DNA from: an uncultured Bacteroidales bacterium
GTDB lineage: Bacteria; Bacteroidota; Bacteroidia; Bacteroidales; Paludibacteraceae
Reading direction: 5' to 3'
DNA length: 64,000 bases
Assembly: GCA_937891975.1 (NCBI GenBank)
Contig: CALAUA010000015.1
Span: forward strand, 145,378-209,377
Part shown: positions 1 through 64,000 of the stretch, one piece after another
How positions within the stretch are numbered: position 1 is the first letter of the stretch
Layout: each line of letters begins with the position of its first letter
Made by a program: the position numbers and the translations under genes
Notes under the pieces: generated by a model
The model's database searches: none
What the model was told of the DNA's origin: nothing
Seen by the model: the letters and a program-made list of their open reading frames with translations, nothing else

Positions 1-13
1 CGAAAATTATCCA

Positions 14-1372
14 TTACTCCCACTTTGCTGAATTGAGATAACCGCGATATACATCACTCAATGACTCTGTTTGTGATTGACCTCCTATGATATAGATGTT
101 GTGGTCATTATCCACCACCACACTTTGGTTTTGTCGAGTGATATATGTGTTTGGTAGTTGGTTGTTCGTAGTGTCAGGTACATACCAGTTCATGCCTTCA
201 TCATCCGAGTATAGCATATCGCTGCGCCATTTCAAATCATTATCTATACCGCCAAACATCATCAAACGATGGTCATATTGGATAATCGAAATGCCTGTCA
301 GCGAATTGAAGCTTGGCTGTGCTATAGAGAAGTCTTTTAGGCGATACCCATCATACGAAGCATATTCTAAATTCCATCTAGTGTTTACCGCCTCACCGGC
401 CATGTTGCGTCCTCCAACTACCATGGCACGTGGGCGCTCGCTGCTACTGCCAAACGACAATGCAGTAAAGTCGCTAATGGGGAAATTCGAGGGTAATATA
501 CCGTTCTTGATACCTGACAATTGCTGCATTACTTCGATGCTATCTTCAGTTATGGTGGCCAATTGCAACTCGCTATTTGTGTTCTGTACCAAGCACCATG
601 CTTTGCCAGCAAAACTCACCACCATATTCACCAGTTTATATCCGCCTACCGTGTTTGTCCATTTATCCCAAGTTAATCCATCAGTTGAGCTATATAGTGC
701 ATTATCATCTATGTAATATAAAGTGTCATGATGTTGTATAATATCGCGCACGTGGCAGGGCGTAGGGAGTGTTGAGATAGTGCTGTTCAGCTGTGTCCAC
801 TTATCGCCTTTGTTTGACTGGTATGCTTGGGTGGACCATCCATTATTCACCAATAGCAGCAATTTGCCACGATGGAAGAAGGCTTTTGTCTCGCAACTCT
901 GCTTAGCAAATATATGCTCTGTCATGCGTTCCCATACAAACAAATCTGGGTTTGCTTTATGCACGTCAATCTCTATGCGATACCATCTCTCGTTCTCTAA
1001 GTTTGATGACACTACGTGCAAATAGATAGGGCGCTTTGTAAAGTCCATCGTATCCACGCCAGTACTCTCTATTATTGTGTCAGGGAAAATAAAACTAGCA
1101 GAACCTGGTGTCTCCATATAAGTTACATATGGAACCACGCTATCTAATCGTGTACCAAACAATAGCGAATCGGCACTGTATATCAATCCCGTATCGCTGC
1201 GATGCTCAATCGTATAGGTCGCTTTGGTCAAACCTATATTAGCGGTGTCTTTGTAGAATGTAAAATTCTTTACCCTTGTTTCCGAAGAAGTGGTGACTTG
1301 CGTGCTTTCCTCATCACAACCCACCAATATTATTCCGATAAATACTAAAAATATGTAAATAAATTTGCGCAT
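14..1372 (-). CDS. Secreted lipoprotein with Kelch-like beta-propeller repeats
   Basis: ORF 14..1507 trimmed to the ATG at 1372, which gives the lipoprotein signal MRKFIYIFLVFIGIILVGC. Recurrent GG-containing blade motifs (MVVGGRN, MMFGGID, YIIGGQS). Confidence 0.6.
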   Translation of the reverse strand: MRKFIYIFLVFIGIILVGCDEESTQVTTSSETRVKNFTFYKDTANIGLTKATYTIEHRSDTGLIYSADSLLFGTRLDSVVPYVTYMETPGSASFIFPDTIIESTGVDTMDFTKRPIYLHVVSSNLENERWYRIEIDVHKANPDLFVWERMTEHIFAKQSCETKAFFHRGKLLLLVNNGWSTQAYQSNKGDKWTQLNSTISTLPTPCHVRDIIQHHDTLYYIDDNALYSSTDGLTWDKWTNTVGGYKLVNMVVSFAGKAWCLVQNTNSELQLATITEDSIEVMQQLSGIKNGILPSNFPISDFTALSFGSSSERPRAMVVGGRNMAGEAVNTRWNLEYASYDGYRLKDFSIAQPSFNSLTGISIIQYDHRLMMFGGIDNDLKWRSDMLYSDDEGMNWYVPDTTNNQLPNTYITRQNQSVVVDNDHNIYIIGGQSQTESLSDVYRGYLNSAKWE

Positions 1373-1389
1373 AGTTACAAAATTTCGCA

Positions 1390-1437
1390 CAAAGATACTA
1401 CTTTTTTTGCACACGTGCAAAAAAAGTAGTACTTTTG
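1390..1437. promoter_or_regulatory. Palindromic divergent promoter pair (two TAnnTTTG -7 boxes)
   Basis: CAAAGATA at 1390-1397 (minus) and TACTTTTG at 1430-1437 (plus) sit in the near-perfect palindrome tactactttttttgcac/gtgcaaaaaaagtagta between two divergent start codons. Confidence 0.55.
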
Positions 1438-1457
1438 TACGTTTTTTTAGTGGAATT

Positions 1458-2072
1458 ATGCTTTTCGAATCATTACTTTTAGATATCAGCAAGTTTTTGC
1501 CGAACAAAAAGTTGCTCCGTGAAAAGAATCAGATGCGTGAGTTGTTAGCGCAGAAGCGTCGAATCTTAACCAAGGAGCAAATTGAGGAAAATTCGGCTGT
1601 TGTTGTATCGCATTTGGAGCAGTTGCCTGCTTTTCAGGCAGCCAAATCGGTACTAATCTATTATCCTACTCACAACGAGGTAGAGCTTTTGTCTTTAATC
1701 AAAAAGTATAAGAAAGAGAAGACTTTTCTTTTTCCAGTTGTCCACCGCAAGTTTATGACGGCTTGCCCATATGAGGGCAATGCCAAGATGCATCGTGGTC
1801 AGTTCAATATCCCTGAACCTACTACCGCGCCCTTTACAGGTCATATTGACCTCATTCTTGTGCCAGGAGTAGCTTTTGATGCCGAGGGCAATCGCCTTGG
1901 ACGTGGCGGAGGATATTACGACCGTTTTATCAACACGCTCTCATCTCATGCCACTCTGGTTGGGGTGGGCTACGATTTCCAACTAGTAAATCATGTGCCT
2001 ACCAATCGCCGCGACAAGAAGATGCACTTCATCATCTCCCCAACTCGTGGCATCATCAAAATTCCAAACTAA
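1458..2072 (+). CDS. 5-formyltetrahydrofolate cyclo-ligase
   Basis: ORF 1365..2072 trimmed to the ATG at 1458. Family motifs: LIYYPTHNEVE, VPGVAFDAEGNRLGRGGGYYDRF. Confidence 0.8.
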   Translation: MLFESLLLDISKFLPNKKLLREKNQMRELLAQKRRILTKEQIEENSAVVVSHLEQLPAFQAAKSVLIYYPTHNEVELLSLIKKYKKEKTFLFPVVHRKFMTACPYEGNAKMHRGQFNIPEPTTAPFTGHIDLILVPGVAFDAEGNRLGRGGGYYDRFINTLSSHATLVGVGYDFQLVNHVPTNRRDKKMHFIISPTRGIIKIPN

Positions 2073-2811
2073 TCTGCTGCTTACGTTGCTCCACAATCTT
2101 CTGATCGGTCTGTGCGGTCAGTTTAGCTTCGCCTGTTCGGTAGTAGTATATCATACCGTATGCTTGACATTTCTGTAGTTTTGCATAGGGTAGTTCATCT
2201 TTGTAGAATGCTTCTACTTGATCCCAGATATCCAAGATGATTGTGTCGGCTTTTTTGCGCAGTGTTTCGGTGTCCTCATATACACGGCTATGCGTTTTCT
2301 TGTGCAACTGATGGCTAGTGTAATCTTCTTTAAACATTTCGTAGTGCACTTTCACCTTGTTGATAGAGGGGTTGTAGATAGCAAATCCTCCTGCTGCGGT
2401 GCGCTTCATTTCGCCGTCGATGATATTTTGTCCCCATTCCATCAATCCTTCCTCTGTAGTCAAGTCGGGTAGGGTATTGCTTTTTGGGTCCAAGTGGTAC
2501 AACTCTTTCTGACTACGTTTTATCTCTCCGCGAATAACGGCTAAGTTCAGTACTTGGATGAAGTGTGAGATGTACATACGCGCATTGTGTATGCGATGAC
2601 GATATTGCTTGTTTGCTGTTACCTTGCTATCAAAATTAGCATGGTATTGTGCCACTTGATTTTCAAACTGCATCAAGAAGCGTTGCGCTTCTGTGATAGT
2701 ACGATAATTGATTGCTTGATCATTGTACGCAGCATTTCCTGCTTGTTGTATTGCTTTCTGCAATGCTCGCAGACGTGCTTGATCTGTTTTTGGTAATCGA
2801 CGATAAGGCAT
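2056..2811 (-). CDS. Conserved hypothetical protein (no recognisable domain)
   Basis: Clean 251-aa ORF, last gene of the ddl / polyprenyl synthase string. Its 3' end overlaps the convergent gene by 17 nt. Confidence 0.55.
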   Translation of the reverse strand: MPYRRLPKTDQARLRALQKAIQQAGNAAYNDQAINYRTITEAQRFLMQFENQVAQYHANFDSKVTANKQYRHRIHNARMYISHFIQVLNLAVIRGEIKRSQKELYHLDPKSNTLPDLTTEEGLMEWGQNIIDGEMKRTAAGGFAIYNPSINKVKVHYEMFKEDYTSHQLHKKTHSRVYEDTETLRKKADTIILDIWDQVEAFYKDELPYAKLQKCQAYGMIYYYRTGEAKLTAQTDQKIVEQRKQQISLEF

Positions 2812-2851
2812 ATATCTCTAAACTCTAAACACTAAACACTAAACTCTAAAC
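2812..2851. repeat. Heptamer word array NCTAAAC (B-word) filling a gene junction
   Basis: tctctaaactctaaacactaaacactaaactctaaacact spans the whole gap between the upstream stop (2846-2848, inside the array) and the downstream start (2811). Confidence 0.9.
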
Positions 2852-3808
2852 ACTCCTCGCAAGCAGCTTCTCCGCCATTTGGCGCAGCTGTTCAGTAGCG
2901 GCATTTTGTGGCAGTGTATCTAGTATTTGCAAGGCTTTCTTGGTGTAATCTGCCACCACTTGTTCACATATCTCGCGCACGCCCAATTGCTCAAAAATCT
3001 CTTTTACGCGTGCAATCTTCTCTTTGTTGTCATCCAGCAATTTTCCATACCAATCTTCCAACTCTTCTCTTGCCTCTAGGCTTATCGCCTCATCACCTAA
3101 TAGCCTCATCGCCTGTAGATATACAAACGTCTTCTTGTTGCAGGCAATATCTCCACCTATGGCTTTACCAAAAGTCTTTGGGTCGCCCCATACATCCAAT
3201 ATGTCATCTTGTATCTGGAAAGCCAGTCCGATGTTGATACCGAACTGATATAGTGCTCTTTGTTCTTCTTCGGTTGCTCCAGCGATGTAGGCTCCTATCT
3301 GCAATGCATTGGCTAGTAATACCGATGTTTTTAGGCGAATCATCATCAGGTATTCATCGATGCTCACATTGTTTTCCTGTTCGAAGTCCACATCATATTG
3401 TTGTCCTTCGCAGATTTCGGTAGCCATCTGGTTAAATAGTTGCAGTACGCGCGCGAGCGTGTGTGTGGGTACCTTACTTAATTGTGTATAAGCTTCTATC
3501 ATCATCTGGTCGCCAGAGAGGATAGCGGTATTTTCGTTCCATTGTATGTGTACTGTTGGACGTCCGCGACGCACTTCTGCTTTGTCCATCACGTCATCGT
3601 GAAGTAGAGTGAAGTTGTGAAAAATCTCTAGTGCCAATGCTGCAGGCAATACGTCTTCATCTTTACCGCCGAACATTTGGCTAGCTATGATTGCCAACTG
3701 CGGACGCACACGCTTACCGCCTGCTGCTAATGTGTAGGCGATTGGTGCGTATAAGCCCTTGGGCTCACGATCCCAATTGAGTTGTAATATCTTGCTATTA
3801 ATATCCAT
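2846..3808 (-). CDS. Polyprenyl diphosphate synthase (trans-isoprenyl, IspB/GGPPS-like)
   Basis: ORF trimmed to MDINSK at 3808. Both Asp-rich motifs are present: LLHDDVMD and QIQDDILD. Confidence 0.85.
   Translation of the reverse strand: MDINSKILQLNWDREPKGLYAPIAYTLAAGGKRVRPQLAIIASQMFGGKDEDVLPAALALEIFHNFTLLHDDVMDKAEVRRGRPTVHIQWNENTAILSGDQMMIEAYTQLSKVPTHTLARVLQLFNQMATEICEGQQYDVDFEQENNVSIDEYLMMIRLKTSVLLANALQIGAYIAGATEEEQRALYQFGINIGLAFQIQDDILDVWGDPKTFGKAIGGDIACNKKTFVYLQAMRLLGDEAISLEAREELEDWYGKLLDDNKEKIARVKEIFEQLGVREICEQVVADYTKKALQILDTLPQNAATEQLRQMAEKLLARSV
3083..3114. repeat. Octamer word TCGCCTCA (A-word) inside the polyprenyl synthase CDS
   Basis: cttatcgcctcatcacctaatagcctcatcgcc, read in frame as MRLLGDEAIS. 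Confidence 0.8.
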
Positions 3809-3840
3809 ATCTCTAAACACTAAACTCGAAACACTAAACG
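3809..3840. repeat. B-word array filling the ddl / polyprenyl synthase junction
   Basis: atctctaaacactaaactcgaaacactaaacg. The ddl stop (3834-3836) lies inside it. Confidence 0.9.
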
Positions 3841-4955
3841 GTGAAATTGTCTTCCACAATTTCACTAAGCACCTGACCAATATTCAATCCTGCTGCGCGT
3901 ATTTGCTGCGGAATAAACGATGTTGCAGTCATACCTGGTGTAGTATTCACTTCTAGCAGATTAATTGTCCATCCTCCCTCTTCGCCTAATCGCCTCATCG
4001 CCTCATCGCCCTCTCGCCTCATCGCCTCATCGCCTGTCAATATATAATCCACGCGAATGATTCCCTTACATCCTAGTATATCGTATATTTTCAGTGTCAG
4101 AGCTTGCACCTCATCGCGCACGCTATCGGGGATACGTGCAGGGGTGATTTCTTCTACTTGTCCGTTGTATTTCGCATCGTAGTCAAAGAACTCGTTGCTT
4201 GTCACCACTTCGGTGATGGGAAAAGCTACGGCTTTGTTTTTAGTCTTGTACACACCGCATGTGATTTCTATGCCCTTCATCTCTGCCTCGCAAATCACCT
4301 CGTCGCCTTCGCCAAAGGCTTTTTCTATCGCGGGTACCACATCTTCCAGAGTCTTCACTTTGGTTACGCCAAACGACGACCCACCTACATTTGTTTTGAT
4401 AAAACATGGCAATCCTACTTGCTTAATAATATCTTCGCCTATCGCCTCATCGCCTAATTGCCTCATCGCCTCTTTGCGCAGCAAAACACTCTCCGCCACA
4501 TTCACACCAAATCCCTTCAGGTACTGGTTGCAGGTGTATTTGTTGAACGTCATGGCTGCAGCCAATACGCCGCAACAGGAGTAGGGTACTCCCACCATGT
4601 CCAAGTATCCTTGCAGCACACCGTTCTCGCCGGGTGTGCCGTGGATAGTGATATATGCAAAGTCAAATTGTATTTTTTCGCCCTTGTAGGTGTATGAGAA
4701 GTCGTTTTTGTCGATATCCACCCACTTTTCAGATTCTATAGGCACGGCACCATTGTGCTTTTCTATCTCTATATTGGTTTCCGCCAATGCGCGCCACTCT
4801 TTCCCACGCAAACAAACAATGGTCAAATCATAGTCATGCCTTGACTCCTGACTTGCGATTTCCGATAAAAACGAGTAGATCCCTGCTGCGCTGCGTAACG
4901 ACACTTCGTATTCCGAACTGTCCCCACCTGCTATGATAGCTATTTTGCGACGCAT
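3834..4955 (-). CDS. ddl: D-alanine--D-alanine ligase
   Basis: ORF trimmed to MRRKIAIIAGGDSSEYEVSLRSA at 4955, because the longer ORF would overlap the tRNA. ATP-grasp motifs: FIKTNVGGSSFGV, LEVNTTPGMT. Confidence 0.9.
   Translation of the reverse strand: MRRKIAIIAGGDSSEYEVSLRSAAGIYSFLSEIASQESRHDYDLTIVCLRGKEWRALAETNIEIEKHNGAVPIESEKWVDIDKNDFSYTYKGEKIQFDFAYITIHGTPGENGVLQGYLDMVGVPYSCCGVLAAAMTFNKYTCNQYLKGFGVNVAESVLLRKEAMRQLGDEAIGEDIIKQVGLPCFIKTNVGGSSFGVTKVKTLEDVVPAIEKAFGEGDEVICEAEMKGIEITCGVYKTKNKAVAFPITEVVTSNEFFDYDAKYNGQVEEITPARIPDSVRDEVQALTLKIYDILGCKGIIRVDYILTGDEAMRREGDEAMRRLGEEGGWTINLLEVNTTPGMTATSFIPQQIRAAGLNIGQVLSEIVEDNFTV
3981..4036. repeat. Seven tandem A-word octamers inside ddl
   Basis: ttcgcctaatcgcctcatcgcctcatcgccctctcgcctcatcgcctcatcgcctg encodes GDEAMRREGDEAMRRLGEE. 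Confidence 0.9.
4434..4473. repeat. Second A-word array inside ddl
   Basis: cttcgcctatcgcctcatcgcctaattgcctcatcgcctc encodes EAMRQLGDEAIGED. Confidence 0.85.
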
Positions 4956-4972
4956 AAGAAGTAAGAATTTTG

Positions 4973-5043
4973 TTGCCAAACTAGGACTCGAACCCAGACA
5001 GACAGAACCAGAATCTGTAGTGCTACCATTACACCATTTGGCA
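4973..5043 (-). tRNA. tRNA-Gln (anticodon CTG)
   Basis: The reverse complement folds as a cloverleaf. Acceptor TGCCAAA/TTTGGCA, anticodon stem ACAGA/TCTGT with loop TTCTGGT, T-arm GGGTTCGAGTCC. CCA is not encoded. Confidence 0.85.
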
Positions 5044-5087
5044 GTGATTATGTCTTCGTAAGACGCATGTCTTTCTCAAATCGGGCA

Positions 5088-5177
5088 CAAAATTACTGCT
5101 TTTTTATTACATATGCAAATAAATTTCACTTTTTTCGTCAAAATATTTGCGTGATTGCAAAAAAAGCAGTAATTTTG
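5088..5177. promoter_or_regulatory. Divergent promoter pair for tRNA-Gln and rplS
   Basis: CAAAATTA at 5088-5095 (minus) and TAATTTTG at 5170-5177 (plus). Both sit in the inverted copies aaaattactgctttttt / aaaaaagcagtaatttt. Confidence 0.55.
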
Positions 5178-5286
5178 CAGCCGATTTTCGACTATAGTCT
5201 CTGGCGATCAGCATAGAGCACGCTTTTTTGCGGCTTGAACAGTAGCGTATACTATAGTTACTTAACCCATTAAAAAACAAAAGAAA

Positions 5287-5640
5287 ATGGATTTAATGAA
5301 AATTGCCGAAGAGGCATTCGCTGGCGAGAAGAAAGAGTTTCCAGCATTCGCTGCAGGTGATCAAGTGACTGTAGCTTATCGTATTAAAGAGGGTAACAAG
5401 GAGCGTATTCAGGAGTTCCGCGGTGATGTTATTTGCATCCACGGTAGCGGTGATAAGAAGCGTTTCACTGTTCGTAAGATGTCTGGCAACGTAGGTGTTG
5501 AGCGTATCTTCCCTATGGATAGCCCATTCATCGAGAAAATTACTGTTAACAAGTACGGTAAAGTTCGTCGCTCTAAATTGTACTACTTGCGTGCACTCAC
5601 TGGTAAGAAAGCTCGTATTCCAGAGCGCCGCGTAAAGTAA
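5287..5640 (+). CDS. rplS: 50S ribosomal protein L19
   Basis: The 117-aa translation is typical L19 ([36 protein letters not shown]). Confidence 0.95.
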
Positions 5641-5674
5641 TCTTCGATTAGAACGCAATCGCGATTCAGCGAAT

Positions 5675-5708
5675 AAAATAGCCGAGGTCCCCCTCGGCTA
5701 TTTTATTG
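5675..5708 (+). terminator. Rho-independent terminator after rplS
   Basis: Stem gccgagg/cctcggc extended by aaaata/tatttt, followed by a T-run. Confidence 0.7.
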
Positions 5709-5749
5709 AATCATATACCTGTTGACACTGATTGTCATTATCCTCGAAT

Positions 5750-5788
5750 TGACCTTTAAAAACAACAGAGCCGAGAACTTCTCGGCTC
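5750..5788 (-). terminator. Rho-independent terminator for giant gene 1
   Basis: Stem gagccgag/ctcggctc (5768-5788), followed on the minus strand by tgttgtttt. Confidence 0.6.
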
Positions 5789-5800
5789 GTGTTATTGTTT

Positions 5801-5866
5801 ATCTACAGCCACTTTGTGGCGATCTACCATCTACAGGGCTTTAGCCCGATCTACAGCGCAGCGATC
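5801..5866. repeat. ATCTACAG word copies alternating with GC mini-hairpins
   Basis: atctacag-ccactttgtgg-cgatctacc-atctacag-ggctttagcc-cgatctacag-cgcagcg, immediately 3' of the giant gene 1 stop (5867-5869). Confidence 0.8.
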
Positions 5867-8800
5867 TTACAAGCGATGTCCCTGCGCGTCGAAAATGCCC
5901 TCCGCGGTACGGATGATGAGCTTACCGTCGATGAGGTATTTCTCAATGCCTTTCGCCTCATCGCCTACATTACCCACTCCTGTGGTCACATCCTTCTGTG
6001 GTTGGATATGGAGCGCAAAGCGATTCTCGTAACTACCAGCAGACAGAGTAATGGTATAATCGTCGAGCAAGAGGTTAGTGCGTGTATTTGTCTCGTAGTC
6101 AATGAGTTCTACCACCATACCCTCTGTGCCGTCAGGCATACGGAAGGTGTACTCACCTTCGGTGGCAATCTTCACGCCAACAGGCACGATAACCTCTTCC
6201 ATTGGTAATGTGTTACCCGCAAATGGGATGCCTTCAGACAATGTATAGATATTAGGTTTGCCGCTATTGAATACTTTGTTGAGGTCTTTGTTTTGGTCGA
6301 AGGTCGTTGTACCATCTTCATCTAAAGCTACAAATGTTTGGTCTTGCTTTTCGCCTTCTGTATTGGCAAGTTCGAGGCGCATGGTTACAGATGAACGTTC
6401 TGCTTGTGCTCTGCGAGGTGCCGCCAATGGTTCAGGCACCGTTTCATTGATAGGGTTCCAAGTAATAGTACCTGCAAACTGCACCATATAGCCGTAGAAG
6501 GATTTGTAGGTAGCAGTCTTACCATCTTCAGGAGTATAGTTATAACTTGTTCGGTTATTATTGTTGTCAAAAGTATAACTATATTGATAACGGAAACTTG
6601 GTGCTTCAGTTAATTCTTTATATTCTGGATCATTATCTTTATCATATTCTTTCACAGTCGCATTATTGTAACTGGTAGTACCAATCATCTTCCAGTTGCT
6701 ATCTTGCAAGTAGCGATTATGGAGAGTAAGAGTACATGGATGATTTGGGTAAGTGACAGTAAGTTGTTGCGTTGACTGCTGCTGCAAATCAAATCCACTA
6801 CCGATAGATGGGAAGTAGAGACGTAGCATAGAGATTATTTCTTTTTGTCCTTCTATAACATCGCCATTTGCATCAGTCTTATCCACTTCTATCTCATTCC
6901 ATGTGGCATTTTTCTTGTCAAATGCGAGCAGATATCCTTCACCTGCCTTCAACGTGTCCTTAGGAGACATCCACTCCCAGAATGTTGCCGTCTCTGCATA
7001 CCAACCCTTTTGAGCGCGAAGGTCACCGCGATAGCGTTGAATACCCCATAATTCCATATAACCATGCACACCAGATATACTACCTACCACGCAGTCAAAT
7101 GGTAAAGTGAACATATATTGCTCTTCATGACGTTCGTCTTCATTTGTACTACCACGGTGCAATTCCATTGCAAAGAATAGACTCTTTAAATTATTAATTT
7201 CACCATTGCCAGATAGTGTAATCTGTGGTACATTTTCATTCTCCTTGCGGATGAAAAGTACATCCGCATTTACTGTTTTATCTGTAGTAATAGTTAAGTC
7301 TGTTGCTATTTCCCAAACAGCTATGATTCGGTTCGTTTTGAAATCATACACTACGCGCACTTTATATACGCCATTATCCGTGCCCGAACCAATAACCGTT
7401 TTCTGAATAGGTGTGCTAGTTTCTTCGCCAGTTACTTCATTGATGCCGTAGCCCAATAAGTGGTTATACACAGTAGTATCAGTACGAGGTGATTTGGCTT
7501 CTACATACAGAGAAGCAGAAGGTGTTCCGTTGGTAATATTTACGTAAACATCTCGCTCATATACCCAGTTGCTGACATCGCGGAATTTATTGCCGTCATT
7601 ATTAGTATTGTTTCCGTATGGTAATTTTTTTGTACATTCCTTATCTGCATATGCATTGTCACAATGCAAATTGAGATAGCTTGCGTCTGCACTACCTTGC
7701 AGAACAGCTCGGCCGAAATAGTTGGTACGTGGGTCATAACCGAAGCGTACATTGATAACTTTACCTGTACCAACCTTGATATCGCCATATTCATTAGTAT
7801 TCTTATCTTGCAACAATTTGCCAGCTAGGTCATCGTTGTAGTCGTTTGCCACGCAGGCACTTACATCTTTACCATCGTAACCTCCAGAGTTCATAGCTTG
7901 TACCCAATAGTGGTTGTAGAACTCACCTTCGCGTGAAACAAATTCAGTGAATGTGCGGCTAGCTTTTTCGGAGTCTGTCCAATCATGAATAGAGTTCCAA
8001 CCCTTGTTGCTGATATCGCCATCTGTACCCCATGTACGGATGTAGAAGTTACCTGAATAAACTGCTACATTGGTAAGACCTGTACCATCTGCATTAAGTT
8101 TTGCTGTATAGACGTTTGACGCTGTGAATGTTTCAGGTGCGATTGTTGCATGCAAATTGCCGTTCTTATACAACATGACTACACCTGAACGGTAATTAAC
8201 TTCATCTTTACCAGGAGCAAAGAATGAGAGAATATCAGAGGTGCTGGTGACTATATTAGAAGAATACTCCTTACCATTTTGCATGACTATCTTCACTTGG
8301 TATTCATCTGCATCCTCCCAGCAATAATCGCCAGAACGTGAAATGGAAGGTTGATTCCCATATCCTTCATTTTTCATCGTATAACATCCATCTGTACTAA
8401 CATCTTTTACATCTGGTGATTTGCGCCAATTGTCATTCATGTTTTCATAAAACACCAAGAAACTTGTTTTTCCGTTAGTGTGTAATGGCACTTCCGCTTG
8501 TAGATATTTATACTTTCCAGACTCCTCATACACAAATTCCAATGCAATATCTGCATTATAACCAGAACTATACCAATAGTGTATCTTAATTTCGGAATTA
8601 TTGTTCCAACCAATATTGTCATATGTTCCTCCATCTGCTATTGGCACCTTCACTTGAATAGTGATGTGCGTATCTTTTTCTACGGTTACTTGGAATTTTT
8701 TGGTAACAGTTTCCTCGTGCAATGTGTAGTTCACAGTGATGGTGGTTGTGCCATCTTCGTGACCATATACGATGATGTTGGTTCCTGACATGATAGCTGT

Positions 8801-11800
8801 TGCAACAGTCGTGTTGGCGCTGCTAACTGTAGCTGTCACATCGCTCAGTTTATTACCCAAACTTACTTGTATAGAAGGTGAAACTATTTTTTGCTCGCCC
8901 TGTGTAAGAGTGATATTGTCAATATTACTTACTGCCAAATCACCAGGGCAATCGGCATTGGTAAGTGTGTAGTTGTTATATCCATTTTGATTAACCTTGT
9001 TATTACTTAATTGATAACATGTATTTTCACTTGGTATCTCGTAGTTGAAGGTTTGATTTGCATCGCTTCCGCCGTTTACGATAAAGTGGTCGTAGTATGG
9101 GTATTTCACCACGAATACGCGCCATGTACCAAAGTGTTGAGCAAAACTCTCACCAGGCCATTCGGTCTTCACATCTGCTGCACCAGCGTCGTCTCCGCGC
9201 CACATATATACATTGCTCAATATGCTATTGGGATCGTTGACCTTGATAGTGACTAATTTATAAACAGCCACTTCGGTACGTACCTCAAATACACGTCCTG
9301 CCACTTCTTCGGTTGTAGCGGTGAAGGTCAAGATACCTACTTGTTGAGCAGGTGTGTATTCGGTTGCATATTTTTCATTATAGGTTGTTGTTAATGTGGT
9401 TTCGTTAACCTTGATAGTTACGTTTCCAGTGTAACCATTGTAGGTGGCACTATATGATACTTCTACGTTGGTTCCTTGTTGTACTTTCTCTAAACTGATT
9501 TCGTCTCCAGGGGTGGTCAAAAGTACCATTTCAGGTGTCAAGACTTGTTGGAAGTAAACCGTGGTGGTAGCTTCGGTTCCCTTCTTTCCGTAAGAGTCTT
9601 TGTAGTAGGTGGTGATAGTGATAGGAGTAACCTCGGTGGTGATGTTCGTTAGGTCAAACGTATTGGCTGTTTGCTCTGTCTCACCTACTTTGTAGTAGGC
9701 AGTCAATCCTGCTACTTCTGTCAGTGGGGTTACTGTCAATCTTACCGTTTCATCGTTGTATAATTGGTAAGGGGTAGCTTGCGCTCCATCGCCTGCAATC
9801 CATTCATTGATTGTCTGCTCCTTATATACGCGCACTGCGGTGTATGTGACTGCAGGTGTTGTTGGTAGAGCGGGGTAGGTGATCTTCACTTGTGGTGCGG
9901 TCAAGGATATACCATCTGCTCCAGACCAACGGATATGAATGGTGTATGAACCTGCTTGCGTTGATTTGAATTTGATTGCGGAATTGGCATCTTTCCAAAT
10001 CTTTACCCAGTCAGCACATGATTGAAGGGCGCTGACAGAATTGCCGTATTCCGCAGAATTATTTGCATAGTCTTTTACTTTGAAACTGTATTCGGTATTT
10101 GCAGCCAAAGTAACGATGCATGCCCAACTGCCATCGCCTTGCTTGGTGAAATATGGATTGTTGCCAGGGAGGGTGTTGGTAGCATGTTTGCTAATCAATT
10201 GGTATCTCTCTGAGAAGGTCGCAACGAGTAATCCATCGCCTATTGTACCATTACCGCTAAGGGTGGTAGTATTGCCTGTGGTAGCAGAACTTACTGCAGG
10301 AGCAGTTGCAGTCCAACTTTGTGTATAATAACCCTCAGCAGGAGTTGCGGTAACAGTAACGGTGGTTTCCACACCCACACTTGCCTCTTGTGGTGATACT
10401 GTTCCCTTGTTATCATCGGATGATTTGATGTCAATAGAGGCTTTGTTTTCAACAAATACTGCTTTCACAGTTACATCCGCATTCACAGTGCAGGTGTAAG
10501 ATGGATCAGTCGATAATTGATTACCACTCCCGTCTGTCCACTTAGAGAAAGTGTAACCAGTATTTGCTTCTTGTGTAAATACAACACTTTTTCCCTTTAA
10601 CACATAGTCGCCAGAAGTAATTGCAACTCCATCCACTTTGGCAGTAACAGTCTTACCCCCCGTCCCCTTACTAAAGGTTACTTTGTATGCCTCTGGATAG
10701 GTTACGGAGAGGTTTTTATTAGAACTGTTGAATGTGAAAGTATAATTGCCTGCGACATCGGTTTTAAGAGTTAAATTATTGCTGCTTGTGCTTAATGTCT
10801 TACTTGACGATGCACGCGTAAGATCTCCACTGCTTGCACCATACCACTCTGAATCATATACAATCTTGAAAGTATATGTGGTGTTCGCGTTTAGGCTACG
10901 AGTGACAGTATAAGTACCCGAGCCAGTCATGTCAAATTCACCTGTATTAGTTGCGTCTGCTGGATTTGCAGCTGATATACGCAATTGATTATATACAGGC
11001 CATGTGACTTCTAAAGTTGGCTTTGAAGAATCATCATAGTTGAGGTGGAAAGTATATTTACCTGCTAGATAAGGCTTAAAGCGTATGTTGTTACTAGCGC
11101 TGGTGGAAAGCGTGAGGTTATTGTTCTCTTTGGTTAGCCAATAATGATCACCACCAGATCCCCAACCTAACCATTTTTTATTGTCATCGGAGCCTGCTGC
11201 ATTATAAATTTTAAATTCCCATTGATTGTCATTAGGAGTTACTTTACTTTGAGGGACATCAATTTCCCAATAAACATCATTAGAATTCGCGTTCCCAGAA
11301 TGCTTTTTCATCATTGTATTTTGATTAGCATTCCATCCTTCAGAAAAAGGTCCAGCATTATCACCTTGTACGTAGTATGTACTTGTTAAATCTTCTGCAT
11401 AATTTGCAACGACTTCAGCAGCTTTGCTATCGCCATTAGAGCGAACAGTGATGTTTGTTGCATCAGCTGCTCCGCCATCGGTGCGGGTACAATTGGTAAG
11501 CGTCCAACCTGTAAAAGTGTAGCCATTGCCTGCTGCAGTAGCTGTGACTGTGGCTGTGGTTTCATAACCTATTGAATTTACTGATGCTGTTGGAACTGCA
11601 TAGCCAGGGTCGCCTGCATCGTATTTATTGGAGGTTGTCAGCGTGGACATGTTTTCCGTAGCAGAAGCAGTCACTATAACCGAACCATTTTTTACGGTTA
11701 CGGTTGTGTTTGCTGTTGTTGCGTTGCCGAATGTAGCGTTTGCTGCTGGATTAGCAGTCCAAGTGCTGAAAGTGTAACCCGTTTTAGGTGTGGCTGTGAT

Positions 11801-12904
11801 ATTGTAGGTGCTTCCTAATGTTACAGGGTCAGTAGAACCACCAACGGTGTTTATTCCATCGCCTGCCAGTACGGTCAAGGAGTGGGTTGCTGTTGAGCGG
11901 AAGTTGGCTTTCAATGTACCTGCGGCAGTTGCAGTGATGGTTGTAGAAGCAGCTGTCGTATTTGCTACAACAACACCTCCTGTAGCTGTCCAATTAACAA
12001 ATTCGTAATTTGCATCTGGAGTGGCAGTGACTGCCGTCGTTGTGACTTGTCCAATAGTCTTATTTCCTAAAGGAGATACTGTTCCGCCAGAGCCTGCTGA
12101 GATAGTGACAGCATATGTATTCTCTGTCCAAATAGGAGTAATTGTTACATTGCTGGTAAGTGTATAGGTTTGAGAAGCGATGTCTGCTGCAGCAATAGTA
12201 GTAGTTGTACTACCATTATTGATTTGTACACCGCCAAAGGTATATCCTGTAGAGGCAGATGCGCTGAATTTAAGAACAGTGAGGTGAATTTTGCTTGCAC
12301 CAGTAGCAATAGTGTTGTTGTCGTAGTCCTTTACGGTTAGTGTGCCACCTGTAGGGCTATTGATTGTGACAGTATAGTCTGATTTAGTAGAAGTAGACCA
12401 ATTGTATACAGTACACTTCGTATCAAAGTGCGTAACTGAAGTAGTCCCATTTGCCTTATAAATTGTAGTTGCGTTCCAAACAGATGTGCGAATATTTGTC
12501 ACATTATTGTTGCCATGGTACACAAATTTATATACATTTTCACCGTTAGAGTCCCACCATTTCTCTTTGCTGACTACCCAACCTGATGCTCCATCCCATG
12601 AATTTCCATTATTCCATCCTTTTGCCAATTTCCAAAGGTACTGTGTACCAGAAACACGAGTCATGGCATAGCAAGATGTATGAGAATCATGACCGATATA
12701 AACGTAACAGTTCGTCCATTTTGATGTGGAGTTATCAAAGTATAAATCCACATTTGATTGGTTGATAGCCGCCCACGCATTACTAACTCCCATTAGTAGG
12801 AGAATGAGGATAGCAGTTGTTCGTATACCTTTGGTATATCCTTGTAATAGGTTAAGAAATTGTTTCGCCTTCTTCTCGGCGCAATTTGTAAATGTTTTAT
12901 TCAT
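5867..12904 (-). CDS. Giant cell-surface protein with divergent InlB B-repeat modules and a T9SS-like C-terminal tail
   Basis: Uninterrupted 2345-aa ORF. Leader MNKTFTNCAEKKAKQFLNLLQGYTKGIRTTAILILLLMGVSNAWA. Many ~75-aa modules of type Y.VT....GGTVSP.......TATP..GY.F..WT. Tail ends KYLIDGKLIIRTAEGIFDAQGHRL. Confidence 0.85.
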   Translation of the reverse strand: MNKTFTNCAEKKAKQFLNLLQGYTKGIRTTAILILLLMGVSNAWAAINQSNVDLYFDNSTSKWTNCYVYIGHDSHTSCYAMTRVSGTQYLWKLAKGWNNGNSWDGASGWVVSKEKWWDSNGENVYKFVYHGNNNVTNIRTSVWNATTIYKANGTTSVTHFDTKCTVYNWSTSTKSDYTVTINSPTGGTLTVKDYDNNTIATGASKIHLTVLKFSASASTGYTFGGVQINNGSTTTTIAAADIASQTYTLTSNVTITPIWTENTYAVTISAGSGGTVSPLGNKTIGQVTTTAVTATPDANYEFVNWTATGGVVVANTTAASTTITATAAGTLKANFRSTATHSLTVLAGDGINTVGGSTDPVTLGSTYNITATPKTGYTFSTWTANPAANATFGNATTANTTVTVKNGSVIVTASATENMSTLTTSNKYDAGDPGYAVPTASVNSIGYETTATVTATAAGNGYTFTGWTLTNCTRTDGGAADATNITVRSNGDSKAAEVVANYAEDLTSTYYVQGDNAGPFSEGWNANQNTMMKKHSGNANSNDVYWEIDVPQSKVTPNDNQWEFKIYNAAGSDDNKKWLGWGSGGDHYWLTKENNNLTLSTSASNNIRFKPYLAGKYTFHLNYDDSSKPTLEVTWPVYNQLRISAANPADATNTGEFDMTGSGTYTVTRSLNANTTYTFKIVYDSEWYGASSGDLTRASSSKTLSTSSNNLTLKTDVAGNYTFTFNSSNKNLSVTYPEAYKVTFSKGTGGKTVTAKVDGVAITSGDYVLKGKSVVFTQEANTGYTFSKWTDGSGNQLSTDPSYTCTVNADVTVKAVFVENKASIDIKSSDDNKGTVSPQEASVGVETTVTVTATPAEGYYTQSWTATAPAVSSATTGNTTTLSGNGTIGDGLLVATFSERYQLISKHATNTLPGNNPYFTKQGDGSWACIVTLAANTEYSFKVKDYANNSAEYGNSVSALQSCADWVKIWKDANSAIKFKSTQAGSYTIHIRWSGADGISLTAPQVKITYPALPTTPAVTYTAVRVYKEQTINEWIAGDGAQATPYQLYNDETVRLTVTPLTEVAGLTAYYKVGETEQTANTFDLTNITTEVTPITITTYYKDSYGKKGTEATTTVYFQQVLTPEMVLLTTPGDEISLEKVQQGTNVEVSYSATYNGYTGNVTIKVNETTLTTTYNEKYATEYTPAQQVGILTFTATTEEVAGRVFEVRTEVAVYKLVTIKVNDPNSILSNVYMWRGDDAGAADVKTEWPGESFAQHFGTWRVFVVKYPYYDHFIVNGGSDANQTFNYEIPSENTCYQLSNNKVNQNGYNNYTLTNADCPGDLAVSNIDNITLTQGEQKIVSPSIQVSLGNKLSDVTATVSSANTTVATAIMSGTNIIVYGHEDGTTTITVNYTLHEETVTKKFQVTVEKDTHITIQVKVPIADGGTYDNIGWNNNSEIKIHYWYSSGYNADIALEFVYEESGKYKYLQAEVPLHTNGKTSFLVFYENMNDNWRKSPDVKDVSTDGCYTMKNEGYGNQPSISRSGDYCWEDADEYQVKIVMQNGKEYSSNIVTSTSDILSFFAPGKDEVNYRSGVVMLYKNGNLHATIAPETFTASNVYTAKLNADGTGLTNVAVYSGNFYIRTWGTDGDISNKGWNSIHDWTDSEKASRTFTEFVSREGEFYNHYWVQAMNSGGYDGKDVSACVANDYNDDLAGKLLQDKNTNEYGDIKVGTGKVINVRFGYDPRTNYFGRAVLQGSADASYLNLHCDNAYADKECTKKLPYGNNTNNDGNKFRDVSNWVYERDVYVNITNGTPSASLYVEAKSPRTDTTVYNHLLGYGINEVTGEETSTPIQKTVIGSGTDNGVYKVRVVYDFKTNRIIAVWEIATDLTITTDKTVNADVLFIRKENENVPQITLSGNGEINNLKSLFFAMELHRGSTNEDERHEEQYMFTLPFDCVVGSISGVHGYMELWGIQRYRGDLRAQKGWYAETATFWEWMSPKDTLKAGEGYLLAFDKKNATWNEIEVDKTDANGDVIEGQKEIISMLRLYFPSIGSGFDLQQQSTQQLTVTYPNHPCTLTLHNRYLQDSNWKMIGTTSYNNATVKEYDKDNDPEYKELTEAPSFRYQYSYTFDNNNNRTSYNYTPEDGKTATYKSFYGYMVQFAGTITWNPINETVPEPLAAPRRAQAERSSVTMRLELANTEGEKQDQTFVALDEDGTTTFDQNKDLNKVFNSGKPNIYTLSEGIPFAGNTLPMEEVIVPVGVKIATEGEYTFRMPDGTEGMVVELIDYETNTRTNLLLDDYTITLSAGSYENRFALHIQPQKDVTTGVGNVGDEAKGIEKYLIDGKLIIRTAEGIFDAQGHRL

Positions 12905-12975
12905 GATTTTTGTTATTTTAGTCTGTAGAATTTTAGTTTCACGCTTATTATGATGTTTTAGTATGCCTTTTATAC

Positions 12976-13959
12976 TTAAATGTAATTTTGAGCAATGTTC
13001 TCTATTATCTGTGCTAAGGCAGATGAATATTCAAAGTCCATATCAAGAAGCAGTGGTATTGGTACATTATGCTTGTAATAATATGGATGAGGGTTAGGAG
13101 CCAATATTATTTCGTAGTTATACCAAAAATACAATTCAAATAATTTATTGTAAGTTTCACCACGTGTTCTACAAGCGGTAAGTATAATATCGCATCCTAT
13201 CTGCTCAAAATCATCTATGGATTCAGGCATACGAGAATCTGGATCTCCTTGGCTCTCAACACCTATTAAACAATTATTTATATTAACAACACCTTGAACA
13301 TCCCCATCATCTTTAATAAGGTTATTAGGATACTTATTTGATAATATATTCCACACTCCTTTGATTGAGGTAGATTTGCCCATATATCCATGACCACAAT
13401 CAGCAATAATATAACGAGGTCTACTATAATCAACAGGGAGCTCACGCATCGTATTCTCAATTTGAAAGCCCCTATTATTTACCTTTAATTCATACCATTT
13501 ATGATCCAAGTTATCCAAAAGTTGTAGGTAACATGTAAATCCCAATGCTTCAGAAGAAAACGTATGTAATTGTTCTTTACTCCACTGGATTCCTACGATA
13601 TTGGCCACACGCCGTAAAGCATCAACGAGTTGTTCTGGTTCCCATTCTGCATAGTTTTGCAGTATGTTTGCTACTTCCTTAGCAAATGCAATAACTTTTT
13701 GAGGACGAGACAATGCTTCTTGTATTTCCTCTTTGAGCACCCCTGGAATATTTTCTAATTCTTGTTGATTAGCTACAATATGTGGTTGTTTATCCCCGTA
13801 CAAAGGTATTTCTATTTCTACCTTTTTTCGTTTCCCGTTTACAAGTATCGGCTGTTTTGTTTTCTTATGAATATGAACCGAAGTAATATCCATCGGACGA
13901 CCATCTCCCCTCTGATGGCTATCAATGCGCAGTATCTGATTATTAATTAATGGTTTCAT
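12976..13959 (-). CDS. Hypothetical protein with a C-terminal P-loop (Walker A) domain, AT-rich
   Basis: 327-aa ORF 72 nt upstream of giant gene 1 on the same strand. GHGYMGKST fits GxxxxGK[ST] and CLIGVESQGD is Walker-B-like. A sampled 60-nt line counted 19 G+C, clearly below neighbouring genes. Confidence 0.5.
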   Translation of the reverse strand: MKPLINNQILRIDSHQRGDGRPMDITSVHIHKKTKQPILVNGKRKKVEIEIPLYGDKQPHIVANQQELENIPGVLKEEIQEALSRPQKVIAFAKEVANILQNYAEWEPEQLVDALRRVANIVGIQWSKEQLHTFSSEALGFTCYLQLLDNLDHKWYELKVNNRGFQIENTMRELPVDYSRPRYIIADCGHGYMGKSTSIKGVWNILSNKYPNNLIKDDGDVQGVVNINNCLIGVESQGDPDSRMPESIDDFEQIGCDIILTACRTRGETYNKLFELYFWYNYEIILAPNPHPYYYKHNVPIPLLLDMDFEYSSALAQIIENIAQNYI

Positions 13960-14146
13960 ATTTTTTCTTTTCTCCCTTTTGGGTGGTTTTGCTTTTATCT
14001 TATTTCTTTTATCTCTTGTTTTTATCTCTCAAATTAACGCACATGAATTGTCATTGATTTTACATCCTTATTTATGTCCGCAGAACTCACTCTTAAAATC
14101 ACAACTCCCTCATTATCAACACTCATTCTTTAAAACTATGTTAGGA

Positions 14147-14189
14147 CATTTGTGGCATTTTTGGCATTTGTGGCATTTTTGGCATTTTG
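14147..14189. repeat. TTTGGCATT / TGTGGCATT word array
   Basis: catttgtggcatttttggcatttgtggcatttttggcattttg. Confidence 0.85.
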
Positions 14190-14260
14190 AAATTCCTGAA
14201 AATCCCTATATTCCCGTTTCCCTAATTATCCTTTTCTACTTTTGCAAAGCTCTTGCTTTA

Positions 14261-14303
14261 CTATGTCATTACTATGTCATTACTATGTGATTACTATGTT
14301 ATT
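14261..14303. repeat. 11-nt word array CTATGTCATTA, four copies
   Basis: ctatgtcattactatgtcattactatgtgattactatgttatt. Confidence 0.9.
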
Positions 14304-14328
14304 CCGCTACCCTTGCGCTACCTTTACG

Positions 14329-14486
14329 CTATCTTCAGGGTATCTTCAGGGTATCTTCGGGACATCCTATATATATCCCTTATACATCCCTTGGTTATCC
14401 TATGCTGCTCCTTCGGTGAGGTTCCGATGAGATTCCAATCAGGTTCCGATGAGGTTCCGATGGAAGTAAGGGGCATGTAAGGGGCA
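14329..14486. repeat. Composite repeat, left copy (inverted partner at 18699-18834)
   Basis: Three GTATCTTCRGG units, then a ~45-nt unique core (gacatcctatatatatccc..ggttatcctat), a variable 11-nt word module (GAGGTTCCGAT), then ggaagtaaggggcatgtaaggggca. Confidence 0.85.
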
Positions 14487-14490
14487 AATA

Positions 14491-14913
14491 TTATGCCGTC
14501 TGCTTCTTGCGTAACCTAATAACCACCGCCGCCACTGCTGCAAACAATAGCAATATCCATGGTTCGCCTACAGGGCTGCCACCTTGCGTACCAGGGTCAC
14601 CACCTCCGGCAAGATTCTTCCTCCCACTTATTCCTTTTGGACCGCTATTGCTATTGCCACTCTCGCTGGGCGGAGTGTCATTAAACGGCTCATACACAGT
14701 GCCTTGGTATGCCTTGTACTCGGTGGAGAGTGCCTCTGCATTACCCATCACACGATAGTCGCTCTTCATCGCACCACCATACGCTCCCCACTGCTGTGAG
14801 GAAGCGGTCGGTTGTGTATAACCGCCAACTTGATAAGAGTTAGATGCATTGTAGGATTGAGCGTAAACCTCTACGCCAAAAGCAAATAAAATCAGTAAAC
14901 ATGCGCATTTCAT
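14491..14913 (-). CDS. Small secreted Gly/Ser/Pro-rich protein with a PEP-CTERM-like C-terminal anchor (expressed copy)
   Basis: ORF trimmed to MKCACLLILFAFGVEVYAQ at 14913. The C-terminus PVGEPWILLLFAAVAAVVIRLRKKQTA is motif + TM helix + basic tail. A -7 box lies upstream at 15007-15014. Confidence 0.65.
   Translation of the reverse strand: MKCACLLILFAFGVEVYAQSYNASNSYQVGGYTQPTASSQQWGAYGGAMKSDYRVMGNAEALSTEYKAYQGTVYEPFNDTPPSESGNSNSGPKGISGRKNLAGGGDPGTQGGSPVGEPWILLLFAAVAAVVIRLRKKQTA
14657..14817. repeat. Inverted repeat IR-L of the putative inversion switch
   Basis: Reverse complement of 15342-15502 with about 8 mismatches by eye. Lies inside the CDS. Confidence 0.85.
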
Positions 14914-15006
14914 AACTGCGCCAAGAGAGTGTGTCTGTTCAGTATTATTAACTAGCATAATTGTTAGTGTTTTTTATCAAATTTAAAGTTTTCACATAAA
15001 GCGTGG

Positions 15007-15014
15007 CAAAGTTA
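15007..15014 (-). promoter_or_regulatory. -7 box (TAACTTTG on the minus strand) for the small secreted protein gene
   Basis: CAAAGTTA about 90 nt upstream of the ATG at 14913. Located inside the segment bracketed by IR-L and IR-R. Confidence 0.5.
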
Positions 15015-15231
15015 CAACATTTTTTTGAATCACACAAGTATTACTATGAAATTTATTTCATTCTTTCTTGCAAACGATTGCAAACAGGGATAGTTACGTA
15101 CAAAAAAAGGAGGCATCGCCTCCTGTGATTTCAGTTAGATTTGGATAGAAAAGAGGGTTATTGAAGTTCATTACACTACAATGGTATATCTGTATAAAAA
15201 CAGTGATTTGAGCAAATTTTTCATACAAAAA

Positions 15232-15319
15232 GTGCTCAAAATAAGAAAATTTATCTCATTTGAGCACAAACAAGACAACAAAATTGCTCAAAACGAGGAA
15301 TTTTATCTCGTTTGAGCAC
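15232..15319. promoter_or_regulatory. Two tandem copies of a ~36-nt hairpin element
   Basis: gtgctcaaa-(18 nt)-tttgagcac and ttgctcaaa-(27 nt)-tttgagcac, with a half-site tttgagcaaa at ~15208. Confidence 0.5.
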
Positions 15320-15713
15320 GAAAGCGCGCGTTTTTTGTATCACACAACCGACCGCTTCCTCACAGCAGTGGGGAGCGTATGGTGGTGCGATGAAGAGCGA
15401 CTATCGTGTGATGGGTAATGCAGATGTACTCTCAACTGAGTACAAGGCATACCAAGGCACTGTGTATGAGCCGTTTAATAACACTCCTCCAAGCGAGGGT
15501 GGAAGTGGTCCTAGAGGCATCTCTGGCAGACGCAATGGCAACTCTTGGAGTGGTCCTGGTATGGGTGAAGGCAATGGCGGTGAAGAAGGTGATGACCCTA
15601 ATCGTGATGAAGGTGAGCCTGTAGATGGTCCCGTTGGCGAACCCTTTGTGCTGTTGCTGTTTGCGGCAGTGGCGGCACTTTTCGTGGCACGTCGCCAACG
15701 CCAAGCAGCATAA
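15312..15713 (+). other. Promoterless, signal-peptide-less alternative 3' cassette of the small secreted protein
   Basis: Shares TQPTASSQQWGAYGGAMKSDYRVMGNA..LSTEYKAYQGTVYEPFN and the PVGEPFVLLLFAAVAALFVARRQRQAA tail type with 14491-14913. It has only a TTG start, no leader peptide, and a different middle. Confidence 0.6.
15342..15502. repeat. Inverted repeat IR-R of the putative inversion switch
   Basis: Reverse complement of 14657-14817. Confidence 0.85.
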
Positions 15714-15974
15714 CCCTAGCTGAAACACTCGCATGTTTATCAGTTGCTGTTGTGGTTAGCACAATCTTCCAACAGATAAACAACGCACCCAACGAATTGA
15801 CAATCATTGACTCCTTAATTGACAATCATTGTCTTTAAAAAATAACCCCGTCGCTCCGCGACAAAAAGCGATCTTTGAAACACTGTATTTTGTAGAGTAT
15901 AGCAACGCACTTTGCAAGTTTATTTTCTCGAAAATATTTTTGCAAAAATCCTTGCGTATATGCATTTTTTTTAG

Positions 15975-15982
15975 TACCTTTG
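15975..15982 (+). promoter_or_regulatory. -7 box TACCTTTG for the Bro-N gene
   Basis: Canonical TAnnTTTG 20 nt upstream of the ATG at 16003. Confidence 0.55.
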
Positions 15983-16002
15983 CACCATAAAACATAATAG
16001 CT

Positions 16003-16848
16003 ATGGAGCAAAGTGAAATCAAATTATTCGAAGGACAAAACATCCGTTACGTTTGGGATGAACAGAAGGAGCAATACTTCTTCTCTGTGGTAGATGTCAT
16101 CCAAGTGTTGACCGATAGCCCACGCCCTCGCAAGTATTGGAACGCGCTGAAAACCAAGCTGCAAGCAGAAGGAAGTGAAGTGTCCCAAAATATGGGACAG
16201 TTGAAATTGCCTGCTCTAGATGGCAAGATGCGTCTTACCGACGTGGCTACAACGGAGCAGTTGTTGCGCCTCATTCAGTCGGTGCCGAGCAAGAAAGCTG
16301 AGCCATTCAAGTTGTGGTTGGCTGAGGTCGGTCGTCAGCGATTGGAGCAGTTGCAAGACCCCGAGCAGAGTATAGAGCAGGCGATTCGTGATTACCGTCG
16401 CTTGGGGTATTCGGAGGCATGGATTAACCAGCGTATCAAGACCATTGAGGTACGCAAGGGCTTGACCGATGAATGGAAACGTGGCGGTATGCAGGAGGAG
16501 CGCGACTATGCGATTTTAACAGACATTATCTCCAAGGCATGGAGTGGAATGACGACTCGCGAGTATAAGCAGCACAAGGGACTGCGCAAAGAGAGTTTGC
16601 GCGATAACATGACCAATGTTGAGCTGATGCTCAATGGTCTTGCGGAGGCGGCTGCTACGGAGTTGAGTCAGCGCGAGAACCCACAAGGTTTTAGCGAGAA
16701 CGCGCAGATAGCGCAACGCGGTGGCAATGTAGCCCATGTGGCTCGTGAGCAACTGGAGCATGAGTTGGGAACTACGGTGATTTCTGACAAACGCGCGCTG
16801 CATTTCACGACTCCGCCCGATGAATTGCCATTGAGCACCGAAGAGTAA
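16003..16848 (+). CDS. Bro-N domain protein (antirepressor / DinD-like)
   Basis: N-terminus FEGQNIRYVWDEQKEQYFFSVVDVIQVLTDSPRPRKYW and EPFKLWLAEVGRQRLEQLQDPE match the widespread Bro-N / DinD-like family as I recall it. Confidence 0.65.
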   Translation: MEQSEIKLFEGQNIRYVWDEQKEQYFFSVVDVIQVLTDSPRPRKYWNALKTKLQAEGSEVSQNMGQLKLPALDGKMRLTDVATTEQLLRLIQSVPSKKAEPFKLWLAEVGRQRLEQLQDPEQSIEQAIRDYRRLGYSEAWINQRIKTIEVRKGLTDEWKRGGMQEERDYAILTDIISKAWSGMTTREYKQHKGLRKESLRDNMTNVELMLNGLAEAAATELSQRENPQGFSENAQIAQRGGNVAHVAREQLEHELGTTVISDKRALHFTTPPDELPLSTEE

Positions 16849-16881
16849 TTTGATTGCATAGCAATCTAACGGCTATATTCT

Positions 16882-16922
16882 ACAAGTTCTTAGTCTTTAC
16901 GGATTAGGAACTTGTTTGTTTT
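16882..16922 (+). terminator. Rho-independent terminator after the Bro-N gene
   Basis: acaagttcttagtc-tttacg-gattaggaacttgt followed by ttgtttt. Confidence 0.55.
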
Positions 16923-17145
16923 ATAACTATGAGCAAACAAAATACAATATAACAACGGCGTTGCCCCTTACTCCCGTAGGGGCTTCATAGGAACTCACCG
17001 AAGGGGCAAGGGACTTTGACCAGGGATGAATAGAGCAAAAACATAAACGCGGAGCTACTAACGTGAGCGAAGCGAACCTAAGAGCGATCTTTGACATAGT
17101 GGAATTACTAAAAATGATTCTGGCATTTTGATGACACAAAACGCC

Positions 17146-17226
17146 AAAGTCGTTCATAAAAGTGTGTCATTTTATGCAAAAGTCGTTCATGAAAATGCGA
17201 AAAATCACAAAAAGTCGTTCATAAAA
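17146..17226 (+). repeat. Three phased direct repeats AAAGTCGTTCATRAAA
   Basis: gtcgttcat at 17149, 17182 and 17214 (32-33-nt spacing), just upstream of the -7 box at 17261. Confidence 0.8.
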
Positions 17227-17260
17227 ATGTAAATCATTTGCATATATCATTTATTTTCAG

Positions 17261-17268
17261 TACCTTTG
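17261..17268 (+). promoter_or_regulatory. -7 box TACCTTTG for the DUF4143 ATPase gene
   Basis: Canonical TAnnTTTG 35 nt upstream of the ATG at 17304. Confidence 0.55.
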
Positions 17269-17303
17269 CGGCGAATTTAAAAACATATCAATAAAACATA
17301 CAT

Positions 17304-18605
17304 ATGGAACGGCTAATAATTGAAGAATTGTTGCAATGGAAAACCAGTCCACGACGCAAGCCATTGATACTAAATGGCGCGCGACAAGTTGGCAAGACAT
17401 GGATTCTAAAGCATTTTGGAGAAATGCATTATGACAATGTAGCATATATCAACTGCGATAAGGAGTCGCTGGCTGCCAAATTGTTTGAAGATTATGATGT
17501 CAAACGCATCGTTCAAGCATTGGAAGCGATGACCAACACCCAGATTGTTGCAGGTAAAACACTCATTATCATAGATGAGATTCAGGAGGTTCCACGAGGA
17601 CTGCATGCCCTAAAGTATTTTGCTGAAAACGCACCCGAGCAACACATCGCTGTTGCGGGTTCACTGTTGGGACTATTGCTACACCAAGGCGAGAGTTTTC
17701 CTGTTGGCAAAGTGAATATGTTGCAAATGCATCCTATGACTTTTCTGGAATTTCTCAAAGCAATAGGAGAGGATAAGATGTACCAACAGCTCCTGAATAG
17801 AGAATGGAGCGTAACGAACACAGTACACGAAAAGATTGTAAAGCATTTGCGCATGTATCTCTATGTCGGAGGAATGCCAGAGGCGGTACAGGCGTATTGT
17901 GACAATGTGCCATTGCGTGAGATTCGCAGCATTCACAACGAAATTCTCACGGCATATATCAACGACCTTTCGAAGCATGCCCCTAAAGAGCAGGTGGTTC
18001 GTATTACGCAAGTATTCCGATCAGTTCCAACACAAATAGCTAAAGAAAACAAGAAGTTTGTATTTGGAATGCTCAAAAAAGGCGCAAGAGCCAAGGATTT
18101 TGAATTGGCTATCCAATGGTTGATGGACGCTGGACTTGTGCATAAAGTCTGTCAGGTTAGCAAACCAGAAGCGCCATTGACCTTTTATGAAGAGGCAGAT
18201 GCGTTCAAACTGTTCTTGTTGGATTGCGGATTATTAGGTGCAATGAATATGACAGATGCCACAGAAGCCATGCTGACAGATAACATCTTTGAGGAGTACA
18301 ATGGTGCGTTGACAGAACAATTGGTACTTCAAGAGCTAAAGTGCTTGCCAAACTTGCCTGTGTATTACTATAACAAACCAAATTCGCAACAAGAGATTGA
18401 TTTTGTGATTGAGATTAAAAATCGTGCTATTCCTGTAGAAGCCAAAGCAGGAGAGAACTTGCAAGCGAAATCGTTGAAACAATTCATACAGGAGAATAAA
18501 TCAGAAAAGGCAATCAAGACCTCTCTCAAACAATACAAAGGCAACGAGATTATAGACAATGTACCTCTATATGCATTGTATTGTTATCTTCAGGAACCAC
18601 ACTGA
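17304..18605 (+). CDS. AAA-family ATP-binding protein (AAA_14 + DUF4143 type)
   Basis: Walker A in LILNGARQVGKTW, Walker B in LIIIDEIQ. Overall layout is typical of the DUF4143 ATPases common in Bacteroidota. Confidence 0.75.
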   Translation: MERLIIEELLQWKTSPRRKPLILNGARQVGKTWILKHFGEMHYDNVAYINCDKESLAAKLFEDYDVKRIVQALEAMTNTQIVAGKTLIIIDEIQEVPRGLHALKYFAENAPEQHIAVAGSLLGLLLHQGESFPVGKVNMLQMHPMTFLEFLKAIGEDKMYQQLLNREWSVTNTVHEKIVKHLRMYLYVGGMPEAVQAYCDNVPLREIRSIHNEILTAYINDLSKHAPKEQVVRITQVFRSVPTQIAKENKKFVFGMLKKGARAKDFELAIQWLMDAGLVHKVCQVSKPEAPLTFYEEADAFKLFLLDCGLLGAMNMTDATEAMLTDNIFEEYNGALTEQLVLQELKCLPNLPVYYYNKPNSQQEIDFVIEIKNRAIPVEAKAGENLQAKSLKQFIQENKSEKAIKTSLKQYKGNEIIDNVPLYALYCYLQEPH

Positions 18606-18640
18606 GTTGTAAGATAAATTCATACCAACCACTTTCCCAA

Positions 18641-18680
18641 AAACGGTAATTCCACTAATTGACGGAGTTGCCGTTTTTGT
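18641..18680 (+). terminator. Possible terminator after the ATPase gene
   Basis: aaacggtaa / ttgccgttt stem (one G-U pair) with a large 18-nt loop, followed by ttgttt. Confidence 0.35.
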
Positions 18681-18698
18681 TTAGGTTGGCCCTTGTAT

Positions 18699-18834
18699 TG
18701 CCCCTTACATGCCCCTTACTTCCATAGGGACTTCATAGGGACTTCGCCGAAGAATCAGTATAGGATAACCAAGGGATGTATAAAGGATATATATAGGATG
18801 TCCCGAAGATACCCTGAAGATACCCCGAAGATAG
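18699..18834. repeat. Composite repeat, right copy (inverted partner of 14329-14486)
   Basis: Same ends and unique core as the left copy. The internal word module is GAAGTCCCTAT instead of GAGGTTCCGAT. Ends 70 nt upstream of the giant gene 2 start. Confidence 0.85.
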
Positions 18835-18903
18835 GGCATTTGGTCATTGGCTTGACCTCTGCTCACAAAACAAAATAATAACTAGACTAAAATAACAAAA
18901 ATC

Positions 18904-21900
18904 ATGAATACAACATTTACAAATTACGCCGAGAAGAAGGCGAAACAAATTCTTAATCTATTACAAGGCTATACCAAAGGTATACGAATAACTGCCATCC
19001 TCATTCTCCTACTCATGGGAGTTAGTAATGCGTGGGCGTGGACAGCGCACTTTTCTCTTATGGGCGATCCTGTTGGTAATAATTGGCAGAATGATCGAGA
19101 TTTCATGATTAACACAAGTACAGGAACTACGGACGAGTGGTATATCTATGCATATGTAGCAAATAATCAATATTTTGCTTTAAACAATGGAAGTAATCAG
19201 TACGGACCTTCAAGCAACGGTCAGGCTATAAAAAACGGCACAGGTGGAGGTCAGGGCAATTATAATACAAATTCATGGAAATTCACAGGAACTAGTGGAA
19301 TCATAAAGATTTGCTGTGCGGAAAGTAATGACCGTGAATGGTATCCATGGGTATGGGTAGAAGAATCCGCACCAACTATCAAATTTAAACATCCATGGAA
19401 TGGTGGTAGTTGGAGTGAACAAACAGCAACAAAACAAAATGACGGGACATATACCTACGATGGTAAATATGGAAATAACAAAGGCTTTAATGCAGGTCCT
19501 TCTGGTAAGTACAAATATAACGCAAGTCAAACAACCGTAGAAGGTTCACCCGCTACAGGAGATATGTGTAGATTTATTTGGAATCCTGTTGGTTATGTAC
19601 AAGGAGGAGCAGAAACAAAAGCATCTGGAACATTTAAAATTGTTAAACTTTGTTCGCTCACCTATGATGGCAATGGAAAAACAGGAGGAACAGTACCTTC
19701 TGCTACTAACAACCAACTATATAACACATCTATTACATTATCATCCGAAACTTTAACTAAGGCTGGTTATACACATACTGGTTGGAATACCAAAGCAGAT
19801 GGCACAGGAACCCATTATGACAAAGGAGCATCCTACACATTAACAGCAGCGAGTACCACTCTCTATGCAGAATGGACATCTACCGCTCCTACCATAACCA
19901 TTTCTACTGAAAAAACATACTTAAGAACAGCTTATGATAAATTAATTTTAAAGATTTATTACTCAAATATCCCAGAAGGATATACTTATCGTGTCCATGC
20001 AACTCCAGAGGCTTACTTCAATGGTAATGAGAATGGGGATAATGTTGATCGGGTGAGTATTTCAGGTAATGGAAACACTACTTTTGTATCTAATGGATAT
20101 CTTGCCCAGAATCAATATACTGTAGAAGTGATATTATGGAATAATGGTGGTGCAACAGATATAATATCAAATTCCCTTTCCATCACGGTAGAACCTCAAT
20201 TATCTGTTCAAACACGAGCTCGTTTTAATAATCAAATAAACACAACTGCCGCAGAGCACCCACAACCAGAATGGGTACATCCTTCGCAGAATGTAGGAGA
20301 AACAATTACAGCTAGCGAACCGAAACCAGGTTATACATTTGCGGGTTGGACTGCTAATGATGATAACCTTATTAAGTTTGATAATCCTAATTCACTTACA
20401 ACTATTGTTAAATCGAAAGTAAATGGTAATAACAATGCAGTGGCTTACGCCAACTATACCCGTGTAGAAACCTATGCCTTTATACAAGGTCGTTTTCGTG
20501 TGAATAGTGCATCACGAAATCAGATGACATATACTTATGATGATGGTGGTCAATGGAACGAAGGGAGCACTAATATCCAAATGGAATATGATGATACAAA
20601 CTCACGTTTCTATCTTCACACATATATGAAGCCTAAAGAGCTAACAGAGCCCCATGGTACTAATTGTGGTGAATGTAAGCCTTATTTTTATATTAAAACA
20701 AGTACCTCTAGTAGTTCTCTTACGAATGCTACACCATATTGGTCTTCATCCAAACAATATATAATAGAAGCGGGAAAAGAGAACAAAAAGGAATTAACGA
20801 ATTCTTCTAGCAATGTGGTTAACAATAACTTACGCTTTAACACTCAAGATGAATCAGGTTATGTAATATTATATTTCGATCAACAATACATCTGGTATGA
20901 GTTGGAGCATAGATTAGAATACGATGCCAACGGTGGTACAGGTAGTGCACCAAGCAGAACGTATCATCTTAAAGGTTCCACAACTACTACCGCTTCGGAC
21001 AACATATTCACTCGTGACGGCTATGATTTCCAGGGTTGGAACACCAAAGCAGATGGTACGGGCAATCAGTATGAGGCAGAAGCAAACATTACGATAGAGG
21101 CAAACACAACTCTCTACGCACAATGGGCAAAACCAACATTCACCGTTACACTAGACCCACAGGGTGGTACAGACGGAACTACTTCTGTTGAAGCAACTTA
21201 TGGAGAAGAAATGCCCGAAGCAACGATGCCTCAGCGTGAGGGATTTACTTTTGGCGGATATTTCACAGAGACTAATGGCGGTGGCACTCAGTATTACAAT
21301 GCTGATGGCTCTAGTACGAAGAATTGGGATATCAAAGAACCTAAAACCCTCTACGCCAAATGGATACAACAATATGTGATTGTGGGTAATGGTAAAGGTA
21401 GTTGGCTGAATGGTGCTAACTGGATAGAAAGTGTGATAGCAGATGATAGCTTTGACGTTACCAAGCAGTCAAGCAATATTATTGATGGTAGTGTTACCTA
21501 CTCTGCTTGTCCTGCTGGACTGAAGAACTTCCGCATTGTGCCATGGGGTAAATGGGATACAAATCATGGTAAAGAGCAGCTAACTAGTTGCAATGTACCT
21601 TCCTACACCAATGAAGACAATAATATTGCGTTCGTAACTGTGGCGGAAGCTGCCATCACAATCGGATTTGATGGCACGAATATTACAGTACAAGTAGATT
21701 ATGATGCTGAAGATTTAGCCAATGTAAAAGCCGAAGTCGTCGCAGACACAAAACGAATGTTCTATTTTGGAGACGAGTTAACAGATCGATCAAGGCAGTA
21801 TTTATACGTTAATGAACTTGAAAATAGCACAGATAACCACGTTGTTACAGAAACGAAAGGATTACTTTTAGAAGGTGTAGGTGCACAAAAGTGGCTAGCT

Positions 21901-24900
21901 GTGGCGATACTGCCTCCTAAGACATATAACATTTCTAATGATGCTAACTGGGGAGGTGTTTCTACAGGTGAAGTTGTTCAAGCGGGTGCAATATATGCAT
22001 GGCACGGCAATCAAGTGATGGTAAAAACAGCAGGCACCCCGCCGACATTAGGAGATGTAAGCATTAGAGTAGGAAGAGCCAACTCTGGATTAACTGCATC
22101 TGCTGGCGGCTCCTCTATCGGACAGGCACAAACCATCACCGATTACTACTATAAAAAGGAGGGTGAGAGTACTTGGACTAAGTTTGACCCGAATAACGTA
22201 AGTGCTTTGCCAGTAGGTATATACAAGGTACACGCGCTCGCACACGATGGCAATATCTACGTGCGCACCGCAGAACCTGCTACTTTGACGATATATGACG
22301 ATTACACCATCACCTATAAAGATCAAGGCGGTAGTGCTTTCACTGGTGCACACGAAGCTGGTTGTCCTGCTATACACCTCTACGGACAGACAACTGAACT
22401 GAAATCAGCAACCAAAACTGGTTATGAGTTTGGCGGTTGGTTTACAAGTCCAGATTGTACAGGCGAACCTATCACTACACTTGGAGCAACAGATTATACT
22501 GCAGACATTACCCTCTACGCTAAGTGGACTGCCAAGACTTATCCCGTTACCCTTGACCAAACTGGTGCAAAAACACCAGGAACTCCCTCTGTAACTGCTA
22601 CTTATTATGCTGCAATGCCTCACATAGAAACTCTACCTACTCCAAAAGATGGCTATGCATTTGCAGGATATTACGACCAAAAAGATGGCGCAGGTACACA
22701 ATATTATGACGCAGAGGGCGCGAGCGCGCACGTGTGGGATAAGGCAAATGATGGTATTCTCTATGCAAAATGGGAGGCAATCACTTACACCATCACTTAT
22801 CATCTCAACGGTGGAAGTGGCGCCGCAAACAGCACTTACACCATCGAATCTGAGGATATTATCTTACCAACCCCTACTAAAGCAGGTCACACCTTTGGCG
22901 GTTGGTATGACAACGAAGGTTGTACAGGAGAAGCTATTACCAAGATAGCTCAAGGTTCTACTGGCCACAAAGAGTATTGGGCAAAGTGGACAATCAATAG
23001 TTATACCATCCTCTTTGGTACAGAAGATGGCGGAACTGTAAGTGCTACTGTAGGTGGGAATGCAATCAGTAGTGGTACTTCACTTACGTATGGTACACAA
23101 GTTCAATTGACTGCCACTCCCGAACCTGGGTATTCTTTCAGCGAATGGACAAATGGTAGTGGCAATGAGGTTTCTACATCCAATCCTTATACAGTGACCA
23201 TAGACGGCAATATCACCCGAAATGCTGTCTTTATTGAAGCGACTACCCTGTATCTCAAACCAAACGCTGATTGGCTGAAAGACGGTGCACGCTTCGCTGC
23301 GTATGCATTTGATGGAGGAGAGGCAACTTGGTATGATATGGAAGAAGTGGGATGTTCTGGTATTTATTCATGTGCCATTCCGGGAAGTTATAATAAGGTT
23401 ATTTTTGGGCGCATGAATCCAAACAAAACGGAGAATAATTTTGATAATGAAGTAAGATGGGAACAGACCATTGATTTAAGTATTCCAACAGATGGTACTA
23501 ATTTATTCACTGTCACAAACAAGCCAGTAGGAAGCAACTGGAATGGTGAATGGGAATCCGAGCCATTTAATCCTCTAGCATATACTATTACGCTGGAAGG
23601 TGAAGGTGGTACGATAGAAATCACACATGAAGGTGGTACAGCTACGGAGAATACTACTGTAGCACCCAATACCATCATCACCGTTGCTCTTTACCCTCAT
23701 AGCGGTTACACGGTAGGTACACCTAAAATAAAGATTGGTTCCAATGCTGCAGCTAACTTGGTAGTAGGGCAAAAATATACTATTTGCGGACCTACTACGA
23801 TTACCGCTAATTGGGTTGAAACGAAATATGCTGTAGCAGTTAATTCAAACAATAATACTTACGGAACGGTAAGTCCAAGCTCTGTACAAGTGGGACAATA
23901 CACTCCTTCTCAGAAGATTACTGCTACGCCGAAAGCTGGTTATCGTTTTGTGAATTGGACAGCCACCGAAGGTGTGTCAATCAATTCCCCAATCTTTGAA
24001 TCCACCACCATCACTGCTTCCCAAGCAGGTACACTAACCGCCAACTTCGAAAAAGACCCTACCGTTTACCTCAAGCCAAGTGCTGTTTGGAAAAAAGATG
24101 GTGCACGTTTTGCAGTGTATTGGTGGAAGGATACAAAGAACGGTTGGATAGATATGACCACTGTCGGCTGTAACGACGAATATTATACAGCCGAATTGCC
24201 TGCAGGAGTTACGAATTTTAAGTTTGTTAGGTTAAAACCTAGTGGTGGGCATGCTTTTAGCAATGCATGGGATCAGACTATAGATCTTACCTTGCCAACT
24301 AACGCCAACAACCTATTTGCAATGAAAAAATTGCATCTCAATATAGGAGAATGGAATAAAGATAATCAGAAATGTTATGCGGCACACTTCTACAATTCAT
24401 CAAATGAAAGTAAGACCATTAATTTGACCGAAGGTAATGATCCGATGGTTTATTACTGCGATATACCAACGGATAAACATTATACGAATGTTGTGTTCTA
24501 TCGTGTGAATCCTAGTAATACTGGAGAAATATGGCATCAAACAAATGACCTGACTATAGACGGCGATTTCTACACGATTACCTCATTCGGTGGAGATGGT
24601 AACAAAGCAGAAGGTACTTGGACGTTACAGAGTATAGGTGAATGGTTGGCGTTGCCGTTGCCTACTATCACCTACACTCAACCAGAGAATGGTACGATTA
24701 TCGTTAAGACCATACGAGGTGTGGAAATACCTAGCGGAACAAAAGTTCCATGGGATACGCAAGTCCTCGTGTCGGTACAACCGAATACAGGATATTCTGT
24801 TGAATATGCTAATATCGATATTGGTGGTACACAGCATGATGTTCAATCGGGTACACCTTACACCATCTGCGGAAATACAACTATCTCTGCTACCATGGAA

Positions 24901-27897
24901 GAACATACAGATTACTATCTAGTAGGTTTGGATGGTGATTGGAGCCCTAAAGCAACAAACAAGTTTGTGGATGGGAAACTGAATATCAACCTCGAAGGAA
25001 ATGGTACAAAAGAATTTAAAATTATCAAGCAACAAGGTAATGCGCAAAAATGGCTGAGCAAACAGTTTACGTTCAAACCTACGGCTCTCACGACTTCGGG
25101 TATCACTGAGGATGGCGAAAATATGAAGATTGAGACGGTGCATAATGGCATTTACCAGTTTACGTGGAATAATGGTACGCTGACTGTGGCATATCCAGAC
25201 GTATGTTACTTGCATGGAGACTTTAATAGTTGGACAGATCACCCAAATCATGCGTTGCACAACAGAGATGCAAAAGTATTCTTGGAAGAGGGTGTTACGT
25301 ATGAGTTTAAAGTGGCAGAAAAGGGAGTATATCGTACACAGAGCGGCAACTTATGGGAAACTCCGATTACTTATACTGAGGGTGGCAAGACTATTATAAT
25401 GAATGATGCTACTTCTTATGACTCGGAACCACATCATAACTCCAAAATCACCGCTAATATGTCAGGATTCTACATCTTCCATTACGATGCAGAGACAAAG
25501 AAATTAACTATTTCCTTCCCTCTGGATGTAGACGACTATCGTTTAGCGTACAAAGATGATATTCATCCTTTCCACCCTGCAGGAATTTACATCAAACAAT
25601 GCACAAGTGGAGAACAATTGGATACAATAAGTTTCTTCGTACATCATGAGAAAAAACCGCTTATCATTTTACAACAATGCTTGTCAGTCACTGGAAACTC
25701 TGCAACATGGGAAACCGTTTGCACGTATGAAACCACCAAAAATTTAGAAACAAATATTGAAGGTCATGGCATAGATTCGACGGGTGTATTCAACTTTGTA
25801 TTGCAACAAACCAACGACCCTGAACATGCTGCTCAACTCTTGACAGAAGATGTACATCCATACACGGGCGACTACTACATCCGTACAAATGCAGCTCCAG
25901 GTAAGTGGGTGGAATTCCAGCAAGATGGCAACAAAATGACATACAGCAGTTATGCAGATAACAACGAGCCATTTAGCCACTACTTCTGTAAGTGGGTATC
26001 CACAGAAGCAGAAGCTGCAAATAATACAAATAATGTGAAATATACCATTGCCAATGACTATAGCTATTGCATATCCGACACTTTGGCTGCTGACCCAGAA
26101 GATGCAAGTCCTCGAATTGTGGCAAATGCAAGTGGTGATTTGCCTACCAATAGCGCAAACGTGCGCTTTGGTTGGGATTGGGGTACCAACCAACTTACAC
26201 GTGCATACATGGCAGGTGCTACTAATGCCACAGCGGCTACATTCTTACGAATAGAACAAGCAGAGGACTTGGAGAATAACGAAGGAGCGGCTGTAACAGA
26301 GATTAATTTTACAGACTTGCAAAACTGGATTTATCAAGTGGATGTGAGAGCCAAAAACACAACAACGATAAAACTGACTGCGCTGTATGCTGAGCATCTA
26401 CAATATTTCAAGGGTGATAAAGATAATAGCATGAGGTTGTTGTCGAGTGATGCAGCGGAGAATAAATGGTTTAATATGCGATTAACTTATGATTTCAAGA
26501 CGAACCACTTGATTATAGCTTGGTTACCTGATGATAAACCAATAGGGGGTGAGTTAGATGCAGATATGATGGTGATTCGTGAGCACAATAGGACTGGTGT
26601 ATCGGTTACTCAATTAAATTTGAATAATGCCTTGGAAAAGGTGAAAACAGTATATGCCGTGATGAGCTTTACACAAGATTGGATTAAGAAAAACTCGCGT
26701 GAGCAAAGCATCTACTGGGTATCCTTCCCATTTGATGTGAAACTCTCTGAGGCATTCGGATTCGGAGAGTATGCCGATGCGTGGATCATGCAATACTACG
26801 ATGGCGAAGAACGTGCTAAGAAGGGTTTATATGCAAACTCAGGTACCTATTGGAAGTATATCTTTGATCCAGAGACGATATTAAAGAAAGGTGTGGGTTA
26901 CGTATTGGTACTTGATCTAAATAAGGTTAAGTTTAATCATGGTGTAAATAGCGTTAGTCTCTATTTCCCATCCAATGGTGAGGTGGGTACGATTACGCAA
27001 GCGGAGGAGCCAAATGTCACAGTAGAGGTACCTGCTCACCAATGTAATTTAGGTGTAAGTACAACAGGTATGGATCATAATATTACGGACTCGCACTGGA
27101 ACCTCATTGGTGTACCTGCGTTCAAAGAAATTGACCAATTCAATGTTACGCAATACCATTATGACCAACAAGATGCTAGTTTCTACTATAAGTTCAATAC
27201 GAATTTGAGTAAGTACACTGTTATAAGTTCTACAAGTGTGACTTTCGAAGCAATGTATTCGTATATGGTACAGTTTGCTGGAACAATCAACTGGACAACC
27301 AAAACAGTTGAGGGTGTTACTCCTGCCCAACTCGCAGCACGTCGCAATAGCGAGAGTGAGTTGCCAGAGAAGGTAGTTCTGAACGTAGAGTTGCTTCAAG
27401 GTGAAGAGATGGCAGACCAAACTTTCGTACAACTGCAGCAAGAGGGCGCAACCGCTGACTTTGATATGAACCTCGACCTCACGAAGATTATCAATAGTGG
27501 TGCGAACATCTACACCCTCGCAGGCGAGCAACGTATCCAGTCTGCAGGTAATGCGCTGCCAATGGGCGAAGCCATTGTGCCAGTGGGTGTACAAATCGCT
27601 ACCGAAGGCGAATACACCTTCCGTATGCCTGACGGCACAGAGGGTGTGGTGGTAGAACTCATTGACTACGAGACCAATACGCGTACCAATCTTTTGCTTA
27701 GCGATTATATCGTCACCCTGCCAAAGGGCACAGAAGAAAATCGTTTTGCACTGCATATCCAACCTGAGAAGGATGTGACCACAGGAGTGGGTAATGTAGG
27801 CGATGAGGCGAAAGGCATTGAGAAATACCTCATCGACGGCAAACTCATCATCCGCACCGCAGAGGGTATCTTCGATGCGCAGGGACATAGGTTGTAA
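18904..27897 (+). CDS. Giant cell-surface protein with Listeria-Bacteroides (InlB B) repeats and a T9SS-like C-terminal tail
   Basis: Uninterrupted 2997-aa ORF. Leader is near-identical to giant gene 1. Canonical repeats such as YDGNGKTGGTVP...KAGYTHTGWNTKADGTGTHYDKGASYTL..STTLYAEW. The last ~100 aa are near-identical to giant gene 1. Confidence 0.9.
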   Translation: MNTTFTNYAEKKAKQILNLLQGYTKGIRITAILILLLMGVSNAWAWTAHFSLMGDPVGNNWQNDRDFMINTSTGTTDEWYIYAYVANNQYFALNNGSNQYGPSSNGQAIKNGTGGGQGNYNTNSWKFTGTSGIIKICCAESNDREWYPWVWVEESAPTIKFKHPWNGGSWSEQTATKQNDGTYTYDGKYGNNKGFNAGPSGKYKYNASQTTVEGSPATGDMCRFIWNPVGYVQGGAETKASGTFKIVKLCSLTYDGNGKTGGTVPSATNNQLYNTSITLSSETLTKAGYTHTGWNTKADGTGTHYDKGASYTLTAASTTLYAEWTSTAPTITISTEKTYLRTAYDKLILKIYYSNIPEGYTYRVHATPEAYFNGNENGDNVDRVSISGNGNTTFVSNGYLAQNQYTVEVILWNNGGATDIISNSLSITVEPQLSVQTRARFNNQINTTAAEHPQPEWVHPSQNVGETITASEPKPGYTFAGWTANDDNLIKFDNPNSLTTIVKSKVNGNNNAVAYANYTRVETYAFIQGRFRVNSASRNQMTYTYDDGGQWNEGSTNIQMEYDDTNSRFYLHTYMKPKELTEPHGTNCGECKPYFYIKTSTSSSSLTNATPYWSSSKQYIIEAGKENKKELTNSSSNVVNNNLRFNTQDESGYVILYFDQQYIWYELEHRLEYDANGGTGSAPSRTYHLKGSTTTTASDNIFTRDGYDFQGWNTKADGTGNQYEAEANITIEANTTLYAQWAKPTFTVTLDPQGGTDGTTSVEATYGEEMPEATMPQREGFTFGGYFTETNGGGTQYYNADGSSTKNWDIKEPKTLYAKWIQQYVIVGNGKGSWLNGANWIESVIADDSFDVTKQSSNIIDGSVTYSACPAGLKNFRIVPWGKWDTNHGKEQLTSCNVPSYTNEDNNIAFVTVAEAAITIGFDGTNITVQVDYDAEDLANVKAEVVADTKRMFYFGDELTDRSRQYLYVNELENSTDNHVVTETKGLLLEGVGAQKWLAVAILPPKTYNISNDANWGGVSTGEVVQAGAIYAWHGNQVMVKTAGTPPTLGDVSIRVGRANSGLTASAGGSSIGQAQTITDYYYKKEGESTWTKFDPNNVSALPVGIYKVHALAHDGNIYVRTAEPATLTIYDDYTITYKDQGGSAFTGAHEAGCPAIHLYGQTTELKSATKTGYEFGGWFTSPDCTGEPITTLGATDYTADITLYAKWTAKTYPVTLDQTGAKTPGTPSVTATYYAAMPHIETLPTPKDGYAFAGYYDQKDGAGTQYYDAEGASAHVWDKANDGILYAKWEAITYTITYHLNGGSGAANSTYTIESEDIILPTPTKAGHTFGGWYDNEGCTGEAITKIAQGSTGHKEYWAKWTINSYTILFGTEDGGTVSATVGGNAISSGTSLTYGTQVQLTATPEPGYSFSEWTNGSGNEVSTSNPYTVTIDGNITRNAVFIEATTLYLKPNADWLKDGARFAAYAFDGGEATWYDMEEVGCSGIYSCAIPGSYNKVIFGRMNPNKTENNFDNEVRWEQTIDLSIPTDGTNLFTVTNKPVGSNWNGEWESEPFNPLAYTITLEGEGGTIEITHEGGTATENTTVAPNTIITVALYPHSGYTVGTPKIKIGSNAAANLVVGQKYTICGPTTITANWVETKYAVAVNSNNNTYGTVSPSSVQVGQYTPSQKITATPKAGYRFVNWTATEGVSINSPIFESTTITASQAGTLTANFEKDPTVYLKPSAVWKKDGARFAVYWWKDTKNGWIDMTTVGCNDEYYTAELPAGVTNFKFVRLKPSGGHAFSNAWDQTIDLTLPTNANNLFAMKKLHLNIGEWNKDNQKCYAAHFYNSSNESKTINLTEGNDPMVYYCDIPTDKHYTNVVFYRVNPSNTGEIWHQTNDLTIDGDFYTITSFGGDGNKAEGTWTLQSIGEWLALPLPTITYTQPENGTIIVKTIRGVEIPSGTKVPWDTQVLVSVQPNTGYSVEYANIDIGGTQHDVQSGTPYTICGNTTISATMEEHTDYYLVGLDGDWSPKATNKFVDGKLNINLEGNGTKEFKIIKQQGNAQKWLSKQFTFKPTALTTSGITEDGENMKIETVHNGIYQFTWNNGTLTVAYPDVCYLHGDFNSWTDHPNHALHNRDAKVFLEEGVTYEFKVAEKGVYRTQSGNLWETPITYTEGGKTIIMNDATSYDSEPHHNSKITANMSGFYIFHYDAETKKLTISFPLDVDDYRLAYKDDIHPFHPAGIYIKQCTSGEQLDTISFFVHHEKKPLIILQQCLSVTGNSATWETVCTYETTKNLETNIEGHGIDSTGVFNFVLQQTNDPEHAAQLLTEDVHPYTGDYYIRTNAAPGKWVEFQQDGNKMTYSSYADNNEPFSHYFCKWVSTEAEAANNTNNVKYTIANDYSYCISDTLAADPEDASPRIVANASGDLPTNSANVRFGWDWGTNQLTRAYMAGATNATAATFLRIEQAEDLENNEGAAVTEINFTDLQNWIYQVDVRAKNTTTIKLTALYAEHLQYFKGDKDNSMRLLSSDAAENKWFNMRLTYDFKTNHLIIAWLPDDKPIGGELDADMMVIREHNRTGVSVTQLNLNNALEKVKTVYAVMSFTQDWIKKNSREQSIYWVSFPFDVKLSEAFGFGEYADAWIMQYYDGEERAKKGLYANSGTYWKYIFDPETILKKGVGYVLVLDLNKVKFNHGVNSVSLYFPSNGEVGTITQAEEPNVTVEVPAHQCNLGVSTTGMDHNITDSHWNLIGVPAFKEIDQFNVTQYHYDQQDASFYYKFNTNLSKYTVISSTSVTFEAMYSYMVQFAGTINWTTKTVEGVTPAQLAARRNSESELPEKVVLNVELLQGEEMADQTFVQLQQEGATADFDMNLDLTKIINSGANIYTLAGEQRIQSAGNALPMGEAIVPVGVQIATEGEYTFRMPDGTEGVVVELIDYETNTRTNLLLSDYIVTLPKGTEENRFALHIQPEKDVTTGVGNVGDEAKGIEKYLIDGKLIIRTAEGIFDAQGHRL

Positions 27898-27922
27898 GAT
27901 TGCTGCCCAAAAACCTCGCTGA

Positions 27923-27968
27923 AGGTTAAAGGTTAAAGGCGAGAGGTTAGAGGTTAGAGGCGAGGATA
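27923..27968. repeat. Heptamer word array GGTTAAA/GGTTAGA/GGCGAGA (F-word)
   Basis: aggttaaaggttaaaggcgagaggttagaggttagaggcgagg, just 3' of the giant gene 2 stop. Confidence 0.9.
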
Positions 27969-27971
27969 AGA

Positions 27972-28006
27972 AAAATGAGTTGGACACCAATCCAACTCAT
28001 TTTTTA
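27972..28006 (+). terminator. Rho-independent terminator of giant gene 2
   Basis: Perfect 10-bp stem atgagttgga/tccaactcat, 6-nt loop, then TTTTT. Confidence 0.8.
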
Positions 28007-28016
28007 CATTCCAGCC

Positions 28017-28114
28017 TTTACACTTTACACCCTACACTTTACACCTTACACTTTACACCTTACACCCTACACCCTACACTTTACACCTTACACTCTACAC
28101 CTTACACCCTACAC
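28017..28114. repeat. Fourteen tandem heptamers YYTACAC (C-word)
   Basis: tttacac tttacac cctacac tttacac cttacac ..., an uninterrupted 7-nt phase that continues into a B-word unit tctaaac. Confidence 0.95.
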
Positions 28115-28151
28115 TCTAAACAGTAGCCCACATCGTGGGCGTTCACTAAAC
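28114..28151. repeat. B-word / GC-hairpin / B-word composite element (copy 1)
   Basis: ctctaaacagta-gcccac-atc-gtgggc-gttcactaaac. Confidence 0.8.
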
Positions 28152-28259
28152 CGCATCATTGGCACACATCCGTCACGTGGCTAGTGGTAACCGAGTGGTT
28201 TGCGAACTTCAAAATATGTTATATTTTCTCTAAAATTTGGATAATTCAGAAAAAAGCAG

Positions 28260-28267
28260 TAACTTTG
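28260..28267 (+). promoter_or_regulatory. -7 box TAACTTTG for the response regulator gene
   Basis: Embedded in aaaaaagcagtaactttg, the same context as the rplS promoter. Lies 28 nt upstream of the ATG at 28296. Confidence 0.55.
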
Positions 28268-28295
28268 CGCGGAATATTATAAAATTGGAAATGTC

Positions 28296-29462
28296 ATGGC
28301 ACGCATACTGGTGATTGATGACGAGCGCGCGATACGCAATACGCTCAAAGAGATACTAGAGTTTGAGGGCTATACAGTAGATATAGCAGAGAACGGACGT
28401 GTGGGCTTGGAGAAAGCCCTCACGGCACATTTCGACCTTATCTATACCGATATTAAAATGCCAGAAATGGACGGTATGGAGGTGCTTCAGTCCTACCGCA
28501 AAACCATCCAAGAGCATGGAGGAGAAGAAGCGCCTGTGGTGATGATCTCTGGACATGGCACTGTGGAGACGGCCGTGGAAGCACTCAAAAATGGTGCGTT
28601 TGACTTCATCGTTAAGCCACTCGACCTCAACCGCCTGCTACTCACTACCCAACATGCCATTGAGCACAAATCGCTCGTACAAGAAACCAAAGTGCTGCGC
28701 AAAAAGATTGGTGCACGCAATAAGATGGTGGGCGAGAGTGCTGCCATCGAGCGCGTGCGCGCGGTGATAGAAAAGGTGGCACCCACCGAAGCACGAGTGA
28801 TGATTACAGGTGCCAATGGTACGGGCAAAGAGGTAGTTGCACACCTTATTCATGAAAATAGTGCACGTGCCAAGAAACCAATGGTAGAGGTCAACTGCGC
28901 TGCTATACCTAGTGAACTCATTGAGAGTGAACTGTTTGGACATACCAAAGGTAGTTTTACTAGTGCCATCAAAGACAGAGCAGGTAAGTTTGAGCAAGCC
29001 GATGGCGGTACACTCTTCCTCGATGAGATTGGCGATATGAGTCTATCAGCACAAGCCAAAGTGCTACGCGCACTACAAGAGAACGAGATTACACGCGTAG
29101 GTAGCGACAAACCAATCAAAGTCAACGTGCGCGTACTGGCGGCTACGAACAAAGACCTCAAGCACGAGATAGCCGAAGGACGCTTCCGCGAGGACTTGTT
29201 CCACCGACTCAACGTTATTCCTATTCACGTACCTGCGCTCGATGAGAGAAAAGAGGATATACCTTTGCTAGTCAATCACTTTGCAGAGCATATATGCCAA
29301 GAACAGGGGTGGAAAATCAAGACCTTTGATGATAGTGCACTGACCGCATTGCAAGCATGCAATTGGCCAGGTAATATCCGCGAACTGCGCAACGTAGTGG
29401 AGCGACTTATCATCCTCGGCGGCGATACCATTACTGCTGACGATGTGGCGACATTCGCGTGA
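28296..29462 (+). CDS. Sigma-54-dependent response regulator (REC + AAA+), without a C-terminal HTH
   Basis: REC domain (ILVIDDE, TDIKMPEMDG, KPLD). AAA+ domain (ITGANGTGKE, ESELFGHTKGSFTSA, FREDLFHRLNV). Ends 30 aa after WPGNIRELRN. Confidence 0.8.
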   Translation: MARILVIDDERAIRNTLKEILEFEGYTVDIAENGRVGLEKALTAHFDLIYTDIKMPEMDGMEVLQSYRKTIQEHGGEEAPVVMISGHGTVETAVEALKNGAFDFIVKPLDLNRLLLTTQHAIEHKSLVQETKVLRKKIGARNKMVGESAAIERVRAVIEKVAPTEARVMITGANGTGKEVVAHLIHENSARAKKPMVEVNCAAIPSELIESELFGHTKGSFTSAIKDRAGKFEQADGGTLFLDEIGDMSLSAQAKVLRALQENEITRVGSDKPIKVNVRVLAATNKDLKHEIAEGRFREDLFHRLNVIPIHVPALDERKEDIPLLVNHFAEHICQEQGWKIKTFDDSALTALQACNWPGNIRELRNVVERLIILGGDTITADDVATFA

Positions 29463-29481
29463 TGGAACTTAATAGTAGGTG

Positions 29482-29510
29482 TCGCGATTCGGGAGTCGGG
29501 AATTAGGAAT
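29482..29510. repeat. Heptamer word array TCGGGAG/TCGGGAA (E-word) at the regulator / recF junction
   Basis: tcgcgattcgggagtcgggaattaggaat. Confidence 0.85.
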
Positions 29511-29514
29511 AGTA

Positions 29515-30639
29515 ATGATTTTGCGAGAACTTAACATATTGAACTACAAGAATATCCGCGAAGCTGCCATGCAGTTCTCGGATAAGCTCAATTGTTTTAT
29601 CGGGCTCAACGGTCAAGGCAAAACCAATGTGCTTGACGCAATATACTACCTCAGTTTCACTAAGTCTGCCTACAATGCGATTGATAGCCAAAATATCCAC
29701 CACGATGAGGAGATGGCTATGATACAAGGACAATACCTCTTGGGCGAAGACATCGAAACGATTAGTTGTGGACTCAAGCGAGGCGTGAAAAAGCAGTTTC
29801 GTCGTGGTAAGAAAGATTATAAGCGACTACTTGACCACATAGGGCTGATTCCGCTAGTGATGGTATCGCCACAAGATAGCGAACTAGTGGTAGAAGGCAG
29901 CGATGAGCGACGCAAGTTTATGGACGGAGTCATCTCGCAGTACAGCAAACCCTATCTGGAGCACCTTACGCAATACAATGCCTTGCTCAAGCAACGCAAT
30001 GCCCTGCTCAAGCAATATGCTGAGGTAGCAGCCGACGCATTGCCTGTGGCATTGTTTGAAGTATTGGAGATGCAACTCGTACAACATGCGCTACCTATTT
30101 ACCAAGAGCGAGTGCGCTTTATTGAGCAGTTTGTCCCCTACTTCCAAGAGGTATACCGCGCCATATCGGGGGATAAGGAGCAAGTGGCACTGCAATACAT
30201 ATCGCAACTCCACGAACGCGACCTGACTGAAGCACTCGCACGCACACGTCAACGCGACCTCATACTAGGGTGGACATCGCAGGGCATACACAAAGATGAA
30301 CTGGAGATGTCGCTCGGCAACTATCCGCTCAAGCGCGTGGGCAGCCAAGGACAGCAGAAGACCTATCTCTTGGCGATGAAACTGGGACAGGCGCTGTACT
30401 TAGATTCGGTGCATGCAGTGAATACGAAGCCGATATTGCTATTAGATGACATCTTCGACAAACTAGATAGCGAACGCGTGGAAAGGATTGTGCAACTGGT
30501 TGTAGGTGAGCAGTTTGGACAGATATTCATTACCGATACTGACCGCCAACACCTGACTGCTATTCTAAGCGAACAATATATGAATGCCAAAGTTTGGCAT
30601 GTGGATAATGGACAAATTATTGAATCAAACAAACAATAG
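29515..30639 (+). CDS. recF: DNA replication and repair protein RecF
   Basis: ORF trimmed to MILRELNILNYKNI at 29515. Walker A in GLNGQGKTNVLDAIYY. Signature region SQGQQKT, LLLDDIFDKLD. Confidence 0.9.
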   Translation: MILRELNILNYKNIREAAMQFSDKLNCFIGLNGQGKTNVLDAIYYLSFTKSAYNAIDSQNIHHDEEMAMIQGQYLLGEDIETISCGLKRGVKKQFRRGKKDYKRLLDHIGLIPLVMVSPQDSELVVEGSDERRKFMDGVISQYSKPYLEHLTQYNALLKQRNALLKQYAEVAADALPVALFEVLEMQLVQHALPIYQERVRFIEQFVPYFQEVYRAISGDKEQVALQYISQLHERDLTEALARTRQRDLILGWTSQGIHKDELEMSLGNYPLKRVGSQGQQKTYLLAMKLGQALYLDSVHAVNTKPILLLDDIFDKLDSERVERIVQLVVGEQFGQIFITDTDRQHLTAILSEQYMNAKVWHVDNGQIIESNKQ

Positions 30640-30679
30640 TTTAATTAACTCAATTATTAATCTTAAAAACAAAAAAAGT

Positions 30680-32158
30680 ATGAAAAAAATTACTCTTTTT
30701 CTAAGTGCAATGCTCTTTAGCCTGATGAGCATGGCTCAAACAACGGTAAAAATGGACTTTACTACTGCCGAAGGGTTGGATGCTTTAGGTATTCCTCAAC
30801 CAACCGTTGCTGATGGTAGTGCATACAAAACAGACTTGGAAGTTGGCTCTGTTTATACACAGGAGGGAGTCACTTTTACAGCAACAAAGCATGGTAGCGC
30901 AGCTACTCGTATATGGAAGACAACTTCTTATCAAGAATTACGTCATTATAAAGGTGGTGTTATTACCATCGGTGCTCCAACTGGAAAAGTGATTACAAAG
31001 ATTGAGTTGACAGGTTATACTGATGTGATTGGCTTCGAAAATGTCACAGATGGAGTATGGGAAGGATCTTTATCTTCAGTTGACCTAACGGCAGAAGCAA
31101 ATGCTGCTACTATTAAGATCCAGACGATTACTGTTACTTTAGGCGAAGGTGGTGGTGAAAATCCTGGTGGTGACAACCCTGGAGGTGAACTAACCGAAGA
31201 AGTGACTATTAGCGATTTGGCTTATGCGATGGCTTTCTACGAGGAAGAGGAAGGCTTTGCCTATTGGGAAATGCAATTGTTTAATTTGGATGCAACAGGA
31301 GAGGGTATTGACTTTCCACTTGCAATGGTAGCTGTAGAGGCAAAGAGCAAAACTGCGCTCAATGGTACATATGATATGCTTATGGCTGTATATGGAACTG
31401 GAGAAGATGCTGAAGGATATGTTGAGGGTGTTTACATGAGCGAGGATGCTGCTGGTACATTGACCATCAAGAATGTAGATAACGAAGGAACTTACTCATT
31501 TGTAGGTACATTCGTTGGTGAGGATGGTAAGACATACAAACTGAACACAGAATCATTTATGATGTGGGTAGAAGATGGTGTTACTGGTGAGGAGATTACC
31601 TTGAATGAAAATGGTGACGACACCCCAGGCGATGATGACCCTGTAACTCCTCCTGCTGGTGGTGGTGTGACATTCGATGCAGATGTGGACAAAGGTAATG
31701 CAACTGAAACTCGTGCTGCCTATGAAGTGGCTAAGGAAGGTATCACAATGTCTGTAACAGACGGTCGTCTTGGTACATACAATAATGAGGTACACTATCG
31801 CATCTATAAGAGTGCTACCATGACCCTCACTTCTACAGTAGGTAATATCGTTTCTGTAGAGTTTACTTGCACAGGAAATGATGATGAAGATTATGGTCCA
31901 GCTCACTTCACTGTTGATAGTGGCAACTATACCTATGCTGGTGCTATGGGTACATGGACTGGCAATGTATCTACAGTGGTCTTCACTGCAACTACTGCTC
32001 AAGTACGTGCTTCTCAAATCGTTGTGAAGGTTGCTACTGGTACGGGCCTTGAGGATGTAACTACCATCGAGATCCCTGTTAAGGTAATGCAAAATGGTCA
32101 AGTGATGATTATCCGTGGCGAGAACGTTTACAATGTACTTGGTGCACAAGTGAAGTAA
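30680..32158 (+). CDS. Secreted protein of unknown function with a T9SS-like C-terminal tail
   Basis: ORF trimmed to MKKITLFLSAMLFSLMSMAQ at 30680. Gly/Pro linkers (GGGENPGGDNPGG). Tail IPVKVMQNGQVMIIRGENVYNVLGAQVK. Confidence 0.6.
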   Translation: MKKITLFLSAMLFSLMSMAQTTVKMDFTTAEGLDALGIPQPTVADGSAYKTDLEVGSVYTQEGVTFTATKHGSAATRIWKTTSYQELRHYKGGVITIGAPTGKVITKIELTGYTDVIGFENVTDGVWEGSLSSVDLTAEANAATIKIQTITVTLGEGGGENPGGDNPGGELTEEVTISDLAYAMAFYEEEEGFAYWEMQLFNLDATGEGIDFPLAMVAVEAKSKTALNGTYDMLMAVYGTGEDAEGYVEGVYMSEDAAGTLTIKNVDNEGTYSFVGTFVGEDGKTYKLNTESFMMWVEDGVTGEEITLNENGDDTPGDDDPVTPPAGGGVTFDADVDKGNATETRAAYEVAKEGITMSVTDGRLGTYNNEVHYRIYKSATMTLTSTVGNIVSVEFTCTGNDDEDYGPAHFTVDSGNYTYAGAMGTWTGNVSTVVFTATTAQVRASQIVVKVATGTGLEDVTTIEIPVKVMQNGQVMIIRGENVYNVLGAQVK

Positions 32159-32178
32159 TCACTATTTCATCATACTAA

Positions 32179-32211
32179 AATAGGCTACCTTTTGTAGGTA
32201 GCCTATTTTTT
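32179..32211 (+). terminator. Rho-independent terminator
   Basis: taggctacc / ggtagccta stem followed by TTTTTT. Confidence 0.8.
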
Positions 32212-32256
32212 GTTTAGAGAACGCTCACAAAGCGAACTTCTGTTTAGTGTTTAGAG
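32211..32256. repeat. B-word / hairpin / B-word composite element (copy 2)
   Basis: tgtttagagaa-cgct-cacaa-agcg-aacttctgtttagtgtttagag. The stop of gene 32251..32607 lies in the last word. Confidence 0.8.
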
Positions 32257-32607
32257 TGCGTTAACTTCTCGGAAACGTACTTGCTCGCGGCAGAAGCGGA
32301 ACTCAACTGGGCAGTACTTGAAGCCGCGTTCGTTGGTCACAGGTTTACCCCAAAATAGATAGGCATGCTCACCACGACGAACATAAGCACCTTCTTCTTT
32401 CCACTGTTCATAAGTCTTTAATTCGGCATCGATGAGGTTGTAGCACTCGCGAAGTAGCTGATTACAAGTGTATTTACTACGACCTGCTGCCTTTGCCATT
32501 TCTACAAGACCATCGGTAATAGTACGCAAATGCATACGGTAATCGTGCATCTTAGATGAGAGTTGATTGCTGGTGAGTGTATTCACCTCGTTGATTGTAG
32601 TTGTCAT
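32251..32607 (-). CDS. Small hypothetical protein (weak ArdC-N / DUF1738-like resemblance)
   Basis: 118-aa ORF. TYEQWKEEGAYVRRGEHAYLFWGKP resembles the ssDNA-binding N-domain motif of ArdC-type proteins. From memory only. Confidence 0.4.
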   Translation of the reverse strand: MTTTINEVNTLTSNQLSSKMHDYRMHLRTITDGLVEMAKAAGRSKYTCNQLLRECYNLIDAELKTYEQWKEEGAYVRRGEHAYLFWGKPVTNERGFKYCPVEFRFCREQVRFREVNAL

Positions 32608-32844
32608 AGTTGTAAAAAATTAAAAGTGAATAATATTTGATTTAAATTCTAGTTGGTTTCGCCAAAATTTGCATCCAAACAATAATACTGTAGATATTGT
32701 TGAATAATTCTGTAGCATTGGTGTGTAAATCCTTTTGGTTAAAATTCAATTCTAGTTGCATAATCTTACAAGTTTTAGTGGTTATTTTCAATTGACGGTG
32801 CAAAATTACTACATCAAACTGCTAAAACTTGTCAGTATCTAAGA

Positions 32845-32884
32845 AAAAATGCACTTTTTTTTGAGAAAAGTGCATCTTTTTGTT
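32845..32884 (-). terminator. Hairpin terminator downstream of the WYL gene (possibly bidirectional)
   Basis: atgcactttt / aaaagtgcat stem flanked by A-run and T-run. Confidence 0.6.
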
Positions 32885-32915
32885 TAGTGTTTAGAGTTTA
32901 GTGTTTAGAGGCTGG
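32881..32915. repeat. B-word array
   Basis: tgtttagtgtttagagtttagtgtttagaggctggg. The ending ttagaggctggg recurs at 62868-62880. Confidence 0.9.
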
Positions 32916-32928
32916 GTTTAAGTTTACC

Positions 32929-33831
32929 TTAAACACAATACATTTCGTAGGCTTTTTGGGCTTCGTCGCGGAAGATGGCAACTAACTCTTCGGGTTCGCG
33001 TATGCGGATATCTGTGCCGTGGGTACGTAACTCTTGAATGAAATCCAGAGTGGGAGCTATATAATACTCAAAAAATGTATTGCCGTGGAACTGGCGTAGC
33101 TCTTTTTGCGAAGCGTGCAAAGGCAAAAGGCGAAGAAATTGTGCTGATTGAGGCGTTGCTTCGATAATCACCTTCGTAGGCGTAGCATTGCGGAAAACTC
33201 CATAGTAGGGCGCAAAGAAGGACTTGGCGTTGAAGTTCTTAGGATAAACGAACTTGTCGGTTGTGGGGCGCATATCTTGTACCCGATCCAAGGCGTAGAT
33301 ACGCCTCTCATTGGGGTGGGTAGATGGGCAGCCAGCTACATACCATCGTTGCTTAAATACCTTTAAGCAATAAGGTGCAAGCGCCAATTCGTATTGCTCT
33401 TGGCGATTAAAACTGTGATATGTGAAGCGGAGTTGAGTGCGGTGCTTAATGGCATCTACAATCATACTCAGAAATTGTGCCCCCTCGGGAATATCTTCGT
33501 ATAAGATACATGCATTCATATCCTGTGCTTGATCCATCATGGAGTGTACCGCCATAGCATTGAGCAGCCATTTGCGAGTACCACCTGATATATCATCTTT
33601 ATTCTCTATGTAATAGACGTTGCCGCGCGACTTGCTACAACGGATAGTTACATCAAAAATCTCCTGTATTTCCTCTTTATAGCGATGGAACTTACGTTCA
33701 GGAAACTCCGTCTCATGGTTGTCGTTGTAGCGGCAATGTGCCCAACGACGGTTGATATCTTCGCGAGTTAGATTGCCAGAGGCAATCGTGTCAATCAACC
33801 AGAAATAAACGTTTACTTGATGTGCTGCCAT
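32929..33831 (-). CDS. WYL domain-containing transcriptional regulator
   Basis: 300-aa ORF. Central RFTYHSFNRQEQYELALAPYCLKVFKQRWYVAG fits the WYL-domain pattern. The N-terminal region is wHTH-like. Confidence 0.6.
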   Translation of the reverse strand: MAAHQVNVYFWLIDTIASGNLTREDINRRWAHCRYNDNHETEFPERKFHRYKEEIQEIFDVTIRCSKSRGNVYYIENKDDISGGTRKWLLNAMAVHSMMDQAQDMNACILYEDIPEGAQFLSMIVDAIKHRTQLRFTYHSFNRQEQYELALAPYCLKVFKQRWYVAGCPSTHPNERRIYALDRVQDMRPTTDKFVYPKNFNAKSFFAPYYGVFRNATPTKVIIEATPQSAQFLRLLPLHASQKELRQFHGNTFFEYYIAPTLDFIQELRTHGTDIRIREPEELVAIFRDEAQKAYEMYCV

Positions 33832-33841
33832 ATTGTGTGTT

Positions 33842-33870
33842 GAGTGTTTAGAGTTTAGTGTTTAGTGATT
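33842..33870. repeat. B-word array at the U32 / WYL junction
   Basis: gagtgtttagagtttagtgtttagtgatt. The U32 stop (33855-33857) is inside the array. Confidence 0.9.
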
Positions 33871-35618
33871 CGCATTTCGCAGTGTTTGCAGTCGAACTCT
33901 AGAGTGAGGATAGTGCCGTTTTGCAAACGCAGATAGCGTGGTTCGTTGGTCATAGGATTGCTCTTCCTACAGTGTCCTAACTCATGGAGGATACAATATT
34001 TGCAGGTCATGAGGGGGTAATGGGACGCTTCGCTGTAGGACGGCGTGCCGCCTATTGGATATTGGACGCCCGTTGGGCTATTGGGTAATGGACGCTTCGC
34101 TATTGGATATTGGACGCCCTGCGGGCTATGGGAAGCAATGAGCTCTCTACGCCATTGGTTGAGTAAGCTAGTAGGTATGAAATATGGGAAGGTGTCGGAG
34201 CATAATTGGTCGTGTGCAAAGATTTGGATATCGTTGGCGATATAATCAGTATCTCCGAGTTTGCTCAATTGCTGAATGATGGTTTGTAATGCACGCTCTG
34301 GGTTAGTGGCAGATTGATGCTCCGCTTCAAATATCGTACTCTTCTCTCCGATTGTTAGGCGATAGCCTTCTGGTATTATCTCAAAACGAATATCTACTGG
34401 TATTTGTCGTTTGGCTCGCAGCGAACGTAGAAATTCGTTATCGAGATTTCTATACAGCGTTGTTCCGATTACCCGATTCCCGATTTGCGACACCTGAATA
34501 TTTGGAAAAATCCAATCACCTTCTATACGGTTGATTGCGAAGCCTTGATCTTCGTAGCAGATACCATCGCCATTATGCAACGTGATATTGGGACGCAGTT
34601 GCACACGAATGGCATTGTGCTTGGTGGCAATGACTGTGCCAATCTTCTCGCCTGTGGATTTGGGTGTTTGCCAATTCGCCATTTTGGCGGTGCGACCGTG
34701 CAAGAAATAATCAGTACCTCCACGATGAAAAGTCTTAGCAGGGTTAGGAGTGAAACTATATTGATAGACCGAACGTGTAGAGGCATGTTGTAGAGTAGGA
34801 TGACTATCCATTAGTTGGTCAAGCAGTTGACGATAGTATGCCACAATATTGGTGACATAGTCGCGATCCTTTAATCTGCCCTCAATCTTGAAGGTGGTTA
34901 TGCCCGCTTCAATCATCTCAGCAAGATAGCGACTGCGGTCCATATCTTGCAACGAAAGCAGGTAACGCTGGTGAATAGGTTGTCCATTGTTGTCTATAAT
35001 CTCATTGCCATCTTTGTCTAGTAAATCGTAGCGTTGACGGCAGAGTTGGGCGCAGCAACCGCGATTGGCACTACGATTCATCAATGCCTCCGATAGATAA
35101 CATCTACCGCTATAGCTCACGCAAAGGGCTCCGTGGACGAAGGCTTCGAGTTCGATGGGGGCGACTTCGTCGCGGTGTAGGGTGTAGGGGGTAGAGTGTA
35201 AAGTATGGTGGATGTCGCGGATTTGTTCGAGGGATAGTTCGCGTGCGAGGACAGCACGACGGAACCCCATTTGTTGCAAGCGAAGTACTTGCTCTGGGGT
35301 GCGGTTGTCGCATTGCGTAGAAGCATGCAAGCGAATAGGTGGCAAATCGTAATCCAGCAAATGTAGGTCTTGGATAATAAGAGCATCTACTCCTACCTTA
35401 TATAGTTCGTGCGCGAGCGCGCATGCGCGAGGATATTCATCTTCGTGGAGCAGGGTGTTGAGTGTGACAAGTACTTTAACACCAAAGCGATGGGCATACT
35501 TGACCAACTGCGTAATATCCTCCAAAGAGTTGCCTGCTGCTTGGCGCGCACCAAACTCGGGTGCACCAATGTACACCGCATCAGCACCCGCTTGAATGGC
35601 TGCTATTCCTACTTCCAA
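33855..35618 (-). CDS. Peptidase U32 family protein (long form)
   Basis: AGADAVYIGAPEFGARQAAGN, EAFVHGALCVSYSGRCYLS. The conserved N-terminal SLLAPARDLE continues in frame upstream of the TTG at 35618, so the true start may lie at 35643-35666. Confidence 0.85.
   Translation of the reverse strand: MEVGIAAIQAGADAVYIGAPEFGARQAAGNSLEDITQLVKYAHRFGVKVLVTLNTLLHEDEYPRACALAHELYKVGVDALIIQDLHLLDYDLPPIRLHASTQCDNRTPEQVLRLQQMGFRRAVLARELSLEQIRDIHHTLHSTPYTLHRDEVAPIELEAFVHGALCVSYSGRCYLSEALMNRSANRGCCAQLCRQRYDLLDKDGNEIIDNNGQPIHQRYLLSLQDMDRSRYLAEMIEAGITTFKIEGRLKDRDYVTNIVAYYRQLLDQLMDSHPTLQHASTRSVYQYSFTPNPAKTFHRGGTDYFLHGRTAKMANWQTPKSTGEKIGTVIATKHNAIRVQLRPNITLHNGDGICYEDQGFAINRIEGDWIFPNIQVSQIGNRVIGTTLYRNLDNEFLRSLRAKRQIPVDIRFEIIPEGYRLTIGEKSTIFEAEHQSATNPERALQTIIQQLSKLGDTDYIANDIQIFAHDQLCSDTFPYFIPTSLLNQWRRELIASHSPQGVQYPIAKRPLPNSPTGVQYPIGGTPSYSEASHYPLMTCKYCILHELGHCRKSNPMTNEPRYLRLQNGTILTLEFDCKHCEMRITKH
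34021..34135. repeat. TATTGGA/CTATTGG word block (D-word) inside the U32 CDS
   Basis: ...ggacggcgtgccgcctattggatattggacgcc...gctattggatattggacgccc... encodes GVQYPIAKRPLPNSPTGVQYPIGGTPSYSE. Confidence 0.85.
34463..34490. repeat. E-word heptamers inside the U32 CDS
   Basis: ttccgattacccgattcccgatttgcga encodes QIGNRVIG. Confidence 0.75.
35174..35206. repeat. C-word heptamers inside the U32 CDS
   Basis: ggtgtagggtgtagggggtagagtgtaaagtat encodes HTLHSTPYTLH. Confidence 0.8.
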
Positions 35619-35650
35619 ATCACGAGCAGGAGCGAGGAGTGATATTTTAT

Positions 35651-35683
35651 AGTTGACAATTGACAGTTTACAGTTGACAGTTA
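35651..35683. repeat. GACAGTT/GACAATT word array at the trmH-like / U32 junction
   Basis: agttgacaattgacagtttacagttgacagtta. Includes the upstream stop codon. Confidence 0.85.
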
Positions 35684-36208
35684 GCGGAGCATATTGCTGA
35701 GTTGGTACATGACTATACCAGCAGTAACGCTGACGTTGAGCGAGTGCTTGGTACCATACTGCGGAATCTCAATACAACCATCGGCAGCATCTACTACCTC
35801 TTGTTGTACACCAAACACCTCATGTCCCATCACAATAGCAGTCTTTTGATTTTGAGGCAATTGTAGGTCACCAAGCATGGTCGCTCCATGTGCTTGCTCA
35901 ATGGCATAGACCGTATAGCCGTCGGCTTGCAACGCCTTGACGGCATCCAGAGTGTGCTCAAAATAGCGCCAATCCACGGTGAGTTCTGCACCGAGGGCGG
36001 TCTTGTGAATCTCGTTGTTGGGTGGACAGCAACATATTCCACACAGCCATACTCCTTGCAGGCAAAATGCATCCGCTGTGCGGAATACGGCACCGATATT
36101 ATGTTGGCTGCGGACATTGTCCAGTACCACAACGAGGGGTACCTTCTGTGCCTCGTGGAATGCCTCTGGGGTGAGGCGGTTCATTTCTTGTATCGTTGTT
36201 TTTTGCAT
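35681..36208 (-). CDS. SpoU/TrmH-family RNA 2'-O-methyltransferase
   Basis: LVVVLDNVRSQHNIGAVFRTADAF, IVMGHEVFGV, IEIPQYGTKHSLNVSVTAGIVMY. Confidence 0.85.
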   Translation of the reverse strand: MQKTTIQEMNRLTPEAFHEAQKVPLVVVLDNVRSQHNIGAVFRTADAFCLQGVWLCGICCCPPNNEIHKTALGAELTVDWRYFEHTLDAVKALQADGYTVYAIEQAHGATMLGDLQLPQNQKTAIVMGHEVFGVQQEVVDAADGCIEIPQYGTKHSLNVSVTAGIVMYQLSNMLR

Positions 36209-36244
36209 AATTGTTGTCTTGTGATCCTATAGCAAGGGTATAGG

Positions 36245-36343
36245 AATAGTGCGTGTATTGTGCGTTTATTGTGCGTGTATTGTGCGTGAATAGTGCGTCT
36301 ATTGTGCGTGTATTGTGCGTGAATAGTGCGTCTATTGTGCGTG
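36245..36343. repeat. Nine tandem 11-nt units WATWGTGCGTN (G-word)
   Basis: aatagtgcgtg tattgtgcgtt tattgtgcgtg ..., exact 11-nt phase. Fills the rimM / trmH-like junction and encodes the last residues and stop of rimM. Confidence 0.95.
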
Positions 36344-36841
36344 AAATATAAAAGGCAAACAGATGGTCAGTAATTCGTTTTCTTGGTCAATATTGATGAT
36401 AAAATCCTCGTGTAGCGGAATGAGTTGGTCGTTGTCAAGGGTGATGAGGGTGTTGATAGTGGTTTCATCCACGTGTACGATGGTGCCCAGTTCGCCTTGA
36501 TCGGTATCCAATACTCGGTAGCCCGTAAGACTTTGCCAAGTAGGCAGCAGTTCATCTTCTTCGCTTAGATCGCTGGCGAGCATATATGCCTGACAACCAA
36601 TGAGTGCTTGTGCCGATTGTTCATCCGTGATATGATCCAGTTGGAAGATAAGCGAGTCGCTACCTTTGCCACGCCAATCAAGTACACGGAAAGGAACAAG
36701 GATATTGTCGATGTTGAGAATAAGGAAAGTAGCATCTGCATTATCCCAAAACTCGTTGCTAGTAAGGCACTGAATTTCACCACGTTTCCCATGTGTGCGG
36801 GTGATGCGGCCAATAGCTATTACTTCTTCTTTTGTTATCAT
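36332..36841 (-). CDS. rimM: Ribosome maturation factor RimM
   Basis: IGRITRTHGKRGEI N-terminal motif, a PRC-barrel-like C-terminus, and size 169 aa. Confidence 0.8.
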   Translation of the reverse strand: MITKEEVIAIGRITRTHGKRGEIQCLTSNEFWDNADATFLILNIDNILVPFRVLDWRGKGSDSLIFQLDHITDEQSAQALIGCQAYMLASDLSEEDELLPTWQSLTGYRVLDTDQGELGTIVHVDETTINTLITLDNDQLIPLHEDFIINIDQENELLTICLPFIFHAQ

Positions 36842-39800
36842 TGTATAGTGTGAATAGTTTGTAGTGCATTATAGATGATATGCCCTTCGGTGGTATATCC
36901 CATTTGCTGTAGTAGCGTCATATAATCGCGTACTTGCTCAAGATGGGATTTGGGTTGTTCGTGACCGAATTTATAATCAATGACAATAGCATGGAGATCT
37001 TTAATCATCACGCGGTCAGGGCGTTGCATGTTGCCCGAAGGAGTGATGATGTCTTGTTCAGCGAGTATGCGGTATTGGTCAGTAAACCACTCATTGTGAT
37101 TTTCACGTTGTATGAGTGATTGGAGTTGAGCGAGTTGCTGACGCATTTCAATAGCTTGCTGATCAGTTACTTGTCCTTCTCGCAGTAGTTTCAATAACTG
37201 TGGTTCAGCATCCTGCCATGTGCGGATATGTGATAGCCAAAGGTGCATCAAAATACCTAAATCGACCGTAGCCAATGGGGTGTCTTGTGCGAAGTCATCT
37301 TCCGCTCTGCTGCGTAGCGTGAGTCGCTCTCCAATAGGTACAGACACGTATTGAGCAGGAATGGTAGGGAACTCGTCATCGTTGTCAGGAGGCAGTGGCG
37401 CAGGGACGCCTTGCGTGGGGATACAATAGATGAGTTGGTCATTAAGCAGGTTTTTGTAGATCGCATGCACTTCTGCTCCTACGCTACCTGCTGTTTTGCG
37501 ATTTAATTGCCCGTAGATGTATAAGCGGTATTTAGGGCGCGTAATGGCAACGTATGTGAGGTTGAGATTATCGATGGATTGAGCAATCTGCTCCTGAATA
37601 TATTCGTTGCGGAAATGCGATTGCAGCAGGGCTTGCGAAGGACGTATCGCCACCAGAGGTAGTTGGTTAAATGGTGGCATTTGTGGCTCACACCAAATGA
37701 TGTCGTTTTGGCGGTTTTTGGTTAGCTCCCACGTGAAGAATGGTATGAAAACGATGTCAAACTCTAATCCCTTGCTGCTATGTATGGTCATGATGCGGAT
37801 AGCGTCAGGGGCTTGTGGAGCAGGAATAGTTTTGTTTTTTCCTTTTCGTTCCCAAAACGTGAGGAATGCCTTGCGGTCTGCTGTGCGATTCTGAGTGAAT
37901 AGGTAGATAATATCTTGAAAAGCAGTGAGATATGGAATGAGTTCCTTTTGCTGCGGTAGTTGCAAGATGTCGATAAGTTGTTGTACTTGTTCATAGAGGG
38001 GAAGTCGCTGTGCTTGTAATATCGCATCGGTTTGCTTGTCAGTGAAATTGCCAAAATGCTGCTGGATATATGCTTGGTGTATTGGTTCGAGAACATGACC
38101 TTCTTGTTGAAGCAGGTTGATTAAGAGTTGTATGACAGGGTGAGCACCAAGTTGCAACCCCTCGGATGACTGCACATTGTAGCCATGGCCGATGAGGAAC
38201 TGCGCGAGCATAGCAGCTTGACTAGTATAGCGAACAAGTAGTGTAACTCGTTTGAGGTCAATACCTTCTTGCTGTAGCGATTGAAGTTGAAGATGCAATT
38301 GCTCGAGTGTTTGTTCTTCCGCAGTATCGCCTTCGAAGAACTGCATGTGGAAATAGCCCTGATATTGCTTGGCTGGTTCCTGATGCATATACTCTGGATC
38401 GAAGATATAGGCAATGTCAGTACCTAAATCATCTTGATTGTATTTTGTGCAGATGTTTCCTGCTACGCGTTGGCTAAACGCCTGCATCAGTTTTTCATTT
38501 TCTTGAATGATGATAGGGGCGGTACGCCAGTTGCTAGGCATGATATGTGCTTGATGGCGAGGGAACTGATAGGGGATGCCCTTGAGCAGGCTCCAGTCGG
38601 AGTTGCGGAAACGATAGATACTCTGCTTGACATCTCCAACAATCAGGTTGTCAGCATGATACCCTTCGCTTTCTTGGATGAGGGGCGCGAAATTCTCCCA
38701 TTGAAGTGCACTAGTGTCTTGAAACTCGTCAATCATATAGTGGCGAAAGTATTGCCCGAAACGTTCGTAAATGAATGGTGCTTCTTGTCCGTCAATGATT
38801 TGGTTGACCAGTTGGTTAGTTTCTGAAATGGGTAAGCGACCGATATGGCGATTGGTTGTTTCAATCTGTTTGGCTACATCTTGTAGAATACCAAGTGTGT
38901 AAAGATGCGGTAGAATCTCTTTGGCAGTAATATAATCACGTGCTGTCTTGCCTGTACATAGCTCGTTGAGCGAGAGGAAGATAGGAAATAGTTGCTTGTC
39001 GTAGATCTCTAGTAGAATAGTTTGCTCCGCTTTAGATGTCTTGGATTTGGTAAGAATTTTGATAGGGTCGGCAAGTACGTTGAAGAACGTAGTTCCCATG
39101 GCTGCTTTTAACCAATTCTCAGGGGATTTCTTGAAGGCCGCTAGGATATTTCTATTCCATTTCTCTTCTGCTTGGGTTTGAAAAATCAGATTGGCTTGTA
39201 GCAGTAATGTGGCGATTTGTTGCTCACTATTGGTGCAAATTTGCTGTAAATCAGTACGGTATTTCCGCAGGAAATCTTTATCTTCGAAAATCTCTTGCAA
39301 CTTAGGCATACGACGTATGACCTGTTCTCGAAGCAGTTGTCGAGAGAACAATTTAATGGATTCGTTAGGATTCCATCTATGATCTTCATCAATATTCTTC
39401 TGGATGAATTCGAGTAACCATTTGATAAGTTCCTTATCGTCAGTATATTCCTCTCTGATTCGCTTAAAGATTTCGTCCACAGCCTCTTGTATCATTTCTT
39501 CTCCATCGAGTGATAGGTCGTAGGTGGCAGATAGTCCTAGTTCTCGAGCAAAAGTGCGGATGACCTGCTGAAAGAAACCATCAATGGTAGAAATGGAAAA
39601 GCGTGAGTAGTCTTGCAAGATACCAATGAGCAGATGGTTAGCACGCTGCTGTAATTGTTCGATGGTGATACCTAGGTCCTGCAGCAAAAATTGTCTATGT
39701 AGAGAGTTTTCAGGATTGGTGGATAGAATGAACAATTCGTGTAAGATGCGCTCTTTCATCTCTGCTGTGGCTTTCTTGGTGAAGGTGACAGCTAAGATGC

Positions 39801-39921
39801 GGCTATGTGGAAGTCGTTTGTCGTCAGCAGGTTGCGCATCACGTAGCAACATACGTAAGTATTCGCGTGTAAGGGTGAAGGTCTTTCCACTTCCAGCAGA
39901 GGCATTGTAGATATGTAGCAT
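36838..39921 (-). CDS. UvrD/AddA-family helicase with a C-terminal PD-(D/E)XK (RecB-like) nuclease
   Basis: N-terminal Walker A in NASAGSGKTFTL, MIDEFQDTS, TIHSSKGLEFD. C-terminal RPDRVMI...VIDYKFG nuclease motif. Confidence 0.8.
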   Translation of the reverse strand: MLHIYNASAGSGKTFTLTREYLRMLLRDAQPADDKRLPHSRILAVTFTKKATAEMKERILHELFILSTNPENSLHRQFLLQDLGITIEQLQQRANHLLIGILQDYSRFSISTIDGFFQQVIRTFARELGLSATYDLSLDGEEMIQEAVDEIFKRIREEYTDDKELIKWLLEFIQKNIDEDHRWNPNESIKLFSRQLLREQVIRRMPKLQEIFEDKDFLRKYRTDLQQICTNSEQQIATLLLQANLIFQTQAEEKWNRNILAAFKKSPENWLKAAMGTTFFNVLADPIKILTKSKTSKAEQTILLEIYDKQLFPIFLSLNELCTGKTARDYITAKEILPHLYTLGILQDVAKQIETTNRHIGRLPISETNQLVNQIIDGQEAPFIYERFGQYFRHYMIDEFQDTSALQWENFAPLIQESEGYHADNLIVGDVKQSIYRFRNSDWSLLKGIPYQFPRHQAHIMPSNWRTAPIIIQENEKLMQAFSQRVAGNICTKYNQDDLGTDIAYIFDPEYMHQEPAKQYQGYFHMQFFEGDTAEEQTLEQLHLQLQSLQQEGIDLKRVTLLVRYTSQAAMLAQFLIGHGYNVQSSEGLQLGAHPVIQLLINLLQQEGHVLEPIHQAYIQQHFGNFTDKQTDAILQAQRLPLYEQVQQLIDILQLPQQKELIPYLTAFQDIIYLFTQNRTADRKAFLTFWERKGKNKTIPAPQAPDAIRIMTIHSSKGLEFDIVFIPFFTWELTKNRQNDIIWCEPQMPPFNQLPLVAIRPSQALLQSHFRNEYIQEQIAQSIDNLNLTYVAITRPKYRLYIYGQLNRKTAGSVGAEVHAIYKNLLNDQLIYCIPTQGVPAPLPPDNDDEFPTIPAQYVSVPIGERLTLRSRAEDDFAQDTPLATVDLGILMHLWLSHIRTWQDAEPQLLKLLREGQVTDQQAIEMRQQLAQLQSLIQRENHNEWFTDQYRILAEQDIITPSGNMQRPDRVMIKDLHAIVIDYKFGHEQPKSHLEQVRDYMTLLQQMGYTTEGHIIYNALQTIHTIQ

Positions 39922-39933
39922 GGCAGCAGTCGT

Positions 39934-40395
39934 TTAGTTGATTACACGCAATGTCAGACCGGTGACACTAGTATTGATTATAGTACGATATTTGCGTAGA
40001 GGTTCGTGTGTGAATCCTTGTGTAGGAAGTGCTAAACCATAGCTGAGATCAAACTGTTCGTTGCAAATAGGGCATACTGCATAGATACCATCTATCTCAA
40101 CGGGTTTGTTGGGTTTGAGGCAATGCGGACAGCAAAGGTCAGCAGCATGGTAGTTTCCATCCATTGCTATCCAAAGGAGCAAGCCAGCATAGCCTACGTA
40201 CTCGCGTTCGTATCTTGACTGGGTGACTGTAATCGTTTGGAAGCCGTTGTCAACGATGAAATGTGGGTATTCACTCGTGATATTGAGAGTGAAATTGACA
40301 GGTACGGAAGGCACCGAACTGCGGTAATTAGGGTTCTCGCAGCTGATAAAGAGTGTGGTAATGAACAATATGATGATATACGAATACCTCATCAA
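39934..40395 (-). CDS. Hypothetical lipoprotein with paired CxxC motifs
   Basis: Signal MMRYSYIIILFITTLFISC. CCPHC...CPIC suggests a metal site. Confidence 0.5.
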   Translation of the reverse strand: MMRYSYIIILFITTLFISCENPNYRSSVPSVPVNFTLNITSEYPHFIVDNGFQTITVTQSRYEREYVGYAGLLLWIAMDGNYHAADLCCPHCLKPNKPVEIDGIYAVCPICNEQFDLSYGLALPTQGFTHEPLRKYRTIINTSVTGLTLRVIN

Positions 40396-40868
40396 TTCAC
40401 TCTTTTGAGTTCTACACGGAATATGAGAGTGGAGTAAGGAGGAATATGGCTGCTGGTACCTTCTAAACCTGTGCCATCAATGCCATAGCCTAAATCGTAT
40501 GGAATGTAAAACTCATAGATGCCAAACTCGTGCATCTTTTTCAGCCCTTCGCTGAAACCTGGTACAAAGTCACTTACATAACCCATGTACTCTTCTGTAG
40601 CATCAAATTGATATCCATTGATGAGTTTGCCAGTGTATTTGATGGTAACTAGTTTGGTGTCATCTGGTCGTGCCGAGTGCTCCCAACCTGCGAAAATACA
40701 CTTGTATTGTAGCCCAGTAGGGGTGGATTTGACACTGTCGTTTTGGGCATTTTGGAGTAGCCACAGTTCGTTCTGTGTTTTCCAATCGAGCCAATCATTT
40801 TGTTTACAACTGCATACTAGCATAACCATGCATAGTAGGGCAAATATCTTTGTTGTTTTCATATGCAA
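40392..40868 (-). CDS. FKBP-type peptidyl-prolyl cis-trans isomerase (lipoprotein)
   Basis: GLQYKCI...VTIKYTGKLINGYQFD...IPPYSTLIFRVEL. Signal ends in LVCSC. The start may be the ATG at 40862. Confidence 0.8.
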   Translation of the reverse strand: MHMKTTKIFALLCMVMLVCSCKQNDWLDWKTQNELWLLQNAQNDSVKSTPTGLQYKCIFAGWEHSARPDDTKLVTIKYTGKLINGYQFDATEEYMGYVSDFVPGFSEGLKKMHEFGIYEFYIPYDLGYGIDGTGLEGTSSHIPPYSTLIFRVELKRVN

Positions 40869-40911
40869 ATACTATTTTTAATTCGTTTGTAGTTAATACT
40901 TTTCATTTTTG

Positions 40912-42078
40912 TTATTGTGCTAACCATAGACTAGGATTGAGTATGGAGCGATCTTTGTATATTTGGAAATATAGTTCCGTTTTATTATCTTCACTAGCAT
41001 CGGTGAATATTGTTCCGATGTTTTGTTTTGCCTTTACCTTGTCGCCTTGTTTGACGTTGATGGATTTGAGTGGCGAATAGACGCTACGGTAGTTACCATG
41101 TTGGATAATCACAGCATAGTTACCATTCATTTGTGCGCACCATGTTACTTCTCCTTCATATACGGCTCGAGCAGCGGCACCACTAACAGTTTGCAGGTAT
41201 ATGCCTTTGTTATCAATGGTCACGTGTTCGTGTAGGGGGTGCTGGTGTTTGCCAAAATGTCCACTGATGTATCCTTTCTCTACAGGCCAAGGCATGCGCC
41301 CTTGATTGGCTTCAAAACCACCTGCAATGAGTTGTTGCTCCTTGGTTAAAGTGGTAGTCGTTCGCACTTGTTTGGCAATCAGTTCTTCAATTTGCTTGTT
41401 GAGTGCATCTGCTTTTTTCTGTTGTGCTTTTTGTTGTGCGAGCAAGTCTTTTTCTTTTTTCTTGAGTGATTGTAGCATATTCTTTTGTTTGCGCTCATCA
41501 CTAGTGAGTTTATCTTGTTCGCGTTTTTGATTTTTCAAAGCAACAGCGCGATCGTTGCGTCGTTGCTCAAGCAGGTTGTTTTGTATGTCTATGTCCGTCT
41601 GTAGTTGTTCTATTTGTCGTACTTGTTCTTTGCGATAGGTAGCAAACTCTTGCATATATCTCACACGCCGAGTGAGCTGCTGAAAGTTTTGCGAAGATAG
41701 GATAAATAGTAAAGGCGACTGCTGCATATCTGCATAGTGCGTTTCTCGAATCAAGCGAGCATAGTCTTGTTTGCAGTCTTCTAGCTTATCTTGCAAACTT
41801 TGTCGTTTGGAGCGCAACTGTCCCATCTCGTTATTCAGACCAGAAATTTCTGATTGGATATTGCGGATGAGTTTTTTTCGCGTTTTAATATCGTTGTTGA
41901 GCAGATTGAGTTTGTTGACAGTAGCAGTCTCATTTTGTTTGGTTTGCTTGAGCATTTTCTGTGTCTGCTCTAGTTGCTGCTGGAGTTCGCGTTGCTGCTT
42001 CTGCAGTTCTTTTACACTTTGTGCAGGCAATGCTAATACCATCAGTAAGGTGATATATATGACAATGATTCGTTTCAT
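40912..42078 (-). CDS. M23/LytM-family peptidase with an N-terminal coiled coil (EnvC-like)
   Basis: Long Q/K/E-rich coiled coil, then GIYLQT..GAAARAVYEGEVTW...GNYAVIIQHGNYRSVYSPL. Confidence 0.8.
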   Translation of the reverse strand: MKRIIVIYITLLMVLALPAQSVKELQKQQRELQQQLEQTQKMLKQTKQNETATVNKLNLLNNDIKTRKKLIRNIQSEISGLNNEMGQLRSKRQSLQDKLEDCKQDYARLIRETHYADMQQSPLLFILSSQNFQQLTRRVRYMQEFATYRKEQVRQIEQLQTDIDIQNNLLEQRRNDRAVALKNQKREQDKLTSDERKQKNMLQSLKKKEKDLLAQQKAQQKKADALNKQIEELIAKQVRTTTTLTKEQQLIAGGFEANQGRMPWPVEKGYISGHFGKHQHPLHEHVTIDNKGIYLQTVSGAAARAVYEGEVTWCAQMNGNYAVIIQHGNYRSVYSPLKSINVKQGDKVKAKQNIGTIFTDASEDNKTELYFQIYKDRSILNPSLWLAQ

Positions 42079-42611
42079 AAAGGTAATATGTCACGCAGTG
42101 AAATGTGTTTATATTTCTGTGTATCTAAACGTTTGGGTACTTTTAGTGAATTGTACTCGCGCTGGCTGAAAGTGCAATCAATAGATAATTGGTGTCCTCC
42201 AATGCGAAAACTTCGTTCGCTTTTGGCTTGGATTTTTGGTGTAGTAGGTACGGTCATAAACTCTTGTATCATTTTGAATGATGGGGTAGGATGGATTGCC
42301 GTTGTTGACGCATCACTAAAATTGATAGTTGTATAACGACGATTCATCTTATCGAAAATCAATACACTGTCTTGATTGACCTCTATGCGTACCATTTCAA
42401 TACCTAACATTGGTTGCAATGATATGATAATCAATTCATTTCGCCATAATTGTACGGTGCATCCCATCGTGTGTTGATGCTCATCTAACTGCATGCTGAC
42501 ATTGGCTTTTTGAGTCAATGTCTGGTAGCGGCGTGGTTCCACAGAGCGCGATGTGCTACATGATGAGAAGATTACGCTCAGCAGGAGCAATATGGGCAAT
42601 AGGCGCTTCAT
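42075..42611 (-). CDS. DUF4292-like lipoprotein
   Basis: ORF trimmed to MKRLLPILLLLSVIFSSC at 42611 (ATGA overlap with the upstream TPR gene). Sits in the usual TPR / DUF4292 / M23 gene order. Confidence 0.55.
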   Translation of the reverse strand: MKRLLPILLLLSVIFSSCSTSRSVEPRRYQTLTQKANVSMQLDEHQHTMGCTVQLWRNELIIISLQPMLGIEMVRIEVNQDSVLIFDKMNRRYTTINFSDASTTAIHPTPSFKMIQEFMTVPTTPKIQAKSERSFRIGGHQLSIDCTFSQREYNSLKVPKRLDTQKYKHISLRDILPL

Positions 42612-43579
42612 TGTTTCAGTTTCTTTAAAATGGCTTTGCGGTGTGTGGTTATCTCTTTTATCGTTTGTGGTGTAGCGCAATCCATAGCTCGTAAGATATA
42701 GAAATGTGCCGTTTCGTAGTCGCCCATTGTGTACATAATCCATGCGTAAGTGTCTAAGTATATAGGATTGCTAGGCTCTGCCATAATGGTAGTACGTGAT
42801 AGTTGTTCTGCACGGGTTAGATTTTGTTTTGCAAGGCATAGATGCCATGCAAGATTATTCATCAGCATTAAGTTACGGGGTTCGAAACGCAACAATGCTG
42901 TATAGGCTAATATCATTTTTTCCGGTGGCTGTTGCGTTTCTTCATAGAGTTGCGCGCGGAATACTTGAAACTGCATATTGTCGGGTTCTTCCTCAAGAAA
43001 ACGCTCCACTTCATAGATTGCCATTTTATTATTCTTCATCATAGCATTTAGACGATAGCGTTGCATCGCACTCATCGCAGTATAACCTGCGATAGAGTCC
43101 AGACGATCTTGCATATGGAGAGCCCTCTTATAATCTTTTACATGGATATATGCTCGTTGTAGCATGGCATGTACATCTTCGTCCTTAGGATTAGCCTTTG
43201 CGACTTTTTCTAAATCACGAATGGCGGTTTTCTCTTGCTTCTTATCCTTGCTTTGTAGTAAATACAGAGTATGTTGATACCAATAGGTGCTAGGTTCTAA
43301 AGCAAAAGCACGATGAAAATAATGTGCTGCTTTCTCTGATTGGTCAAACGCCTCCATGAATACTCCCATATAATAATTAACTGCAGCATCATTGGGCTTC
43401 AAGTCATGGCAAAACTGTACTAATTCCCAAGCTGGTGCAATCTCCTGCTTTTGAATTAGTCGCTGTGCTTCATAGAAATAGTAGAGAAACTGTTGGTCTT
43501 CTTCCACATTTCCCCATACTGTTCCTGTTGAGAACAGCATCAGAATACCGATTAATATTAATTTGCCGTTTTTGAACAC
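42608..43579 (-). CDS. Tetratricopeptide-repeat protein
   Basis: Signal peptide followed by repeated A..YY.G......A..YF..A TPR-like helices. Confidence 0.65.
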   Translation of the reverse strand: MFKNGKLILIGILMLFSTGTVWGNVEEDQQFLYYFYEAQRLIQKQEIAPAWELVQFCHDLKPNDAAVNYYMGVFMEAFDQSEKAAHYFHRAFALEPSTYWYQHTLYLLQSKDKKQEKTAIRDLEKVAKANPKDEDVHAMLQRAYIHVKDYKRALHMQDRLDSIAGYTAMSAMQRYRLNAMMKNNKMAIYEVERFLEEEPDNMQFQVFRAQLYEETQQPPEKMILAYTALLRFEPRNLMLMNNLAWHLCLAKQNLTRAEQLSRTTIMAEPSNPIYLDTYAWIMYTMGDYETAHFYILRAMDCATPQTIKEITTHRKAILKKLKQ

Positions 43580-43593
43580 TATATCTTAAACTC

Positions 43594-44028
43594 TTATTTC
43601 ACGCCGCTATGCCCAAAACCTCCAGCTCCGCGTTCGGTTTCCCCGAGAACCTTCACTTCTATCAATTCGGGTTGCTCATGCTTAGCAATCACCATCTGGC
43701 AAATGCGCTCTCCTGGTTCAATAGTTTGTGGTTCGCTGCTGAGGTTAATGAGAATCACTCCGATCTCGCCGCGATAATCGGCATCAATTGTTCCTGGGGT
43801 GTTCAATACCGTTAGTCCGCGTTTGAGTGCCAAACCGCTACGAGGACGAATCTGTGCTTCATAGCCCACGGGCAACTCAATGTACAAACCAGTTGGCAAT
43901 AGTTTGCGCTCTAATGGTTGCAAGGTAACTGGCTCTGCCAAATGGCAACGGATATCCATACCTGCTGCCTGCTCACTCTCGTAGCGTGGCAACGGATTGC
44001 AACTCTTATTGATAATTTTTATTTCCAT
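43594..44028 (-). CDS. dut: dUTP diphosphatase
   Basis: [47 protein letters not shown]. Confidence 0.95.
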
Positions 44029-44032
44029 ATAT

Positions 44033-44911
44033 TTAAAATCTTTTTTTTACCAACACTTTTAAACCATCTTCTACAATCTTTACATGCAACTCTGCAGGCA
44101 TTGTCATAGGTGTACCATCAATATGCATTGGACCATCGCTGTTACGAGTTAGGGTTAATTCTTTTGTGCGGATGGTAGTCATGTATAACTTCTCATCTAT
44201 ATTTTTGGTGAACAAACTTAGTGCCAAACCTGCTGCTGCGACCATAGGGAACTCACTTACGATAGCTACATCTAACCATCCATCTTGTACACTTGCTTTA
44301 GGAGCGATATACGCATCGTATCCCCATTGTCCAGCATTAGCAAAGTTTACCAAGAATGCAGTTGTTGTTTGGTTGATACCATTTCCAGTTATGTGATACG
44401 TTTCGGGCTTGTATTGGAATAAATCTTTGAAAATGCTTTGAAGGTATCCCTTGAATCCACGACTACTGTCGGAGAAATCGTGTGCTACTACAGCATCAAA
44501 ACCTACACCACAGGTTGAGAAAAATGGTATGTTGTTCACCATTCCGTAGTCCACGTTGATTACCTCGCTGCTATTCAGCATCTCTATGGCACGATTCATA
44601 CGAGTAGAGATCTCTAGGTGACGAGCAAAACCGTTGCCACTACCATTGGGAATAATACCGAGTGCTGTGTTTGTGCCAATAAGCCCAGTTGCCACTTCAT
44701 TTACCGTTCCATCGCCACCTACTGCTACTACCGCATAATAGTCTTGCATGGCAAATTGTTGTGCTAGCTGAGTCGCATGACCGGCATACTCGGTGACTAC
44801 CACTGTGGGAGCAAATAGTTGCGGGTCTAGTAACTCTCGAATCAATTTTGCCACACGGTTTTTGGCTTTAGTACCTGAAACAGGGTTTACGATAAATGCT
44901 ATATTTTTCAT
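44033..44911 (-). CDS. Diacylglycerol/lipid kinase family protein (YegS-like)
   Basis: [33 protein letters not shown]. Confidence 0.85.
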
Positions 44912-44951
44912 CTTTTACATATGTTAGACAATTTTACGCCAAAGTAACGCG

Positions 44952-44959
44952 CAAAGGTA
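44952..44959 (-). promoter_or_regulatory. -7 box (TACCTTTG on the minus strand)
   Basis: CAAAGGTA 40 nt upstream of the start at 44911. Confidence 0.5.
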
Positions 44960-45063
44960 CAAAAAAAAAATGATATTACAAAATATCTTTGACTATTTAG
45001 TCAAAATATATTATAATCTGCGTAAAACACTTGGTTCCTATTGCTTGTATGATATATTTTGTT

Positions 45064-45071
45064 TACCTTTG
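45064..45071 (+). promoter_or_regulatory. -7 box TACCTTTG
   Basis: 31 nt upstream of the ATG at 45103. Confidence 0.5.
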
Positions 45072-45102
45072 CAAACAAATTTTCATATTGCCATTTATAA
45101 CC

Positions 45103-46440
45103 ATGTTTACACCATCTGACTTGACCCAACTTGAGGCGCGTGGCATTTCTGTAGAGAAAGCCGAAAAGCAACTCCAGTCATTCGCAACTGGTTTCCCAGA
45201 ATTAGACATTGTTTCAGCCGCTTCGGTTGGAAACGGAGTCCTTAACCCATCTGAAGAAGAAATCGATGCCTACGTAAAGGCGTGGCAAGATTATCTTGAT
45301 GAGGGGCATACCGTCCTAAAGTTCGTACCAGCTAGTGGAGCGGCAAGCCGCATGTTTAAAAACTTGTTTGAGTACTTAGAAGATGGCAAAAAGACCGATT
45401 TCATCGAGAAATTCTTGTCGGAAAAAGACCATTTTGCCTTTGGTCCTCAACTTGCTAATCTAGACGAACAAGCCGCCGTCTCTCATTTGCTCAAAGATAT
45501 GAACTATGGCAACCTACCTAAGGGCTTGCTACTCTTCCATTCTTACGAAGATGGTCCTCGTACTCCAGCACTAGAGCATCTTGTAGAAGGGGCAATGTAC
45601 GCAGCTTCTAAGGGAGAAGTAAATATTCACTTCACAGTTAGCCACGAGCATCTGCCTCTGTTCCAAGCACATATTGCAGAAAACCTATCTGCATACGAAG
45701 CGAAATTAGGTGTTAAGTTTCACGTATCCTACTCTGAACAAAAGCCTTCTACCGATACACTGGCTGCTAATCCCGATGGCACACCATTCCGTACTGCAGA
45801 TGGCAAGTTGCTTTTCCGTCCGGGGGGACATGGTGCATTGATTGAAAACCTCAATGAGCAATCGGCAGACATCATATTCATCAAGAATATTGACAATGTA
45901 GTGCCAGACCGCCTCAAAGGCGATACCGTTCGCTACAAGCAACTGCTTGCAGGTGTATTAGTTACAGAGCAAAAGAAAGTATTTGAGAAATTGCAAGATC
46001 CTAATCTCAGTGCAGAGGAACGTGCTCGTTTAGCTCGTCCATTGCGTGTGTGCGGCGTGGTTAAGAATACAGGTGAGCCTGGTGGTGGTCCTTTCCTTGT
46101 GCGTGAAGAGGATGGTAGTATCTCTTGCCAAATTTTAGAGTCTAGCCAAATCTCTGACCCTGCACTTATGCAACAAGCTACCCACTTCAACCCTGTGGAT
46201 CTCGTGTGTGCTACCCGCGACGTGGAGGGCAAACCATTCTATTTGCCTGACTTTGTAGATGAGAAGACGGGCTTTATCTCGCATAAGTCCAAAGACGGTA
46301 AGGAACTGTTGGCATTGGAGTTGCCAGGGTTATGGAATGGTACAATGAGTCGTTGGAATACCATCTTCGTAGAAGTACCCGTATCCACCTTCAATCCTGT
46401 GAAGACGGTGAATGATTTACTACGTGCAGAACATCAATAA
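45103..46440 (+). CDS. DUF4301 family protein
   Basis: ORF trimmed to MFTPSDLTQLEARGISVEKAEKQLQSFATGFP at 45103. This N-terminus is characteristic of DUF4301 as I recall it. Confidence 0.65.
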   Translation: MFTPSDLTQLEARGISVEKAEKQLQSFATGFPELDIVSAASVGNGVLNPSEEEIDAYVKAWQDYLDEGHTVLKFVPASGAASRMFKNLFEYLEDGKKTDFIEKFLSEKDHFAFGPQLANLDEQAAVSHLLKDMNYGNLPKGLLLFHSYEDGPRTPALEHLVEGAMYAASKGEVNIHFTVSHEHLPLFQAHIAENLSAYEAKLGVKFHVSYSEQKPSTDTLAANPDGTPFRTADGKLLFRPGGHGALIENLNEQSADIIFIKNIDNVVPDRLKGDTVRYKQLLAGVLVTEQKKVFEKLQDPNLSAEERARLARPLRVCGVVKNTGEPGGGPFLVREEDGSISCQILESSQISDPALMQQATHFNPVDLVCATRDVEGKPFYLPDFVDEKTGFISHKSKDGKELLALELPGLWNGTMSRWNTIFVEVPVSTFNPVKTVNDLLRAEHQ

Positions 46441-47111
46441 TGACTGTAGATAAAGCATATTTTTTTGACATGGATGGGGTGTTGTTTGATTCAATGCCCC
46501 ATCATGCTATTGCTTGGGAAGAGGTAATGAAAATACACGATTTGCCGTTTACGGCCTACGATTGTTATATCAATGAAGGTCGTACAGGCGAGTCTGTAAT
46601 CCGTGAGGCATTTCAAAAGGCACTTGGTAGAGATGCTACTCCTGACGAAGTAAAAACAATATATGCGGAGAAATCTGCATACTATCATCAACTATTAAAG
46701 ACCACAACTCCTACAATCCCTGGTGTGGCTGATGTACTACAGTATGTAAAGAATAGCGGTAGTCAGATTTGGGTTGTTACTGGATCTGGTATGCGAATAC
46801 TACTGGATAGCCTAAATACCGTATTCCCATCTGTCTTTCAGCAAGATAGAATGATAACTGCTTTTGATGTCACACGTGGTAAACCTGATCCTGAACCCTA
46901 TCTAAAAGCATGGGAGCGCTCTGGACTCCCAAAAGAGAAATGTTTTGTCATCGAAAATGCACCTTTAGGTATTCGTTCTGGTAAGGCGGCAGGACTAACC
47001 GTTTATGCAGTGAATACAGGTATTCTTACGCGCGGAGACTTGATTGATGCAGGGGCAGATGAGGTGTTCAATTCAATGAAAGAATTGCTTGTTTTCTTGC
47101 AAGTACAATAA
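46440..47111 (+). CDS. HAD-superfamily hydrolase (beta-phosphoglucomutase-like)
   Basis: Motif I FFDMDGVLFDS, motif II VTGSG, motif IV ENAPLGIRSGKAAG. Confidence 0.8.
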   Translation: MTVDKAYFFDMDGVLFDSMPHHAIAWEEVMKIHDLPFTAYDCYINEGRTGESVIREAFQKALGRDATPDEVKTIYAEKSAYYHQLLKTTTPTIPGVADVLQYVKNSGSQIWVVTGSGMRILLDSLNTVFPSVFQQDRMITAFDVTRGKPDPEPYLKAWERSGLPKEKCFVIENAPLGIRSGKAAGLTVYAVNTGILTRGDLIDAGADEVFNSMKELLVFLQVQ

Positions 47112-47118
47112 GTGACTA

Positions 47119-47916
47119 CTACTCTTTTCGGAAAATATCTTCGGGATATTCTACATGCGTGAGAAATAGCCCTTCAGCAGGGGCTGAGTCGCCTGCTGCG
47201 CAGCGGTTGTGCTGCGTGATGACCTCGGCAAACTGCTCCTTAGTCATCTTACCACGACCGACTTCAAACAATGTACCTACTACCGCACGCACCATATTAC
47301 GCAGAAAACGGTCAGCAGCGATAGTGAATACGGCGTGTCCGTTGCCCAATTCTTTCCACTCAGCACGCGTAAGGTCGCAAATCGTGGTCTTGACATCCGT
47401 ATTCGTGCGGCAGAAAGAAGCAAAATCCTGTTTGCCAATCAACAATTGTGCTGCCTCATTCATCGCTGCGAAGTCCAATCCTGGGCGTACACGCGTGGCT
47501 TGTGTACAAAGGAAAGGGTCTTTGTGATCAATGATATGATATTCGTATGTACGACGCACTGCATCAAAGCGTGCATGCGCATCATCCCTCACAGGGTAAA
47601 CATCAAAGACTGCGATAGAATCGGGCAAAATGCCGTTGAGGCGGAAGACCAAATTAGGGGGTATAGGACGCACTATTGGGCTATTGGACGGTGTTCCGCC
47701 TATTGGATATTGGCTATTGGGTAAATCAAAATGCGCATACATCTCGCGGGCATGTACACCTGCGTCGGTGCGACCAGCAAAAGTGAACGGTACCTCCTCA
47801 CGGAAAATCATAGCCAACGCCTGTTCCATAGTTTCCTGAACAGTCACGCCATTAGGCTGGCGTTGCGAGCCATGAAAGGCAGTACCATCATATGCAAAGC
47901 GGAGGAAATAGCGCAT
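47119..47916 (-). CDS. truA: tRNA pseudouridine(38-40) synthase TruA
   Basis: RYFLRFAYDGTAFHGSQRQPNG, AGRTDAGVHA, RFLRNMVRAVVGTL. Confidence 0.9.
   Translation of the reverse strand: MRYFLRFAYDGTAFHGSQRQPNGVTVQETMEQALAMIFREEVPFTFAGRTDAGVHAREMYAHFDLPNSQYPIGGTPSNSPIVRPIPPNLVFRLNGILPDSIAVFDVYPVRDDAHARFDAVRRTYEYHIIDHKDPFLCTQATRVRPGLDFAAMNEAAQLLIGKQDFASFCRTNTDVKTTICDLTRAEWKELGNGHAVFTIAADRFLRNMVRAVVGTLFEVGRGKMTKEQFAEVITQHNRCAAGDSAPAEGLFLTHVEYPEDIFRKE
47660..47721. repeat. D-word block inside the truA CDS
   Basis: ctattgggctattggacggtgttccgcctattggatattggctattgg encodes NSQYPIGGTPSNSPIV. Shares about 30 nt with the U32 insert. Confidence 0.85.
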
Positions 47917-47919
47917 GTT

Positions 47920-47957
47920 CTGTTTAGTGGACGCCCTAAAGGGCTACTGTTTAGTGA
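47920..47957. repeat. B-word / hairpin / B-word composite element (copy 3)
   Basis: ctgtttagtggac-gccc-taaa-gggc-tactgtttagtga. Fills the flippase / truA junction and encodes the flippase C-terminus ITKQ and its stop. Confidence 0.85.
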
Positions 47958-49461
47958 TTAATGACTGGATTTGCTGGTTGATTTCGGGAGAGAGGTTTTT
48001 GAACCATGCTACGGCGCAACCTCCTCCGATAAGTACTAAGGAACGAACGATACTACTAAACCATATATTATTGATAGGCAAGTACTTCTGCCATAGGAAA
48101 TTCAAATTAAGTATCACCACAATCAGCAGCAGAATCTTCAGATGTTGGCGCGTGAAAGTTGGCGCATGAAGCGTGTAACGAACTGTCAATGTGATAAATA
48201 GAAAATATATTGCGTAGGCTATGAGATTGCTCACGGCTGCTCCATTCATGCCGAAATGAGGAATGAGAAGATTATTGAGCAATATGGACAAGGTGGTTAG
48301 GATAAACGAAAACAATAGCGAGAAAGCGTAAAAACGCGAATAGTTGAGGGCGGAAGAGGTAAACGTACATACCGCAATAAACAATTGGCTTGTTGCTAAC
48401 ATCAATACCACTTGACGGGCTGAGGCATAGGTCTCGCCATTGGGTAGTATATGGAAAATGAGGTCGATATTTAGCCAAATTACACAAAGGATGATTCCGC
48501 CTATAAGTAGCAATGTACTACTGACTTGCTGTATGAGGTGGGCCGTCTCGTGTTGGTTGTTCTCTTTGATAGCAGTCGCCAACTGTGGTGCCGCAATTGC
48601 AGCCATCGAACGATAAGGGATACTGACCATCACGGCGATATAGGTGGCGATGGCGAAGATGCCCGTATAAGCAAGACCCATCTCGGCAGTGATAAAGAAA
48701 GATGAAAGAGTAGGGGCTAACACCGAAGCTACTGCGGAAATAAGTAGGAAGCCCGTATAAAGCAAGTATTGTCGCACCAATGAGCGATTGTTGCGTAAGA
48801 AGTTCCAATCTGGGCGCAAAGAAATTTCGCCCAGCGAAAAGAGATAGCCCATATTGCAGAACATCGCCACGGCATACACGCTGCATAATGCCACTACAAA
48901 ACCATTGATATCCACTACGCGGAATGCGTAGAGTAGGTAGGCAACGAGCAATCCAATGCGAGTGATGAGTTCGCGCACGGCACGAGGCACTACAATGCGC
49001 ATACGCACGTTGGCATTGGTCTCGAAAACAGTCTGATAGAGCATGAAGAATGCCATAGGTAGCACCATATAGTAGTACTCTACAAACAGAGGCGATTTCT
49101 CGCCAAACCATTGGCTAAGTGGTTCGTGGCATGCGCAATACACTGCGGTAAAGAGTGCGAAGCCAATGAGTGGCACAATTAGTGTCCAGAAAAAGAAACC
49201 GTGGTCAGAGTTCTTGCCTATAACCTCCAATCTTTCGTCTTTCGCCTTAAAGTGTGGATAGAAGCGGATGATGGAGGACGAAGTACCGAGTTGGGCAAGT
49301 CCGATAAAGAGTGTAGCAGCATCCACCAATACGCGTGCCAAACCAATCTCCTCAGCCGAGAGGAAACGCGTCAGCACAAAGAACGTAGTAACAAAGCCCA
49401 CCGCCACCCCAAGATAGGTGACGATGGTGCCTTGAATACTTTGTTTGGCGATGATGCCCAT
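47944..49461 (-). CDS. MOP-superfamily polysaccharide/oligosaccharide flippase
   Basis: 505 aa, about 14 predicted hydrophobic helices, typical Wzx-like N-terminus. Confidence 0.65.
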   Translation of the reverse strand: MGIIAKQSIQGTIVTYLGVAVGFVTTFFVLTRFLSAEEIGLARVLVDAATLFIGLAQLGTSSSIIRFYPHFKAKDERLEVIGKNSDHGFFFWTLIVPLIGFALFTAVYCACHEPLSQWFGEKSPLFVEYYYMVLPMAFFMLYQTVFETNANVRMRIVVPRAVRELITRIGLLVAYLLYAFRVVDINGFVVALCSVYAVAMFCNMGYLFSLGEISLRPDWNFLRNNRSLVRQYLLYTGFLLISAVASVLAPTLSSFFITAEMGLAYTGIFAIATYIAVMVSIPYRSMAAIAAPQLATAIKENNQHETAHLIQQVSSTLLLIGGIILCVIWLNIDLIFHILPNGETYASARQVVLMLATSQLFIAVCTFTSSALNYSRFYAFSLLFSFILTTLSILLNNLLIPHFGMNGAAVSNLIAYAIYFLFITLTVRYTLHAPTFTRQHLKILLLIVVILNLNFLWQKYLPINNIWFSSIVRSLVLIGGGCAVAWFKNLSPEINQQIQSLITKQ

Positions 49462-49464
49462 AAT

Positions 49465-50718
49465 CTACTTCTCGATTTCAAGCAACTCAACTTCGAAAAT
49501 AAGGGTAGAGTATGGAGGGATAGAACCTGCTTGTTGTGCGCCGTAACCCAACTCTTGTGGGATATAGAAGCGGAACTTGCTGCCAACAGGCATGAGTTGT
49601 ACGCCTTCGGTCCAACCTTTGATTACTTGGTTCAAACCAAATACGATAGGTTCGCCACGATCTACACTGCTGTCGAATACAGTACCGTCGATGAGGGTAC
49701 CATGATAGTGTACTTTAACGCGATCTGTAGCAGCAGGTTTTTTGCCTTTACCCATCTTGATTACCTCATATTGAAGACCACTCTCGGTAACTTTTACGCC
49801 TTCTTTGAGTGCGTTTTCAGCCAAGAACTTCTCACCATCTTCTTTCACAGTACCGTATTTGATATTGTTCATTGTTGTTTGGATATACTCGCCTGCTTGT
49901 TCGCCAGTCATGGTGGTGTCACCGAGTAAGCCGTTGATGAAACCTTGCTTGATAAGAGCAAAATCAGTAGCCAAACTTGGTTCGCCAATTAAGCCTTGAG
50001 CCTCTTGTGATTTGATGTTTTTACCGATTTGTTCACCCATATTTACGATTTGTGGATTTTTAACGGTACTCTTCAGACCTTTGTTGATATAGGTGATAAA
50101 ATCTTTAGTCATTTGCCCAGTAGTGTCCATGAGCAATACGTAGCGAGCTACTTCGTCACCATTAAGATAACCAAATGCGTAGTTGATACTATCGTTTTGG
50201 TTTTTCAATTCAATGGTCTTTACTTTGTAGATGCATTTGCCTTTTACGACTTTGCCCATCTCTAAGCTATCGTTGATGGTAGCAGAAGCTTGGTATTGTG
50301 CTTGGAAGTAGTTGCGTGCATCTTCTGCTTTCATCATAGTAGTGTCATGGCGTAAGCCGTTTACCAATCCTTGGAAGAACACTTTTTGGTTGATAGCCCA
50401 TGCAGGATTGTCTGCTAAACCAGTTTTCTCTGCGTTCTTGATAGCTTGACCAATATTTTTACCGATGTTAGCTGCTTCGCTCAATTCTTCTATTTTGCCA
50501 TCGTAACCACGTTGTAGTGCATCGATAAACTCAGTAATGGTTTCAATAGAAGAATCGTTGCGTAATTGATACATTTTCATTTGTGCACCATTCACTACGC
50601 CAAGAGCATAGTTCATACTGTCGTTTTGGTTAGTGAGGGCAACTTTTTCTATTTGATAAGTGTTGCCACATGAAATCATTGCCATTGCAGCAATGAGAAG
50701 AATAGATACTTTTTTCAT
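49465..50718 (-). CDS. FKBP-type peptidyl-prolyl isomerase lipoprotein with duplicated N-terminal domains
   Basis: ORF trimmed to MKKVSILLIAAMAMISC. C-terminus GLQYEVIKMGKG...VKVHYHGTLIDGTVFDSS...IPPYSTLIFEVELL. Confidence 0.8.
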   Translation of the reverse strand: MKKVSILLIAAMAMISCGNTYQIEKVALTNQNDSMNYALGVVNGAQMKMYQLRNDSSIETITEFIDALQRGYDGKIEELSEAANIGKNIGQAIKNAEKTGLADNPAWAINQKVFFQGLVNGLRHDTTMMKAEDARNYFQAQYQASATINDSLEMGKVVKGKCIYKVKTIELKNQNDSINYAFGYLNGDEVARYVLLMDTTGQMTKDFITYINKGLKSTVKNPQIVNMGEQIGKNIKSQEAQGLIGEPSLATDFALIKQGFINGLLGDTTMTGEQAGEYIQTTMNNIKYGTVKEDGEKFLAENALKEGVKVTESGLQYEVIKMGKGKKPAATDRVKVHYHGTLIDGTVFDSSVDRGEPIVFGLNQVIKGWTEGVQLMPVGSKFRFYIPQELGYGAQQAGSIPPYSTLIFEVELLEIEK

Positions 50719-50743
50719 TGTTAATTGTATATTTAGTTGATTA

Positions 50744-51328
50744 TTATTCAATTCCTAGCAACTCTACGGTGAAGATTAATGCTGCGTATGGAGGAATGTT
50801 GGCTCCTGCACCGCGCTCGCCGTATGCCAGTTGGTATGGCAAGTAGAGTTTGTATTTGCTACCGATAGACATGAGTTGCAGACCCTCTGTCCAACCTTTG
50901 ATGACTTGGTTGAGACCAAAAGTGATGCTCTCGCCGCGCTTGTAGCTGCTATCGAAGACAGTGCCATCGATGAGGGTACCTTCGTAGTGTACACGTACTT
51001 TGTCGGTTGCTTTAGGTTTTTGTCCGATAGTTGCTTCCAATACTTCGTATTGCAAACCGCTTTCGGTTACTTTCACACCTTCGCGCTTAGCGTTCTCTGC
51101 GAGGAATGCCTCGCCTGCTGCTTTGGCTTCGCCTGCGATTTTTGCTTCGAGTTCGCTAAAGAACTTACCCAACACTTGTTGAGCCTCTTGATAAGAAATT
51201 TGTGGTTGGTTTTTCTCTAATACATCTTTGATACCTGCTGCCAAATCAGCATATTCGAGGGAAGTAACGCCACTTCCCATCAGATTCTGACCCATGCTAA
51301 GGCCAATTGCATAACTAATTTTATCCAT
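50744..51328 (-). CDS. FKBP-type peptidyl-prolyl isomerase (FklB-like)
   Basis: GLQYEVLEATIG...VRVHYEGTLIDGTVFDSS...IPPYAALIFTVELL. Confidence 0.85.
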   Translation of the reverse strand: MDKISYAIGLSMGQNLMGSGVTSLEYADLAAGIKDVLEKNQPQISYQEAQQVLGKFFSELEAKIAGEAKAAGEAFLAENAKREGVKVTESGLQYEVLEATIGQKPKATDKVRVHYEGTLIDGTVFDSSYKRGESITFGLNQVIKGWTEGLQLMSIGSKYKLYLPYQLAYGERGAGANIPPYAALIFTVELLGIE

Positions 51329-51334
51329 TTCTTG

Positions 51335-51952
51335 TTATTGTATTAATTGATTCATTCTTGTGATATATTTGCCGATAATATCGAATTCAAGGTTCACTTG
51401 TGTACCCACCTGAATATACTTGAAATTGGTGTTGTCGTGGGTATAAGGAATAATACATACGCTTACATACCCCTTACCATCCTCCACATCGGGTTCGCAT
51501 ACGGTCAGACTCACGCCATTGATACTCACAGATCCCTTATCCACGCAGAAATAGCCACGCATAGCCATCTCACGGGTACTCTCATACTCAAAGCGGTAGT
51601 ACCAGCTGCCCTCTGTTTCTTTGACTTCGATGCAACGCGCCGTTTGGTCCACATGCCCTTGCACGATATGTCCGTCTAATCGTTCGCCGAGCAGCATGGA
51701 GCGTTCGAGGTTTACCCAATCGCCCTCTTTTGCTTCGCCGAGGTTGGTGCGGTTGAGTGTCTCTTGCATGGCGGTGACAGTGTAGAGGTCTCCCTCCATC
51801 TTTACTACAGTCAAGCATACGCCGTTGTGCGCGATAGACTGATCAATGCTCAGCGGCTCGCCATAGGGATTGCGCAGCGTGAAGTGTTTATTGGTTTGTT
51901 CTTGCTCAATCTTCACGATTTGAGCCATTGTTTCTACTATTCCTGAAAACAT
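51335..51952 (-). CDS. ribE: Riboflavin synthase alpha subunit
   Basis: MFSGIVETMAQIV, two lumazine-binding repeats (SIAHNGVCLTV / SVSINGVSLTV). Confidence 0.9.
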   Translation of the reverse strand: MFSGIVETMAQIVKIEQEQTNKHFTLRNPYGEPLSIDQSIAHNGVCLTVVKMEGDLYTVTAMQETLNRTNLGEAKEGDWVNLERSMLLGERLDGHIVQGHVDQTARCIEVKETEGSWYYRFEYESTREMAMRGYFCVDKGSVSINGVSLTVCEPDVEDGKGYVSVCIIPYTHDNTNFKYIQVGTQVNLEFDIIGKYITRMNQLIQ

Positions 51953-51954
51953 AG

Positions 51955-53469
51955 TTATTTCTTCTTAATGAGCGTCTTTCCATCCAAACGATAGAAGATG
52001 ACACAATATATAATAAGGAGTATAGTACCTATACCCATTTTCATCCATTCATTGATTGGCAATAAGTGTGCCAAAGTGTAATATTCTGCCAAAAGTGTCA
52101 CTACAAGTAGGGTATATATGCCAATTCGGCGCAAATCGTATGGTATCTCGAGGTGTTTGCGTCCCACGAGATAGGACAGTAGCATAATCACGAAATAGCA
52201 TATAGTACTGCTGGCTGCGGAAGCCATATATCCAATTCGTGGCACGAAAATAGCTTGCAATGCGAAGGTAATCACCACGCCGATGATGGAGAAGTAGGCG
52301 CCCCATTGCGTCTTGTCGGTGAGTTTGTACCAGAAGCTGAGGTTGAAATACACACCTTGGAAGATATATGTCCAGAGGACTACTGGTACGATTTTTAGTC
52401 CTTCCCAATAGGAAGGGGCGATGATAAACTTCAGTAGGTCGAGGTAGAAAATCATCCCCAAGAGAATCATGTAGGAGAAGATGATATAGTATTTCATTGC
52501 ATCTGCATAGGCAGCTACGGATTCGCGGTCTTTGTGTTTGGCAAAGACAAAGGGTTCGTAGGCGTAGCGGAATGCTTGGGTGAACATCATCATTACCATC
52601 GCCACTTTGAAGCAGGCTCCGTAGATACCTAACTGCGCTTGCGCATCGGCTCCGTCATAGAAGAAGGGGAAGAGGATACGGTCAAGCGTTTGGTTCATTA
52701 TACCGCACACCCCCAAGACCAAGAGGGGCAACGAGTAGCGAAGCATTCGCTTCAGCAATTTTCCTGAAAATAGTCGTCGGGAGTCGGAAGTCGGGAGTCC
52801 GTGCTCATTTTTAAAGCCCTCAACTATCGCTGGTAACAAACATAGTGTTTGTATGCCCGTAGCCAAGATATTTGCCACGAAGACATACCCTACTCCATAG
52901 TTGGGATTGTACCATGAGGAGATGATTGCCCAATCCTGAATCTTCGGACAAAGTACGAGGAAGAAGAGATTGAGGGCGATATTGAGGAATACGAATAGGA
53001 GTTTGAGTGCCGCAAATTGCAAAGGGCGTTTCTTGTAGCGCAAGTATGCAAATGGAATACTAGCGAAGGCATCCATTGCCACTACTATACCGAGCAGTGC
53101 GATGAACTCGCTGTGCGTAGGGTATCCCAATGCGGTGGCAATAGGCATTTGCCATATCACACATGCTACGGCGAACAGTAAAGAGGTAGTAAAAAGCGTA
53201 ATGAGCGAAGTTCTATAAACCGTCTTAGGATTTTCTTCGGTTTTGTTGGCAAAGCGGAAGAAACCCGTTTCCATACCGTAGGTGAGAATCACTAGCAATA
53301 GTGCTGTCCACGCATAGAGGTTGGTCACGATACCATAATCTGACTGCTGTTGCAGCACGTATGTGTACAGCGGAACGAGCAGCCAGTTGAGAAACTTGCC
53401 TACAATGGATGAGACGCCATAAATGGCGGTTTCTTTAGCCAATATTTTCATTTGCAGATTACTGCTCAT
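51955..53469 (-). CDS. MOP-superfamily flippase / polysaccharide biosynthesis protein
   Basis: 504-aa polytopic membrane protein with a Wzx/MurJ-like N-terminus. Confidence 0.65.
   Translation of the reverse strand: MSSNLQMKILAKETAIYGVSSIVGKFLNWLLVPLYTYVLQQQSDYGIVTNLYAWTALLLVILTYGMETGFFRFANKTEENPKTVYRTSLITLFTTSLLFAVACVIWQMPIATALGYPTHSEFIALLGIVVAMDAFASIPFAYLRYKKRPLQFAALKLLFVFLNIALNLFFLVLCPKIQDWAIISSWYNPNYGVGYVFVANILATGIQTLCLLPAIVEGFKNEHGLPTSDSRRLFSGKLLKRMLRYSLPLLVLGVCGIMNQTLDRILFPFFYDGADAQAQLGIYGACFKVAMVMMMFTQAFRYAYEPFVFAKHKDRESVAAYADAMKYYIIFSYMILLGMIFYLDLLKFIIAPSYWEGLKIVPVVLWTYIFQGVYFNLSFWYKLTDKTQWGAYFSIIGVVITFALQAIFVPRIGYMASAASSTICYFVIMLLSYLVGRKHLEIPYDLRRIGIYTLLVVTLLAEYYTLAHLLPINEWMKMGIGTILLIIYCVIFYRLDGKTLIKKK
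52774..52800. repeat. E-word heptamers inside the flippase CDS
   Basis: tcgtcgggagtcggaagtcgggagtcc encodes GLPTSDSRR in a predicted loop. Confidence 0.8.
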
Positions 53470-53475
53470 ATCTCA

Positions 53476-53509
53476 CTATCTTCGGGGTATCTTCGGGATA
53501 TCTTCAGGA
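53476..53509. repeat. 11-nt word array GTATCTTCGGG (H-word) at the rsmI / flippase junction
   Basis: ctatcttcggggtatcttcgggatatcttcagga. The same word opens the composite repeats at 14329 and 18834. Confidence 0.9.
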
Positions 53510-53513
53510 TAAA

Positions 53514-54185
53514 TTACTTTTCGTTTTTGCCTTCCACAACAAGTACAATTTCGCCTTTGGGTGGGGTCTGCTTGTAGTGCGCTGCTAACTCAAGCAGGGT
53601 GCCGCGTTGGGTGTCTTCGTGCAGTTTGCTGATCTCGCGGCTGACGCTTGCTCGGCGTTCGCCGCCCATCACCTCTGCCAATTGCTCTAAGGTCTTCACC
53701 AGTCGGAAGGGCGATTCGTAGATAATCATCGTATGTGTCTGCTCGGCAAGAATCTTCATGCGAGTTTGGCGGCCTTTTTTCTGTGGGAGAAATCCCTCGA
53801 AATAGAATCGGTCGTTGGGCAAGCCCGAATCAACTAATGCGGGCACGAAGGCCGTTGCTCCAGGCAGACATTGCACTTCTACACCTTTTTCTACGCAGGC
53901 ACGCACCAGCATAAACCCTGGGTCGGAGATACAGGGTGTACCTGCATCGGAGATAAGTGCCACGGTCATGCCCGCAGCAATACGTTCCGCCATATCATCG
54001 CTCGTTTCATGTTCGTTGAACTTATGATGGCTTTTGAGCGGCGTATGGATGTCGTAATGCTTGAGCAGCACGGATGAGGTGCGAGTGTCTTCAGCAAGAA
54101 TGAGGTCCACCTCTTTCAGTACGCGGAGCGCACGAAAAGTGATGTCCTCAAGATTGCCAACGGGTGTAGGTACTATGTATAACAT
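53514..54185 (-). CDS. rsmI: 16S rRNA (cytidine1402-2'-O)-methyltransferase RsmI
   Basis: LYIVPTPVGNLEDITFRALRVLKEVDLILAEDTR, SDAGTPCISDPG. Confidence 0.9.
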   Translation of the reverse strand: MLYIVPTPVGNLEDITFRALRVLKEVDLILAEDTRTSSVLLKHYDIHTPLKSHHKFNEHETSDDMAERIAAGMTVALISDAGTPCISDPGFMLVRACVEKGVEVQCLPGATAFVPALVDSGLPNDRFYFEGFLPQKKGRQTRMKILAEQTHTMIIYESPFRLVKTLEQLAEVMGGERRASVSREISKLHEDTQRGTLLELAAHYKQTPPKGEIVLVVEGKNEK

Positions 54186-54191
54186 GTTTTT

Positions 54192-54236
54192 TCTCTAAAC
54201 ACTAAACAGTAGCGCTGAAAGCGCGTTCACTAAACG
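54192..54236. repeat. B-word / hairpin / B-word composite element (copy 4)
   Basis: tctctaaacactaaacagta-gcgc-tgaaa-gcgc-gttcactaaacg. Fills the junction upstream of rsmI. Confidence 0.85.
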
Positions 54237-55025
54237 TTACGCGAAGCGTCTCTTGAGTACGTTCTCGAAGAGTTGTACTGCGGTGGACTCTTTGTCCCAA
54301 TCGAAGTTGTCGAGCACGTAGTCCATCGCCTCGTTGAGTGAACCGAGATTGTTAATTTCATCCAATGTTTTTTGCATCAACTCACCATTGCCTGCAAAGA
54401 GTTCGCGTTGAAAGAGGAAACGGTCCCCCAAAGAGATAGCTTGGCGGATATCCTCTACTGCCGCACCAAACAACGATGTTTGTTGTGGCACAGGACGTGG
54501 AGCAGGTTGTGGAGCAGGTGCTGGCTCTACCACTGGCTCTGCCTTTACTTCTGGTTGTGGAGCAGGTTCCACGATTGGTTCCACCACTGGCTCTGCCGTT
54601 GCTTCTGGTTGTGGAGCAGGTGCTGGCGCTACAACTGGTTCTTCTACAACCGGTGCTTCTACCTCTGGAGTATCTATAATATCCAGCGTTTCTAGTTCTT
54701 CTTTAACTTCCTCTTGTGGTTTTTCTGCGGGCTCTTCAGCGAACTCGTTTTCAATTGTCACCTCTTCGTTTTCACTTTCAGTTTCTTCTTCAACGATGAG
54801 TTCGATCTCTACTTCTGGTTCTGCAGCTTGTGCAGCTACAGCACCTGTAGCTGCCAATGCAGCCACTTCGGCTTGCAAGGTTGCTATTAGGGCTTTCGCC
54901 TCATCGCCTTCTCGCCTCATTGCCTCATTGGCTTCTTCGAGTTGCGCCACACGCGCCTCCAGAGCAGAGAGTTTCTGCTCCAGAGCGGTCGTGTAGTTGG
55001 TTATTGCTTGAATAAGATTGTTCAT
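54237..55025 (-). CDS. Hypothetical protein: coiled coil + acidic / Pro-rich EPVVEP repeats + C-terminal globular domain
   Basis: 262-aa ORF. Low-complexity centre PAPAPQPEATAEPVVEPIVEPAPQPEVKAEPVVEPAPAPQPAP. Confidence 0.5.
   Translation of the reverse strand: MNNLIQAITNYTTALEQKLSALEARVAQLEEANEAMRREGDEAKALIATLQAEVAALAATGAVAAQAAEPEVEIELIVEEETESENEEVTIENEFAEEPAEKPQEEVKEELETLDIIDTPEVEAPVVEEPVVAPAPAPQPEATAEPVVEPIVEPAPQPEVKAEPVVEPAPAPQPAPRPVPQQTSLFGAAVEDIRQAISLGDRFLFQRELFAGNGELMQKTLDEINNLGSLNEAMDYVLDNFDWDKESTAVQLFENVLKRRFA
54896..54932. repeat. A-word octamers inside the CDS
   Basis: ttcgcctcatcgccttctcgcctcattgcctcattgg encodes NEAMRREGDEAK. Confidence 0.8.
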
Positions 55026-55028
55026 AGA

Positions 55029-56555
55029 TTACTTCGTTGCGTCTTCGAGTTTTTTCATCATTGCGAACATAAAGATAGCTGCGATAGCACATACAGCTAC
55101 GAATACGCTCCATACGCCCCACAATGGCATGTCACCCCAGAGGTTACCACCGATAGATACAAGGTAGTTGCCGATTGCGGTAGCCACGAACCAGCCACCC
55201 ATCATCATACCTTTGTACTTAGGAGGAGCCACTTTGGTCACGAAGGAGATACCCATTGGGCTGAGAAGCAACTCAGCGAAGGTGAGAATCAAGTAGGTGT
55301 AGATGAGTACGTTGGCATTCACGAAGGTTGGGTCGCCAGTTACGCGAGCCAACTCTTGTGCGTTAGGAGTGAGCAGACCGACACAAGCTACAGCCATCAC
55401 GATATAGGCGATAGTAGCCACCACCATACCTAGCGCAATCTTGCGTGGAGCAGATGGCTCTTTGCCTTTCTTAGCCAATGCGCCGAACAATGCCATGCTG
55501 AATGGCGTGAGTGCCACTACATAGAATGGGTTGAATTGTTGGAAGATAGGTGCGCTCAAGGTGATTCCTTCTGGAGAGATATTGAGGTACTTGTATGCCA
55601 ATACGCCCAATGCAGCTGCGATAGCCACGCCAGAGAATACTTTTGCTTTAGCAGTCTTGCTTTGTACCAATGAGAAACCTGCATATACGATGATGACAAT
55701 CATCACAAGGTTGATGATGTCAAACCACATGGTTTGTACGCCAGTGCAGAGTGGTTGTACGAACTCGTTAGCGAAGTAGGTAAGGGTCAAACCGTTTTGG
55801 TGGAATGCCATCCAGAAGAAGATGACCACAGCAAATACGAGGCAGAGAGCCACGATACGCTTTTTAGTTTGCTCTGGGGTCAATTCTTCTACTTTTGCAC
55901 CAGTAGCAGCTGCTTGCTTAGCAGAGTTCTCTACGTGCTTGAACCAAGGACGGCAAGCGTAGTAGATTACGATACTGAGTATCAATGATGCGCAAGCAAC
56001 CATGAATGCGAAGTGATAACTATCGTTCACGCTCACGCCAAGACTGGTTTGTGCCCAATCCATAATCTTTACGGCTGCGGTAGGAGCGAACATTGCACCA
56101 ATGTTGATAGCCATGTAGAAAAGTGAGAAAGCTGCATCGCGCTTGTCAGCGTATTTAGGATCATCGTAGAGGTTACCCACCATCACTTGCAAGTTACCTT
56201 TGAACAAGCCAGTACCGAAACTGATGAGTACCAATGCTGCAATCATCGCACCCATAGCGGTGCCACCTGCGCCCAATGGAATAGCCAGCAGAATGTATCC
56301 GAGGAACATTACCATGATACCGATGGTTACGCACTTACCATAACCAATCTTGTCAGCCAAGATACCGCCTACGAGTGGCAAGAAATACACCAACGCAAGG
56401 AAAGTAGAATAGATTTGTCCTGCGGTGGCAGCTTCTAATCCGAAGTTCGCACGGAGGAAGAGTGCAAATACGGCTAACATGGTGTAGTAGCCAAATCGTT
56501 CGCCTGTGTTGGCAAGTGCCAATGCAAACAGACCTTTAGGTTGATTTTCAAACAT
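55029..56555 (-). CDS. POT/PTR2-family di-/tripeptide:proton symporter
   Basis: N-terminus GLFALALANTGERFGYYTMLAVFALFL (ExxERFxYY motif), 508-aa polytopic protein. Confidence 0.85.
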   Translation of the reverse strand: MFENQPKGLFALALANTGERFGYYTMLAVFALFLRANFGLEAATAGQIYSTFLALVYFLPLVGGILADKIGYGKCVTIGIMVMFLGYILLAIPLGAGGTAMGAMIAALVLISFGTGLFKGNLQVMVGNLYDDPKYADKRDAAFSLFYMAINIGAMFAPTAAVKIMDWAQTSLGVSVNDSYHFAFMVACASLILSIVIYYACRPWFKHVENSAKQAAATGAKVEELTPEQTKKRIVALCLVFAVVIFFWMAFHQNGLTLTYFANEFVQPLCTGVQTMWFDIINLVMIVIIVYAGFSLVQSKTAKAKVFSGVAIAAALGVLAYKYLNISPEGITLSAPIFQQFNPFYVVALTPFSMALFGALAKKGKEPSAPRKIALGMVVATIAYIVMAVACVGLLTPNAQELARVTGDPTFVNANVLIYTYLILTFAELLLSPMGISFVTKVAPPKYKGMMMGGWFVATAIGNYLVSIGGNLWGDMPLWGVWSVFVAVCAIAAIFMFAMMKKLEDATK

Positions 56556-56608
56556 AAATAAGTTCGTTTTTTTATGGTTAATAATTATTTTTTACACAAA
56601 AATCCGCG

Positions 56609-56616
56609 CAAAGGTA
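56609..56616 (-). promoter_or_regulatory. -7 box (TACCTTTG on the minus strand)
   Basis: CAAAGGTA 53 nt upstream of the start at 56555. An atgcaaat (-33 TTTG) lies further upstream. Confidence 0.5.
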
Positions 56617-56661
56617 ATAATTTTTTTGCATATATGCAAATAAAATCGTTCGGTTGAGCGA

Positions 56662-57504
56662 TTAGAATATTCTTTGTGCGAAAATGATGAGATAGTCTAT
56701 CCAGTTTTGCCATGAGTGTCCGCCTGCTGATTCATGGTATTCGTATGGATATTGTTTCTCATCCAGGTATTTGCGATAGATGACATTGTCTTCGTATAGG
56801 AAATCATCTACACCGCAGGCAATCCAGTAGAGTTGTGGTGGGTTGGCAAACTGTTGTTGCAGCAGTGCTTCCGTTTGTTGGTATGCAGGTTTGTCTGACA
56901 AAGCCAATGCGCTCATCTCTATAGTACGCTCGGCGTGAGGTTGCTTGGTATGTGGCACATATAGCGCAGAGAAGATACCCACGTAGTCAAATGTCTGGTT
57001 CAGCAATGCAGCCGTATGCATGGTGTGGAACCCGCCCATGGACAAACCTGCGATGGCTCGGTGCTGCTTGTCATTGATGGTGCGATAATTGGCTTCTGTC
57101 CACGCAATGAGATTGCTAAAGTTCTCCTCGAATGTACTTTCCATCCATAGGCGTGATTCAGGTGCATAGTATTTACCTGTTTGCTCCAGATATCCGTTGG
57201 GCATAACCACAATCATAGGTGGGCATAGTTGGTTGGTAATCAACGAGTCAATGATGGCTTTCGCCTTGCCTTTGGTCAGCCAGCCCGTCTCATCATCGCC
57301 ACTGCCATGCAAAAGATAGAGGACCGGGTAATCCGTTTTAGATGCAGCATATCCTGCCGGCAGATATACTGCTACACCCGCTTCGCCGATAGAGGAAGGA
57401 TAAGAAGTAACAACTACTTGACTTGGGTCATTTGTTTGTGTTGCTTTTGGACCACAGCCCACACATGCAATCATCAATAATACTAGTGCAAATTTGTTTT
57501 TCAT
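56662..57504 (-). CDS. Esterase-family alpha/beta hydrolase lipoprotein
   Basis: Signal LVLLMIACVGC. LYLLHGSGDDETGW. Nucleophile elbow GLSMGG. Confidence 0.75.
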   Translation of the reverse strand: MKNKFALVLLMIACVGCGPKATQTNDPSQVVVTSYPSSIGEAGVAVYLPAGYAASKTDYPVLYLLHGSGDDETGWLTKGKAKAIIDSLITNQLCPPMIVVMPNGYLEQTGKYYAPESRLWMESTFEENFSNLIAWTEANYRTINDKQHRAIAGLSMGGFHTMHTAALLNQTFDYVGIFSALYVPHTKQPHAERTIEMSALALSDKPAYQQTEALLQQQFANPPQLYWIACGVDDFLYEDNVIYRKYLDEKQYPYEYHESAGGHSWQNWIDYLIIFAQRIF

Positions 57505-57537
57505 GTTTTTTATTTTGTTTGATAGTCATTAAAAACA

Positions 57538-58581
57538 CTATATTTCCACTACCATACACCATCCGTGCTTGTCTTCAGTGCGACCATACTGGATGTCCTG
57601 CAAGGCGTGGTATAGCTTTGTGAGTACAGGGCCTGGCTTGTCGCCGAAAGGGTAGGTGATATTCTTGTCAGGGTCGAAGACCTTGGTCAGAGGCGAAATA
57701 ACGCACGCTGTACCGCAAGCAGCTGCTTCTTGAATATCAGTCAATTCCTCTACACGAATATGACGGCGAGTGACCTTCATACCCATCTCACGCGCCAAAG
57801 TCATCAACGAATCGTTGGTGATGCTAGGCAAAATGGCACTACTGCGGGGGGTGAGGTATTCGAAGTAAGATTCCCGATTCTCGACTCCCGACTCATGATG
57901 CTTTATTCCTATGAAATTGGATGCCGTGCACTCATCAATATACTTGTGCGTTTTAGCATCGGTGAACATACACTCATAGCCCATGGCGTGTGCCGCTTCG
58001 CTGGCGCGGAAGGATGCCGCGTAGTTACCACCCACTTTCCAGCAGCCCGTACCTTGTGGTGCCGCACGATCAATGGTGCGGTTCACTATTGCAGGTATGC
58101 CTTTGAAACCATTGGGGAAATACGAACCGATAGGTGTAGGAATGACCACAAACTCGCAGTCTTTGCCAGGCCCCACACTAATATCAGGCGTAGTAGCAAC
58201 TAGCAACGGACGGAAATAGAGCGTGGCGCCAGTCTCGTAAGGAGGAAGGAAAGCGATATTCTTCTCCAATGCCAGTAAAATAGCTTCGCAAAAGAGTTCA
58301 ACGGGCACGGGTGTCATCAGTAGTCCCTCGGCGGAGTGGTACATGCGTTTGGCGTTCTCCTCCATGCGGAAGATACGCACCTTACCGTCCACACCACGAA
58401 AGGCCTTTAGCCCTTCGAAGCACTCTTGACCATAGTGCAGGCCCGTGGCTGCGGCATGGATAGGAATCATCTTGTCGCGTGTGGCATAGGGGCGCTCCCA
58501 TACACCATTCTTGCATGCCGCACGAACGATATAGTCCGTCTCGGTATAGTGAAATGTCAGTTTATTCCAGTCTATATTCAT
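57538..58581 (-). CDS. ilvE: Branched-chain amino acid aminotransferase
   Basis: HYGQECFEGLKAFR, GNYAAS, class IV fold length 347 aa. Confidence 0.85.
   Translation of the reverse strand: MNIDWNKLTFHYTETDYIVRAACKNGVWERPYATRDKMIPIHAAATGLHYGQECFEGLKAFRGVDGKVRIFRMEENAKRMYHSAEGLLMTPVPVELFCEAILLALEKNIAFLPPYETGATLYFRPLLVATTPDISVGPGKDCEFVVIPTPIGSYFPNGFKGIPAIVNRTIDRAAPQGTGCWKVGGNYAASFRASEAAHAMGYECMFTDAKTHKYIDECTASNFIGIKHHESGVENRESYFEYLTPRSSAILPSITNDSLMTLAREMGMKVTRRHIRVEELTDIQEAAACGTACVISPLTKVFDPDKNITYPFGDKPGPVLTKLYHALQDIQYGRTEDKHGWCMVVEI
57871..57895. repeat. E-word heptamers inside the ilvE CDS
   Basis: ttcccgattctcgactcccgactca encodes ESGVENRE. Confidence 0.8.
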
Positions 58582-59111
58582 ATCTTCATTACGGATTCAG
58601 GTCCGTATTCAAATAATATGTCTAATATGCTTTGTCCGTTGCCGAATGCTTGCTCTAAATCTTGCCCTGCCCAATCTGTAGTGGTAATCAGTCTTTGTTC
58701 TTGGCTCTTGGTTCTTGGTTCATCGTTCGCTATCAAACGAATGATTACCTCGTGGATTTTCTCGTTGAAATCGACCAAAAAGCGTGTTTCTTGTTCGTAG
58801 AACGGGCGGAAGAAATCGGCGTAATAATCGAAGTAGGGTGTACGTTTGTAAGCACTCACGAGAGCAATCCAATGCTGATGTTGCCAACGCTTCTGGTAAC
58901 TAATCTCCACATCGCGAGTGAACTGTTTGCTATCCACGCGCTTCACGGGCACAGTAAGTGTCAGTGGCCCGTCTGGTGTGGCGATAGTACACCGATTGCG
59001 GTAGGTTTGCTTCGGAAAACTCTCCATTACCTCAATCTGCACTGCCGATGGATTCGCCAAAAACTGGCTGTACCATTCCGCAGGACCCATATATGTTGTT
59101 GGTAGTATCAT
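58578..59111 (-). CDS. WbqC-like family protein
   Basis: 177 aa. N-terminus ILPTTYMGPAEWYSQF and FPKQTYRNRCTI resemble the WbqC family. From memory only. Confidence 0.5.
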   Translation of the reverse strand: MILPTTYMGPAEWYSQFLANPSAVQIEVMESFPKQTYRNRCTIATPDGPLTLTVPVKRVDSKQFTRDVEISYQKRWQHQHWIALVSAYKRTPYFDYYADFFRPFYEQETRFLVDFNEKIHEVIIRLIANDEPRTKSQEQRLITTTDWAGQDLEQAFGNGQSILDILFEYGPESVMKI

Positions 59112-59120
59112 GTTTTTGGT

Positions 59121-59159
59121 ATCGGGAATCAGGAATCAGGAATCGGGACTCGGGAATCC
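59121..59159. repeat. E-word heptamer array at the lepB / wbqC-like junction
   Basis: atcgggaatcaggaatcaggaatcgggactcgggaatcc. Confidence 0.9.
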
Positions 59160-59165
59160 AGATTT

Positions 59166-60539
59166 TTATTCAAAATTGCTGAGTCCGATGCGATTCCAAC
59201 GGATATGACCTTTGCCCCATGGGTTGTCTTTCTCAACACTGAGCCAAACGAACATTGGGCGACCTACGATATGGTCTTCTGGCACAAAGCCCCAATAACG
59301 GCTATCGGCTGACTTATGACGGTTGTCGCCCATCATCCAATAGTAATCCATCTCAAACACATAAGGTTCGCCCACTTTCATTGGCTTGAACTCATACGCA
59401 TCTGCTATGCGCTTATACAACCAATAATTCTCCTCGGTAATCATCACCGTATCCCCCTTGGCAGGGATATAGATTGGACCATAGTTATCGCGCGTCCAAG
59501 TGTTGTGTCCCAAAGGATACACCTCACCCCCTTGGTCTTCGGGTTCGATGTCGATGCTGAGCACATGGCTGTTCTTCTCAAGTTCGGCTTTCATCTCAGC
59601 GGTCAGTGGTAGGCGATAAACGCCATTGCCATTGCTCTCGCGATCTTCTTTGGAAATACCGAGTTTGCTCAGGTAACTATTACCCAACACATGACCATCG
59701 GTGCGAACGATATAGTTGTATTGCAAGTATGGGTGTATGGGCTCTTTCACACCGTCGATATAAATCACATTATCAATGATTTGCAACGTGTCGCCTGGTG
59801 TGCCTACGCAACGCTTCACATAGTTTTCGCGGCGGTCCACAGGGCGAACGACAATCTCTCCAAAGACATCCTTGCGGTTCTCCACCGTGCGCTTGCCATA
59901 GTAGTGGCAAAGAGTGTAGTAGTCAGGATTCTGCATTTTCGTGCAGACGGTATCACCCGTAGGGAAGTTAAACACCACAATATCGCCTTTCTCCACTTTG
60001 TCCCAACCACGGAGGCGTTTATACTCCCATTGTGGGTTGTCGAAATAGCTCTTTCCGCCCCAAGGGAAGGTGTGTTGCACCAGCGGCATGGAGAGTGGCG
60101 TGTTAGGCACGCGTGCTCCATAACTCATCTTATTCACACAGAGAAAGTCGCCCACACGCAGGGTTTTCTCCAGCGAAGAAGTGGGGATTTGGTAGTTTTG
60201 GAAGATATAGACATTGATGAAATACACCGCTACCAACGCAAAAACGATGGCGTCTATCCACGAGCAAATGGTATAGAGTGTGCTGTTGGCATGTGGATTC
60301 TTTTTGCCTGCCGCCTCTTCCTCTTTGGTGAGGGGTTTGTACTTCTTCCACCAGTTCCAAGGGATATACTTGGTGGTGAACATATCAGCAATAATTGGCA
60401 ACAGCACGAGCCAGCCGAGACTAGCCCAATCGCCCCATGCTACCCAAACGACAAACGCGATGTAGATCGCGCACCATATGCCACAAGAGATCCACCCTTT
60501 GGTGGTTACTTCTTGGATTCTATCTTGAAAACTTTTCAT
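59166..60539 (-). CDS. lepB: Signal peptidase I
   Basis: SLEKTLRVGDFLCVNKMSYG (catalytic Ser region), GDNRHKSADSRYWGFVPEDHIVGRP. Confidence 0.9.
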   Translation of the reverse strand: MKSFQDRIQEVTTKGWISCGIWCAIYIAFVVWVAWGDWASLGWLVLLPIIADMFTTKYIPWNWWKKYKPLTKEEEAAGKKNPHANSTLYTICSWIDAIVFALVAVYFINVYIFQNYQIPTSSLEKTLRVGDFLCVNKMSYGARVPNTPLSMPLVQHTFPWGGKSYFDNPQWEYKRLRGWDKVEKGDIVVFNFPTGDTVCTKMQNPDYYTLCHYYGKRTVENRKDVFGEIVVRPVDRRENYVKRCVGTPGDTLQIIDNVIYIDGVKEPIHPYLQYNYIVRTDGHVLGNSYLSKLGISKEDRESNGNGVYRLPLTAEMKAELEKNSHVLSIDIEPEDQGGEVYPLGHNTWTRDNYGPIYIPAKGDTVMITEENYWLYKRIADAYEFKPMKVGEPYVFEMDYYWMMGDNRHKSADSRYWGFVPEDHIVGRPMFVWLSVEKDNPWGKGHIRWNRIGLSNFE

Positions 60540-60570
60540 ATGCGTTAGTATGTTTTTGTAAAAAATCGTG

Positions 60571-60578
60571 CAAAGGTA
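60571..60578 (-). promoter_or_regulatory. -7 box (TACCTTTG on the minus strand)
   Basis: CAAAGGTA 31 nt upstream of the start at 60539. Confidence 0.5.
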
Positions 60579-60623
60579 CTAAAAATTATGCACATGCGCA
60601 AGCGCATGCAAATTTTTCTACAA

Positions 60624-61298
60624 TCACCACACCCACGGAATCAGTCGCCAACGAACGCGCTGTTGGTAGTCGGCATAGCCCTCTAACCCTGAGGTAAGCA
60701 CTTGTTCTTCGTTACGTATCCGTTTGATTATCAATAGGGGATAGATAGCAAACAATGCTAGTGCCCACCATGAGCCCAAGATGAGAGGCATTGAGAGAAA
60801 CATCAGCAGGGTGGCTGTGTACATGGGATGGCGAACAATGCCGTATAAACCCGTATCAATGAGTTGCTGGTCGTCTTGTACTTCAATAGTGCGCGATAAA
60901 TACGCATTTTCGCGTAGCACTTCGGCGTAAAGGATATAACCTATCAAAAAGAACACAGAGGCCGTAGCAACCACCCACACTGGTATTTGAGACCAAGCGA
61001 AGCGGTAATCAAAACCGCAGAGCAAAAAGCCACCGATAAACATCAATCCTGATAGGGCAACCACATGCTTTTGTGTTTGCTCTTTCTCCTTATTATTCAG
61101 TCGTTTAGATAAGAGTTCGGGGGAGGATAATAGCAGCCATATACCCATGCACATCATGGGAATAAACAGTAGCGCAATCAGCAGCCATGCATGCCAATAA
61201 TGCCATGAACCAGCGGGCAGAAATAGTAGCAAACCTATAATGCCCAAACCAACTACAAGTTTGGATAACGCACTAAAGATGAGTTGTAATTTATTCAT
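60624..61298 (-). CDS. Isoprenylcysteine carboxyl / phospholipid methyltransferase family membrane protein
   Basis: Polytopic membrane protein. GLYGIVRHPMY motif. EEQVL...GY..Y...V C-terminus. Confidence 0.75.
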   Translation of the reverse strand: MNKLQLIFSALSKLVVGLGIIGLLLFLPAGSWHYWHAWLLIALLFIPMMCMGIWLLLSSPELLSKRLNNKEKEQTQKHVVALSGLMFIGGFLLCGFDYRFAWSQIPVWVVATASVFFLIGYILYAEVLRENAYLSRTIEVQDDQQLIDTGLYGIVRHPMYTATLLMFLSMPLILGSWWALALFAIYPLLIIKRIRNEEQVLTSGLEGYADYQQRVRWRLIPWVW

Positions 61299-61962
61299 TG
61301 CTCATGATAATTTCGGAGAAATCGTGCCAACCTGTTTTGCCTTTCATCCATTCAGCGGCAATGACAGCCCCAAGGGCAAATCCTTTGCGCGATTTAGCAG
61401 AGTGACTAATGCTGATGGTGTCCACTTCGCTATCCCACACAACCATGTGAATACCAGGCACTTCGCCCTCTCGAATAGACTCGACATCTGCTATAGGTAG
61501 TCGCTCCTCGCCGATGGCCTCTTGCAGCGTTTTGGCTGTGCCGCTGGGGGCATCCAACTTGTGAATATGATGCACCTCTATCATGTGAGGTGTGTAATCG
61601 GGGTATGCTACCATGAGTTTTGCCAATTGGCGGTTGAGGGCAAAGAGGATATTCACGCCTATACTATAGTTGGATGACCACATGAGCCCCGCCTCTTGCG
61701 CCTCTTGCTTTATCGCCTCTACATCCCATCCCGTAGTGCCGCAAACCACAGGTACGCCTGCTGACCAAGCGCGGCGGATGTTCTGCTCCGCTGTTTGCGG
61801 AGTGGTGAACTCTACGGCTACATCTGCCGAAGCAAAGGCCTCCGACTCAAAGTCGCACAAGTTATTTTGGTCTATGATACATACAATCTCGTGCCCGCGC
61901 TCCAGGGCGATGGACTCAATCATGTGTCCCATTTTTCCGTATCCAATCAATGCTATTTTCAT
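61291..61962 (-). CDS. dapB: 4-hydroxy-tetrahydrodipicolinate reductase
   Basis: MKIALIGYGKMG, EVHHIHKLDAPSGTA, short (223 aa) Bacteroidota-type DapB. Confidence 0.85.
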   Translation of the reverse strand: MKIALIGYGKMGHMIESIALERGHEIVCIIDQNNLCDFESEAFASADVAVEFTTPQTAEQNIRRAWSAGVPVVCGTTGWDVEAIKQEAQEAGLMWSSNYSIGVNILFALNRQLAKLMVAYPDYTPHMIEVHHIHKLDAPSGTAKTLQEAIGEERLPIADVESIREGEVPGIHMVVWDSEVDTISISHSAKSRKGFALGAVIAAEWMKGKTGWHDFSEIIMSNE

Positions 61963-62108
61963 TGTTTACCTCATCATTAAAATTTCACAAATTATGTTTG
62001 CATTTTTTACAGCATAATAAACATTTTGCAAAAGTACAAAAAAAAATACAACTGTGCAAATGATACATAATTTTTTAAAGAAAATTTGTTTATATCTAAA
62101 AATTTATG

Positions 62109-62116
62109 TACCTTTG
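62109..62116 (+). promoter_or_regulatory. -7 box TACCTTTG
   Basis: 22 nt upstream of the ATG at 62139. Confidence 0.5.
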
Positions 62117-62138
62117 CAACACAAAAATAAATTTCATC

Positions 62139-62858
62139 ATGAAAACAATTAAAATAACTCTTTTAGTGGTAGGGTTATTCCTCCAAAATTTTACTTTGAT
62201 GCAAGCTGCAGAACGCTGGCTGGAAGGTTACAAGAAAGTTCTCGTTATTGGTGCTCACCCTGATGACCCTGAGACCATGTGCGGCGGTACGATGATTAAA
62301 CTGCGCGAGATGGGTGTAGAGGTTGTATCCGTATATTTTACAGGTGGTGAAGCAGGTATTCCGGGCAAGAGCCACGAAGAGTCACGCACCATTCGCACAG
62401 CAGAGGCTAAGAAGGCATGTGAAGTGATGGGTGTGCGCGCCGTATTTATGACGCAAATCGACGGCAATACAGAAGTAAATAAGGCTCGCTATGCCGAAAT
62501 GAAAGCCCTGATTGAGGCTGAGAAACCCGATATGGTGATTACCCACTGGCCTATTGATTCGCACCGTGATCATCGTGTATGCTCGATTCTGGTGTATGAT
62601 GCATGGCGACAAACAGGATATAATTTTGACCTCTACTATGGCGAGGTTATGACAGGTATGCAAACGCAAACATTTGCTCCCAATCATTGGGTGAATATCA
62701 CCAAGCAACACGACCAAAAAGTGAAAGCATACTATTGCCACGAGAGCCAAGACATGCCTTTGGTACAAGAATGGCACGATGCGATGGAAATCCTCCGAGG
62801 TATGGAATGTCATACCAAATATGCTGAAGCATTCACCAAGCAAGTGTGGACGGAGTAG
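62139..62858 (+). CDS. PIG-L (LmbE-like) family deacetylase, secreted
   Basis: ORF trimmed to MKTIKITLLVVGLFL. VLVIGAHPDDPETMCGG and HWPIDSHRDH metal-site motifs. Confidence 0.8.
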   Translation: MKTIKITLLVVGLFLQNFTLMQAAERWLEGYKKVLVIGAHPDDPETMCGGTMIKLREMGVEVVSVYFTGGEAGIPGKSHEESRTIRTAEAKKACEVMGVRAVFMTQIDGNTEVNKARYAEMKALIEAEKPDMVITHWPIDSHRDHRVCSILVYDAWRQTGYNFDLYYGEVMTGMQTQTFAPNHWVNITKQHDQKVKAYYCHESQDMPLVQEWHDAMEILRGMECHTKYAEAFTKQVWTE

Positions 62859-62882
62859 AGGTTAAAGGTTAGAGGCTGGGAT
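62857..62882. repeat. F-word heptamers at the PIG-L / glycerate kinase junction
   Basis: tagaggttaaaggttagaggctggga. Contains the upstream stop codon. Confidence 0.85.
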
Positions 62883-62883
62883 T

Positions 62884-64000
62884 ATGAAGATAGTTGTAGC
62901 TTCGGATTCGTTTAAGGGGTCGTTGAGTAGCACGGAAGTGGCGACTGCGGCTGCACGTGGAATAAAATCAGTATATCCTGATTGCGAAGTGGTGGCGGTA
63001 AGTATGGCAGATGGCGGAGAGGGTACGGTAGAAGCTATTGTGAAAGCACTAGATGGTGAAATAGTAAATGCCGTAGTGAGCGATCCCCTTGGTCGCGCTG
63101 TGCAGGCGCATTATGGCATAGCTGGAGGGATGGCGATAATAGAGATGGCGGCGGCAAGTGGTTTGCCGTTGCTCAGTGCGAAAGAACGCAATCCTTGGTT
63201 GACATCAACCCATGGTACTGGTGAAATGATTATGGATGCGATAGGTCGTGGTTGTAGGGATTTTCTCATCGGAATTGGTGGTAGTGCTACGAATGATGCA
63301 GGTACGGGTATGCTGCAAGCTATGGGTTTCCGTTTTTACGATATTCATGGAAAAGAGATAAGGGATTGCTGCGGTGGTAGGTTGGGCGATATTAGGCGGA
63401 TAGATGATAGTGGGGTGACGGAAGGGGTGCGTCAATCAACATTTACTGTGGCATGTGATGTGGACACGACGTTTTGTGGTCGGGAAGGTGCTGCCTATGT
63501 GTTTGCTCCGCAGAAAGGCGCTGATGCGGAAATGATAACTCGATTGGATGCGGGTATGGCATCACTGGCGAAAGTGATAGAAGAAAAATATCACATTAAT
63601 ATTGTGCCTATTGCAGGTGCAGGTGCAGCAGGTGGTATGGGAGGTGGATTCTGTGCCTTTCTGAATGCTAGGCTCAAACGAGGAGTAGATATGGTGCTGG
63701 ATGCAATAGGTTTTGATACCATTATCCAAGGTGCTGACTTGGTGATAACTGGGGAAGGGAAGATTGATAGTCAAACAGCAAAAGGAAAGACGGCTGCAGG
63801 TGTGTTGGCCCGTGCTAAAGCACAAGGCATACCTGTGGTGGCGATAGCTGGACGTGTGGAGATGTGCGATAGTGTAGCGCAGATGGGCTTTGCGGGCATC
63901 TACCCCATACTGGAAGAGAAAGTACCATTGGAAGTGGCAATGCAAGCGGATTTTGCTGCTGCTAATGTGGAAAAGACGGTAAAGAATTTGCATATATCGC
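62884..64000 (+). CDS. Glycerate kinase (3' end truncated by the window edge)
   Basis: Not in the ORF track because no stop is reached. My own translation from the ATG at 62884 gives MKIVVASDSFKGSLSSTEVATAAARGIK...SMADGGEGTVEAIV...IGIGGSATNDAGTGM, open to position 64000. Confidence 0.85.
   Translation, partial: MKIVVASDSFKGSLSSTEVATAAARGIKSVYPDCEVVAVSMADGGEGTVEAIVKALDGEIVNAVVSDPLGRAVQAHYGIAGGMAIIEMAAASGLPLLSAKERNPWLTSTHGTGEMIMDAIGRGCRDFLIGIGGSATNDAGTGMLQAMGFRFYDIHGKEIRDCCGGRLGDIRRIDDSGVTEGVRQSTFTVACDVDTTFCGREGAAYVFAPQKGADAEMITRLDAGMASLAKVIEEKYHINIVPIAGAGAAGGMGGGFCAFLNARLKRGVDMVLDAIGFDTIIQGADLVITGEGKIDSQTAKGKTAAGVLARAKAQGIPVVAIAGRVEMCDSVAQMGFAGIYPILEEKVPLEVAMQADFAAANVEKTVKNLHIS

Follow-up and report, generated by a model that had tools for sequence, protein, structure and literature searches.

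Among the long simple repeats of bacteria, those with heptanucleotide units are the most frequent, and their origin, the spread of their words and their function have gone unexplained since the 1990s. In heterocystous cyanobacteria, they are represented by the STRR heptamers, with the words CCCCAGT, TTGGTCA and CAACAGT. Several heptamer word families reportedly co-exist in cyanobacteria alongside small dispersed repeats, and small hairpin-bearing elements are said to be nested with the heptamer arrays, some of these insertions keeping the reading frame. As summarized in two later papers (PMC4679880, PMC4692102), Mrazek, Guo and Shah (2007) found heptanucleotides to be the commonest type of long simple sequence repeat (SSR), for which polymerase slippage was proposed. 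Xanthomonas genomes contain ~185 GGGAATC repeats each, defined as tandem heptamers that fit (GGGANTN)n over at least 14 bp and include at least one exact GGGAATC unit; 89–93% of them lie outside genes, close to the ends of ORFs and between co-directional genes (Rehm 2015, PMC4692102). Four units are preferred, G-quadruplexes (G4) are formed in vitro, and both length and sequence vary extensively between close species, with no assigned function (PMC4692102). Nostoc has a heptameric G-rich SSR of its own, GGGGA(C/T)T (Rehm 2015, PMC4692102). Another heptamer, TAACTGA, occurs as direct repeats in Beggiatoaceae, Cyanobacteria and five Bacteroidetes, including Paludibacter propionicigenes (MacGregor 2015, PMC4679880).

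The DNA analyzed here, referred to in the following as the window, is a 64,000-nucleotide stretch from a ruminant-gut member of the Paludibacteraceae (Bacteroidales) with 44% G+C. An earlier note on this DNA had reported one heptamer word at five places, and an array was found at each of them. All units are written here in the G-rich orientation, with the consensus TCGGGAR. S1 (29482–29510, plus strand) consists of ~4 units, two of them near consensus (TCGCGAT, TCGGGAG, TCGGGAA, TTAGGAA and a final T). S2 (34463–34490, minus strand) is degenerate and has a 1-nt insertion in one unit (TCGCAAA, TCGGGAA, TCGGGTAA, TCGGAA). S3 (52774–52800, plus strand) is antisense to a flippase gene (TCGGGAG, TCGGAAG, TCGGGAG), and S4 (57871–57895, minus strand) has three units in frame in IlvE (TCGGGAG, TCGAGAA, TCGGGAA). 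S5 (59121–59159, plus strand) has five units, antisense to lepB and a wbqC-like gene (TCGGGAA, TCAGGAA, TCAGGAA, TCGGGAC, TCGGGAA). The degenerate variants of the word include TCAGGAA, TCGAGAA, TCGGAAG and TCGGGAC. When the window was scanned for tandem units with at most one mismatch from TCGGGAR, only S1–S5 and one weak two-unit match at 14211 were recovered, whereas 100 first-order Markov simulations of the window gave an expectation of 0.31 arrays of two or more units and none of three or more.

The word is that of the Xanthomonas repeats: TCGGGAA is a rotation of GGGAATC, with the same variable base, the fifth in GGGA-N-TC. By the sequence definition of Rehm, S2, S4 and S5 hold an exact GGGAATC unit, S1 and S3 hold only GGGAGTC or GGGAATT, and all five fit GGGANTN with one or two degenerate units. 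As in Xanthomonas, the arrays are found at many dispersed loci, near ORF ends between co-directional genes, on either strand, and they vary between close relatives. They differ in several respects. Instead of a high-G+C gammaproteobacterium or, as for Nostoc, a cyanobacterium, the host is a member of the Bacteroidales with 44% G+C; the window arrays have 3–5 degenerate units and fewer than four GGG tracts; three of the five lie in frame inside enzymes, compared to 7–11% intragenic copies in Xanthomonas, so that the intergenic bias is not seen in this small sample; and TCGGGAR exists alongside many other word families. Features in common with the cyanobacterial heptamers and small dispersed repeats are the co-existing word families, the hairpin elements nested with arrays and the insertions that preserve a reading frame. 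Both the Paludibacteraceae host and the words differ from those of the STRR repeats, and the arrays probably fall outside that group. The word family is already known. New are the host lineage, the presence of many word families side by side, and the fact that housekeeping enzymes have internal loops serving as in-frame hotspots of word swapping.

Recurrence of the word across phyla was considered as a sign that TCGGGAR is special, and was dropped. While (TCGGGAR)x3 matched more than 119 loci spread over many phyla, the control word of matched composition, (GCGTGAR)x3, matched at least 120 stretches, making the recurrence uninformative. As a separate observation, TCGGGAR unit junctions form GA-N-TC, with the variable base as N. 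The window has fewer GANTC sites than expected (151 vs. 201 ± 13), and 14 of the 151 lie inside the five arrays. The other word families do not contain the GANTC palindrome, and we therefore treat GANTC as a lead rather than a mechanism.

The gene assignments made previously from the sequence, and the peptides ESGVENRE (IlvE), PTSDSRR (flippase) and QIGNRVIG (U32), were all correct, and Pfam confirmed the genes. The earlier note had also held that the coding copies are read in different frames and yield unrelated peptides, but the only difference that matters is that of strand. Since 7 and 3 have no common factor, a heptamer array runs through all three frames every 21 nt, and consequently encodes one cyclic heptapeptide per strand: (TCGGGAA)3 translates to SGIGNRE and its complement to FPIPDSR. 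The IlvE (SGVENRE) and U32 (IGNRVIG) copies, which are on the same strand, are therefore cyclic permutations of a single heptapeptide period, and only the flippase copy, PTSDSR, is read from the opposite strand. The conclusion of the earlier note that conservation lies in the DNA word rather than in a peptide stands. All six reading frames of TCGGGAR are free of stop codons, and for this reason it can be in frame in both orientations; a stop-free word is a precondition for such in-frame survival. Words with stops on both strands (CTCTAAA/TTTAGAG and AAGGTTA/TAACCTT) were only intergenic within the window, and in IlvE of relatives, AAGGTTA units alternate with AAGGCGA exactly where TAA would otherwise be in frame. 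Likewise, in-ORF copies of the TAACTGA repeat are restricted to the stop-free strand (PMC4679880). That repeat has another word, and its in-ORF copies are mainly at protein termini or in hypothetical proteins, whereas here they are in internal loops of conserved enzymes (PMC4679880).

The coding copies were compared with orthologues from relatives. Searches of species-representative genomes with IlvE and U32 placed the window among uncultured Paludibacteraceae of ruminant guts. The closest of these genomes, JAZSAI01, is 98% identical in IlvE and 93% identical in nucleotide sequence over 16.6 kb, and a single metagenome scan returned nothing closer than ~93% IlvE protein identity. All allele comparisons described here are between species, at ≤93% nucleotide identity. 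The host of S4 is ilvE (57538–58581, minus strand), encoding a class IV branched-chain aminotransferase (PF01063, Aminotran_4, E = 7e-22; PDB BCAT 7lv7, E = 3e-74). The S4 peptide, HESGVENRES, is located in a β-hairpin between the conserved NFIGIK and YLTP motifs, where the insert is 11 residues long. In the orthologue alignment, outgroups and basal rumen relatives have GIK-(G/N/D)N-(T/S/E)Y at this hairpin and no insert, while at least 10 unrelated inserts occur at this single site across the clade. A repeat-poor sister clade has KGNE in its IlvE. TCGGGAR arrays are present there in the window and in relatives L001, L002, L030, L031, L057, L059, L246, L247 and L254. Other words at the site are AAGGTTA, AAGGCGA and TAGGCGA, CTACACC, and a 15-mer, CAGCGAAGCGATCTA; there are also 8-mers, 10-mers and hairpin-bearing elements, and in L269, a composite insert of 66 residues that is still in frame. 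Lengths differ by in-frame steps of 21 nt (21 nt in L251 vs. 42 in L012; 33 in L006 vs. 54 in L038). By alignment, the solved BCAT structure 7lv7 has a hairpin of comparable length at the insert position, consistent with a permissive turn at the protein surface. As part of a fold-type IV hairpin, this turn is probably solvent-exposed. We also considered whether S4 was born in situ from ATCGGAATC, the ancestral sequence at the IGIK codons, but the register is off by one base and this origin is unsupported.

S3 lies in a polysaccharide flippase-like gene (Polysacc_synt by Pfam; 51955–53469, minus strand), where the CTCCCGA-type units of the sense strand encode LPTSDSRR in the central loop of the protein. 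Basal relatives have LPRGARFSW here, with no insert. An S3-type array is present in L002–L004, L006, L007, L011, L020 and L057, and L005, L013, L042 and L044 have other words or elements; the alternatives at this site include an 8-mer array, a CCAAGA-type array and a hairpin element. S2 lies in frame in a Peptidase_U32 and DUF3656 gene (33855–35618, minus strand; Pfam) and encodes VSQIGNRVIG at residues ~376–386, in a loop four amino acids longer than in the Prevotella, Alistipes and Edwardsiella homologues. The array is orthologous but drifting in L201–L208, and its length is the same in most species of the clade; the U32 array is old within the clade. L200, the closest relative at U32, has a TCCAATA-plus-hairpin element in place of S2. 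The orthologue alignments bear out the prediction of short, lineage-specific inserts for the coding copies, the outgroups having no insert in IlvE and the flippase and a shorter loop in U32. They also exclude the converse, in which each segment would be a conserved part of its protein family. That conserved-part reading, or chance resemblance at the DNA level, is almost certainly wrong, since the inserts are missing from outgroup orthologues and five arrays were observed where ~0.3 were expected.

Another possible reading of the coding copies is that they are contingency loci, in which a change in heptamer copy number shifts the frame and switches the gene on or off. Because 7 is not a multiple of 3, a one-unit change would indeed shift the frame, and one host gene encodes a surface-polysaccharide flippase, but the remaining hosts are housekeeping enzymes (IlvE and U32, and Ddl and TruA for other words). 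Phase-variable SSRs have long perfect tracts and alleles that differ by frameshifting unit changes. The arrays here are short and imperfect, every allele examined at the IlvE and flippase sites was in frame, and in-frame lengths change by 21 nt at a time. Phase variation is therefore disfavoured, and we consider it very unlikely.

The two remaining arrays are intergenic. S1 occupies the spacer between the stop of a sigma54 response-regulator gene (29462) and the ATG of recF (29515–30639, plus strand; Pfam), and lies 13 nt upstream of that ATG. At the same junction, L200 has the S1 array in common with the window, L201 has CCTACAC words instead, L209 has an empty allele with a 10-nt spacer, and L237 has 366 nt of GTAG-tagged palindromes together with ~20 copies of a 15-mer. 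S5 fills the spacer between the stop of lepB (S26 signal peptidase; 59166–60539, minus strand) at 59166 and the start of the wbqC-like gene (58578–59111, minus strand) at 59111, both identified by Pfam. Among ~100 loci, the lepB–wbqC junction is empty in many species, with an overlapping TAATG, which is the ancestral state, and at least 12 unrelated word families occupy it in others. The TTCCCGA array of S5 is kept in ~10–17 species, the number varying with the degeneracy allowed in a copy, with 3, 5 or 8 units: five in the window, eight in L001 (+21 nt), five in L030 and three in L004, L056 and L059. The variability in copy number and sequence described for the Xanthomonas repeats is thus seen at S5. 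At the same junction, the 10-mers of L014 and L057 include the wbqC start, ATGGTAT, and L042 has repeats of the lepB end, TTTGAGTAG; junction arrays that carry the local wbqC start or lepB end show birth in situ by short tandem duplication. The position of the arrays, just upstream of starts or after stops, is like that of the TAACTGA repeats, as is the occurrence of relatives with shorter, repeat-free spacers, and in the intergenic regions of Bacteroidetes, TAACTGA too has other heptamer words alongside it (PMC4679880).

The retention of the S5 word in ~10–17 species could reflect constraint, and the junction arrays might be functional cis-elements, either G-quadruplexes or i-motifs, or tandem protein-binding sites that tune operon junctions, with the coding copies as by-products. 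In these species, the word, the strand and the position, 10 nt from either gene, are all retained. The GGGAATC repeats of Xanthomonas, which form G4 in vitro, cluster within 50 bp of ORF ends (PMC4692102), and TAACTGA heptamers upstream of start codons were proposed as sites for a translational regulator (PMC4679880). However, four intact GGG tracts are not found in any of the five arrays (2, 2, 2, 2 and 3 in S1–S5, respectively), in contrast to the four-G-tract pattern in Xanthomonas; the 8-unit S5 allele of L001 has five. Because none of them has four GGG tracts, a G-quadruplex function was rejected for the window copies, which are too short and degenerate for three-tetrad G-quadruplexes. 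Furthermore, both junctions are empty or have unrelated words in sister species, the fold energies of RNA at the S1 and S5 junctions were no different from those of shuffled sequences (z = −0.6 to −1.3), and three of the five copies are inside genes, on either strand. Taken together, a functional cis-element appears quite unlikely.

The five arrays belong to a much larger population. Arrays were counted with Tandem Repeats Finder in the window, in 1.0 Mb of loci from the clade and in 0.34 Mb of outgroup loci. Period-7 arrays occur at 23 per 100 kb in the window, 25 in the clade loci and 5.8 in the outgroup loci, making them ~4 times commoner in the clade than in the outgroups, and the corresponding densities of period-11 arrays are 22, 9 and 2 per 100 kb; arrays of 8-, 10-, 11- and 15-nt units are also present. 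The clade loci contain 96 canonical heptamer words. Nearly all co-directional gene junctions in the window contain an array, and several other genes have in-frame arrays: D-Ala-D-Ala ligase (Ddl) has an 8-mer AGGCGATG array twice, polyprenyl synthase has an array related to it, TruA has a TATTGGA-type element and the WbqC-like protein has a TCTTGGY array. U32 has two further in-frame arrays besides S2, and its gene includes a CTACACC array (35174–35200) and a TATTGGA-plus-hairpin element (34032–34133). These words are shared between arrays more often than expected: 10 array pairs in the window are within one mismatch of each other, compared to an expected 2.0, and 10 was reached in 0 of 2000 resamplings.

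When the window was compared with its closest relative, L001 or L200, indels were concentrated at arrays, with 14-nt length differences at the intergenic arrays at 47964 and 35670, and a 51-nt 11-mer array at 53470 was present in the window and missing from L001. The features that define slippage-type long SSRs, namely head-to-tail units of 1–11 nt, occurrence above chance and whole-unit polymorphism, are all present, the polymorphism being between species. Our arrays resemble the long SSRs of Mrazek and colleagues, as these are summarized by others, in their heptanucleotide units and sporadic lineage distribution, and differ in that 7- and 8-nt units are commonly in frame here, through steps of 21 or 24 nt. 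The whole-unit indels of 14 and 21 nt and the arrays made of local codons in relatives show, in these comparisons between species, that arrays are born and remodelled by slippage or tandem duplication. Some observations count against this explanation. In the WbqC ORF, the window has TCTTGGY x4 and L001 has TATTGCC x5, at 93% nucleotide identity and with no intermediates. The analysis also brought to light no enzyme or repair defect by which duplications of 7–11 nt would become more frequent.

Slippage in place also leaves two things unexplained, the same word at five unlinked sites in 64 kb and an array at a zero-length TAATG junction that had no proto-repeat. The 9-mer AGGTGTCGC (29477–29485, plus strand), made up of the first degenerate S1 unit and the sequence 5′ of it, is identical to the 5′ flank of S2. 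It has just two copies in the window, compared to 0.25 expected, each placed at the same offset directly next to a TCGGGAR array; S1 and S2 also have their degenerate units in a common order. A 34-nt TATTGGA-plus-hairpin element is shared by TruA and U32 with 88% identity, in frame and encoding QYPIGGTPS in both, and the AAGGTTA-type arrays at 32892, at 62856 and in IlvE of relatives all have the same AGGCTGGG end. These shared flanks, unit orders and elements suggest that slippage alone is insufficient, and from them, together with the non-random sharing of words, we infer some ectopic copying or conversion from locus to locus.

The same observations could be taken to mean that the arrays are very small non-autonomous mobile elements of the SDR, MITE or REPIN kind, copied and pasted by a trans-acting enzyme, also into coding loops. 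Such elements would account for the filled and empty alleles at every site and the unrelated words at one site in sister species, as well as for the non-repeat flank of S1 and S2, the AGGCTGGG ends and the TruA–U32 element, and GTAG-tagged palindromes of the REP kind are found beside arrays in L237 and at ~54207 in the window. On the other hand, the TCGGGAR arrays have no terminal inverted repeats, hairpin or target-site duplication, and so do not have the defined structure of MITEs, SDRs or REPINs. Alignment of the five sites and their flanks revealed no common termini beyond the flank shared by S1 and S2. The earlier note had proposed a search for empty-site alleles with target duplications; empty alleles do exist at the recF and lepB–wbqC junctions, but no target-site duplications were seen when filled and empty junctions were compared. 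Moreover, array lengths differ by whole units, local sequence is plainly the source of some arrays in relatives, and Pfam scans of 29 window ORFs identified no transposase or RAYT. It is thus unlikely that the arrays themselves are mobile elements.

The reading that we prefer, with a probability of roughly 70%, is that the arrays arise by slippage and short tandem duplication with occasional ectopic copying, are filtered by selection to gene junctions and permissive loops, and have no dedicated function. Replication slippage or short tandem duplication would create and alter the arrays, which may now and then be copied or converted from one locus to another. Selection presumably acts as a filter on the sites, letting arrays survive in the few bases between co-directional genes and in solvent-exposed protein loops, the latter provided that no frame of the strand being read contains a stop and that the total length is divisible by three. 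In proteins, the arrays would merely extend a loop by the cyclic heptapeptide SG(I/V)GNRE or (F/L)P(I/T)PDSR. Overall, they would behave as near-neutral DNA with a fast turnover. More tentatively, a lineage-specific process may continuously seed word arrays and small hairpin elements into permissive sites, through altered replication or repair or by trans-acting copy-and-paste; this is possible, but we consider it doubtful.

With more than 100 related species in which the same junctions and loops are empty or have differing words, the lineage constitutes a dense natural experiment. Arrays can be seen to be born from local sequence, to grow by whole units and, apparently, to be copied from one locus to another. 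The lineage also demonstrates that in-frame repeat inserts in essential enzymes can reach 7–66 residues and change rapidly, which is relevant to annotation, to protein-family alignments and to the reading of "lineage-specific" loops in MAG-derived proteins. A further comparison is with the tandem repeats of Borg elements, which are pervasive, fast-evolving, of independent origin and a source of new low-complexity protein regions (Schoelmerich et al. 2023, PMC9879509). The arrays of this lineage are likewise pervasive and fast-evolving, and in the window they have short, imperfect units of 7–15 nt, words that recur at many loci and a location on a bacterial chromosome. If the seeding process is real, the loops of IlvE, U32, Ddl, TruA and the flippase would be hotspots with at least 10 unrelated in-frame inserts among sister species, and the lineage would be to bacteria what low-complexity protein inserts are to Plasmodium or tandem repeats to Borg elements. 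The well over 100 genomes with filled and empty alleles would then make the origin and spread of heptamer families tractable.

A 34-nt element made up of TATTGGA words and a small hairpin (GGACGG..CCGCC) was found at 34032-34065 and 47680-47713 of the window, in frame in the genes for Peptidase_U32 (U32) and TruA, respectively. The two host enzymes are unrelated. The copies are 88% identical and both yield the peptide QYPIGGTPS; it looks as if a very small element had been copied and pasted. Elements of the same kind were also present in related genomes, at an intergenic site in L001, the locus with 93% nucleotide identity to the window, and in L200, where one takes the place of S2, the in-frame TCGGGAR heptamer array of U32.

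The WbqC-like ORF carries an in-frame array of four TCTTGGY units at 58692-58721, encoding EPRTKSQEQ. At the same position, the 93% identical L001 has five copies of TATTGCC (MAIRNRQWAIGKN), and no intermediates were seen between the TCTTGGY of the window and the TATTGCC of L001. In IlvE, the allele of L269 (961-2160) has an in-frame insert of 66 residues in the same beta-hairpin that holds a TCGGGAR array in the window, in which CTACACA heptamers come after 10-mers of the GTGTAGAATG type; this shows the wide tolerance of the hairpin loop. Two further loci, L019 and L029, have a GTAG-tagged palindrome element in frame within IlvE. Such GC-rich, REP-type palindromes (e.g., GCCCTGCGGGCTGTAG and GGCGCTAGCGCCTGTAG) adjoin heptamer or 15-mer arrays, and were located in the L019/L029 IlvE insert, at about 54200-54235 in the window, and upstream of recF in L237 (about 366 nt), where the recF junction is filled by the 15-mer CAGCGAAGCGATCTA, present in about twenty copies.

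Arrays of 8-mers (unit AGGCGATG, reading CCTCATCG on the opposite strand) occur in frame in several genes, at 3081-3126, 3977-4035, 4435-4472 and 54892-54937: two in D-Ala-D-Ala ligase (GDEAMRREGDEAMRRLGEE and EAMRQLGDEAIGED), one in a polyprenyl synthase and one in the ORF at 54237-55025. Words of the CTCTAAA/CACTAAA (TGTTTAG) family, which contain stop codons in all frames on both strands, were found at six gene junctions (2816-2851, 3813-3839, 32881-32910, 33837-33867, about 47950 and about 54190), where they overlap or adjoin the upstream genes' stop codons.

Blocks in which different 11-mers follow each other, with 2-4 repeats each (e.g., TATCTTCAGGG, TGAGGTTCCGA and GTAAGGGGCAT), lie at 14258-14486 and 18699-18833. 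At a distance of 4.2 kb the same blocks are found again as inverted copies, 88% complementary over 111 nt, and the genes that they flank encode a Bro-N protein and an AAA_14/DUF4143 ATPase. Another 11-mer array, TATCTTCGGGA, is found at 53477-53511, where L001 has an empty site. Two giant divergent ORFs, of 2345 aa (5867-12904, minus strand) and 2997 aa (18904-27897, plus strand), share inverted repeats at both ends: 155 nt at 95% at the starts (12770-12924 and 18884-19038) and 377 nt at 82% at the 3' ends (5858-6234 and 27530-27906). A 176-nt inverted repeat, 91% complementary (14642-14817 and 15342-15517), joins the ORF at 14491-14958 on the minus strand with that at 15312-15713 on the plus strand, and has the appearance of a partial gene duplication in inverted orientation.

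Across the whole window, GANTC is rarer than expected, with 151 sites against 201 ± 13. Fourteen of these fall within the five TCGGGAR arrays, in which the unit junctions read GA-N-TC, N being the variable base of the family. The pattern may be coincidence, or else it may be linked to a methylation/restriction system of the HinfI or CcrM type.
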